A stretch of 53,308 bases of DNA from Prorocentrum cordatum (lineage: Eukaryota). Shown here one piece after another: positions 1-53,308 of the stretch (within the stretch, counting starts at the first letter, position 1; every line of letters starts with the position of its first letter). The DNA lies in the NCBI GenBank assembly GCA_963575745.1, contig CAUYUJ010000328.1, positions 62,001 to 115,308 on the forward strand. Reading direction: 5' to 3'. Position numbers and translations under genes: made by a program. Under the pieces are notes generated by a model that was not told where the DNA came from, did not search any database, and saw nothing but the letters and a program-made list of their open reading frames with translations.

Positions 1-325
1 AGGAGGAGGAGGAGGAGGAGGTGGTGGGAGGAGAGGGAGGTGGGAGGATCGGAAAGTTGACGAGGAGGACGGGGACGAGCGAGGAGGAGAGGTGGAGGAC
101 GAACGAGTAGGGGGAGGGGGGGAGGTGGAGGACGAACGAGTAGGGGGAGGGGGGGGCTGAAGGAGGAAGATGAACGCAGTGGAGGACGAACGAGTAGGGG
201 GAGGGGGGGAGGTGGAGGACGAACGAGTAGGGGGAGGGGGGGGCTGAAGGAGGAAGATGAACGCAGTGCACTGCAATGCAACGTATTGTGCGACTGTGCC
301 AAAAACAGCAAATTGATGCAAGGTT

Positions 326-503
326 TCAGGGTGTACATGCTAAGGGGGGAGGGAGGAGGAAGACGAGGAGCAGGAGGAGGAGGAGGAGGAGGAGGAGGAG
401 GAGGAGGAGGCGCACGAGGAGGAGGACGAGGAGGAAGAGGAGGAAGATGAGGAGGAGGAGGAGGAGGAGCAGGAGGAGGAGGAGCAGCAGGAGGAGGAGG
501 AGG
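326..503. repeat. (GGA)n microsatellite tract; similar (GGA)n/(CCT)n tracts at 1935-2770, 3295-3535, 10115-10415, 21160-21360, 25480-25620, 35470-35530, 37445-37585, 40520-41115
   Basis: Direct reading; these tracts generate the poly-R/E/G/S/L/P ORFs in the track. Confidence 0.95.
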
Positions 504-859
504 ATGTCGGTTCTCAGGACTCCCTCAGAGGTGGAGGGGGGGGGGGTGGGGATGCGGAGGGGGAGGAGGAAGCACATCGACGGCTCCGTGGAGAAGGGGG
601 AGTGTGATGAGGGGAAGGAGTTTCCCTGCCGCGTGCCTGATCGCTCTGGCCCGGTGTGGTGGTCGCCCCAGAGGAGCGAGCGCGGGAGGAGGGTGGCGGA
701 GGGGGAGCGGGCTTGCGGGCGGGCGCGGGGGCGAACTGGCGGTCTGTGCGAGCGTGCGTGCGGGCGGGCGGGCGCGCGGGCGGGCGGGCGTGCAGGCGGG
801 CGGGCAAGAAGGCGGGCCCGCGGGCGGGTGGTTCGGCGGGCGGTTGGGCGGGCGGGCGG

Positions 860-1108
860 CGTCGTCGTCGTCGTCTTCGTCGTCATGGTCGTCGTCGTCA
901 TTGTCGTCGTCATTTTCGTCGTCGGCGTCGGTGTCATCGTCGTTGTCGTCGTCGTCGTCCGTCGTCGTTGTGGTCGTCGTCATCGTCTTCGTCTTCGCCG
1001 CCGCCGCCGTCGTGTCGTCGTCCTCGTCCTTGTCCTCGTCCTCGTCCTCTTCCCGTCCTCATCCTCGCCCTAGTCCTCGTTCTCGTCGTCGTCGTCGTCG
1101 TCGTCTTC
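860..1108. repeat. (GTC)n microsatellite, preceded by (GGCG)n
   Basis: Direct reading. Confidence 0.9.
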
Positions 1109-1139
1109 GTGCGCATTGTGCTGTTCTTCTCCGCGGCGT

Positions 1140-1900
1140 TGCCCCCCCAGCCGTTGCCACGTGTCGAGTAGGGTGGGATTGTATGTGTTTGTCCCGCGCG
1201 GCAGCGCTACGTGATGCGTTGAGTGTACTTCTACTTCCTGCTCGCCCCCCATGTCGCTGCCACGCGGCGAATGGAGTGGGATCGCATTTTTTGTTTATAT
1301 CTCATGCCTTGCCACGTGGCGCGGCCGTGTGGCGAGACGACAGGAGTAGCATGTGTTGCCGCCCCGCTTCGCTGCCACGTGCCGAGAGGGATGGAGTAAT
1401 TCTGTTTCGCCCCGCGGGCGCTGCCACGAGGTGAGTACATTGGATTAGTACTTGGCATCGCTCGGGCGTGTGCATTTTTCCTTCGGCGAGGACCATCGAG
1501 GAGCATCCCTGATCATTCGGCGAGAAAGCCACGCACGAGAGCGAACAAAACACGGGGAATGGACGTCCGAGCGATGGCCAGAGTATGTGCTCCCCCCTCC
1601 GAGCGCTGCCACGCGGCAAGGAGCGTGGGGCAGTAGTTGTTTCGCTCCCCCGGTGCTGCCACATGGCGAGTAGAGTCAACAACATATGTTTCCACCTCGC
1701 GGGCGTTACCACGTGGTGAGTCGTGAAGTGGAGTAGTTTGTGTTGCGATTTCCAGTCGCTGCCACCTGGCAATTCGCGTGGATAATCATTTGTAACCGTC
1801 CCGCAGGCGCTGCCACGTCGCGAGGAGAGTGGAGTAGCACAGTTGTTCGCCCCCCAGGCTTTCGCCACGTGGCGAGTAAGGTGGAATAGTTTCAGTTTCC
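1140..1900. repeat. Degenerate ~51-bp tandem array with a palindromic GCCACGTGGC core
   Basis: gctgccacgtggcgagtag-like motif recurs at about 1153, 1204, 1255, 1310, 1371, 1420, 1604, 1655, 1704, 1758, 1809, 1863. Confidence 0.75.
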
Positions 1901-3544
1901 GCCCCGCAGGCGCTGCGGCGTGCCGACTAGAGGAACGAGGGAGGAAGGAAAAGGAGGGACGAGGAGGGAGGAACGAGGAGGGAGAGGGGGGGGCGAGAAG
2001 GGAGGAGGCAGAAGGGAGGAGGGTGGAGGGCGCAGGAGGAAGATGAGAGAGGAGTGAGGGAGTAGGGAGGAGGTAGGAGGGAGGCGGGAGGAGAAGTGAG
2101 AGGAGGCAAGAGGCAAGAGGAGGAGGAGGAGGAGGAGGAGGAGGAGGGATGGGGGACGAGGGAGGAGAGGAGGGTAGGAGGCGTGGGAGGACGAGCGAGG
2201 AGATGGAGAAGGAGGAGGGGGGAGGAAGGGCAGGTGGGAGGAGCGGAAGGAGGACGAGGAGGACGGGGACGAGCGAGGAGGAGAAGTGGATGACGAACGA
2301 GAGGGGATTGGCCGAGGAGGAGGGGGGGGGGAGGGGAGGAGGAGGAGGGGGAGGATGAGAAGGAGGAGGAGGAGGAGGAGGAGGAGGAGCAGCAGGAGGA
2401 GGAGGAGAAGCAGGAGAGGAGGAGGACGAGGATGAGGAGGAGGAGGAGGAGGAGGAGGAGGAGGAGGAGGAGGAGGAGGAGGGAGCAGGAGAGGAGGAGG
2501 AGGAGGAGGAGAGGAGGAGGAGGAGGAGGGAGGGAGAGGAGGAGGAGGAGGAGGAGAGGAGGAGGAGGAGAGAGGAGAGGAGGGAGGAGGAGGAGGAGAG
2601 GAGGGAGGAGGAGGAGGAGGAGGAGAGGAGAGGACAGGAGGAGGAGAGGAGGAGGAGGAGGAGGGAGGGACGAGGATGAGGAGGAGGAGGAGAGGAGGGA
2701 GGAGGAGGAGGAGGAGGAGGAGGAGGAGGAGGAGGCAGGGGAGGAGGCAGGGGAGGAGGGGGTGGAAGAGGACGAGGCGGATGCGAGACTGCTCATCGAG
2801 GGTGTCGGGGTTGGCCGCTGCTGGGGTTTCGGGTTTCGCTCCTTCGGATTTTCGGGTTCCCGCCGGTTTCCGAGTTTAGCTCTCTCTCTCTCTCTTTGTC
2901 TCCCTCTCTCTCTCTCTCTCTCTGGATTCTCGGGTCGGGCGCCAGATTTTCGGGTCTCGCCTCGGTTTTTTTTTTCGGGCTCACCCCCCTGCCCCAGGGG
3001 GCCGAGGCAGAGGGAGGAGGGGCAGGAGGAAGGGCAGGAGGAGGGGCAGGAGGGGCAGGAGGAGGGGCGAGGGGCAGGAGGAGGGCGAGGGGCAGGAGGA
3101 GGGGGAGGAGGGCAGGAGGAGGGGCTGGGGGAGGGAGGCGGCCCCCCCTCTTGCCCGCGCGTGCCCCCGCGGGCTCTCGCGCCTCCCTGGCCCCGCTGCG
3201 GCCCCGGTAAGCACGCGCGCGAGCCTCGACCTGCGAAGTGTGCCGGCCTCCAGCCTCGCTCCTCGATCGGGGCGGCGGCGGCTGGGCAGCCACCCGGGAG
3301 GAGGAGGGGTGGGAGGAGGAGGAGGAGGAGGAGGAGGAGGAGGAGGAGGAGGAGGAGGAGGAGGAGGAGGAGGAGGAGGAGGGTGGAGGAGGAGGAGGAG
3401 GAGGAGGAGGAGGAGGAGGAGGAGGAGGAGGAGGAGGAGGAGGAGGGGGGGGGATGAGGAAGGGGAGTGAGAGAGGGAGGAGGAGGAGGAGGAGGAGGAG
3501 GAGGAGGAGGAGGAGGAGGAGGAGGAGGAGGAGGGGGATCTGAG

Positions 3545-3825
3545 GCGGGGATATGTCCATAACCACCGCCTGGAGCATCGATCTTCGCGGACCTCCACGG
3601 GCGATGGATATGGATACTATTCTATATATATATATATATACATGAACATATTCATATGTATGCATATGTATATATAGAGATATCTCTATATATATATGTA
3701 TACATACCATCTCTATATATATGCACATATATGGCCCCCCCGTGGGCCAACATGTATCCATATCTATTGCCCTCTGGGGCACCAGGACGTCGGTTTCCAG
3801 GCGGCGGATATGAATACATCTCCGC
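3545..3825. mobile_element. MITE-like element with imperfect TIRs around a (TA)n core
   Basis: gcggggatatgtccataaccaccgcctgga...gggcgatggatatggata is inverted relative to tatccatatctattgccc...tccaggcggcggatatgaatacatctccgc. Confidence 0.55.
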
Positions 3826-4833
3826 GTCGCAGAGGATTAGAATCGAGGATCGAGGATCAGGATTGAGGCTTTGGGTGCACCTGGATCTGTTTGAGGAGGC
3901 GAGGGCAGGGTGCGAGCGGCTTCTCAGGCGTCGCGCGGGCCCGAGGGGGAGAAGGAGGATCCCAGACCCCCGACGTCGTGACTTTTTGGCAGCGCGGCTC
4001 TCGAGGAGGTCCGAGCCCAGGGACGTGCAACGTCTCGACAAGATCACGACGGAGATTTTTCTCGTCGGCTGCGGCCTCTCGGGGCCCTTGCAGGGCCCTG
4101 GAACTGTCAACAACGACTCGGGGTAATAAGCTGGTCCGGGGGAATAGGTCTGAGTATGAGTAGGTCTGAGTCTGAGTAATTTTGTGTGTGAGTAAGTCTG
4201 GGTAGGAGCAAATCTGAGTGTGAGTCAGTCTGTGTACGAGTAAGTCTGGGAGTGAGGAGGAGAGGGGAGGAGAAGGAGAGGGAGGAGACGTCGGCGGCAT
4301 CCAAGAAATCACGCAAACCCCACCTCAGGATATGGGGCAGAAGCTGGGCCGGGGGAGAGGGTCCCGGAGACCCCGTGCCGAACACGCCGAGGACGCCGCG
4401 TGCCGGGCCGGGGGCGCACGCGGGGCGCTCCCTGGAGGCGGCCCTCTGCCGTCGAGGTCTCCCGGGCGTGGGCAGCTCCGCCTCGGCGCGGGGGGCACGG
4501 CGGAAGCACCGCGGGGGCGCCCCTCTCTCGGCGGAAGCTGGCCCGCGGGCGGCCAGAGGCCCGCACACGTCACTCGGCATCGCGCGGACGGACGTGTGCA
4601 TTGTTTCCTTCGGCGAGGGCCCTCGAGGAGCATCCGTGATCTGATCGTGTGGCGAAGAAGCCACGCACGAGGCCGAACAAAAAGCACCGGGCATGGAGTG
4701 CCCCTCCGAGAGTTAGGCCAACGTGCTTGGAGTGCAGCAGGGCCCGTGCGCGAGCCACGCACGCAGCGCTCCAGAGAGAGGGCCTGTGCCTCCGAGGATG
4801 GAGAGAGAGAGAGAGAGCTGGCATCTCCTCCTC

Positions 4834-5031
4834 TCGGGCAGGGCGACAGAGGGGGAATGGGAAAGGGGGGTTACGAAATTTGGGGAATGCAGCTGTTCTC
4901 CCCCGCCGAGGGGCCCACTCCTCGATACATAATTAGCCGCCTCCGGCGCCGGGAGGCGCCGGGAAAATCAGCGACGTGAGCGGATTCTCACCCCCCCCCC
5001 CTTTGCTATCCCCCCCTGTCGCCCGACCCGA
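4834..5031. mobile_element. MITE, TIR TCGGG..GGGCGACAG / CTGTCGCCC..CCCGA, TSD TCCTC (5 bp, extendable to 8 within a CCT tract)
   Basis: Inverted termini, duplicated flank tcctc(ctc), second copy at 12659-12826. Confidence 0.75.
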
Positions 5032-5966
5032 TCCTCCTCGGCGAGCGGCCGGCGGAGGAGAAGGCGGCGGGAGGCAGAGCGGGGGCGGCGGCGCCCAGCG
5101 GAGTCTCGACGGAAGCTGGCGCAAGTGCTATAGAAGTCGGCAGCCCAGGAGACGGCAAGGTTTTGTGGCTCGCGGCTGCTCGGAAGCAGCTCCTGGGAGG
5201 TCAGATTCTGGTTTCGCCCTGGTCCGAAAGCCGGCGCGCAAACCGGCGCAATCCCGTTGAATCCGGCTCAATCCCGCGCAGTCCGGCTAAATCCTGCTTG
5301 GTCCGAGGCCCACTCCGGCGTAACAGCTCCCAAATGGGGCTTCATCCTCTTTAATTCTTTCTGACGACAACCTCCCAGTAGTTGCTTCCTAATGGCTTCC
5401 ATATTCTGCCGCGTGGGGGCCCTGCCCCATGTGGCTCATCCGTTCGGGTCGGCAGGGCCCCACCCAGTGGGGGGTCAGGAGCCGCGAGCAGACAAGGGGC
5501 GAGGGTGGGTCGGAGGAGTAGAAGGCTGCATAGGCATAGGCTTTCAGAGGTCTGCGCGGATTTCTTGGGATCGGCGCTGGGCCTTCCCGGCGGCGCATGC
5601 AGCTCCATCCCTGGCTCGCTCCACGCGCCAGGGAGGGGATCCCAGCGCCGTGCCAAGAAGTCCGTGCCGAGCTCTGAAGGTTTGTGTTTATGCAGTTGAT
5701 TCTGCTCCGAGCAAGGCCTCGCTTGTGAATCACTGGCGCTCACATCCGACGTCGCGTTTTTTTGTTGGTTCACATCGTGGTTCCACAGGTCTGGTCCCTT
5801 TCCTGGGGCCCCGTTTTTCGACGGCCCCCCAAGCCTGATGAGGGCCCCCAGAGGCCAGAAACGGCCAGACACCTCCCAAGCTGCTTGTTTCCCGCGACGC
5901 GAGAAGGTCAGGGGTTGGTCCTGGCCGACTGGCGCTGATGCCAGGGCTCACACGCCACTGCCTGGG

Positions 5967-6460
5967 CGACGACGGCAACGACGACAAGGACGGCGACGAC
6001 GACGACCACGGCGACGACCACGACGACGACGACGACAACGACGGCGACGACCACGACGACGGCGACGACGGCGACGACGACGGCGGCGACGACGACGACG
6101 ACGACGATCCCGACGGCGGCGGCGACGACGAGCCGCAGGCAGCTCTCGATGGAGGAGCGCCGCGCGCGCCCTCCCCCCGTCGCTGTCGTTGCCGCCGCCG
6201 CCGTCGTCGCCGTCGTCGTCGCCGTCGCCGTCGGCGTCGTCGTCGCCGTCGTCGTTGCCGTCGTCGTCGTCGTCGTCGTCGTCGGCGTCGTCGTCGTCGC
6301 CGCCGTCGTCGTCGCCGTCGTCGTCGGCGTCGCCGTCGTCGTCGCCGTCGTCGTCGGCGTCGTCGCCGTCGCCGGCGTCGGCGTCGTCGTTGGCGTCGTC
6401 GCCGTCGTCGGCGTCGCGTCGTGGTCGTCGTCGTCCTCGCCGCCGTCGCCGCCGCCGCTG
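5967..6460. repeat. Head-to-head (GAC)n and (GTC)n microsatellites separated by ~45 bp
   Basis: 5967-6131 GAC/GGC repeats; 6176-6460 GTC/GCC repeats. Confidence 0.85.
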
Positions 6461-6489
6461 ACAGCCTCGCCGCGGTGCAGAAATGGCGA

Positions 6490-6900
6490 CGGGAGGTTTT
6501 TGGGTGTTCTTGGCACGCGACTTTTGGGCCCCGGGGCCGTCAAAAGGCGACTCAGGATGAGAAACCGGTCCCAGGGACTGTGTCGAGAACTCTGGGGGCG
6601 ATGTTCTGAACAAATCACGACGTCGGAGGTCTGGGGACATGCTCGCGTTGTGAGAAACTCAGCAAGGGGAGCTCTCTGGCCGTTTCCGGCTTCTTGGGGC
6701 CCTCACTCGGCCCCAGGGCCGTCAAGAGACGACTCGGGATGAAAAGCCAGTCTTGGGGAAATGGTCGGGACCTCTGGGGACTCCGCATTGAAGGACTCGG
6801 GACGTCGAAGGTCTGGGTACGGGGCCCCCGGAAGTCTCGACCCACGTCCCGGGACCGGCGCTTTACCCCGAGTCGTTTTTTCTCGGTCCCAGGGCCCAGC
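6490..6900 (+). repeat. Dispersed repeat family (gggccgtcaaaaggcgactcaggatgagaaaccggtcccag...); other copies near 7735-7860, 8385-8500, 9045-9120, 12335-12420, 51530-51610
   Basis: Recurrent diverged ~100-200-bp motif seen by eye. Confidence 0.6.
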
Positions 6901-7278
6901 GAGAGCCCCCATGCAAAGGCCGCAATCGGCGGCAACCTCCTTTTTATTATTTTTGTTTGCTAATGATTTTCTGCCCCCTGTCATGCATCCTCACCTTCGG
7001 ATGCAGCTCCTGTCAGGTCAAATTCTGACTCTCCCCTGGTCCGACATGTGGCTCAATTCCGCTGAACCCCGCGTGTATTGCAGTTTGATGACGCTGAGCC
7101 CGCGGCCTAAGTCGACGAAGCAGCCCACGAACTGGGGCTCGCCTCATCCTCATCCTTCTGACGAAGACCTCCTAGCAGTTGCCCCGAATGTGTCCTCGGC
7201 CTGGCTTCTTGCGGCAGCTGCCCTGCGCGCCAGCTGGTAGGGCGTCCCGCAGAGCCGGGGCGCCAGGTAGCGGCTGCC

Positions 7279-7375
7279 GGCCTCGTCGGCCCGCTTGCAC
7301 TGCTGCTGCTGCTGCCGCTGCTGCTGCTGCTGCCGCTGCTGCTGCTGCCGCTGCTGCTGCTGCTGCTGCTGCTGC
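7279..7375. repeat. (CTG)n microsatellite
   Basis: Direct reading. Confidence 0.9.
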
Positions 7376-10300
7376 TTCCTTCTCTTCTTGTTGCTCGTCC
7401 TTTCCCTGCTGCTCTACAGCCGAGCACTTGATTAAGAAGCCTTCTCCCCAAAAGCTGGGCCAGCCACGCCGTTCGACGCTCCCTGCGAGGACCTCGAGAA
7501 TTCTTCATTGATCAGCGGGCGACCCAAAAGTTCTCGGGCTGGTGGCAAATAAGCTAGCTGCCCGGAGATCCGACGCCCCCGGAGAGATCCGACGCCTCGA
7601 GCAGAACGTCGAGGCACCCCGAAGAACAACATCACGACTGGAGCCCCAGACCCCCTCTTCCCAGACCCCCTTGGGTCACGAGCAAAAAAAACAGGACCGA
7701 AGATCCGTCGTTCTTGGCGGCCTCCGGGGGCCCTCGGGGCCGTCAGGAACGACGATCAGGCTGAGAAGCCGGCCCCAGGGGGTGGGTCGAGAGCTCTGGA
7801 GGTCGACGTCACACGACATCATGACGTCGGGGGTCTCTGGGTTCCTGCGCCACTCCTCGAGCCGGATCAATCTGTGAGGGCCCTGGTCGGAAACTGGACC
7901 GTACACATTACCAGTGGCGGGCTGTTTCTCAATCCCCGGATTTTTCGAGGGTCGGGGACGACGTCGGGGTGGTGTGGTGTATAATTGTTTCCCCGTTGTC
8001 CCGTGGAGGCAACAAAACATGTATACACCAGGATGCCGTATGCATCAGAATCCGTTTTCTTGTGCGGATCTCAGTGCAACAGAATCCGTTTTCTTGTGCG
8101 GACCGGAAAAAAGCATCGGTGTATAAATCAGGAGGGGAAGAAACACACAGACACAATTAATCGTCGACTCCCCAGAAATATGGGAAAATATGGGAAGTGG
8201 GAGGGAAGACAAAAACCCAGAAAATGTAGGAAAACATGGGGGAATCCTGTTATTTGTGTGTGTGTGTGTGTATCTATTTGTGTGCCCCAGGGCCCCTTCA
8301 ATCAAGTTCGGTTCCTCACCTGGGGCCCAGATCGGGGCGACAAGGCCTGGCTCGAAAGCATGGAGGCGTCATGAGCTCAGGGCCGAGAGAAGCGGTCCCG
8401 GGGGGGGGATGGGTCCAGAACTCTGGAGGTCGGCGCCGTGCAAAAAAGTCATGGCGTCGGGGGCCTCGGGGTCTCCGCGCCGCTCCTCGACGCCTCGAGC
8501 CGCATCGGACGGAGGCGCCTGGAGCTCAGGGCCGAGAGCGGCGGCGGCGGCCTCGCCGCCGGGGCCGCCGGGTCTTGCGGCGCCTCGCGGGGGGGCGGCC
8601 CGTTTGAAGCGCCAGGGTCTCAGGGACCGTGAAGCCCGCCCCAGGGATCCGAGGATGTTATTGTTTGATCGCTTCGCTCATTCCGCCGGCCCTGGAGCGC
8701 TATTTGGGGCCTCTTGGGGCCGTCTTGGGGGCTTCTTGGGGGCTTCTTGGGAGCGTCTTGGGGCTCTTTGGCGGTGTATTGGGCTCCCCTGGGGCCTCTT
8801 GGGACCGTGAAGCCCGCCCCAGAGATCCGAGGATGTTATTTTGTGAATCTGGCGGCTTTTCCTGGAGTTCGGCCTGGGGCTGTAAAAAAGCGGATCCGGG
8901 GCGAAAAGCCACCCCGGGGGAAGCGGTCGATACCTTTGGGGGGCCGCGGATTGGAAAAGTCATATCGGCGACCGTCTGGGTCGGGTCATGAGGAAGGCAT
9001 GGCGGCATGTGTTTCGCGCTATTTTCATCCTCCAGGGGCCCTTACCGGGCCTCGGGACCGTCAAAGAACGACTCAGGATGAGAAGCCAGTCCTGGGCCCT
9101 GGGGAATGGGTCCCCGGCCCCTAGATGAGCATCGAAGACTTCGCAGATATTCAGGAGGGAAAACACACAGATAACAAGAATCGTCGATTCCCGGGAAGCT
9201 ATAGAAGATATGGGATAAGTGGAGGGGGAGAGGGGCATCCAGAAGATATGGAACATTTGGTAAATCTATGGATTTGTGACAATTTATTTGTGTATCCCTG
9301 GGCCCCTTCGCAGATGGGGTCCGAGCAGCTGGGGTCGGATGATCGCCCCGCATCGCTGGTGCGACGCTGATGCATTGGGGATGCGGCTCGGTGTGATTTC
9401 AGATTTTTTCCGCGCCGACGTCGTCTCCAATCCCTCCGACCCCGTTTACTCGGACCCCATTTGGGAGGCCTCGTTTGGTGGGGGTCTCCAGACCCCAGAT
9501 CAGGGTACCCAGTCCCCAGGTCAGGGTACCCAATCCCCAAATCAGAATCCCCAGTCTCCAGATCTAGGGGCCGCGCCCAGTAACGCGGTTGCTGTGCGGG
9601 AGTATCGGGCATGGAGAGAACACCCAGACAAGTCGACTGAGAAAATCTGCACTTGTTCACTCGACTTTGGTACTCGAGTGTGCTGGTGCAGTTCCCAGTC
9701 TGTTTACGTAGAGTCAATCGACGCGCGTTTCGCCGGACACGTTTGACCGGACGTGGATTGAGCGAGGATGAATCCGTTCCAGAGCGTTCCGGAACGCTCT
9801 CAGAGCGTTCCAGAAGGCTCTGAGAAAGCCGCGGCGCCCCAGAGCCGCCGGATCTCAGAGATTATCGGCTTGTCCTCCCCCGATGTTATCCTTGCCCTGC
9901 GCTCGGAAGGCGGCACGTGAAGGCTGCCCCCTGGCAGCCTTCGCGCAAGGGTGATTTTTGCCAGAGGCTGTTCTCTCTCTCCGCGAGGGCGTCGGGAGAC
10001 GAGATGTTCGGTTTCGGGGCTTCCTGGAGGTCTTTGGAAGTCCGAGGGCCTCCTGAGCAGCGATCGTCCCAGGGCAAGGCGCGGCCCAGGCATGCGGTGC
10101 CCCGGTGTTTGTCAACTCCTCCTCCTCCTCCTCCTCCTCCTCCTCCTCCTCCTCCTCCTCCTCCTCCTCCTCCTCCTCCTCCTCCTCCTCCCCTCCTCCT
10201 CCTCCTCCTCCTCTCCTCCTCCTCCTCCTCCTCCTCCTCCCTCCTCCCTCCTCCTCCTCCTCCTCCTCCTCCTCCTCCTCCTCCCCTTCCTCCTCTCCTC

Positions 10301-10526
10301 CTCCTCCTTCCTCCTCCTCCTCCTTCCCCCTCCTCCTCCTCTCCTCTCCCCTCCCCTCCTCCTCCTCCTCCTCCTCCTCCTCCTCCTCCTCCTCCTCCTC
10401 CTCCTCCTCCTTCTCTTGATTCCCGGGAAGTCTCGAAGACTATGCCCAGGACGGGCGTTTCTGTCCTGAGCCGTTTTTGTCACGATCCTGGACGAGGCCG
10501 AAAACGGCGAAAAGTGCTCCGTATTG

Positions 10527-12298
10527 TTCCCAACCGTACTGCGGCATGGGGTCCCCGTTTTGAAGAGACAGCGCCCCGCGTCACTTCACATCCTCCTACC
10601 TCCTCCCTCCTCCCATCCTTGCCTCTGCCCTCCGCACAGCTATTCAGGCACCATGTCGGCACATCCCTCACGCGCTTCGTGACCCCGTAGGGAGCTCCAT
10701 CGAGGGCCTCCGTTGGGAGTTCGCATGCTGCCGCCGGACCCATTGCGGCACACCCATGACACGTTCTGTGGCCCCTATCGGGAGCTCCACCGAGGGCCTC
10801 CGTGATGAGTTCGTATGCGTCCGCCCAGGCCATTTCGGCACATCCTTCACGCTTCGTGGCCCCATGGGGAGCTCCACCGAGGGCATCCGTGGTGAGTTGG
10901 CATGCGACCGCCCGACCCATGTCGGCACACCCCTCACACGTCTCGTGGTCCCATAGGCCGGTGGCGAAGTTCGCATGCGGTCCCGCCATCCACTGGCACG
11001 CCCCTCGCACGCGTCGTGGCCCCATTGGGAGCTCCACCGAAGGTCCCGGTGGCGCAGTTCGCATGCGTCCGCCCAATCAAGTCGGCACACCCATCGCACG
11101 TGATGTGGCCCCATGAGGAACTCATTCGAAGGCCTCCGTCGTGAGTTTGCATGCGTCCGCCCGACACATGTCGGCACACCCCTCACACGTTTCGTGTCCC
11201 CATCGGGAGCTCCACCGAGGGCCCCCGTAGCGAGTTCGAATGCGTCCACCCGGCCAATGTCGGCACACCCCTCCCACGTGTCGTGGCCCCATGGGGAGCT
11301 CCACCGAGGGCATCCGTGGTGAGTTCGCACGCATCGGCCCGACCCATTCCGGCACACGCTCCGTGGCCCCATCGGGAGCTCCACCGAAGGTCCCAGTGCC
11401 GCAGCCCGCATGCGTCCCCCGTGCCCACTTCGGCGCACCCCTCACATGCTTCGTGGCCGCTTAGGGAGCTCCACTCAAGTCGATACTCAGCACGACGTAC
11501 TTGCAACTTCTGCTTTGGCTCGGGGGCCTTCCCAACGGGGGTCCGCCCCCTCCACCTTCGCGGCGGAGACCCCGGGAGGCCTTGGCGGCGAGGGGGGGTC
11601 CACGCCGGGTGCGCGGTGGCTGCGCGGGCGAGCTCCGAGGCCATCGAATGCGGGAGGGAAGCATGCAGAGATCCAACGTGCTGAAAGCATTCTCCTGGCG
11701 AAGGTCCCAACCACATGCGGTTGTGAGTATAGCCGTTGTGGGTATCTGCCTCATGGGGCCACGAAGCGAGTAAAGGGCGTGCCGAAACGGGGCGGGGACG
11801 CATGCGGGCGCTGCCATTGGGGCCTTCGGTGGCCCTCCATATGGGGCCACGAAACGTGTGATGTGTGTGCCGAAACGGAGCAAGGCCGCTATGCGAACGC
11901 CACCACTGGGACCTTCGGTGGAGCTCCGTGTGGGGCCACGAAACGTGTGAAGTATGCCGGAGTGGAAGGAGGGGAGCGCATGCGAGCGTCGCCACTGGGG
12001 CCTTCGGTGGAGCTCCGTGTGGGGCCACGAAACACGTGAGGGGTGTGCCGACATGGGCGGGGGGAGACGCATGTGATCACAGCCAGAGTGGCCTTCGGTG
12101 GAGCTCCTTATAGGACCACGAAACGCTGTACTGGGTGACGCGGACGCATGTGAGCTCCCTATGAGACCACAAAGCGCCGTACTGGGTGCGGAGGGCAGAT
12201 GCAGGGATGGGAGGAGGAAGGAGGAGAGGAGAGGAGAGGAAAGACGCGGGGCCCTGTCTCATCAAAGCGAGGACCCAACACTACAGGATGGTTGGGAA
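10527..12298. mobile_element. Foldback-type non-autonomous element: ~110-bp TIRs plus inverted internal arrays of an ~87-bp unit
   Basis: TTCCCAACC...GAGACAGCGCCCCGCGTC...CTGCCCTCCGCAC (10527-10637) is the reverse complement of about 12187-12298; about 10 forward units (10650-11475), about 5 reverse units (11750-12180), unique core 11476-11750. Confidence 0.8.
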
Positions 12299-12658
12299 GC
12301 AGGACGGGAGGTTTTGAACAGTTTGCGGCCTCTTGGGGCCATCGCCGGGCCTGGGGACGTTCGAAGAACGAGTCAGGATGAGGCGCCGGTCCCGGAGAAA
12401 GGCTTGGGACTTCCGGGGGCCGCGCATTGAATCATCCAGGCGAGAGGCCCCAACGTATGCAGTAGAGAGTAGCGCAGTTGTGAGTGTCGTGTTCGGTGGA
12501 GTTGCCCATGGTGCCATGAAGCGTGTGAGGGGTGCGCCGAGGTGGGTGCGGGACCGCATGCGAACGTCGCCACGGGCCGTCGGTGGGATCTCAAAGACCA
12601 CGTCGCACCGGTTGGCTCGGCACTCGAGGGGCGTTGTCGGCCATCGTTCACGCAGGGC

Positions 12659-12826
12659 TCGGGCGGGTTGCGAAATCTGCTGCATGCAGCTGGTTTCGGC
12701 CCCACCGAGGGGCCCATTCCTCGACACATGGCCGCCTCCCGGCGCCGGGAGGCGCCGGGAACATCAGCTACGTGAGCTGATTCTCAACCCCCCCCCTTTG
12801 CTATCCCCCCCTTTCGCCCGGCCCGA
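12659..12826. mobile_element. Second, internally deleted copy of the TCGGG...CCCGA MITE, TSD AGGGC
   Basis: Shares ccggcgccgggaggcgccggga...tttgctatccccccct with 4834-5031; agggc at 12654-12658 and 12827-12831. Confidence 0.7.
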
Positions 12827-14459
12827 AGGGCTCAGCCGCCTTGGCCATCGATGTCGTTCCCGCGAGGGTTGTGATCTTGGGGCGTTGGGGCCCGCAGGAC
12901 CTCAACCCGCGGAGCTTCCGAGTCGCGCCGTGCTGGCCTCCACTCGGGCGCTTCGCAGTAGGAGGGTGATGTATGGGGTGGGGGGGGGGGGCGATGGAGG
13001 GCTGCTGGACAAGGGCCCTAAAAGGCTCCCCAGGGTGCACGGAAAAGGTATAATTTTCTTTACCCACCCGCTTATTGCTCCCCCCCATTTGGTCGACTCC
13101 ATAAAACGAGTCCAATGGCGCCGACTTTGGCGCGCCAGCTCCCCCCCGCGTAAAGTCGCGCGTAAGCGCCCACGTCTCCAATGAGTATGCCGCGCCGGGG
13201 GCCCGCGAAAGTCACCGCGGAAGGTCGTCGTGTCATCTCAGGGGACATTTGTTTTTGATCGTTGCCCAGTTTGCAACGCCCGAGCCACTCTGGATAGGCA
13301 TGCTTCCTTTTCCAGCAGCGGGAGGTGCAGCGTAGCCGCTGCAGGTCGTTTTGCCATGCTGATGGCGGTGGCAAAGGCCGCTCTGCAGCGTGGCCGGAGT
13401 AAGGCTTCAGCTGCTGCTGCTGTCAACGTTTTGATGGATTGGCGCCAAATCAGCGGGGCAGTGCCCACGCGAGAGTCAAAGCAAGAGGGGTCTGAGCCAG
13501 TAGCAGGAATGTGATCGGGAAAGTTCCAAGTTGTGACTGGCCAGAGCGCGGAGATCCACGAGTTCCAGACTGCAGATCTACCCATTTTGATTTGAATTTC
13601 ATGCACGTCTTGCATTTGAATGTCCAACGAACTGTATGTATGCTCGTGCTTGTGACGCGTCGATTGTCAGATCCGAGGCTTTCTGTTGCGACTGTCCGAG
13701 CGAGAGGGGTCGAACAATCAGCCTCGTGCAGTTTTTCTCAGCGGTGAAGGCTATACCAACTACGGCGCTGCTGGATCATACGGCTTTGATTGCATCATTA
13801 TTTAACTTAGTATATGTTGCAGCTCCCTGTGGCCTCCTCGGTTTTCAATAACTTTCCTCTACGTAGCGCGGTTTCGTTGTCATGCCAGCGGCGCGGGGAG
13901 TTCGCAATCAGCAGAAGCATTGGGTCTTGGACGCAGTTTGATATGTATGATCAATTGTAGAGGGGCCTTGAAGCATCTTCGTCGTAAGGGCTTCGGTCCA
14001 GGGTGCACTTCGTTTGTCAGGCCTTCGGCTGGTCCTAGACAAGAGATGTGGCAATCAGCGGACGGCGCATTTGTCACATGCAATCGTATTGTCGCGAATC
14101 GTGGGGTCTACACCTGAATGTTTGACACGTGCGCAGTTGGCACGTGTTTCCGCACATGTAGGCCAGGGGGGTATCGAACATGCGTCTGGCACGTGTGCGT
14201 TTACGCATGATAAGTTGCCTTGGCGCGGTGCCGCGTCCAGCCCTGTATGAGTTTGGTCCTGGATCGCGGATGGCATCCAATCCTGTTTCCACAGCCTTCT
14301 CGCGATTACCGAAGACACCTGCGGCGAGTCACCGTCGCCCCCTGCAGTTTGGATGCGCCCGCCCGTCTGAAGAGAGCCCCCGAGCATCGCACGGTGACCC
14401 CCCCCTGGTTCACATGGGCTTGGAGTGCACTCGCATGTCCGCCACTGCGGCCCGTCTGA

Positions 14460-15245
14460 CGCCGTCGGAAGCCGTCCTTGGGGCCTCCTGGGCCGATTTG
14501 GGGCCCTCTTGTGGTGCTCCAGGCCGTCGTGGGGCCATCGTGGGCGTCTTGGAGGCCTCTTGGGCCATCTTGGGGATCCTTGGGGCCGTCTTGGCCTCTT
14601 GGGCCGTCCTGGGGCCATCTTGGAGGCATCCTGGGCGATCTTGGGGCGATTTTTGGCGGCTCTTGGGCCGTCTAGGGCCGTCGGAAGGCCGAAAAGACGC
14701 AAATGCCACAATCCTTCAAAAACCGATTGGAAATCAATGAGTTCGGCCTCTTCGGGGCCCTCTTAGCGTGCTCCAGGGCCGTCTTGGCGGCCATCTTGGC
14801 GTCTCGGAGGCCTCTTCAGCCGTCTTGGGGCCCTCTTGGGGCCGTCTTGGGTGCCTCTGTGGCCCTTTTGGGACCATCGGGGGGGCCCCCTGGGCGATCT
14901 TGGGGCACTCTTTGGGGGCTCTTGGGCCGTCTCGGGCCGTCGGAAGGCCGACAGGGAGCAAATGCCAAAGCCCTTCAACAACCGACGGAACATCTATGAT
15001 TTTGGCCTCTTCGGGCCTTCTTGGAGGCCTCTTGGGCCGTCTTGGAGGCCTCTTGTGGGCGTCTCGGAGCGTCTTGGGCCATCCTGCGGGCTTGGAGGTA
15101 TCTCTGCGGGCTGGCGGCAAGCCCGCGGCTTCTTCGGCGGGCTTGGAGGTATCTTGTTGGCCCCTCTTGGGACGTCTTGGACCTTCTTGGCGAACCTGGG
15201 AGCCATCTTGCCCTCTAGGAAGCCATCTTGAGCCGTCTTGGAGAT
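14460..15245. repeat. ~11-bp (CTTGGGGCCGT-like) minisatellite organised in ~240-260-bp higher-order units
   Basis: Spacer gccgtcggaaggccga...caaatgcc...ccttcaa...ggcctcttcggg repeated at about 14677 and 14936. Confidence 0.75.
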
Positions 15246-15484
15246 CCGTTTGCGCGCGTTGTGTTCGTTTCCGGCCCCTCCCAGGTGGCCAGCGGGACGG
15301 GCCGAACCCCCAGGGGAAAGTTGTTTTGGAAAATGAAACAAAACCAAAAACGGTAGCGTCTAGCACGCCGAGCACTCCTGTGACAAGCGCAGGGGGCGGC
15401 GGATCTGCGGGCCTTCGGCCCATCCCGCCCCCATGCTTGTCTCAGGGCCCTCTTGACTCGTCTTGGAGCGCCCTTGGCGCCGCA

Positions 15485-15826
15485 AAAGCCTTGGGCGGAG
15501 GTGCGCGCCCTTCCCCGCGGGCGCCTGCGAGGGAGGTGGCGCCCGCCCGTCGCGGGGCGAGCCCCTCCTCCTCCTCCTCCTCCTCCTCCTCCTCCTCCTC
15601 CTCCTGAGGGGCGGCCCCCGTGGCCTTGGGCGGAGGTGCGCGCCCGTCCCCGCGGACGCCTGCGAGGGAGGTTGCGCCCGACCGTCGCGGGGCGAGCCCC
15701 TCCTCCTCCTCCTGAGGGGCGGCCCCCGGGGCCTTGGGCGGAGGTGCGCGCCCGTCCCCGCGGGCGCCTGCGAGGGAGGTGGCGCGCGACCGTCGCGGGG
15801 CGAGCCCCTCCTCCTCCTCCTCCTCC
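15485..15826 (+). repeat. Three tandem copies of a ~105-130-bp unit ending in (CCT)n; fourth copy at 16650-16807
   Basis: ccttgggcggaggtgcgcgcccgtccccgcgggcgcctgcgagggaggtggcgc...gcggggcgagcccctcctcc. Confidence 0.9.
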
Positions 15827-15979
15827 ACAATTACTCAATATGAATGCTACTCTCCTCCTTCCCCTGATGACGGGTTGGGAGTGTTCGCCCCCCCCCCGCG
15901 TTTTTTTGTTATATATATATATATATATATATATAAAAACAGGATTCCCCGGAGTTGGGTTTTCGCCTGCATTTTTGTC

Positions 15980-16470
15980 AAAATGCTGCTCTCGCTGAGG
16001 CGCCGGCCTCATTTTCGGGCCCCGCTCGTTCCCAATCGTGCTCCCGCTGCAGCGCTGGCCTCATTTCCGTGCTTCCGCTCTTTCCGAATCGTGCTCCCGC
16101 TGCAGCGCTGGCCTCATTTCCGCGCTTCCGCTCGTTCCGAATCGTGCTCCCGCTGCAGCGCTGGCGTCATTTCCCGTGCCATGCCACGGCATGCAATGCA
16201 ATCTAGGTTGCGTTCCGCTGCGCGATGCCATGCCTTCAGCTGAAGCTGTGATATGCAGTGCTTAAGTGCCACGTCGTGCTATGCCATGCTACGCTTTGAT
16301 CTTCAACGCCATGCTATGCAATGTTATGTTCGGGGCCGCTGTGCGATGCCATGCTTTGCGTTGCAAAGCTTTGTGATGCAATCCTTCACTACGCCACGCC
16401 ACGCCATGCTGTGACATACTACGCTTTGCGGTGCTCTTCTACGCCATGCCATGCCGTGCTCTACAATGCA
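15980..16470 (+). repeat. ~54-bp tandem repeat (aatcgtgctcccgctgcagcgctggcctcatttcc) followed by degenerate (ATGCY)n
   Basis: Direct reading, 3-4 copies. Confidence 0.8.
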
Positions 16471-16807
16471 TCGCGTACCCTTTCGGGATCATTGCCCTGC
16501 TCGACATCCGACTGTGCGAGTAGAGAGGGGATCTACGCCATGGTAAGGAATGGGAGGGAGGGGTAGTATGTCAGATATGACGCGAGCGCACCTAGCTTGT
16601 CCACCTCCTCCTCCACCTCCTACTCCTACTCCTTCTCCTCCTCCTCCTCCTGAGGGGCGGCCCCCGTGGCCTTGGGCGGAGGTGCGCGCCCGTCCCCGCG
16701 GGCGCCTGCGAGGGAGGTGGCGCCCGACCGTCGCGGGGAGAGCCCCTCCTCCTCCTCCTCCTCCTCCTCCTCCTCCTCCTCCTCCTCCTCCTCCTCCTCC
16801 TCCTCCT

Positions 16808-17770
16808 GGAGTGCTCATAGGGGGCGTGGTCCTCTAGTGACAGAGGAGCCCTAAAAGGCGGCTCAGAGCTAGCCGAGAAGAGCGCGAGGTCCCACCGCAG
16901 CAGCAGAGGGTGAGCCAGGCCAGCACCGCCAACCTTCAACTCCACATCCATACACGCACCGTCCCACGCTAAACACCAAGCATGCACACCCACGTGGGCC
17001 TTCCCGCAATAGGGCCACTCCAGACGGGTCCTCGTTGTACTCGAACTGGGGTTACAGAGGCTGCACACCTGCCACGGCATGTCCCGCATGTCCAAAATGG
17101 CGAACACCAAAAGACAGGATCGAGCATCTTGCCAACCGAGATACCTTGAGGAACGCGAAGGAGACGGTACCACCTGGGGTAGAACACGAAGGTGAGCAAA
17201 AAGAAGACGTAGGAGAAGAAGTCGGCGCGCCACCGACCATGACTCCCCACGTGCTTGCAGAACTCGGCCAGCACTACCACGCTATCGGTGCCGTACCCGT
17301 TGCCCTCTGCGTCCTGGCCGCTGTTCGCCTCCCTGCTACCAAACAAAATGATATTGTTGGAGACGTCGCAGACGGTCAGCAGGCACCCGTGTCCGAGCTC
17401 TTGAATTCCACTCCTGAGGCTGGTGCCCAGGTTGTTCGCGATCACGTCGAAGCTGAACTTCCCGCCGATGCAGCCCAGCTTCTGGACGGCCGCCACGGAC
17501 TTGTCCGCGCACCGGTGGTACCGAGGAGGCCCATCGGAGGTTAGGGGGGGAAGGCGGCCCAGGGGCACTGCTACAGTAGCGGATTTGTCGCCGCGCGCCA
17601 CCGCTAACGGCGTGCCCTCTTCCCACCCCGCGGCCCCACCACCACCTGAGGCGGCGAGGCCTCCGCCGCGCCCCGAAGAGGAGGCCCACGCGCGCGTGGC
17701 GGACGCACGCGTTCGAGCCCAGGCTGCGGCGGCTCTCGCCCCCATTAGAGCCAATCGGTTCTAAAGAGGG
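16808..17770 (-). pseudogene. Putative retroposed, decayed SL-capped cDNA of unknown product
   Basis: Begins immediately after a full DinoSL; the minus ORF (16969-17754) has a GC3-rich central part (YHRCADKSVAAVQKLGCIGGKFSFDVIANNLG); flanked on both sides by (CCT)n; no poly(A) visible. Confidence 0.5.
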
Positions 17771-17792
17771 CTTGAGCCAAAATGGCTACGGT
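17771..17792 (-). other. Full-length dinoflagellate spliced leader (DinoSL) sequence
   Basis: Minus strand ACCGTAGCCATTTTGGCTCAAG, an exact match to the DCCGTAGCCATTTTGGCTCAAG consensus; not followed by the GT intron of an SL-RNA gene. Confidence 0.95.
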
Positions 17793-19614
17793 CCTCCTCC
17801 TCCTCCTCCTCCTCCTCCTCCTCCTCCTCCTCCTCCTCCTCCTCCTCCTCCTCCTCCCCCTCTCCCCCTCCCCCTCCTCCACCGCCTCCCCCTCCTCCTC
17901 CTCCAGAAGCACCTTCGAAGGTACTCGCGGATCTCTCGGATCGGCGTTGGACCCAGGGCGAATCCTGGGGATCCACGGATGTATGCTGTACTCAGGCCGT
18001 TGGCCAGGACCCGGTGCGACCATGGAGCGGTGTTGGCGAGAGTCCCTCGCCAAAGCTCGTCCTCGGACGCGCACGCTCGGTCGTGGTGGCGCTGCGGCGA
18101 GTGTTGGTGCGCTCTCGAATGTGCGAGGTGGGGATCTATACGTGCCCACCGCCTGAGGAACCGACGTCCCGGGAGGCCAGCGGGCGGTGGATATGGACGC
18201 ACTCTGGTTCCGGGAGGGCCGAATGCGTTTTTCCACATCCCCCGCTGGCCGAGGTCCCAGAAGACCGATCCCCTGGGCAGCGGCTGCGCACAGAGAGATT
18301 CCCGCCTCGGAGCATCGGGGTCCGAGCAGATGGGGTCGGAGGATCGCGCCGCATCGCCAGTGCGTCGGCGATGCAGCGCGATGTGGAGGCCGATGCTCCC
18401 CACGCCGACGTCGCCAGCGCCCTCTGCACTCCGCTCGTCCCCTCGCGGGTGCCTGCGGCAGCGATGGCGCCCGACTGTCGCGGGCGAGCCTTAGGGACGG
18501 GAGCATGGCCTCGGGACGGTGTTCGCCACCGCCACCGCTCGCAGCACAGTTCATGGGCTGACCATCCAGGAAAAAAAAGGTGCGTTTGCATAGTCATAAG
18601 CTTTCGGACCTTTCGGACCTCCGTGTGAGTTTTGCTCGGATCGGCGCAGAGCTCCGAAAGTTCATGTGTGTGTGCCTTTTTTCTTTCCCCAGGCAACCAG
18701 CACACATACCTGTGCCACCCTCTGGTTTATCAGGGTGGGATTCCGGTGTGGGTGGGCTATGGGTGCGTGTGTGTGTGTTGTCGGATGGGGTTCCCTGTTC
18801 GAACGGGAACCCCCTTCGGGGTCCGTCAACTCGCACCCATACCCAACGCATTCATCGCCTTCCCCTCCCCATTCATCTTCCTTGTAGGTCAGAGTGTGCG
18901 TTGCTCGTTTGCCAATAGAGGACATATCTCAGGTTAGGTTTACGAGCGTAAGACGTTCAACACGTCATGTAGCCACGGTGCGGACGAAGGCCCGCAAACC
19001 CTCTCTTGTGTACATCCCATGCGGCTCCCACCGAGCCCCCCACCTAACAAAATCGCGGACGCGACTGTATGGAAGAATCCGCGCCACGTCGGCAAGCCGC
19101 GACCGCTCAGGGCTGAACGTCCGGCGCGATGACAGATCGGCGTCACTCCAACATACATGAATTATGTGTGTGCGTCGCCCCCCGCAGGGGCGACTCGCGC
19201 ATCGAGAAGTCGTAAAGTATGCCCTCCGTGGCGGGTGCTTTCCGGCCATGCCGCTCGGGAAACGACACACCACGAGATGGTCATACTCGATACTCGGGTC
19301 GGACGCACGCCTCCGAGGAGGACGTGCCGTACTACAGTCAATGCGCCTACAGTGCCGTTTTTTAATATATACATGCTCCGCGTGCGGATCGTGTATATAA
19401 AATGCATGGATTCAGTATTAAAAACAACGATGCGTTCCTGCGTAAATTCATTCATACATTAATCATGTATCAAAAATCCTATATACTTAAAAATCCTATG
19501 TGTAAAAAACTGCCCTGTAGTGAGGGCGCGCGCCTGCATCTAGGGGGGCCCTCCTGCGGCCCTTCATTGTGCCGCCGCACAACATGATCCCAGCTTCGGC
19601 CTCCAGGGGTCCTG

Positions 19615-19768
19615 TAGGGGGCCACATGCGAACCCTACCCCTACCCCCCACGATTTCTGAGGGGGAGGGTGGGGTTCACTTCGCTCAGAAGCTCCCGAGC
19701 GAAGTGAACCCCACCCTCCCCCTCAGAAATCGTGGGGGGTAGGGGTAGGGTTCGCATGTGGCCCCCTA
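19615..19768. mobile_element. Near-perfect hairpin MITE (TAGGGGGCC...GGCCCCCTA)
   Basis: ~72-bp arms, short loop; flanks tcctg/tcccg (4/5 TSD), or alternatively a TA TSD. Confidence 0.8.
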
Positions 19769-20262
19769 TCCCGCGCCCCGACCACCCGTCCTCGATACAC
19801 GCCCTGCCTGTGCCCTGCCCCTGCGCGCCCCAACGGAGACCAGCGAAGACGCCACGCGCCGGCGTGGACCTGCGGGACCTGCCTGCGCCGCTCGGCGGCC
19901 CGGCCCGGGGGGCGGGGGGGGGGGGGGCCGGGCCGAGGGGGCCGTCCTCCTCGGAAGGGCGGGCGCGGCCTCTCGGAGGCCCCCGCGCCTTCCCCGAGAA
20001 GCCGCCTGCGGCGTCGGGGCAGGCGCACGGCGGCGGGCCCCTGCGGCGTCGGCGCGCCGGCGGCGCCAGCGGAGGCGTTCGCGGCGGGATCTCCGCAGGA
20101 TCGCACGGCGGCGCGCCGAAGCACCGATCGGGGCACGGTGACGCCACCCGGGCCCGACGCAGCTCGGCCTGGAACGACCGGGGCCGCGATGGGCTCCAGG
20201 CTGGAAGATCGACGCGGCGTCCAGAACCTGTGCGCGCGCCGAGGCCGCACGATCCAACCGCA

Positions 20263-20778
20263 CAGTCGGGGCGTTGACCTAAGGAACCCTAAGTAAGGAA
20301 CGAGGCCCCTTTTTCTCACAAGTCAAACTTCGATGTCCCAAGGAAAACCTCAGGACGACCTGAGGCAAACTGTGAAACAATCAAGGAACACCGAGCCCCT
20401 CCCCAACGAGAGGGGTTCATTCTTCAGCGCCCCGACTGTAAGGCTTCTCGCAAGGCGGGAGGGCTTCTGAGGCACCGCCGCCTCCTCACAGGGCCGGCCC
20501 CGTGCGCCTTCCCTCCTCTGGGCGCGCCGGCCGGCACCGAGCCGGCTGCTCCAGAGAAGGGGGCATCTCTCGGGGGATCCAGCCCCGCGGGGCTGATCGA
20601 ACGCACCCCTACAGTCAAGACGCTGAAACAAGGAACAGTTTGGGTTCGGAAGGGGCTCGTTGTTCCTTGGGCTCCTCCAGTGCTGTTCCTCGTGCCCTCC
20701 TGGGGCACGGAGGTGCTTACAGGGCCAAGAAGGGGCTTCGTTCCTTATTTAACGTTCCTTCTTTCTTCAGCCCGACTG
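20263..20778. mobile_element. Tc1/mariner-like MITE(s) with CAGTCGGG...CCCGACTG termini
   Basis: Inverted aaggaac...taaggaacgaggcccctt / aaggggcttcgttccttattt...ttcctt; TA on the right flank; internal cgactgta (20433-20440) and tacagtc (20610). Confidence 0.5.
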
Positions 20779-21537
20779 TATGTCAGGCGATCGCAAGCAT
20801 GGACTAAAGGGGGCGTGGATTGGCGGCGGGTCCCACTTCCATGGGGAATCGCGATTTCCGCCGCCGCACGAGGCGGCACCGGCCGCAGTTTGTGGAGGGC
20901 ATCCCCCCAAATCCCACGGATTCGGCGACCGCGCGCCAGATCCATGGATCGGCAAGCCATGCCTGCGCGCCCCCGACGATCGAGGATGGGCGCCCCCCTT
21001 CGTGCATTCCCGAGCGCGGCCCCGCTTGCTTGGTGCAGTCGGAAGCAGCGGCGAGGACTCGGGTCGCCATGCCTCCCCCGCCTGTGCCAGCTGCTCCAGC
21101 GCGCGCTGCCGCGCCCGCGCTCCTCTCGGCTAGCCCGAGGCCACCTGCGCCCAGAGGTGTGGAGGAGGAGGAGGAGAGAGGAGGAGGAGGAGGAGGAGGA
21201 GGAGAGGAGCAGGAGGAGGAGGGAGGAGGAGGAGGAGGAGGGTCAGGAGGAGGAGGAGGAGGAGAGGAGGAGGGGAGGAGGAGGAAGGAGGGGGGGGAGG
21301 AGGAGGAGGAGGGCCGGGAGGAAAAGGAGGAGGAGGAGGAGGAGGAGGAGGAGGAGGAGGCGTGCGCACGGCGCGTGGCCAAAGTCTGGCCGCCGGCTGC
21401 TGCTCTTCCTCCTTCACGTCTTGCCGCGTCCCGTCGTGCCGCGGGCGTCCGCCGTCGCGTCGCCTCGCGCGGCCGCTGTGCGTACGTATAGACATACATA
21501 ACTATATATATATATGTATATATATATATACACATAT

Positions 21538-21610
<73 letters not shown>

Positions 21611-21758
21611 CGTAGCCCCCCGCAGTTGCGGATAGTGAGGGGGCGGCGGGGACGTCGGCAGTCGGCGAGGCTTGGAAGAAGCTCGCCGCGGGCGGTACAT
21701 TTTTCAAGCTGTACAACGAGCCCGCCGCAGGCGCCGATTTTTTGTTAAAACAATGCAG

Positions 21759-21995
21759 GTGGGTCGCGGGTTGGGTCGTTTGTGGGTCGCGGGTGGGTCG
21801 ACGGTGGGTCGCGGGTGGGTCGCGGGCCGGGTCGCGGGTGGGTCGCGGGTGGGTGGAGGGTGGGTCGCGGGTGGGTGGCGGGTGGGTCGCGATCGGGTCG
21901 CGGGGTGGGTCGCGGGTGGGTCGCGGTTGGGTCGCGGTTGGGTCGCGGGGTGGGTCGCCAGTGGGTCGCGAGGTGGGTCGCGGGCTGGGTCGCGG
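21759..21995 (+). repeat. G-rich (GGGTCGC/GGGT)n minisatellite
   Basis: Direct reading; regular GGG runs. Confidence 0.9.
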
Positions 21996-22096
21996 AGGGG
22001 ACGATGACAACAATGACAAGCAGAATCCTCACCACGGATCCGCAATTCACCCACACACCCAGGGTCAATGAATGACCGTACGGCCCCGTTATTCTG

Positions 22097-22130
<34 letters not shown>

Positions 22131-22160
22131 GTACTTATATCTGTACTTATATATTATCTC

Positions 22161-22204
<44 letters not shown>

Positions 22205-25200
22205 AGTGGCCTCCGGCCAGTGCCGCCGATCAGGGACGCTTCTGTAGCTGCCGGAAGCGTACGATGGCGGTCATGATCAGCGACGACGGCGGTCGGTCAC
22301 GCATCGATGCGCATTAAAATATTTGTATGTACACATCTCCGTCGGCTTGTTCATGCCAGTATATATGTAAATACAGATGTATACGCGGAGGTCTAGCTGT
22401 GTGTATAGATGTGCGCTCGAAGACACTGAGGCTGAAGTTGGTTCAGTCTTGTTTGCATTTCTGCGGGGATGCGCCACGTCGACCTGCTCATGGTTTGAGA
22501 ACGAAAGCTGGTATACGCGTGTGATGCGCGCCGAAGAACCATGCCATTGTCAGTTCCCCTTGGGGCACTCCACTTGACCGTTGTAATGGAGACTGGTTGT
22601 GCCTGCTTGACGGAGGCACCAACAAGTACAGTATTGTTCCACACGCATCCATCGATGCTAATGCGAACCTGAATTGCCGGCGTCTCCGAGCATGGGGAAC
22701 TTGCAATGTCGATGGGAGACGATTGGGATATCTTCTTTTTTTTTCACGTGTTGATGCCAACTGTTTCTTGGTGTCGTGTAACTTCGAGCTCGCTGGCTTG
22801 AGTATGAGCGCTGTGAGGTCAGTATTGTATGCCGTGCGACGTCCAATGCGCAGCCGGTGTGTCGAAACGGGCAACGCAATGTTTTTCTATGGTCCACCAC
22901 ATGCGCGGATATAGTAGAACAGGTTCGCATATACGATAACATGAAATGCGACCGAGAGTGGCGACGCTCACCGGCTGCCGTGCATCGAGTTGATAGGCGG
23001 AGGAGGATGAGGAGGAGGAGGCCTGTGGTCCCTGCAGGCTCGGCGGTACTCTCCCGCAGCGGTGATTGCGAGGTGTGGTGGGCCTGCGCCAGCATACACG
23101 CACTTGGTTGTTCGACGGCGCGCCGGTGCTTTCAGGCAAGCCTTGGCGCTCTTCAGTTTACAGTGCCACTCACGGCACCTCCAACTTCAGAGGAGGAAGA
23201 GGTACCCTTACCGGAACCCGTCCTTCGTTTTCCCGTTTTTGGGCCTCCTGGGCGGCCCCCGTTGCCATCGAAATCCTGGTCTGAACGCACCCCGGGAGTG
23301 GTCCAAGGGACACCGGTATCGGCACCTGTTGGTTGCGGCTTGGGGGTCAATTTAAAACGAGGGCATGCGTTCCAATTTTTGGGGGAACCTTTCAAAGGGC
23401 TGCCAGATGTGCAAATTGCAGTCTGTTCTCGGAGGCATGCGAAGACTTCGCTTGCCCACTGCAGCCAGTCCGGCGAATGACTTGACCCCCCAGATCTAAC
23501 ACGCCAAGATCCATCAGCAAGCTCGCAGTTCGCACGGTTGCTTTTCTTCGTTTTGCCAGCAGGGCAGGTGCTCCTTTCCAGTGTCGATTGGTGCTCTGCA
23601 TACGTGGGGCTACCTCCAGGTGACACGAGGCCCGCAGGCGCTCAGTGTGGAAAAGATAGGTTCTCGTGGTGGCGGCAGCGGTTGTGGACGGCTTCATGCC
23701 AGTGTTTGGTTTGCACCCTGGGCGTTCCAATGGTCCATAGTGCAAGCGGCCCTTGGGTTGGGGGGGCACGCGGCCGTCTGGGGGAGAATGGAGGCTTGCG
23801 ATTCGAAGCGCGTTTTTGAACGCTTCTCGGGCGAGCTCCGACATTTGGAATCGAGGGCGGAAGTTTTTTGACACTGTGCCAGCTTGGGCTTCGCCGCTGG
23901 CGGCCCCGCGGGCGCGCGCGCGGCAGGCAATCGAAAACCGTCGATCGGTGGGGCATGTTGAGATTCTTGCGCACGACATTCGCGGGGCTGCTGTTCACAG
24001 CTTCGATAGGTGTTCTTCTGTATCCCACGGTTCCTGGCTCCTCTCGGAGAAGGTCTTCGCTTCTCCCACCCAGGGCTACCATCCCCAGCCGAAGGTGTCT
24101 CGGACACGACCCGGACCAGGATAAATCAGGTCCAAAGCGTCCCAGAACGCTTTCGGAGCGTTCCGCGACGCTCTGAGAAGGCCACGGCGCCCGACACATC
24201 CTCCCAAACCGCCGGATCTCAGAAATTCTCGATTTCCCCACCCCCGAATTTATCCCCGTCTTGGCTTCGTGTTGCATCCTCAGTCGAGGGTGTTTTTCTA
24301 TTGTTTGTCGGTCAGGAATGCTGGGCCAGCTCCCAGGGACAGGGGCGGGAAGGGAACCGGGAAAACAGGGCGCGGACGTAGTCGGGGCGCGGACATAGTC
24401 GGGAGCCTTGAGACAGGGGTCAATGCAAACGGGGGTCAGCCAGAGCGCCCGATCTTGCAGGATCCTGCAGGGCCAGGGTCGCATTGACCTGTTCGTGGGT
24501 GCAGGATCCTGCAGGATCTTGCGTGATCCTTCGCACTGACCCGGGCTTGGGTGCAGGATCTTGCAGGATTGCGCAGGACTGATTCTGCAGGGCCTCACTG
24601 ACCTGGGTCTGGATTGACCCCGGGTCAGACGATCCCCGACGTAGGATTGACGACGGCGGCGCGCACGCACCCAAGGGGCAAACCTTACGTAGGTCTCGTA
24701 AGACCCACCGTCGGCGCTGACCTTGGGTATAGGGTTCGTGTTCTGAGTGGGATCCTCCGCCTCGCTCGCCCTCCTCCTCCTTCCGCCTCCTCCTTTCTTC
24801 AGCCGAATTCCGACCCAAATCATTCATACCCAGTCTCTCTCGCTGAAACTCAGCCAGATTCGTCCCACACTGAGGCACGCTCAAATCCAGACCCAGACTC
24901 ACACACATTCTGGCTCACACCACAGATCGCTCATTCAGACTCGCCCATCTCTGACTCACTCAGCTCATTCTTGGTCGCATTCATACCCCTTCAAACTCAG
25001 ACTCATTCGCATTGTGATCCATTCAGGTTCAGACTCAACATCGCACGCTCAAGTGCATTCAAACTCAGAATCGCACGCTCAGACTCACCAGTGCGCACCA
25101 GCGATGCAGTAGGCATGGCACCTAGGCCACAGGGGCGTTCACAGGCCCGTGCGCGCGCGGATTGCCGGAGCCTCCTGGGCGAGACACGCTCCTCTTGGGC

Positions 25201-25297
25201 TGCGGGCGTGCCTTGTTTCGTTGCCCCGTTGTCGTGCAGCGGTGCAGCAGGCAGGGCGTCCTGGCTTCCCAGGGAGGTTGCCGACCAGGGGTGCTCC

Positions 25298-25459
25298 ACC
25301 CACCAGGCCACCCCAACCCAACCCGAAGGCCTCAAATTGACATCCATTTCCAGTGGGGGGGGGGTCGGGGAACAGCGATAAGACACATGTGGAACCCGTC
25401 CCCCTCCCCCCAACCCGAAATTCGGGTCTTCGGGTTGGGTTGGTGTGGTCTGGTAGGTA
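25298..25459. mobile_element. MITE-like inverted repeat (acccaccaggccaccccaacccaacccgaagg / tcttcgggttgggttggtgtggtctggtaggt)
   Basis: Imperfect TIRs; caggggtgctcca occurs on both sides. Confidence 0.5.
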
Positions 25460-26344
25460 GTCAGGGGTGCTCCATGAGAGTGAGGAGGAGGAGGAGGAGG
25501 AGGAGGAGGAGGAGGAGGAGGAGTAGGAGGAGGAGGAGGAGGAGGAGGAGGAGGAGAGGAGGAGGAGGAGGAGGAGGGGGAGGGGGAGGAGGAGGGAGGA
25601 GGAGGAGGAGGAGGAGGCAGAGCAGCCCCTGTGGTGGGGAGCACGCGCGCGGTCTTTCAGCAGGCGGAGCTCGGGCCGGGAGGCCCGCCCTCGGGGCGAA
25701 GGGGTCCAGAGCTCGGGGCGGCCGCGCCGCGAAGAGATCACGGCCGGCCGGAGCGGTGACAAAAAGCAGGACGGGAAGTTTTCGACCGTGTTCAAGCTGT
25801 GGCGAAGGGTCCTGGCTCGCTTACAGCCCGACCAATCAGTGTTCTAAGAACTGGTTGTGGTTTCCGCGAAGTGTTCATCGAACACTCCTGGTTGAGATTG
25901 TCTTGTTTTAACACATCGGGCGAATGTTCTAAGAACATTGTTTTTGTTTTTAGGACATGTTTGGGCTCGAAGAGCATCTCGTGGTAGCACCATAGGAATG
26001 CCAGGACGGTCGGTCCCTGCTCAACGTGTTCGGCCTCTGGAGGCCGGGCCTTGGCCTTGCGACCGCCCAGAAGCTACTCGGGGCGAAAGAAGCCGGCCCC
26101 CGGGCGTGGGTCTGGGCTGCCGGCGGGCCCGTGCGGAGCAACAGCCAGGGCATCGCTGGCGCCCGCGGCTCTTCAGGGGTCGGGCGGCGGCCTCTCCGGG
26201 TGGGGCCGCTGCGCCGGCCGGGGCCCCCTCGCCGCCTCCCGGAGCGCCGCAGCGGGCGAGGAGCTCGAGAAGGGCCTGCACCAGTTCGGGGTGAGCGGGA
26301 AGCTGAAGAAGCAGGCAGGCGCGCGCGGCAGCCCTCCAGGGTCT

Positions 26345-26492
26345 TCCTCCTCGTCCTCCTCCTCCTCCTCCTCCTCCTCCTCCTCCTCCTCCTCCTGCTC
26401 CCAGGACGCCGAAACAAGGAACAGCTTGGGCTCGGAAGGGGCCCGATGCTCCTCCGAGGGGGAGACCCTCCAGGGCTGGTTCTCTGGCGCTC
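26345..26492 (+). repeat. Dispersed repeat (CCT)n-gctcccaggacgccgaaacaaggaacagcttgggctcggaagggg; near-identical copy at 35470-35628, diverged copy at 20612-20670
   Basis: Near-identical sequence on both sides of the LTR element. Confidence 0.85.
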
Positions 26493-27208
26493 CCCGCGCG
26501 CGCGGCAGCACCCGCCACCGCCGCCGTCGTCGCTCCGGGGTCGAGGGCCGAGGTCTTGGGGCGTCTCCGGACATCCGGCGCCTGGAGCGAAGCGCACGGC
26601 GCTGGGCTGCTCGCAGTTTTTCTGGCCTCCTGTGAAGTCGGGCCTGTCCCTCTACAGGGGCAATATTCCGAAGTAGCCCCAAAAATAGTCTGGGGACTAT
26701 TTTTGTATGTTTGGCTTGGGCATCTTTTGAGTATTTGTTGAGCATGTATTCTTTTTCCGTCCAAAATCCCCCTGGGGGGGGGGGGGGGGCGCTGTGCGGC
26801 GCGAGGGCCGTCAAAAGGGCGACGGCTCGGGAGGGAACGCCCGGCCGCCGGGGGAAGAAGAGAGCGCGAGCCGGGACGCCCAGTTGGCCCCCGGTGCTGG
26901 AACAAAGCAAGAGAGCTCAACGTTGGAGGGGGACTGGGCTTGGAGGACGGAGGTCGCTGGGCGCCTTCTCGCTCGCCTCCTCCAGAGCTCCGACGGCGCG
27001 CCTCTCGTCGCAGCGTGGCTCCCGCAGCGCGCTCTGGACCCCTTCCTCGGGATCGGATTCTCGCCCCGGGTGCTGTCTGGGCAGCCCGGGGGCCCCCAAA
27101 CAGGTGGTGACCACACCTTGCGGTGAGTCGGTGGGGATTCGGGGTCACCGCACGGTTTTGTGACTCGAGTCCTTCTCCGAGGATGTCTCGGGCGACAGGG
27201 GCCTCCGG

Positions 27209-27494
27209 TCTGATTACTAGAGCTCGTCCTCTAGATCGTTCACGCTGGTGACGACGAGGAGGAGCAAGAGAAAGTATGTGTCGATGTCAATTATCGTGAT
27301 AATTGTCCGTGAACACCTTTTGTCCACAATATGAACGGCCGCGCTGTAGTGTGCGCGGTCTGCCTGGCACGGCCAGGCTCTGTCAGAAAGAGTCCCGCCC
27401 TCCCTCGCCTTGAGCCGAGGGTGGCGGCGAAACGGACAGGGCAGACGGGCAGGAGGCAGCTGCTGCTCAAGCTTACTCCTGCGTAGCATTCAGA
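27209..27494 (-). repeat. 3' LTR (286 bp, TCTGA...TCAGA)
   Basis: No difference seen versus 35056-35341; the ORF track gives identical 90-aa translations for both. Confidence 0.95.
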
Positions 27495-30400
27495 CAGGGG
27501 GAAAAAGGTTCTGCCCTGTACCGTGCGCGCAGGCAATCTCTGCGCTCCTAGTGTGCTGCTGGACGAACTTCTGATGGGTCCCGATCTCCTGCTGCAACTT
27601 CTGGATCATGATCAGGGATTCGGAGGCCGAGAACCCAGTAGAGGTCGTCGAGCCGGAAGGGTTCCCTTCCATGCTGGCTGGTGGTTGTGCCTGGCGGGCC
27701 AACCTACGCTCCTCGAGTACCTGACGAGCTGAGGCCGGGTCGGTCGGGTCCGTTTCGTCGAAGATGCCCTTGCCAAGAGCTGCCCGCTTGCGAGCGCTCA
27801 TGAACTGCTCGTCGTATATGAGGCGCCACTGCTGCTTCTCGAGGAAGGCCCGAACCACTCCGAATGCCTGCCAGCTTGCCTTGGTTAGACCGTCGGCGAT
27901 CTGTGCGTGTGAATGAACCCAGCGCGCGACCGTTTGACCCTCGTCCAAGGCATTGCGGAGAGCCAAAGCCTCAATGGCTGTCCTCCGCTCTTCCAGTCCC
28001 AGTCCCGCCGACTGAGATCGCACCACGCCGTCGTAGAAGGCCTTGCAGTCCGTCACCAGGATGGCTGGTAATCGTCGTAGTGCTGCTGCGGTATCTTGCA
28101 GTGGAGACATATGGTGTAGAAGTTCGGCAAGTACCAGTCGCACCATGCTCTGCTCGCCCTCGGCGTCGCCGGCTTCCTGCACCTCCGCCGCCAGGCTAGA
28201 CCGAGCCACGCGGCGCAGCTTCTTGGAGCCCCAGTCGAGGACCGTGAACTCGGAGAGCTTCCCGTCCATGGCCGCCTTGGAGGAGATAGCGGTGATATGA
28301 CCACCCTGGGAGTGTCCATCCGGGCGGCTGGCCCAGGCTGCGTCGCACCAGGTGAAGATGGCGAGGTCGTCCAGGGCGTGCCGGTAGATCCTGATCCCCA
28401 TGTGGCGGCTCTGCTTGACGAGCTTGACGATGTTGTTAGCGGCCGTGAAGAGGTTGTGAGTACCTGCTGGTATCTTCATCTGGAGGTCGGCTACCCACGA
28501 TAAGAGAAATGGCATGGTATTCACGCCAAGCCAGTAGATCTCGCCGCAGAACGCCCTGAGCACCGTCTTGTCAGAGTCCTTGAGGCTGTCGGTGGTCCGA
28601 TGCTTACTGCCGCTGGCCGCCTTGACCTCCTTGATCTTGTCGATATACGACTTCTGGTGGAGGAAGAAGCCCTGCTCGCTCTCCTCGATGGTGACGCCGC
28701 ACTGTTCGAGAGAGGTGAGCCCGTCATTCATGTCCTCCCAGGTGCCCCACTTGTAGAGCCCTCGGATCTGCTTGACCATGTCCTGCCACTCAGGGTGGGA
28801 GGTATCTCCTGCCATGATGAAGTCGTCGACGTGGGCCATGATCATACCAATGAGCCTGCCCGTCCTGGAACATCGTGCTTTCCAGAGGCAGGGCTCCAAC
28901 TCGCAGGCTTGAAGTCGAAGTTTCGCAAAGTCGTGCTTGACCGTCTCCCACCAGTGCCGGGGCGCCTCGCCGATCCCATATCCAGGTTTCACGACCTGGA
29001 GGATGTCCCCTTCCTGCACGTGGAAGGCCTTTCTGAGGACGGCGTCTGGCTCGATGAAGAGGTCCTTGTCGAGGTCGTGGGCCTGCAGAAAGGCGGAGGT
29101 GACGTCGCCCTTGATGAGCTTCCAGCGGTTCGCGGCGGCCACTGTTAGCATCACGTGACGGGCGCGCCGAGACGCGGTGGGGCTGGCTGTCGGCTCCTGT
29201 CCTAGGTCCTTCGTCTGGTAGCCGAGGAGGACGAGCCGGGCCTTCGCCTTCCCATCGGATTTGCGGGTGAAGAGCCACCTTGCCCGGATGACGTCCGCCG
29301 CGTCCTTGACCCGAGATATCGGGACAGCGCGGAGTCCCTGATGCTGAATCCAGTTGTTCGTCTCCTTGGCGATGGCTGCCTCGAACTCCTCACGCTCGGT
29401 GGCGTTCATCTTGGACCAGGTCAGCTCCACTTTGTCCTTCCGGCGCTGGTTGACGACGAAGCTGTCCAGGATGTGGCTCATCAAACCTCGGCGTCCGTCT
29501 GGAGTGGTATTCTCGTCCTGCAAGTACTCGAAGTAGACGGTCTGCTGTTCGTCGATGCCTAGGGTGATGTCCAACTTGTCCTTGAAGAGGTTGACCAGGT
29601 GGTTGCTGTCGAACAGCGCGTCGGCCATCTCCTCGTCTGCGCCTCTCTGTCGCTTCTCCGGCGGTACGTGCAGATCGAGCTCTGGTCCGCGGTGTGTCAT
29701 GCGCCATCTAGGTCTCGACTCGCCTCGGGATGCGGCACCGGCCGCCCATGAGGTCGAGGTCGCGGGAGGCGGACGCGATGCTGTTCGAGACTCCGTCCTG
29801 ACTGCCGCTGAGGTAGATGCTTTCCCTGGCGTTCGTGATGGGGCTGCTGACCGATCAGCTGCACGAGCCGGTGGTGACCGGGACCGTCGGACATCTGGTT
29901 CACTCGGTTCCACTTCAGGTTGCGTCGCTGAGCTTGGTGTTGGTGGCCTGGAGGAATCAGGATCGCCGGGTGTGTCGTTGTCGGCGCCTGATGGGAGTCC
30001 CGCCTCGCTGTTGTTCTCGAGAGTCTGGCCCTCGGTCGCGGGGATCGCCATCGTCGGCTGCGGTGGAGGCTCGTATTCTCGGAGGTCTGGAGGATTTTGT
30101 CCGAGAAGGTCTTCGTAGGTACCGCCCTTGGCTGTCTCCAAGATCTCCGTCATGGTCTTGCCAAGGTTGCTCTGCCGCTGCAATTCGACGATCATCTTCT
30201 CTGCCTCCGAGGCGACGCGCAGCTGCTCCGGGGCGCACCTGATGAGCACGCTCCCGTGGGAGATCCAGATGACCGAGGTAGGACGGGTGCGCCCGTCCAC
30301 GTGTCGTTTTTCCTGAGCAAGGACACGAGCAGGGCCGTACCACCCGCCCTTCTTCCCAGGGCGAGGGTCCAGGCCTTTCCCTTTGCGCCAGAAGTAGACG

Positions 30401-33294
30401 AGGTCCCCCGGATTCCAGGTCTGATAGACCCGGTTGCGAGCCTGCTCGGCGCGTCGACGACGCTCAGCATACTCTACTTCCAGGAAGCTTTTGCGCGCGA
30501 GGAGGCGCCTCTGCTCCTGAGTCTCCCCGGTGTCCCCGTCAATGATGGCGAACGGGTTGCTCGAGGCCGGCATCCCAGAGACGCCCATCGCGTGCTCGAA
30601 CGGGGAGTGGTTGCCGACCTTGTCCATGCTGTTGATCGCGCTCACGGCCCAGGACACCAACTCCTCGACCGGGCAGTCGGGGTCCAGCGTTGCCAGCTTC
30701 GTCATCAGTCGCTTGAAAAGCTGGATGCGCCTCTCGACCATGCCCATCAGCCAGTGGGCCTCGCCCGGGGCAATCCACAGCTCGATGCCGCGGTCCGAAC
30801 ACCACCTGGCCACTGCTTGTGAACGATGACATCCTTCGGGGTCCAGACGGAGAAGGCTGGGGCGGCGGTAATGTCCGCACCAGTCATTCCATGTTGAAAT
30901 CACCTCCTGAGTCGATCTGTTGCCATTGCGCTCTCCCTTCTGTCCAAGATAGGTGACACTGGTGAGCCCGGATCCCTCGTCGATGTTCAACGTCATCAGG
31001 AAAGAGTCCTGCTTCGGCGAGAGCCACTCGAGCCCGTCGGAGGCCAGCACCTCTAGGACGCCTGGCAACTCGATGCCCGAGGCGACCCTGACGGCTTTTG
31101 GTAATTGTCCCGCATGGCATGCGTGACACTGGTGGCGAAGAGCTGCTTGTAGGACCTGGAGAGGTGCTCCCGATGCCTTGAGGATCTTGTACAGTGTCTT
31201 GTTGCTCGGGTGGCCGAGGTTGCGGTGGAGCCGCGTCAGCCGTTGCTCGATCTCCAGCTCCTCCTTCTTGGTCGGTGTCTCGGAGATGCCCAGGCCCTTC
31301 ATGACCGACTCGTCGTCCATGGCCTCGGGGTTATCCTGCAAGAGGTCCTCGTCGAGGGCCTCCTCCATCTCCTCTTCAGCGTCCTCTGGGATCTGTTCCA
31401 AGCTGGTGAAGATCTCCTTGCCGTACCTCGCGCTGGTGTTCGTCTTCAGGATATGCTTCGCCCAAGCCTTACACAGTGCTGGTGGGTAAAAGGCCGTCTG
31501 GGCCACCACCTGTCCGTCCTCGATGGGGCGGTGTGTGTGGTTGTCGCCCCTGCCAGGGCGGTTGGAGCACGCCCTGCCGAGCTTAGCGCCGAACTCCGGG
31601 TCTGTCGAGCATATGCGCCATGCCTTCCTCATCAGCAGGCCGGAACGAGCTTCGCGAAGTCCATGCGCACAGCCATGGATGATCGTCTCGTGCATCTGAT
31701 CGCGCATCGCCTTGATCGAGGGCGACCTGGTCCAGCTTCGGCTGGAAGCTGGCTGTTCGAGCTCGGTGTGGCAGTCGTGAATCTTCTTCGAGTCTTCCCA
31801 GAGGCTCTTGCAGTTCCGCTGGATACGTCGGGCCTTGCGCACCTTCGCCAGATACGTGGCCTTCTGCTGATCTGTCTTCTGGTTGAGATTCTGGATCGGG
31901 CAGTCTGCTGTACATGGCGGGCTGAGAACCAAGCGGCGCGGTCGGAGTCGTCGGAGAAGGTGAAGCGCGCGTCGAAGCCCGGTTGCCGTTCCCATGTCGA
32001 TCCCATTGAAGAGGCCGCACCTAAACACTTTGCCTCCCTGGTCCTGCACGGCCTTGCTGAGGCTCGAGTCCTCCGGACAGCACGCCTCCATCAGGTCGAT
32101 GCGGTAGGGCCTGCCGAGCTCCGTCAGGTCCTCGGCGATGGTCTGGTAGATCTCGTCAAGGACCTTGTCGTGGCTCTCGTAGAACATCTTGAGATCCTGG
32201 TCGTCGAGCTGCTTCAGCGTTTCCTCTTCGAGTCCATCTCCGGCAGTTCCGAGTCGTCGAGCATCTCCGGAGTGAACTTCCAGCCCCCCTGTATCTCCGG
32301 GGAGTTCAGCTTGTTGGACAGGCGCCGCCAGCGTAGAGCCACTGCCTGCTCCCGAATGGTCACCTCCGTCGCCTTCGTGCACGTGTGGCTCTTGCCTCCG
32401 CGGCAGCTGCGCCCCCGAATCGTCTTCCCGAGGGTCCCGCAGCAGGAGCACGCGGACTTCGGAGGTCTCGTCACTGGCTGAGCCCCCGCTGGACTCGAGG
32501 GGGCGCTGCTGGCTGTCGCTGCTGATGCCGCTGCTGGTGTCCCGGGTGCTCCCTGCTGTGGGGTCTTGAGGCACTGGTGGCTCTTGCCCCCGAAGCAGCT
32601 GCACCCGCGCTTGGTCTTCCCCAGTGCTCCGCAGCAGCCGCACTTCCCCACTGGGTTGTACCACTTCGCTGGTAGCTCCGGAGTAGCTGGTGTTGCTGTT
32701 GATGTTGGCGTCGGGGTCGCTGCAGCCGAAGTTGTCGATCCCCTCGTGCGAGGGCGGCTCCACTCGGGGCGGGCCGCGGGCACAGGTGGCGGCTGTTGCT
32801 CCGAGGATTGCCCAGCCAAAGAACCGTCGCTGCATGTCATCCAAGCGGCCAGTGGCGGCCTGGGAAGAATATGGAGGTCGTGAAAGACTGCTGGTTGAGG
32901 CTATTGCCGAGTTGATGAACTGAGCCGAAGGTGGCTGCGAACAGCATGATGATGAACACCGATGGTATTGTGCTGGCTCATCGCTTTGCTTTTCCATAAT
33001 TTGATCCTGAGGCTTGCTTGCTAACGGTCCTCTTGACTGTGATGATGTCCCGATCGACGGTGATGATGAAGAGAGCCGGTCGGATGACCTGACCGTCCGT
33101 CCGAACGAAATCGAGGTTTCCGTCGCTCGAGCCGATCCGCTCCGTGTCGCAGTTTCCGTCGCTCTGGTAGGTGTCCGCGCCGCCGAGGTTTCCGTCGCTC
33201 TGGTAGGTGTTTCGAACTCGCGGTGACCGAGTCGGTGTGGCCCCCCCGATGATGAGGTTGACAATCGAGATAAATTCCCTTCTGCTGCCATCAT
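27490..33294 (-). CDS. pol: Copia Pol polyprotein: linker, DNMT-like domain, integrase, reverse transcriptase, RNase H
   Basis: IN HHCC (LHRNLGH...CHAC) and DDE core (ASDG, RLDPEG, MVERR); RT motifs KARLV, GDVTSAFLQ, YGIGEAP, HVDDF; RNase H CDAAW, SSLAAE, TDC, IADGLTK. Confidence 0.95.
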   Translation of the reverse strand: MMAAEGNLSRLSTSSSGGPHRLGHREFETPTRATETSAARTPTRATETATRSGSARATETSISFGRTVRSSDRLSSSSPSIGTSSQSRGPLASKPQDQIMEKQSDEPAQYHRCSSSCCSQPPSAQFINSAIASTSSLSRPPYSSQAATGRLDDMQRRFFGWAILGATAATCARGPPRVEPPSHEGIDNFGCSDPDANINSNTSYSGATSEVVQPSGEVRLLRSTGEDQARVQLLRGQEPPVPQDPTAGSTRDTSSGISSDSQQRPLESSGGSASDETSEVRVLLLRDPREDDSGAQLPRRQEPHVHEGDGGDHSGAGSGSTLAAPVQQAELPGDTGGLEVHSGDARRLGTAGDGLEEETLKQLDDQDLKMFYESHDKVLDEIYQTIAEDLTELGRPYRIDLMEACCPEDSSLSKAVQDQGGKVFRCGLFNGIDMGTATGLRRALHLLRRLRPRRLVLSPPCTADCPIQNLNQKTDQQKATYLAKVRKARRIQRNCKSLWEDSKKIHDCHTELEQPASSRSWTRSPSIKAMRDQMHETIIHGCAHGLREARSGLLMRKAWRICSTDPEFGAKLGRACSNRPGRGDNHTHRPIEDGQVVAQTAFYPPALCKAWAKHILKTNTSARYGKEIFTSLEQIPEDAEEEMEEALDEDLLQDNPEAMDDESVMKGLGISETPTKKEELEIEQRLTRLHRNLGHPSNKTLYKILKASGAPLQVLQAALRHQCHACHAGQLPKAVRVASGIELPGVLEVLASDGLEWLSPKQDSFLMTLNIDEGSGLTSVTYLGQKGERNGNRSTQEVISTWNDWCGHYRRPSLLRLDPEGCHRSQAVARWCSDRGIELWIAPGEAHWLMGMVERRIQLFKRLMTKLATLDPDCPVEELVSWAVSAINSMDKVGNHSPFEHAMGVSGMPASSNPFAIIDGDTGETQEQRRLLARKSFLEVEYAERRRRAEQARNRVYQTWNPGDLVYFWRKGKGLDPRPGKKGGWYGPARVLAQEKRHVDGRTRPTSVIWISHGSVLIRCAPEQLRVASEAEKMIVELQRQSNLGKTMTEILETAKGGTYEDLLGQNPPDLREYEPPPQPTMAIPATEGQTLENNSEAGLPSGADNDTPGDPDSSRPPTPSSATQPEVEPSEPDVRRSRSPPARAADRSAAPSRTPGKASTSAAVRTESRTASRPPPATSTSWAAGAASRGESRPRWRMTHRGPELDLHVPPEKRQRGADEEMADALFDSNHLVNLFKDKLDITLGIDEQQTVYFEYLQDENTTPDGRRGLMSHILDSFVVNQRRKDKVELTWSKMNATEREEFEAAIAKETNNWIQHQGLRAVPISRVKDAADVIRARWLFTRKSDGKAKARLVLLGYQTKDLGQEPTASPTASRRARHVMLTVAAANRWKLIKGDVTSAFLQAHDLDKDLFIEPDAVLRKAFHVQEGDILQVVKPGYGIGEAPRHWWETVKHDFAKLRLQACELEPCLWKARCSRTGRLIGMIMAHVDDFIMAGDTSHPEWQDMVKQIRGLYKWGTWEDMNDGLTSLEQCGVTIEESEQGFFLHQKSYIDKIKEVKAASGSKHRTTDSLKDSDKTVLRAFCGEIYWLGVNTMPFLLSWVADLQMKIPAGTHNLFTAANNIVKLVKQSRHMGIRIYRHALDDLAIFTWCDAAWASRPDGHSQGGHITAISSKAAMDGKLSEFTVLDWGSKKLRRVARSSLAAEVQEAGDAEGEQSMVRLVLAELLHHMSPLQDTAAALRRLPAILVTDCKAFYDGVVRSQSAGLGLEERRTAIEALALRNALDEGQTVARWVHSHAQIADGLTKASWQAFGVVRAFLEKQQWRLIYDEQFMSARKRAALGKGIFDETDPTDPASARQVLEERRLARQAQPPASMEGNPSGSTTSTGFSASESLIMIQKLQQEIGTHQKFVQQHTRSAEIACAHGTGQNLFPPV
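31443..32103 (-). other. C5 cytosine methyltransferase-like domain within Pol
   Basis: In order: IDLMEACC (diverged motif I), LVLSPPCT (catalytic PC, motif IV), ELEQP (motif VI-like), GCAHGL...RKAWR (VIII-like), YPPALCKA (X-like). Confidence 0.7.
32214..32840 (-). CDS. Overlapping +1-frame ORF encoding two Cys/His (zinc-finger-like) repeats
   Basis: CGCCGALGKTKRGCSCFGGKSHQC and CSCCGTLGKTIRGRSCRGGKSHTC; GC3-rich codons in this frame; frame open from 32900. Confidence 0.65.
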   Translation of the reverse strand: MTCSDGSLAGQSSEQQPPPVPAARPEWSRPRTRGSTTSAAATPTPTSTATPATPELPAKWYNPVGKCGCCGALGKTKRGCSCFGGKSHQCLKTPQQGAPGTPAAASAATASSAPSSPAGAQPVTRPPKSACSCCGTLGKTIRGRSCRGGKSHTCTKATEVTIREQAVALRWRRLSNKLNSPEIQGGWKFTPEMLDDSELPEMDSKRKR

Positions 33295-33312
33295 CAGGGG
33301 GCGCTGTCCCTA
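33242..33312 (-). promoter_or_regulatory. Putative stop-codon readthrough signal: UAG, 8-nt spacer, 13-bp stem-loop
   Basis: TAG GGACAGCG then CCCCCTGATGATG (33301-33289) pairing with CATCATCGGGGGG (33254-33242); gag-PR and pol are in the same frame. Confidence 0.6.
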
Positions 33313-34998
33313 GCGTACCGCAGGGCAGCAGCTGCACGGAGCGGCCTCTTCGGGCAGCTCCTCCACCAGAACATCGGGCGCCGTCGCTTCGGACGTCAGG
33401 CACCCGGCACTCGGCAAGGAAAGCGGCACCTCCTTCCACCACTGCGGCGTCGTCAGGTTGACGGCCAGATGGTTGCTCGAGAGGCGCTCGCAGTAGAACG
33501 CCTTGTTGCCCATGGTCGGAAGGCCGATCCAGTTCCGGCCGCAGTCGACCACAACCTTCAGCGAGTCAGTCAGAATGTCCATGCCCAGGAGGATCGGCAC
33601 GCGGTTCGGCATCACCGACAGCTTGACCTCGGTCAGGTCGCCGCCGAGGAACACGTTCCCCTTCACCGTGCCCATCGAGCTCTTCTGGAGGCCGTCGCCG
33701 AAGGTGAAGGAGCACTCGTCATGTGTCGTCTCGAACTCCTGGCCGTGCTGGTCCAGCATCTCGTACATGAGGTTCTCGACGCTCTCGAGGCCGCCGAGGC
33801 TCTTCGTGGCCCCGATGTCGAGGATCGCCCAGATGCCGTCGCGCTCCAGGAGGTAGAGGTACTCGTCGAGGGCGGACAGGACGAAGCCGTTGTGAGTAGT
33901 CCCACGAGCTCCATCTCTCGTATTATCTTTCTTGAACCTCTCGTTGCAGTCCGCCGCTCGATGACCATATTCGCCGCACGCCATGCACTTCATCTTGGAC
34001 ATGTCACGTCCCTTGCCCGTGTCGAAGCGGGCGCGGCCTCGACCGTTCTTGCCACGGCCACGCTGGAAGCCTCGTCCCGTGTTCGGAGGCGGGGGCACGC
34101 GATCGGGGTCCTTGAGCGACACGACCGGGTAGTAGTCGCGGGACACGCGAAGGCGTCGGATCAGGTCGCGAGCGTCCTTGAAGCTCCTGCCCACCTGCTT
34201 GAACTCTGCGAACACCTCGTTGTCCGCTGGGTTGTCGTCAGCTGGCTCCTCATATTCGTCTTCTTCAGCGAGGGTGATCAGCTGCTCGACAACCTCTGTG
34301 AAATCAATATCTTCCCCACCAGTCTCGTCCTCAACGTCGTCGACGGGCGTGTCCTCATAGAAGGCCCTCCGGTGCTGCTTGCCGTCGAGCTCCGCCAGCG
34401 CCTCCGCCGGGAAGCGCGTGAGCAAGGCCTTGTATGTCTTACCAAAGTTGAGGTCGCCACCTGCAGTGGCGGTGATCTCTCCACGTTGAACAGGGGATAG
34501 CTTGGACTTCCGGAGGAACCACCATGTCCGAAGAGGCTTCGCAATCACTTCCGTCACGCTGGAATCGATGACTTGGAGCTGCATCAACAGCTCGCGCTCC
34601 TTCTTCTCGAATCTGGCGGCCCAGTCCTGGAAGGTCTCGCCCGAGTTCCTGCTGACCTTCAGGAAGAACTCCTCCGCGAGGAGGCCCGTGTCATTCAGGC
34701 TGGTGAAGTCCAGCTTCTCCAAGACGTACTGAAACACTTTGTTCCAACCAATCAAAACTCCATCCTTGTCGATCTCGTCGACCGTGTCGATGTCCGGGCA
34801 GCTCTCCACCGTCGTCCGGACTCGCGCCCCAAGGGCGCGCACCAGCTGCGGGCCACACACGTAGCGCTCCGCAGTCTTGATGCTCTTGGTGAACATGGAG
34901 ACCTCAAACTTGTAGCTCATCGACTTGTCTGCCTCGCCGTTCCATGAGGGGACGTCGACGCGCGTCGTCGGTGGCCCGCTGGCGGCTGTAGTCGCCAT
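33310..34998 (-). CDS. gag: Gag plus aspartic protease
   Basis: VPSWNG N-terminal motif, CCHC knuckle CMACGEYGHRAADC, protease AILDIGAT and PILLGMD. Confidence 0.93.
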   Translation of the reverse strand: MATTAASGPPTTRVDVPSWNGEADKSMSYKFEVSMFTKSIKTAERYVCGPQLVRALGARVRTTVESCPDIDTVDEIDKDGVLIGWNKVFQYVLEKLDFTSLNDTGLLAEEFFLKVSRNSGETFQDWAARFEKKERELLMQLQVIDSSVTEVIAKPLRTWWFLRKSKLSPVQRGEITATAGGDLNFGKTYKALLTRFPAEALAELDGKQHRRAFYEDTPVDDVEDETGGEDIDFTEVVEQLITLAEEDEYEEPADDNPADNEVFAEFKQVGRSFKDARDLIRRLRVSRDYYPVVSLKDPDRVPPPPNTGRGFQRGRGKNGRGRARFDTGKGRDMSKMKCMACGEYGHRAADCNERFKKDNTRDGARGTTHNGFVLSALDEYLYLLERDGIWAILDIGATKSLGGLESVENLMYEMLDQHGQEFETTHDECSFTFGDGLQKSSMGTVKGNVFLGGDLTEVKLSVMPNRVPILLGMDILTDSLKVVVDCGRNWIGLPTMGNKAFYCERLSSNHLAVNLTTPQWWKEVPLSLPSAGCLTSEATAPDVLVEELPEEAAPCSCCPAVR

Positions 34999-35041
34999 TC
35001 AGGCCGAGACCGGTGGGAGCCCGTGGTTGTCGGAGACCACA

Positions 35042-35054
35042 GGCTCCGCTACCA
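35042..35054 (-). promoter_or_regulatory. Primer binding site, initiator tRNA-Met type
   Basis: TGGTAGCGGAGCC 1 nt after the 5' LTR; complementary to a tRNA ending ...GCUACCA (A1:U72, an initiator hallmark; compare Ty1 PBS TGGTAGCGCC). Confidence 0.85.
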
Positions 35055-35055
35055 A

Positions 35056-35341
35056 TCTGATTACTAGAGCTCGTCCTCTAGATCGTTCACGCTGGTGACG
35101 ACGAGGAGGAGCAAGAGAAAGTATGTGTCGATGTCAATTATCGTGATAATTGTCCGTGAACACCTTTTGTCCACAATATGAACGGCCGCGCTGTAGTGTG
35201 CGCGGTCTGCCTGGCACGGCCAGGCTCTGTCAGAAAGAGTCCCGCCCTCCCTCGCCTTGAGCCGAGGGTGGCGGCGAAACGGACAGGGCAGACGGGCAGG
35301 AGGCAGCTGCTGCTCAAGCTTACTCCTGCGTAGCATTCAGA
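35056..35341 (-). repeat. 5' LTR (286 bp)
   Basis: Direct repeat of 27209-27494. Confidence 0.95.
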
Positions 35342-35712
35342 TCCGGGGTCCCAAGACCGTGCGGTGACGGACCGTGCGGTGAGGTCTTGGGGGAGTTCGA
35401 GGTCACCGCACGGTCTGTCACCGCACCGTTTCGGGACTCCAAATTGGAGCCCGGCGAGGGCCCCGATGCTCTCCTCCTCCTCCTCCTCCTCCTCCTCCTC
35501 CTCCTCCTCCTCCTCCTCCTCCTCCTCCTCCTGCTCCCAGGACGCCGAAACAAGGAACAGCTTGGGCTCGGAAGGGGCCCGATGCTCCTCCGAGGGGGAG
35601 TCCCTCCAGGGCTGGTTTTCTGGCGCTCCTCGCCCACGCAGTCGCCCTTGGGGCCGAGGGAGGGGCTTCGTTCATCCAGCGTTGAGTCGGGCACGTCCCT
35701 CGACGGCAGGAA

Positions 35713-36340
35713 TCCCGCTTGAACTTCGGGCCCCTGGGGCGTTCGTCCTTCGGGACGACACTTCTTGGGCTCACTCTGCTCTTCCTCCCCCCCACTATCC
35801 ATCTCCCTTCTCTGGGTGGATATGAATACACATGGCTCATTTCTAATTCTTCGAAGTTCTTCTGATTTTTCTGGAGGCCGAGATCCTGTCATTTCTAACT
35901 GTTCTGTCCTGGGCCTCTTCCTGGCCACTAGGGGGCCAGGAACAATTAGAAACTAGCACAATTCGAAATGAGCACGATTAGAAAGGAACGAGGTGCACAT
36001 TGTTACCACACCTCGTTGCAGTCCTTATATCCCGAAAGGTGGGCGGCAGTTCCTCTCAAAACGGAGCTCCCGCTTGAACTTCGGGCCCCTGGGGCGCTCG
36101 TCCTTCGGGGCGACACTTCTTGGGTTCACTCTGCTCTTCCTCTTTCTCCCCATTATCCATCCTCTTGAACTGGGTGGATATGAGTACACATTGCTCATGT
36201 CTGATTCTTCGAAAGTTCTTTGATTTTTGGGGGGCCAAGATCCTGTCATTTCTAATTGTTCTGTCCTGGGCCTCTTCCTGGCCACTAGGGGGCCAGGAAC
36301 GATTAGAAACGAGCACACTTGGAAATAAGCACGATTAGAG
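35713..36340 (+). repeat. Diverged tandem duplication, ~355-bp period
   Basis: tcccgcttgaacttcgggcccctgggg...ccactagggggccaggaac...ttagaaac at about 35713-35982 and 36069-36340. Confidence 0.8.
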
Positions 36341-36984
36341 ATGAACGACGTGTACACGCTTCTGCGAGAGCATGATTTTGACGCGGAGCAGCTCCTGGTT
36401 GATTGCTCGCGCTGCGGATGCAGGCGCACGGGGGCCGTCTGCAAGAGGCCTTCGCGAGGAGAGCGGGGTGTGCTGAGACACCCCGGCGCTTGCCACCCTG
36501 GCCCCAGTCCCGCGCCAAGGCCGCGCTCCTGCCCGGCGGGGGGTGCCTGCACATGGTCCCCCCAGTTTCCCCTCTTCCTCATTCGACAGTGAGATCGGTA
36601 GTGAGATCGATAGTTAACCATCGGCCTGGAACCAATGATCAGGAACCCGGGAACCCGGAACCCGGGAACCAATGAGATCCGTAATGAATTCGACACGCGC
36701 TGCGTGCAGCTCTGCTGCTTCGCCGTGGCGCCCAGGAGAGGCTTCGGGGACGGTGCTGCCTCCTTCTCGTCGCCCCTGCTGCCCCCGCCTTTGCGGCAGG
36801 GAGGATCAGGCCACCGACGCTCCACTGGAAGGAGGGAAAAAAGCACACACAGACACAATTCATCGTCGATCCCCCCGGAAAATGTGGGAAAATATTGCAA
36901 GTCGGTGGGGGGGGGGGTCGCGACGACCAGCATCACTTCCCAGCCGCCCCCCCCGCCCCCACCCCCACCCTCCGCTCGGACGGC

Positions 36985-37270
36985 CCCCCAGGAGGCCCCA
37001 GGAGGCCCCAGGAGGCCACAGGAGGCTCCAGGATGCCCCGTGAATTCCCAGGAGGTCCCAGGAGGCTCCAGGAGGCCCCGTGAATTCCCAGGAGGTCCCA
37101 GGAGGCTCCAGGAAGCACCAGGACGCCCCAGGACGCCCCAGGAGGCTCCAGGAGGCCCCAGGAGGCCCCAGGAGGCCCGAGAAGGAGGTCCCTGGAGGCT
37201 CCAGGGGGCCCCAGAAGGCCTCAGTATGCCCCAGGAGGCTCCAGGAGGTCCCAGGAAGCCCTAGGAACCC
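36985..37270 (+). repeat. (GGAGGCCCCA)n 10-bp minisatellite; reverse-orientation relative at 52745-52845
   Basis: Direct reading. Confidence 0.9.
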
Positions 37271-38188
37271 CTCAAACGGTCAGGAACGCCCTCCACAGAA
37301 AGGCTCCCAAGACACCCCATGCCCCCCAAGACACCCATCATACGGCCCAAGAAGCACAACAAAAAACGCAGGAGCCTTCTGCAGCTCCCGAGCAATCACA
37401 TCTCTCCGTTTACTCATATTCATTATTATATTCCTCTTCCCCTGCCTCCTCCACGTCCTCCTCCTCCTCCTCCTCCTTTTCCTCCTCCTCCTCCTCCTCC
37501 TCCTCGTCCTCCTCCTCCTGCCCATCCTCCTCTACCCCATCCCCCTCCTCCTCCTCCTCCACCTCCACCATCCTCCCCCTCGTCCTCATCGAAGTCGGCC
37601 CGCCCGCCCAGCGCGCGAGGCTGGTGCGACGCGGCAGCGGGGCGGCGCGGGCGGCAACGCGGTGAATCCCCGGCACGCCCACCCAGTTCCAGAGAAAGCC
37701 AAGTAATAATACAGAAGTGCAATCATTGATTGGTTGATATCGGTAAGCACGCGGCAACGAGGCGAAGCTGGCGGCAACGTGGCAAATCTTCGGCACGCCA
37801 ATACAATTCCTTATTGGGCCAAGTAGGACCACCTGAACGCATGCCTTGCCAAATAACACGCAGGCATACGATACTGTCGATGGTAATATATGCGTATTCT
37901 TACATGTAGGAATCTGTACAAACCCAACATACTTATATATACGTATACACACCTATACGTATATACAACACTATAGATATGAATATGTATATATATATAT
38001 ATACATATATATACATATATATATATATATATAATAATAATAAATATAGGTGTGAATATGTGTATGTATGTAGTCGGAGTATATGTTTACTGTGATCTGT
38101 ATTTTTCCCCGCGCCCCCCCTCCTCCGCCCCTCCTCGCCCCAATGCTTTTTTCTGGGTGAAACCGGACAGAGCAGCTGCGCGCGACGA

Positions 38189-40395
38189 TCACCTGTACTT
38201 GTATTTCTGCTTAAGTGCCTTGACCATCTGGGCCCGCGCCTTGCGGATTCCGTCGACGTGGGTGCGGTAGAAGTGTGAGTCTGGAAGGGTCTTCTTTCCC
38301 CGGCGCTTGCGCCTCTTAGTGAGCAGCCGACGGTGTTCGCATATGCCGTATTCCACGAGATCGTAGCTCAGGAGACTGGCGAGGTCGACCTTGCACAAAT
38401 GGCTCGCCACTTTCCGCCGCGCCTCCCCGTGGAGGTCCCGCCCTGCAATTTCCAATCGTTGCCGCGTGGTTGTCCCGGGTTGCCCCGCCGGTGTCCCGCG
38501 GTGGCCCTGCGGCCGTCCTGTTGCTGACCCGTGGTGGCCCGCGGCGCCTCGGAAGGGCATCGGCCACCTGAATAACGAAACTGCTAATGGCGAGCACCCG
38601 AAACATGACTTCACAAGCGACCACAGCCTGCGCGTGCTGAGCAGCAGGCACGGAAGCTTTGACGGCCATGGCGTTCAGCTCCTGGTCGAACTTGGAGCCC
38701 TTACGAGGCCGTTTGGCTGCGCTCTCACGAGGCGCCTCGTCGTCGGTGGCCTCGTCGTCGGCGTCTTGGGCCTGCTCCACGTCGGCCGCCCCCGCCGCTG
38801 CAAGGCCCGCGGGCTGATGCTTCGCCAGCGCCGCAAGCGCCAGCGGCACCATCCCTGGCCCAGCGCAGGACGGCGTGACGCGCGGTCGTGGGACACGTGA
38901 GAAGTACGAGGCGTGGAACCGATCCAATATCATTTTGATCTGGTACGCATGGAACGATGATCCGCGAAGCAAGTAGATTGACTACGCGAGCCCCGCCTGG
39001 GGCGCACGGGCATGCAGTTCCAGTGTTCCGAGCCGCGCCCTCGGCTAAAAGCAAACAAAACCTCCTCGGCATCCTCGACTCATCGGCATTCGCTCTCCAC
39101 CTCCTCCCCCTCCTCATCCTCCTCTTCGTTAAGCAAACAAATTCTCCTTATCCACATATGCATCCTCCGACGCACGCGCGTCTGCGTTCATTTATTCACA
39201 CATATAAATTGTTTTTTTTTATATAGTGTTATTTATCGTTCAGTGTTTATGTATAATTATATATGAATATATGAATATATATATATATATATATATATTC
39301 ATATATATATACATATATACAGATACTATATGCTAGATATGATATATACTGTACTAGAAGCACCGTGGGAATATCTAAATACGCACAACACCTTGCAAGC
39401 TTTTTAGTCGCATCGCGGCAGAAACTCCCCGCACGCGCGTCCGAGCCCCGCTGGGCCCACCTCGCACGCACAACACCTTGCAAGCTTTCTAGTCGCATCG
39501 CGGCAGAAACTCCCCGCGCGCGCGTCCGAGCCACGCTGGGGCCACCTCGCCTGGCAACGCATGGACATCAAGGAACCCATGCGAAACCAGATGGTAAACC
39601 ATCACAAACTTGGCATATGAAGGAACGCCTGAGTCCCGCGGCTGCGACGGAAGTCAGTGGATCAAAATTCAATACGACGTCGTAAAAGGACGATACTGAA
39701 TGACGTTCCAAGCCCCGCACTATGCCCCCTGCGTACACGCCCAGACGGGCAGCCACCGTGTTCTTGACGCTCGTTTTCGACACTTTGACTGGCGGGCACA
39801 GGTAACCAGTCCTTGGGTTCTTACCGAGCGTGTAGGAAGCCTGCTCCATAGCTTTCTGGAGCCGTTCTTCTTGAGAGCCCTCACTGACCATGTTGCTTAA
39901 TATCCGTGGGATCGATTCAAGTTGAGATGCGCGCGTGTCATTAAAGCGCAGACCCGCATATTTCTGTAAAGTGAGCTCGAAGTGCGTGGATTCGTTCAGC
40001 ACGCGCCTGGCAATTCCAGCACCCAAAGCCACGGCGCAAACATCTTGAGTACGGATCACAGGTTGGAGACACACGTCCATGGCCGATAACTCAAAGGGGA
40101 GGGTGTTCCACTTGAGATCGTCCCACCATGTGTCACAACCAGCACGCTGAGCTGTGATCGGTAAGAAGTCGTTGCAAAACTGTTGCAGTGTGATGTCAAC
40201 TCTGGATGTGGGGATCTTCCGACGTGCAAGCCCGAATGCGCTTCTGATGAAAGATCGGGGCAACACAGACTGGCCATGAAGGCCTGCGATTGTCGCCACC
40301 AGCTTCATCACTATCATCGTCATGATCTCATAACCAAGCTCATTAATCTGGTCCCCTGGTGTTACACGATGCTCCTCGTAGAATAAAGAAGACAT
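38189..40395 (-). CDS. Multi-exon gene resembling the 5-hmdU DNA kinase helical domain (aG/PT-pyrophosphorylase clade 1); possibly disrupted
   Basis: Exons about 40395-39629, 39550-39477, ~38981-38568, ~38422-38189; ordered motifs TSRVD..LQ, LNESTHFEL, TGYLCPP, FHAYQI, AGPG, YDLVEYGICEHRR; exon 2/3 junction phase unresolved. Confidence 0.55.
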
Positions 40396-42429
40396 CGCGT
40401 GCTGTGCACAAGTGGCCCGTCGACAAGGTGGCGAAGCCAAAACTGAGAGGGCTAACACGAGCACCTCGGGGAGTCTGAACCACAATGGTTGGCGGAAGAA
40501 CGAAGCAGGAATGAGAAATCAAGGAGGAGGATGACAAGGATAATGAGGATGAGGATGGGGAGGAGGATGGGACGGAGAAGGGAAGATGAGGAGGATTAGG
40601 ATGATGAAACGCACGAGGGAGATAAGGATGATAATGAAGGGGGTGATGATGAGGAGGAGGAGGACACGGAAGAGGGATGATGAGGATCATGTGGATGGGG
40701 AGGAGGATGAAACGGAGGAGGGAAGATAAGGACGATGATGATGAGGATGATGATGAAACGGGGCAGGGAAGATGAGCATGATGAGGGCGACGGGGAGTAT
40801 GATACGGAGGGGGGAAGATGATGATGATGAGGAGGAGGATGAGGATGGGGAGGATGAACCGGTGGAGGGAAGATGAGGATGATGGGGGTAATGATGGAGG
40901 AGATTGAAACGGAGGAGGGAAGATGGGGATATTGAGGGTGAGGGGGAGAAGGAAAAGGAAAATGGAACGGGATGATGAGGATGGGGATGAGGAGGATGAA
41001 GCGGAGGAGGGAAGATGAGGAGGATGAGGAGGAGGTTGAAACGGAGGGGAGAAGATAAGGACGATGAGGATGAGGATGGGGAGGGGGAGGAGGAGGAGGA
41101 GGGTGAGGGGGAGGATGGGGGTACTGAGGGTACTGATGACGCGGGAACGCGAGAGGCTAGCCAATGCTATCCTCCTCATTCCTATCCACCGAAAGGTTCT
41201 CCCGACGGCGTTGGTCATTCTCCCAAGCAACAGGCGCCTCGGAGGTAGCGACACCGTCCAATTTAGCAATCTGTTGGGGTGACAAAGTCGGAAGCTCAGC
41301 GATTGCTGAAGTGAGCTGAGGAACCTACAGGGCCGCAGCAGGAGCCTCTACAGCAACGCTGATAGGACCCATATCCCCACTAGAACCCCTCCCAACAGGC
41401 TCATTGCCAAGCCGAAGACCCCAAACAGCCTTCGTCTCACCCGTCCGCCGAAACGGAGTGCCCACAGTGGCCTCGACGATGGAGTGGTCTCTGAACACCC
41501 ACGGGGCCTCAGAAACCTGGAAGAAATCCCTGGGGACAGGATGAGGTGGTTGCGGGGCAGGAGGCGGAGGCGGAACGAAGGGGGGCCCGAAACCCCCACG
41601 GTGCTGGGACCCCGCTCGAACGGTTGCACCCCTGCTTGCTCGCATGCCTCCACAAGGACCTATGCATCGCCGAATTGAATATACCAGAAGGGGGGTGAGG
41701 GAGAAGTAGAAGAGGGATGGGAGGAGAAGGCGTAGGGGGAGGAAGAAACGGAGGACGACGACAAGTAAGAGGAGGGAGAGCGACGATCGACAACAAACGC
41801 CCCGATACCCCTTCATCCTAGCCCCCAAACACATGGCATGGCGGCGGGATGGGTAAAGCTGCCAAGGACACAGGGAGCGTGCAAAATATGCCCGGGATCG
41901 AGAAACATCCGTAGACGGGATGCTTCCAAAAGTTTGGAGCTGACCACATGGAGGGCGCAACGGACAGATCTCATTGACGACTCATGGAAATCACCCAGAA
42001 ATCGAGGCACCCTTTTGTTCAATCACGCTGCCATGTATAAGCGCCCCCGTGCATGATGTAGTGTTTTTTACGTATGGAAGTGACAGAACAAGCATTGCAA
42101 ACACTTCAACATGTTTCTAGATTTTTGTCATGCCGATGTCCTTGCTTTCCCCTGCAAAAAACACGGTATTCGGCGCGCGACCGATTCTATGTGGCAGCGT
42201 GATTGAACAAATCGGCTCCCTAGTTCTCGTTGTTTTTCTTGACAATATGGTGCATTCTGCTTGCGGCCTGGCCTTCTGGTGTCTCTGGGGGGGGGGCTGT
42301 GTGAGCTCATCACTATGTCAACATTAATAGATGCATGCATGCTTAACCGTACGCAATTGTGTAACATGTTTACGTATATATGTAAACAGTATCATGCATA
42401 CATACATGACTTTATATATGATATATGAC

Positions 42430-42465
<36 letters not shown>

Positions 42466-42765
42466 CATACATACACATACATGAATATACGTGCATACAC
42501 AACTAAAATATATAAATATATACACATACGAACACAGATGTCGGCTCTTTGTAAATATACACATGTACGCATGCACACACATGTGGCCATACACACACGG
42601 TCACAAGTATGCATACACACGCCATCATTCGCTGGCCCACGTCTGCGACAAGGGTAGGGCAACGCAACGTGATGCACCACGCGCGGACGCATGGATGTGG
42701 AGTGGATTTTTCGGCGCCTCAATGACCGCTCCCCCGCGGCTGCCCACTGCAATAGACTATAGTGT

Positions 42766-44814
42766 CTACGTGCGCCTCTTCTTCGTTGAGAGGTCGAAGA
42801 CCGACATCCGCTCCCCTGCGCCAGCAGTAGCCTTGATGTGCTGGTACACTGCCGCCTGCTGCGAGGACGGCCCCTGGCGGCGCCGCGCGGGCACTGGCGG
42901 CGCCGCCTCGCATGCAATGCAAGTCTGCGGGGCGGCCAAGTGGGCGCCCCACTCGGTGCCCCCGAAAATTGTCGCGGACATTGCCGTGAATGGGCGCATG
43001 TCCGCATGCCGCGCTCGCACCGTCGTGCGGGTCGATAAGGCGCGCTGCGCCATGGCCAGCTCAGCAGCGCCCCACGTGCTCAGCTCGGCGGCGAACACTC
43101 TCTCGCTGACAGTGATCACATTGTGGAAGCACGCCTTCAAGCACGAATGCACCTGCTCGTTGCGCGTGGTGCCCGTGCCGAGCAGCGCGTTTTCGCTGGG
43201 AGTCAGCCGCGCCCTGTAGCGCAAATTGTTGAACAGCCACTCGCAGCGGTTCGGCTGGCAAGCCGCGATGAACTGCTCCCGCAGCGTCGTCTTGCTGTAC
43301 CTCGCGTCGAGGCGCTCTGGGTATACGACGACGAGCGCCGCGAGGAGCCCGCAGAACTCAGCCCGCGTCTTCATGGGGCGGCTCGGGTCCATCTCCTTCA
43401 GCGTCTTAGTGGCCCTTGCTAGACTGATGTCCCCGTCCACGATGTGCTGGACGCGCGTGCGCTCGGCGGCCGTCTGCTGCGGCGGGTTGGTGCCGTCGAA
43501 CATGACCTCATGCCGCCTGGTCGTGTCCCGCACCGAGAACTTGCCCATGATGGCCCTGAGCACCAGGCCGACAACGGTGGGGCGGACCTTCATGCGTCTG
43601 GCCAAGTGCCGATCGGCCGCGAAGGCTAAGTGCATCGGGTCCAAGCTGATGCCGATCACATTCGGGAACATCCCACGCATCTCAAGCAAGACTTTCTGGT
43701 TGGTCACGTCCAGCGCCACGTGCTCGACCTTGCTCCTGTAGGCCATTGGGACTGCCTGATCGGCAGCGCCGCCGAACGAATCCGGCCTCTCCGCGTATGA
43801 CGGCGTCAGCGCCAAGACCTCCCCGTGAAACCCGAGCACTGTGATCACGTTGTGCTTATCCAAGCTACTGCGCCCAACCACTTTGAATGCGATTTTGTAC
43901 GTGGCGTCGAGCGACAGCGACCGGAAGCCGCCCAGCGGCGCGAGGCTCGACTTCAGCTGGCCGACGAAGTTCTTCATCGCGAGAGACTCCATCACGTCAC
44001 ACGCAAGCGCCGTCATAGTCGACGAGTGTCGGTTGGCCAGCTGCGTGACCTGGCAACCTTTCTCCAGCCACGCTGAGGAGAGTGCTCGAAAAGCCACGTG
44101 GTATACGCCGCCTGCGTCCAGCAGCTTCCTCGCGCACGCGTTCGCGAACCCCTGCGTGTAGCAATGGTTCTCCAGGCGCCTGCAATCCTCCAACCGCGGG
44201 TCGCCGAGTGCCCAGAATGCGGGGCCGTCGGCAGTGAACACGAGCGACACGTTGACGTCGCGGTTGCCCATGACGGTGTAGATCGACGCCCGCGCACCGC
44301 GCTGCGCGGAAAAGCCGACCCATTCGCAAATCATCTTCTTCGCCCGAGAAGCGTAGTTACCGAGCGCGGATCCACCCGTCAGCACGTCGTGGTCGTGCAA
44401 GGCGCGGATGATGGCCGCGATCTTGGGATGCGTCACCCACGTCTCGTCGTCCTCCATCGTTGCGGACAGGCACAACTTCCCAGACACGTGGAGCCTCGCG
44501 TGGTCACGCGCGCACCTCCTGCGAGTGACCGCTAGGCCGCAGAATGGGCACTCCAATCCGTCCTCGCCCTCCCCCACATCACCGTCTGTGAGCTTGCGAA
44601 GCCACTCCGTCGCCTCCTCCTTCATGAGCGCGACGATGTCTCCGTGCCTGGCCTTCTTCACGCTCACCTTCCTCATGGGCGGCATCTTGGTCGCCCGCGC
44701 GGCCGCGCCAGCGGGCTTCCTGGCGGCGTTCTTGCCGGCTGGTTTCTTGACCGCGCAGCGCGCCCGCGTCGCAGGCGCGGCTGCTGGCCGCCGCGCAGCG
44801 CGCTGGAGCCCCAT
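42766..44814 (-). CDS. MULE/Mutator-superfamily DDE transposase with an N-terminal C2H2-like finger
   Basis: SLDATYK (D1), VALD (D2), LDPMH (C/DxxH), TTRNEQVHSCLK (E); CPFC...H...H; basic KKPA/RKPA N-terminus; start chosen at ATG 44814 (frame open to 45111). Confidence 0.8.
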   Translation of the reverse strand: MGLQRAARRPAAAPATRARCAVKKPAGKNAARKPAGAAARATKMPPMRKVSVKKARHGDIVALMKEEATEWLRKLTDGDVGEGEDGLECPFCGLAVTRRRCARDHARLHVSGKLCLSATMEDDETWVTHPKIAAIIRALHDHDVLTGGSALGNYASRAKKMICEWVGFSAQRGARASIYTVMGNRDVNVSLVFTADGPAFWALGDPRLEDCRRLENHCYTQGFANACARKLLDAGGVYHVAFRALSSAWLEKGCQVTQLANRHSSTMTALACDVMESLAMKNFVGQLKSSLAPLGGFRSLSLDATYKIAFKVVGRSSLDKHNVITVLGFHGEVLALTPSYAERPDSFGGAADQAVPMAYRSKVEHVALDVTNQKVLLEMRGMFPNVIGISLDPMHLAFAADRHLARRMKVRPTVVGLVLRAIMGKFSVRDTTRRHEVMFDGTNPPQQTAAERTRVQHIVDGDISLARATKTLKEMDPSRPMKTRAEFCGLLAALVVVYPERLDARYSKTTLREQFIAACQPNRCEWLFNNLRYRARLTPSENALLGTGTTRNEQVHSCLKACFHNVITVSERVFAAELSTWGAAELAMAQRALSTRTTVRARHADMRPFTAMSATIFGGTEWGAHLAAPQTCIACEAAPPVPARRRQGPSSQQAAVYQHIKATAGAGERMSVFDLSTKKRRT

Positions 44815-45266
44815 GGCTCGGCGCGAGGGCGCGCGGGGGCGGGTGGGCGTCGCTTGTGCGCGAGCGAGCCTCGAGCCCAAATATGGCCGCGGGAAGGGGG
44901 CGCGCGCGGCAGTCCGCCGAGCCTCGAGGGCGGCGACATCGGCCCATGCATGCAATGTCGCCATCCCGAACAGACTATCGGGGCTCGCAGACGGGGCAAA
45001 GACAGGCGGGCGAAGATTTTCCGCCTGCTCTCCGCTGGGGCCGACTCTCCCCGAGCCCGACAACCCCGCGGCGACTACCCAGTGCATCCGACCGTCGCGC
45101 TCACAAGCCAACCAATGGCCACTGCCCTAGTCTAGTGTCATCAACTCACCCCGACACCCTGGCCTCGCCCGAGCCCGCGGGCGCCCCCGCGCCCCTCACG
45201 GCTCCGCCTACACGGGGAGGTCGGCCGCCCGCTCCCCCGACCACTCTGTTCGGCGCCCTTGCCCGA

Positions 45267-47791
45267 TCAGCTGCTACCGCGGCCGCGACCACGGCCACGC
45301 CTGCGAGAGCCCCTCGGGTCAAGGCCGCTCTTGCTGATCTTCTCGGACAACACCTCCGCCTCCATGTTCGCAAACTTGCGCAGCGTCTCGCGGTAGTCCT
45401 GGCTCGGCTCCTCCACGAGATAGACCTCGAGGGCGTCTTCCCCGTCATCCCACTTGCCCAGCACGCTCGGGCATGACCTTGCGATCTCGCGGAGCACTGC
45501 GACGCCGATCTTGGGGATCTGCCTCTCCCTCTGCTCCTTGCCGGTGAACAAACCGAACACTTGGTGCGTCTTCGTCCTGTATGGCGATGTTCCCTCTTCC
45601 CCTGTTTTGACGGCCTTCAGGAGCATGCGGCGCGCGATCTCTGTCGTCTTCACGTTTGCGACCGCGGTGATGCCGTCGACGTCCTTGTCGCCAGCCCTGA
45701 ACACCGCGTCTTCGAGGTCGGCCGCCTGCAGCTCCGTTGGGGGAACCACGGGGTCCAGGATGCTCATGTCCTCCCTGAAGGCGTCGCGAATGCCTCGGGG
45801 GTGCCGAATGAGCCACTGGCAGGAAATGCCAAAGCTTTTTGCGCCATTCTGGGGCCACTTGGGCCCCGTCGGGCCCCACAGGGGGGCGCCCTGGACGCCG
45901 CGGGCCCCCCTGGTGCTCCTCTGCCCCCCTCCCCCCCCGCTGGCCAGCGGCACTTTCTGCAACGCCCGAATGCCGTCCAGGATGCCAGACAGCCTGAAGG
46001 CCCGTTCGAAGTGTTCGTCCTCGATGACCCACGGGAGCTCGCGGTACACCTGCGGGACTTGCCCCCGCATCACGTCCGCGAGGAAAAGGCCCGAGGCGAG
46101 CATGCCTAACTTCCAAGGCCCGATCCCGTGCTCCGCACCCTTGTCGGCATCGTTCTCATCGCGGGCCTTCTTGACGAGCATGTTGTAATAAGTGGAGTAG
46201 CTCAAGAAGGCGCCGCGGGCTTTGTCCGAGAGCTCCAGGGCGCAGCGCGGGCCCTTCTGAGAGCAGTGTTCAACGAGGACCTCCGCCCGCTTGCCGAGGT
46301 TGAGGCGGTCTGGAATTTCGATGTCCCGCTTCGGGAGGTTCCACTGCGGAACGTAGACGCCCTGCTCGTACTTCATGCGCACGGGCACGTCGACGCCGTC
46401 GGGGAGAGTGTGCGTCACTCCGTGGACAGACGGGACGTACTCGGGAATGTCCACCTCCTCGCCCTCGTCCTCGTCCTCGCCCTCGTCGTCGGGCATGAAG
46501 TGCGACCTGAACGCCGTCGCGCTGATGAGCGCCTTCCCGCAGCCGATGGACCCCCAGATGGTCTTGGGCACTGGCACCCAGTTGCTCCGAGAAGGCAAGC
46601 CCTCGATCTCCTCGTACTGCTCGCGCGGCTGCACGGGGAGGCCCGTGCAGACGAGGAGCCGCGCCTTTGCCTGACACCCGTGATCCCCACGATCGCCCCT
46701 CAACATCTCGATCGCTGGGGTTGGATGAAAGTTCCCGAGAATGGTTGTCGAGACTGGGAGGCAATCACGTCCGCCGTGGGCACCATTGCTCTTTGTCTCG
46801 TGATCGCTCTTCCCGCACTGGGCCAGGCGGTTAAACCACCCAGCCAGTGGGGTTTGTCCCGAGCCTGGCCCCTCGGACGCCTTTTTCTCGTTGGGCTTAT
46901 CGAGAATGCTCAAGTCCTGGAGGAATTGATACACTTCGTCGTAGACCAACGCCTGTCCGAACCAAATGCGCCCCTGCATCCCAGGGGAAGTGGCCAGTGC
47001 CTTCTCGGCCTCGTCAAGGTCGCTGAGCTCGCGGTTGACCCACTCGGGCGACAGGGCGGGGAGCTTCTGGACGATCTTCGTCTGGCGGACGAGGCTGTAG
47101 TCACCTGCGCAGCGTTCCCGCGCGCGCTCGATCGTCCCGCCCAGGAATGCGAGGGACCAGATGCCAGGAAATGAAGGATAGGATGGCTCGGTCGGCTCAT
47201 CTGCGGCGCCCTGGGCAGGCAGGGTGTCGGCGTCATGCACGGCCGCGCCATCGCCGCCAGCCCTCCGCTTCTTGGCTTTCTCGAGGTCCTTCAGGAAGAC
47301 CGCCTTGGCCTCGAACACCAGCCGGTTGCGCTTCATGCGTTGCTTGTCGGCGTACCCGATGCAGTCCTCGGCCAAGTTCGCGAGGCGGCTCTTCCGGCTC
47401 TGCGAGTGGTTCACGTTGAGCAGGACCAGGCACAAGGGGTCTGGCGTGCCCCAGAGGTCCACCTTCCGACTAGCCACGACTGGGGGAGCTGCGCGCCCCA
47501 CCCCTCTCTGGGAGGGCCCAACGCGTCGGCGATCTCTCGAAAGGGGCGGCGAAGGATCGCGGCTCCCCCAGTTTTGGCCAGCGTGACCTGGGCCCCGTTG
47601 CTCAATGCTGGAATGATGCCCAAGGAGTACATGAAGATCGGGAACGCGGGGTGGCTGCTCTTGACCGAGTTGTAGTGGGCCGCTTCGTACCCAGTATTCC
47701 CCGCGATGAACCTGCCATGTTCCTCCCACTGCGCCTGCACATAGTGCCCGACCTTGCGCATGAGGTCGCAGTGCAACTTGGAAGCCGCCAT
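45267..47791 (-). CDS. DUF3987-like P-loop NTPase (helicase-like), 3 exons
   Basis: Exons 47791-47588, 47462-45974, 45793-45267; LVLLNVNHSQSRKS (Walker A-like), LVYDE (Walker B), ILGNFHP, KARLL; GT-AG intron of 125 nt restores the frame; GC-AG intron of 180 nt. Confidence 0.65.
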
Positions 47792-48239
47792 GGCAGCGAG
47801 AGGGGCGCGCGGGGCAATCGGGGGCCCGACCGCGAAGGCAGCGGTGCAGGCTCGGGCCAGCGCTATTGCAGCCGCGGGTGGCAGCGGCAACGACGGGAGC
47901 GCGAATGCAGCGGTCGGACGATGCTGGCGGCAATTCCATGGGCTGGGGGGGCCGAGAGCCGCTGACGAACTTTCCGACGTGCTGGCGGGAACAATCCAAT
48001 GGACACTCAAAACCCAGGGCGGCCTCGACGCGGCCCCTCATGGCGCGGCCTAGCGCCTCACCCATCCGAACAGCGTCGACACGCGCACCTGGCGAACAGG
48101 GCGCGGCTTGCCTGATCGATCGCGAACTGGCTCGCCCGACCCTCCGACGATCGGAAGGCCCCGTAGAGATCCGATCAGCCCGCCGTCCGATCAGCGACGC
48201 CCGCCAGATACTGGCAAGGCCGACGATTGCACCTCGATT

Positions 48240-48518
48240 CGGCTCGCCTCGGGGCCCTACCATCTGGCGCCACGGCTCGTCCTGCACGGGGGTTCCGTCG
48301 GCGTCCACGATGCGGAGCGGCGAGCGCGCCGCCTCGTCCATGGCCGCGCTCAGGCGGTGCTTGAGGTCCTTCATAGTCTCCAACCACGGGATGGAGACGG
48401 GGCCCGCCAGCTGGATGCCGCTGGCGGCGTCCGTGGCCACAACCACTGCGTGGTCGTCCCAATGGTCGAAGAGGCTGATGGACACGCGGCGCACCCTCCG
48501 GCCGAATAGCGTCGACAT
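48240..48518 (-). CDS. Small ubiquitin-like (beta-grasp?) domain, copy 2; end uncertain
   Basis: GPVSIPWLETMKDLKHRL...RIVDADGTPVQDEPWRQ; paralogous to 48604-48942. Confidence 0.4.
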
Positions 48519-48603
48519 GTGGACCTAGCGGGCATTTTTTGGGGGTGGCAACTGCAAACGGCATGGTTGAGGAGACCCGCCCGCGATCGGGAAGATCGGC
48601 CGA

Positions 48604-48942
48604 TCAGCCTGCGGCAGAGATGTGGCAGACCAGCGGCGCCCGCACATTGTTGAGCGCACGGCCTGGCGCAAGCCGATTCGGGCTGTCTGAGAGCCCGGCG
48701 TTTTGGCGCCACGGCACGTCCTGCACGGGCGCACCGTCGACGTCCACGATGCGGATCGCCGAGCGTGTCGCTGGACTCATGGATGCCTGCAGCCGAATCT
48801 TTAACTCTTTGACGGTGTCGCTCCACAGGATGGCCACGGGACCACCCGCCTGGTCCCCGGTGTTCACGTTAGTGGCTGCAACGAGCGCGTAGTCGTGCAG
48901 GGAGTCGACAAGGCGCACGGAAGCCATGCAAGGCACCGCCAT
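48604..48942 (-). CDS. Small ubiquitin-like (beta-grasp?) domain, copy 1
   Basis: GPVAILWSDTVKELKIRL...RIVDVDGAPVQDVPWRQ; conservative amino-acid changes versus copy 2. Confidence 0.4.
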   Translation of the reverse strand: MAVPCMASVRLVDSLHDYALVAATNVNTGDQAGGPVAILWSDTVKELKIRLQASMSPATRSAIRIVDVDGAPVQDVPWRQNAGLSDSPNRLAPGRALNNVRAPLVCHISAAG

Positions 48943-49619
48943 TCCCAGACGGAGGGTCCGTGAGCAGCTGGGCGGGGATATCGTAAATGTCTGCTGGGCT
49001 GACGCTCAGCTACTTGAGCCAACCGCGAGCAGCTGGATACAGGGGTGGTTGTGGATCTCTGCCGTCGGCAGCGCATGCATACCACACGTCTAAGCATAAC
49101 GGGTACATGCTTGCACAGTGATGTATGCAACTTATTAACCACCAAATAAACTTATGCACAAACAGAACGAAACACGCATGAAATACTCATATGTGTCGTA
49201 ACCGCTGTGTCCGAACACGTTGCGCTATGGAAGAGGCAGGGGGCACAACGCGTTAACAACATTTGAAATAACGAAAAATGAAGGCGCCGTTTTGTTCAAT
49301 CACGCTGCCAGGTAAGAGCTGCAGCGTGCAGAATGTATTGTTTTTTGCATATGAAAACGCCCAAAACAGCCGAACAACAACTTATGTTGTTTTGTGTTTG
49401 TTTGTCGTGCTGTTTTGCTTACTTTTTCATGCAAAAAACAATGTATTCTGCACGGACCAGACTCCATGTGGCAGCGTGATTGAACAAAATGACGCCTGAT
49501 ATTATTGTAGATTTTTGTGATAAGCTCACATGTGCTATGCACGCGGCGACGTCCATGCGGCAGCGCGGCTGGACGACGCCATCACATCTCACTGTTAACA
49601 CCGCCTTCTCACTACAAGG

Positions 49620-50240
49620 GATCTGGAACACCAGGGATCAGGTAACACAGAAACAAACAATTATTCGTTGTTCTTAAATCTGCTATTTTGCCTGGTCCCT
49701 GGGCCCTGGGAGAGACGTCCGGGCCCAGGATATGGAAAACCAGGGATCAGGCAAACAGCAAACTTCTTAGAAATTTGAAACATGTTTATAAATCTGCTAT
49801 TTTGCCTGGGCCCTGGGTCCTCGGATCGCAACTTGGGCCCAGGATCTGGGAAATCAGGGATCAGGCAAAATAGCAAAATTTTGAAAATTTTTAAAATTTT
49901 TAAAAATCTTGCTATTTTGCCTGGGCCCTGGGCCCTCGGATCGCAACTTGGGCCCAGGATCTGGGACACCAGGGATCAGGCAAAATAGCAACATTTTTAA
50001 ACATTTTCATTTTTTTTTTAAAAAAAAAAAATGCTATTTTGCCTGGGCCCTGGGCCAGCGGATCGCAACTTGGGCCTAGGATCTGGGAAATCAGGGATCA
50101 GGCAAAATAGCACAACTTTTAATTTTTTTTTTTTTTTAAAAAAACATTTTAAAAAAAATTGCTATTTTGCCTGGGCCCTGGGCCCTCGGATCGCAACTTG
50201 GGCCCAGGATCTGGGAAATCAGGGATCAGGCAAAATAGCA
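49620..50240. repeat. ~115-128-bp tandem array: ~80-bp GC-rich unit with 14-bp terminal inverted repeat plus A/T-run spacers
   Basis: TGCTATTTTGCCTG...CAGGCAAAATAGCA at about 49681, 49795, 49910, 50032, 50160. Confidence 0.9.
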
Positions 50241-50800
50241 AGATTTTTAAATTTTCAAATTTTTTTAAAAAATTCTGCCTCCCCCCTCAATTTTTTTTTT
50301 AAAAAAAGAAAATCCCCGCCTTCTCAGAATGGTTGCTATTTCTGTTCATCCTGGGAGTCTACAATCCAATACGTTGAACGTCATTCGGGGGCGTCGCAAA
50401 GCCGAAGCATAAGCAGCAGGAAAACAGAAGCTGGGGACTCGCCGCTTGGGGGTGCATCCGAAGGGGGCGGGGGGGGTGGCTGGGAAGTGATGCTGGTCGG
50501 CCGTACTGGGGGGGGGAGACAGAAACCCAGGACATGTGGAGAAATAATCCTGGGGAATCCTTTTATTTCTGTGCGTCTTTCTCTGCGTGTCCTGGGGCCC
50601 CCTTTCCTTCTCGTCGCCCCTGCTGCCCCCGCTCTTGCGGCAGGGAGGCTCGGGCCGCCGGCGCTCCACGGCGGCTCCCGCCTCTCCGGCCCACGCCCCG
50701 CGGGCGCGCGGGGCGTGGGCGGGGCGCGGTTCGTATGGGGCCTTGGCCTCTCACGCCCTTCTAGTCTTACCTTGATTTGAACGTATTTTTTAAGCTTTGG

Positions 50801-51034
50801 TCTAGGCCTCCTAGATGGGGTCGGAGTAGATGGGGTCGAAAGATCTCGCCGCATCGCCGATGCATCGCCGATGCATCGGCGATGCGGCTCGATGTGGGGC
50901 CCGATTTGCTCCACGCCGACGTCGCGGAAATATTGCCGACGTCGCCAGTGCATGGCCGATGCATCGCCGATGCATCGGCGATGCGGCGAGATCTTTCGAC
51001 CCCATCTACTGCGACCCCATCTAGGAGGCCTCTA
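50801..51034. mobile_element. Hairpin MITE with TTTGG TSD; diverged relatives at about 9300-9473 and 18315-18380
   Basis: aggcctcctagatggggtcg...cgaccccatctaggaggcct near-perfect palindrome; tttgg at 50796-50800 and 51035-51039. Confidence 0.8.
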
Positions 51035-52509
51035 TTTGGTATTTCGATGTGGTCGGCAATCGGTTTCAATAAAAACAAGTGTGGTTGTTTATATTTGGAT
51101 AGCAGGTGAAATTAGCCTGGGCCTCTCACGCCCCTCTGGTGGTCGTGCGCGCGCGGCCACGTCTGGTGAGGGCACAGGGCAGCTTCTAACGCATGGGATG
51201 TTTTTAAGAATAGAGGATCTTTCATACATGATTCACTTATGGAAAACATGTACGCGTGAACTCATCGTTGTTTTTAGTGCTAACTCCATGCATTGTTTAC
51301 ACATGACCCGCACGCGGAGCATGTATTTAAAACGGCACTCCCCCCCCCCTCCCCCCCCCCTCTCTTCGGGCCAGTGCGCTTTCCTCATTCCTCCGACTGG
51401 AGGGGGGGCGGGGGCCTCGTTGGGCGGGTTCTGGGTGGGCCTTCGGGGCGACCCGGGCAATGCTCGCGTCACACACAGAGGCAACATCCGGGCGGGAGGT
51501 TTTGGTTGCCGTTTCCGGCTTTGGGGGCCCTTGACGGGCCCCAGCGCCGTCCCAAAACGATTCGGGATGGAAAGCGGGTCCCAGGGGAAATGCCGGGACT
51601 CCCAGGGGCCCGCGTCGAAAAATCAGGATCGCTTCGATCGCGCACGTCAGGGGAGGGAGCGGGCGGGCGCCGTGTTCCCTTCTGCCCCGAGTGTGCTCCG
51701 TGTCCCGCGCTGCAGATCGGGGCAGCCCTGTGGCGCGCCTGTCCTCCTCCCTCGCCCCACAGAGCGTCCGAGGACCCCGGGAGTCCCAGGCCCACCGCAA
51801 GATTCCCCACCCCGCTCAGCGCAGAGCAGCTATGGAGCCTACGGGTAGCACATTGCTGGTCGCAGCTTTGTGCGGCCGTCTGTTTACACTCCTTTGGGCC
51901 TCCACGTCCAAGAGGGAACGGTTATCTACTCTAGACCCCCGCGCAGAAACGCAGTATAATATCGTGATGCGTATACAGACAGACAGATAAAGAGAGAGAG
52001 AGAGAGAGAAGAAGAGAGAGAGAGAGAGAGAGAGAAAAAGAGAGAGAAAGAGAGAGAGAGAGAGAGACAGTAGAGCACCACGCGCCCACATCCCACCATC
52101 TCCACATCACCTTCGCCATCACCCCCCATTGTCCTCGCATGCAGTCCTCCCCGCCCGCGGCCGCACCGATCGTCGCCGCCCATCGCCCCCGCCCGCCTCG
52201 CCCCCTCGTCGCCATGACTCCCATCATCCCCGCCACCAACGGCCCACAAACTCTTCCACACCATGAAGGACCACCTCAGCCGTGGTGGCCGTTTGTCCGC
52301 GGCGCGCCACGGTGCCGCGTGCGCCGCGCGCCGCGCCCACGCCGAGCTCCTCTGGTCTGCTGGTCGTTTTTCTCTGCTGATCCGTGATCCTCACCGCCGC
52401 CCTCGGCCCCGACCACCCTCGCTCTCACCGATCCCCGTCCCCACGCCTTTGTGGGCCCCGGAAACGGCAGGGCCGTTTGTTCAACGTTTCCAAATCAATC
52501 TCCCTTGAA

Positions 52510-52720
52510 AATGGAAACGGCCAAAAAACGGCGACCCGAAACGGCCAAAAAACGGCTCCAGGATGGGAACCGGAGCTGGAACCGGTACAAACACGGCGTC
52601 GGAACCGGTAGAAAAACGGCGTCGGAACCGGTAACAAAAACGGCAAAGCGGAACCGGTAACAAAAACGGCGTCGGAACCAATAACAAAAACGGCAAAGCG
52701 GAAGCGGTAACAAAAACGGC
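52510..52720 (+). repeat. ~25-30-bp tandem repeat (aaaaacggcgtcggaaccggtaac)
   Basis: Direct reading. Confidence 0.8.
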
Positions 52721-53097
52721 CCTGTCGTTTCTAGGGCCCACTAAGCTCCTGAGGCCTCGTAGGGCCTCCTGGGGCCTCCTGGGGGCCTCCTGGGGCCTCC
52801 TGGTGCCCCCTGGCATTTCCTATGGCCTCCTGAGGCCTCCTGCGCCCTCGACCGCGCCCTCGCCCGTTCTCGCCCCGCTCCCTCGCCACCGCCACCCCGG
52901 GCCCGCATCGGCGCCCGCCGGGGCGAGAAGCCGGCGGCTCTCCCCATCGCCGAAGGGCGCCCCCCCCCCCACCCACCCCCCGGCCCCCGGTGTCGGGGGC
53001 GGCCGGGAGGAACGAGGAGGGAGGAAGGAGGAGGGAGGAACGAGGAGGAGGAGGAGGAGGGAGGAAGGAGGAGGAGGGAGGGGGAGGGAGGAGGAGG

Positions 53098-53308
53098 GAT
53101 GATGAGGAGGAGGAGGGCTGATGATGATGCCGCTGCTGCTGCTGATGATGATGATGCTGATGATGCTGCTGATGATGAGGTTGATGATGATGCTGCTGCT
53201 GCTGATGATGCTGATGCTGATGCTGATGATGCTGATGCTGATGCTGACGCTGCTGCTGATGGACATGGTGAGCATGGTGGTGATGATGCTGCTGCTGCTG
53301 CTGCTGCT
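53098..53308. repeat. (GAT/GCT)n microsatellite running off the window
   Basis: Direct reading. Confidence 0.9.

Follow-up and report, generated by a model that had tools for sequence, protein, structure and literature searches.

The interval from about 41984 to 49522 (possibly 41903-49597) of the window, that is, of the whole 53,308-nucleotide stretch of Prorocentrum cordatum DNA analysed here, is best read as one copy of a dinoflagellate two-gene DNA transposon bounded by palindromic units, a reading to which we give a probability of about 0.65. Its conserved coding module is probably a pair of co-oriented genes, first one for a phage-type SF6 (DUF3987/MCM-like) AAA+ helicase and then one for a Mutator/IS256-like DDE transposase, with one or two small ORFs upstream. 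The reading draws on the folds of both proteins, on catalytic and nucleotide-binding motifs, on the recurrence of the gene pair and on four perfect 20-nt cores in the flanks. Counted against it are the lack of an adjoining target site duplication (TSD), the self-contained nature of the palindromes, zero Pfam matches and the lack of a primase.

In outline, the minus strand of 41984-49522 carries two small paralogous ORFs, a spliced gene for a protein of 739 aa and an intact ORF of 682 aa, all between palindromic units of ~260 bp. The original prediction had described these parts as co-oriented, and indeed all of them were found, every one on the minus strand, with the transposase and helicase-like reading frames both intact in this copy. 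A search of sequencing runs with the window listed no RNA run, and one DNA run with 0.59 of the words.

The transposase

The transposase gene (42766..44814, minus strand) is a single exon with its ATG at 44814 and its stop codon at 42766-42768, set in a frame that is open from stop to stop over 42766-45126; the intact 682-aa transposase claimed beforehand is confirmed from the ATG at 44814. A C2H2-like zinc finger lies in the N-terminal part of the protein; next come a DDE core, RNase-H-like and interrupted by an all-helical domain, and a C-terminal helix that is conserved behind a variable linker. The zinc finger is weakly suggested by the sequence; a PDB sequence search with the family profile returned C2H2 fingers only (best E 0.0013). 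The family is large, with 549 relatives at E <= 0.001, and its alignment was too variable for use in a scan of loci. Across 38 of its sequences D309, D375 and H401 are invariant, and N558, E559 and H562 are near-invariant (residue numbers are those of a 688-aa query starting at 44832). In the predicted structure (pLDDT 88.7, pTM 0.85) D309 lies within a strand (305-311), D375 comes directly after another (371-374) and E559 sits within a helix (556-568), the all-helical insert taking up residues ~401-555.

The top solved structure for this model is ISCth4, of the IS256 family, both by Foldseek (E 1.7e-3, probability 1.00) and by VIA-align (Z 13.5, rmsd 4.4, 278 residues aligned). The runners-up are retroviral integrase cores (Z ~10 over 138-145 residues), and Hermes, a hAT transposase, reaches Z 9.4 over 245 residues. 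The hallmark of the Mutator superfamily is a D, D, E triad with a [C/D]xxH motif past the second D, and the SLDPMH of the present protein is such a D-x-x-H motif. Since ISCth4 is the closest fold, the model argues for calling the 682-aa protein a Mutator/IS256-like DDE transposase. The predicted Mutator-type identity therefore stands as regards the triad, which is kept in the 38 relatives, and the ISCth4-like fold, but not as regards Pfam: none of 86 family members scanned (38 + 48) matched PF10551 or PF00872, and the window protein itself, searched as raw ORFs and sub-ranges, matched no Pfam family at E <= 10.

Set beside known MULE and IS256 elements, the likeness thus lies in the RNase-H-like DDE core interrupted by an all-helical insertion, the D-x-x-H after the second D, the N-terminal zinc finger, the long terminal inverted repeats (TIRs) of a few hundred bp and ISCth4 as best structure. 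The differences lie in the missing PF10551/PF00872 matches, in the fact that no 8-11-bp TSD is seen, and in a D-to-E spacing of 184 residues, which is longer than those familiar from MuDR or IS256. Moreover, the known accessory genes of MULEs are mudrB, VANC and Ulp1, whereas the accessory gene here is for an SF6 helicase-like ATPase.

The helicase-like gene and the small ORFs

The helicase-like gene has three exons, all on the minus strand. Exon 1 (47588..47791, ATG at 47791) was placed by tblastn of residues 1-71 of P0190, a P. cordatum gene model, and corresponds to positions 1-71 of the HMM profile. Intron 1 (47463..47587, minus strand) is 125 nt long with GT-AG borders; its removal restores the family consensus SNGAxVxLWG across the junction, and P0190 has a splice junction at this position too. 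Exon 2 (45974..47462), which encodes the AAA+ core, is defined by alignments, invariant columns and an MCM-like fold. Intron 2 (45794..45973, minus strand; 180 nt, GC-AG) is in frame and free of stops, and corresponds to a 60-residue insertion relative to 14 members of the helicase family. An 8-nt direct repeat, with a spacing of 180, stands at both of its borders, and in this the intron resembles an introner. Exon 3 (45267..45793, stop codon at 45267-45269), from the family alignment, supplies the C-terminal part. The spliced product is 739 aa long without an internal stop and matches the family profile without a break from position 1 to position 716 of its 722, which bears out the earlier proposal of a spliced P-loop gene.

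Exon 2 contains a P-loop (NVNHSQSRKS), a Walker B motif (LVYDE) and a sensor-1 motif (GNFHP), together with the stretch RGDHGCQAKAR. In this family, for which 29 relatives were found, K92 and S93 of the P-loop are near-invariant, D255 and E256 of Walker B and N324 of sensor 1 are invariant (P0004 numbering), and several arginines are invariant or nearly so. The P-loop is without the canonical glycines, such that ATPase activity is not assured. The segment from Walker B to sensor 1 is nearly invariant; in MCM proteins this segment carries a DNA-contacting hairpin.

Against solved structures, VIA-align places MCM-type AAA+ domains in the top 11 positions (Z 13.9-16.4) for the helicase-family model (pLDDT 77.8), a match limited to the AAA+ part at model residues ~31-590, while Foldseek against the PDB gives a weak best match, also MCM (E 0.06). 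TnsC lies far under MCM at Z 5.4, and the 50 structural matches listed include no MuB or IstB. Among predicted structures, BFVD gives the family's AlphaFold model 22 matches at E <= 0.001 (best 1.1e-8), of which the named ones are phage DUF3987, helicase or primase-helicase proteins, and in the ESM Atlas DUF3987 is found in 22 of 30 feature neighbours and in 10 of the 10 listed structure neighbours. The available text of PMC4889955 describes DUF3987 as an SF6 helicase family distantly related to MCM, with which the finding of MCM as best solved match agrees, and as usually accompanied by a primase, either fused to it or encoded next to it. According to the accessible part of PMC11724360, one of its members unwinds DNA as a 5'-3' helicase.

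Sequence comparison gives a different picture. None of 15 family members matched PF13148 at E <= 1, although all four reference DUF3987 proteins did so (YfjI at 1.1e-107), and the 739-aa protein matched no Pfam family. With hhalign, the family (alignment A2) met YfjI at E 0.42 and four verified DUF3987 proteins at E 0.099, the latter over the P-loop stretch only and with a very shallow reference alignment. A PDB sequence search with the family profile gave nothing under E 0.4, and 39 pattern matches in viral contigs yielded no confirmed relative. What had been proposed as a DUF3987 helicase-like protein is, in other words, DUF3987-like by fold (BFVD, Atlas and an MCM Z of 16.4), but not by HMM.

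The further likenesses to the DUF3987 helicases, which occur in phages, plasmids and integrative elements, are a P-loop that ends in R-K-S (compare ERKS in verified DUF3987 proteins), carriage on a mobile element and a likely C-terminal winged helix. The last of these is a possibility suggested solely by the order of secondary structure at residues 646-698 of the model (beta-alpha-alpha-alpha-beta-beta). On the other side, the window gene is eukaryotic, split by introns and below Pfam and hhalign detection; it is paired with a DDE transposase, not with an integrase or a replicase; there is no N-terminal OB-fold domain as in MCM; and no fused or adjacent primase accompanies it, Pfam finding no primase-like domain in any ORF of the element.

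Upstream of this gene lie small ORF a (48607..48942, minus strand), of 112 aa, whose relatives include one of 112 aa at 99% identity and one of 107 aa at 84%, and small ORF b (48180..48518, minus strand), its paralogue at 45% mutual identity. The latter stands at the beginning of the open frame 48524-45270 and has no stop of its own before the frame of the helicase-like gene. Two co-oriented ORFs had been predicted here and both are present, but the description of them as ubiquitin-like finds no Pfam or PDB sequence match: none of four small-ORF sequences matched a ubiquitin family, one of them gave E 0.18 with CIDE-N, and nothing in PDB sequences fell below E 0.5.

Recurrence of the gene pair

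The same two genes, in the same order and on the same strand, recur in P0190, in P0108 and in a metagenome contig, L005, so that the linkage on which the original prediction had staked itself is upheld. In P0190 (P. cordatum, 1462 aa) the two genes have been joined into a single gene model, with 94-96.5% identity to the window. P0108, from the same species, consists of a degraded helicase part with fragments of the transposase behind it, and is fused to an unrelated gene model. On contig L005 the helicase gene occupies 3-2615 (58% identical to the window) and the transposase gene 3341-4759 (35%). Because loci that have diverged share this pairing, the idea that the two genes are neighbours by chance is rejected. 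Besides the diverged P. cordatum copies there are separate relatives at 53-57% identity.

The helicase family is, moreover, found with a second kind of transposase. Of 11 metagenome loci with this family, five extend for 1.5 kb or more past the helicase gene on its downstream side, and all five (four distinct loci, L006 and L007 being one sequence) contain a DDE transposase ORF there: Mutator-like in one and IS1595-like in four. The latter are L001, L004 and L006/L007, three distinct sequences, in which the helicase family stands upstream of an IS1595/Merlin-like transposase and a third ORF is carried too. The L006-type transposase ORF matches NF033547 at E 1.2e-7, under the curated cut-off, and Atlas neighbours of the IS1595-like ORF carry PF12762; the ORFs of L004 and L001, which have no NCBIfam IS1595 match of their own, are tied to that of L006 by tblastn only. 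Inverted repeats of at least 640 bp flank L006, each with an inner perfect hairpin of 38 nt, while no TIR is seen in L004, whose contig starts just 584 bp upstream of the gene. A tree of the helicase family (31 rows, 203 columns) is compatible with a single change of transposase partner, although it does not fix the number. Merlin/IS1595 transposons of Symbiodinium were reported, in the available text of PMC8101967, without ends or accessory genes; that text does not contain the word 'helicase', and relative to it the sister elements add a helicase-like gene, a third ORF and, in L006, the long TIRs. The suggestion of an undescribed DDE element that couples transposition to an ATPase or helicase is strengthened by the presence of the helicase family beside this second transposase superfamily.

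The role of the AAA+ protein

Given a two-gene transposon, a helicase or replication role for the AAA+ protein is plausible at somewhat under even odds; a MuB/TnsC/IstB-like regulator is a less likely role, and the remainder falls to other roles. Taken over all readings, it is unlikely, yet worth weighing, that the element is the same transposon but with an AAA+ protein acting as an ATP-dependent regulator, which would bind target DNA and recruit or activate the transposase. Mu (MuA/MuB), Tn7 (TnsB/TnsC) and IS21 (IstA/IstB) have in common that inverted repeats enclose genes for a DDE transposase and an AAA+ ATPase on a single strand, and an AAA+ gene stands beside a DDE transposase gene in the window, P0190, P0108 and L005, and beside the other transposase in L001, L004 and L006/L007. 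That one AAA+ family serves two unrelated transposase superfamilies would fit a generic DNA-bound platform. The conserved C-terminal helix of the transposase, behind its variable linker, is like the tails by which the transposases of those bacterial systems contact their ATPases, and the P-loop is atypical.

Against this, the AAA+ clade is a different one, the fold being of the MCM/DUF3987 clade (Z 16.4 as against 5.4 for TnsC, with MuB and IstB missing from the 50 matches listed), and the nearly invariant stretch from Walker B to sensor 1 corresponds to the one that in MCM contacts DNA. Compared with those bacterial systems, the transposase is also of another lineage and the host is eukaryotic. 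The closest characterised relatives are replicative helicases, as far as the accessible parts of PMC4889955 and PMC11724360 go.

The candidate ends of the element

The left terminal unit (41984..42245, unstranded), delimited by alignment, is palindromic, with a core at 42014-42211 that begins and ends in 20-nt cores (42014-42033 on the plus and 42192-42211 on the minus strand). The right terminal unit (49260..49522, likewise palindromic and unstranded) has its core at 49291-49488 and its 20-nt cores at 49291-49310 (plus) and 49469-49488 (minus). Repeat families D6, D7, I3 and I8 occur in both units, I6 in the left and I1 in the right. Both fold as hairpins, the left at -39.6 kcal/mol (z -4.1) and the right at -73.7 kcal/mol (z -13.5). 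The 20-nt core occurs exactly four times in the 53 kb, each time in these two flanks, where 100 shuffles lead one to expect none; it is absent from 15 other loci and from viral contigs. The cores are identical at 20 of 20 positions, the remainder of the units being just 72-78% alike in direct and 74-76% in inverted orientation.

Degenerate inverted termini had been predicted, and terminal repeats are indeed real here: as inverted units of ~230-260 bp they are 74-76% complementary. Each flank, however, is a complete palindromic unit of ~260 bp in itself. Outside the units, 41903..41983 shows weak inverted similarity to 49523-49597 (unstranded, by local alignment), with a score of 30, where shuffles give 18.4 +/- 3.6 and 5 of 500 score as high. 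Direct similarity is absent there, the score for it being equalled by 224 of 500 shuffles. The segment 41903-41983 may be a degenerate outer part of a TIR, and the ends originally proposed, 41935 and 49565, fall inside this zone. An 8-11-bp TSD had been expected, but no direct repeat of 8-11 nt adjoins any of the candidate ends, whose placement is provisional. Nor can duplications of the single units be told apart, because the bases beside the cores (GGCRCC) are palindromic and common to all four arms.

Since each unit is a self-contained, MITE-like palindrome, the two are candidate rather than proven ends for the gene pair. It is improbable, but conceivable, that the units are independent MITEs of one family and that the gene pair is a fragment, an element with ends that are decayed or situated elsewhere, or a composite that the two MITEs could mobilise. 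Each unit is a full palindrome with its own perfect inverted cores and a hairpin fold, the two are only as alike inside as different MITE subfamilies might be, and no TSD of a whole element was found; the P. cordatum genome is, moreover, rich in non-autonomous inverted-repeat elements, according to the available text of PMC10666404. Several features are nevertheless awkward for such an origin. Within the 53-kb window the unit family is confined to these two places, and the units lie ~520 and ~320 bp from the outermost ORFs, a bracketing so close that on a rough estimate it would arise at random with a chance of ~1e-4. The similarity outside the units is inverted, not direct, and no other inverted repeat brackets the genes in the window. 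Finally, L006, with the same helicase family, likewise has a palindrome inside each long TIR.

That the pair is instead immobile, a domesticated or host-retained derivative of a transposon, is very improbable: both frames are intact, with spliceosomal introns, public gene models cover the pair and no TSD was found, but one species holds several diverged copies including the decayed P0108, relatives stand at 53-57% identity, the transposase family is very large, and catalytic residues and terminal cores are kept.

A possible mechanism and its significance

For the two-gene transposon, one can envisage a transposase that binds the 20-nt cores through its zinc finger and helical N-terminal part, and whose DDE site would cut and join DNA. 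The helicase-like ATPase may assemble as a ring on element DNA, most plausibly at the hairpin-forming ends, and unwind the DNA there, by which replication would be coupled to transposition. The route could be copy-out/paste-in, as used by IS256-type elements, or replication of an excised copy. Either would depart from known behaviour, since those MULEs of eukaryotes that have been put to the test transpose by cut-and-paste, as stated in the accessible portion of PMC5499845.

Within the literature searched in full text no MCM-like or DUF3987-like gene is described in a eukaryotic DDE transposon, and none of the titles listed for DUF3987 concerns a eukaryotic genome. We know of no eukaryotic cut-and-paste DDE transposon that encodes an AAA+ motor, and the pairing of helicase and DDE transposase seems to be undescribed in eukaryotes. 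In bacteria, MuB, TnsC and IstB decide where and when an element inserts, and phage-type DUF3987/MCM-like helicases replicate mobile DNA. In this regard, a helicase gene found with two transposase superfamilies in dinoflagellates points to a step of transposition that needs DNA unwinding or to replication driven by the element. It thereby opens to experiment the workings of DNA transposons in genomes that lack ordinary nucleosomal chromatin. Neither family is annotated at present: that of the transposase, with 549 representatives, has no Pfam model, the helicase family is equally unannotated in public gene sets, and the element is there predicted as a fused 'C2H2-type domain-containing protein'.

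More speculatively, and rather doubtfully on present evidence, dinoflagellates may have a group of DDE transposons in which two or more unrelated superfamilies (Mutator/IS256-like and Merlin/IS1595-like) share a phage-type SF6 replicative helicase as an exchangeable module, the hairpin-forming palindromes of the ends are loading or origin sites and movement is coupled to replication. If true, this would be the first replication-coupled route for DDE transposons in eukaryotes, whether by copy-out/paste-in or by episomal replication, and it could be one driver of the huge, repeat-rich genomes of dinoflagellates.

Gene content and setting of the element

The candidate transposon, which spans approximately 41984-49522, carries four coding units, all on the minus strand, and the gene inventory of the original prediction stands in full. 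Small ORF a (48942-48607, 112 aa) is followed by its paralogue, ORF b (48518-48180, 45% identity), and then by the helicase-like gene, the three exons of which (47791-47588, 47462-45974 and 45793-45270, with the stop codon directly after) encode 739 aa and are separated by a 125-nt GT-AG intron and an in-frame, 180-nt GC-AG intron (45794-45973). Once spliced, the product aligns without a break to the family profile, from position 1 to 716 out of 722. The transposase gene is a single exon running from an ATG at 44814 to a stop codon at 42766-42768 (682 aa). The second intron of the helicase-like gene lies between exact direct repeats of 8 nt, such as an introner-type insertion might leave, and the intron sequence is read through as coding in P0190, a public P. 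cordatum gene model.

Between 43 and 49 kb the G+C fraction of the window is 0.63-0.68, and the adjoining stretches at 42-43 kb and 49-50 kb are richer in AT. The closest named protein relatives of the window's genes are those of Prorocentrum cordatum, and the DNA is taken here to come from a Prorocentrum-like dinoflagellate. The genome paper on P. cordatum describes 59.7% G+C, non-canonical donor sites and many introner elements (PMC10666404), traits with which both the G+C of the window and the GT-AG and GC-AG intron borders agree. Elsewhere in the window, a Ty1/copia-type retroelement occupies 27490-34998 on the minus strand as two long ORFs, one of 1939 aa containing an RVT_2 domain (E 5e-17) and an upstream one of 562 aa containing a CCHC zinc knuckle. 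Purine-rich, low-complexity GAGGAGG-type repeats at 40343-41800 leave both strands open over long Pro/Ser/His-rich stretches (as much as 334 aa), which are probably not genes.

The two small ORFs had been put forward as ubiquitin-like, a fold for which sequence comparison gives no support. ORF a does, nevertheless, have close relatives: a 112-aa entry that is 99% identical (P0193), from a EukProt set labelled as the green alga Pyramimonas sp., and a 107-aa entry that is 84% identical. The contig of the latter is 3072 bp long, as is the contig that contains a helicase fragment 93% identical to the window's, and the equal lengths hint that ORF a and the helicase gene may move together. The same EukProt set holds P0191, which falls into the 90%-identity cluster of P0003, itself a protein 94% identical to the window's helicase gene. 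The presence of P0193 and P0191 under a green-alga label could reflect cross-contamination of the data set, and the two entries hint that ORF a and the helicase gene are transcribed.

Recurrent linkage of helicase and transposase

The original prediction was staked on the helicase-like and transposase genes being found together at other loci, and the pair does indeed recur, in P0190, in a second P. cordatum gene model (P0108) and in a metagenome contig (L005). In P0190 (1462 aa), which bears the name 'C2H2-type domain-containing protein', the two genes are fused, with identities to the window of 96.5% in the helicase part and 94% in the transposase part; the model represents either a second copy or this very locus as found in a related genome. 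P0108 (1019 aa) contains an unrelated, SNF2-like Helicase_C part and a decayed helicase-like C-terminus, followed by transposase fragments; as a public gene model it is chimeric. In L005 the helicase-like gene (3-2615) and the transposase gene (3341-4759) lie on one strand, being 58% and 35% identical, respectively, to those of the window.

Among 11 metagenome loci with a relative of the helicase, five extend at least 1.5 kb downstream, and all five have a DDE-type ORF there, two of them (L006 and L007) being one sequence (99.92% over 7,496 bp); the other six are too short downstream to show a partner gene. The downstream ORF is Mutator-like in L005 and a different one in L001, L004, L006 and L007. 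For that of L006, the NCBIfam IS1595 model gives E 1.2e-7, a hit below the curated cut-off, and the ORF has IS1595 neighbours in the Atlas. L001, L004 and L006/L007 are sister elements, in which an IS1595/Merlin-like transposase ORF comes after the member of the helicase family. L004 and L006 have in common a third ORF of 228-255 aa after that of the transposase, and L006 (1-7519) lies between inverted repeats that are 640 bp or longer, reach the contig start and each contain a perfect 38-nt GC-rich hairpin. In a helicase tree built from 203 core columns, the IS1595-linked L001 groups with all three Mutator-linked rows in a well-supported clade (100/99), and L004 and L006 fall within the other (98/94), the backbone being unresolved.

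Full-text searches of the literature returned no account of an element of this kind. In the part available of a review on eukaryotic transposons that carry accessory genes, helicases come up only with Helitrons and Teratorn and in a remark on giant viruses (PMC6431247). An account of Merlin in Symbiodinium reports that the ends were not found, and the term 'helicase' is absent from it (PMC8101967).

The transposase

The 682-aa transposase matched no family in Pfam or NCBIfam, and none of 86 further members of its family (0/38 and 0/48 scanned) matches the MULE or IS256 models. The family is large, with 549 representatives at E <= 0.001 and 244 at E <= 1e-10. An alignment of 38 members shows three invariant residues, D309, D375 and H401, and three that are almost invariant, N558, E559 and H562 (numbering from a 688-aa query starting at 44832); there is also a conserved C-terminal helix, preceded by a variable linker. 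A C2H2-like finger at the N-terminus is weakly supported.

The AlphaFold model is confident (pLDDT 88.7, pTM 0.85) and places the two aspartates at strand ends of a mixed sheet and the glutamate in a helix beyond a ~150-residue insert that is all-helical. Its top match among solved structures is the IS256-family ISCth4 (Foldseek E 1.7e-3, probability 1.00; VIA-align Z 13.5, rmsd 4.4, 278 residues aligned), below which VIA-align gives retroviral integrase cores (Z ~10 over 138-145 residues), Hermes (Z 9.4) and piggyBac (Z 8.3). Since the predicted fold is closest to that of ISCth4 and the D/D/E motifs are present, yet no MULE or IS256 model is matched, the transposase is best described as Mutator/IS256-like by modelled fold and motifs and as lying outside the Pfam MULE family.

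The helicase-like protein

The helicase family comprises 29 relatives of about 700-780 aa, and none of 15 members scanned against Pfam gave a match. Its near-invariant motifs, which are a glycine-poor P-loop ending in R-K-S, a Walker B of the form hhhhDE, a G-N sensor 1 and an RGDHGCQAKAR stretch, with a very conserved segment between Walker B and sensor 1, fit those expected of an AAA+ ATPase. The structure model of one family member, P0004 (pLDDT 77.8), superposes best over residues ~31-590 on MCM AAA+ domains, which fill the top 11 rows (Z 13.9-16.4; best example 3f8t, Z 16.4, rmsd 3.8, 251 aligned), followed by RavA, BrxL, the SCCmec helicase Cch, ComM and BchI (Z 9.5-11.1). The main alternative to a helicase role is that the ATPase would be a regulator akin to MuB, TnsC or IstB; TnsC compares with the P0004 model at Z 5.4 only.

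Assignment to DUF3987, as made in the original prediction, is correct as regards fold and superfamily, and is not demonstrable by HMM. Against predicted viral structures the P0004 model has 22 matches at E <= 0.001 (best 1.1e-8), those with names being phage DUF3987 proteins, helicases and primase-helicases. In the ESM Atlas, DUF3987 is carried by 22 of the 30 feature neighbours and by each of the 10 structure neighbours listed, the two counting as one source of evidence. Profile-profile comparison of the family with DUF3987 is not significant, either with YfjI (E 0.42) or with YfjI and three phage proteins (E 0.099), all four references being confirmed PF13148 members; the alignment is limited to the P-loop region, where T/S-R-K-S stands opposite E-R-K-S. 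DUF3987 is described as an SF6 family with a distant relation to MCM and a C-terminal winged helix, usually found beside a primase (PMC4889955), and a PriCT-DUF3987 protein is a 5'-3' helicase (PMC11724360).

The terminal units

The element is flanked by two palindromic units of ~260 bp, at 41984-42245 and 49260-49522, within each of which a 20-nt core occurs twice, in perfect and mutually inverted copies. This core has exactly four matches in the 53-kb window, all within the two units, where none is expected (100 shuffles). In direct register (spacing 7277) the left and right units show 72-78% similarity, and in inverted register 74-76%, because each is a foldback by itself; single-strand folding gives -39.6 kcal/mol (z -4.1) for the left unit and -73.7 kcal/mol (z -13.5) for the right.

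Outside the units, 41903-41983 and 49523-49597 have a weak inverted similarity, which 5 of 500 shuffles equal, and no direct similarity (224/500 shuffles); nor is there similarity on the inner side of the units (416/500). It is in this outer zone that the ends given by the original prediction lie. Direct repeats of 8-11 nt were sought beside every candidate end as a target-site duplication, and none adjoins. Each unit could also be a MITE in its own right; the four cores are perfectly kept, and the unit sequence around them differs at roughly one position in four. Between the left unit and the transposase stop codon, at 42330-42640, there is an AT/CA-rich microsatellite block, and directly to the right of the element, at 49600-50270, are five to six copies of a 114-128-bp unit (direct-repeat families D1 and D4), which also pair mutually in inverted orientation (I2, I4-I18).

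Proposed mode of action

The overall picture is of an element formed by a recurrent helicase-transposase pair, with intact catalytic and nucleotide-binding motifs and with terminal foldback units. The 20-nt cores may be the binding sites of the transposase, and the ATPase would act on the DNA of the element. IS256-type elements move by copy-out/paste-in, and it is because of this, together with the predicted fold and the fact that the only characterised relatives are replicative helicases, that the role favoured here for the ATPase is that of a helicase, which would serve either in replication-coupled movement or in replication of the excised copy.
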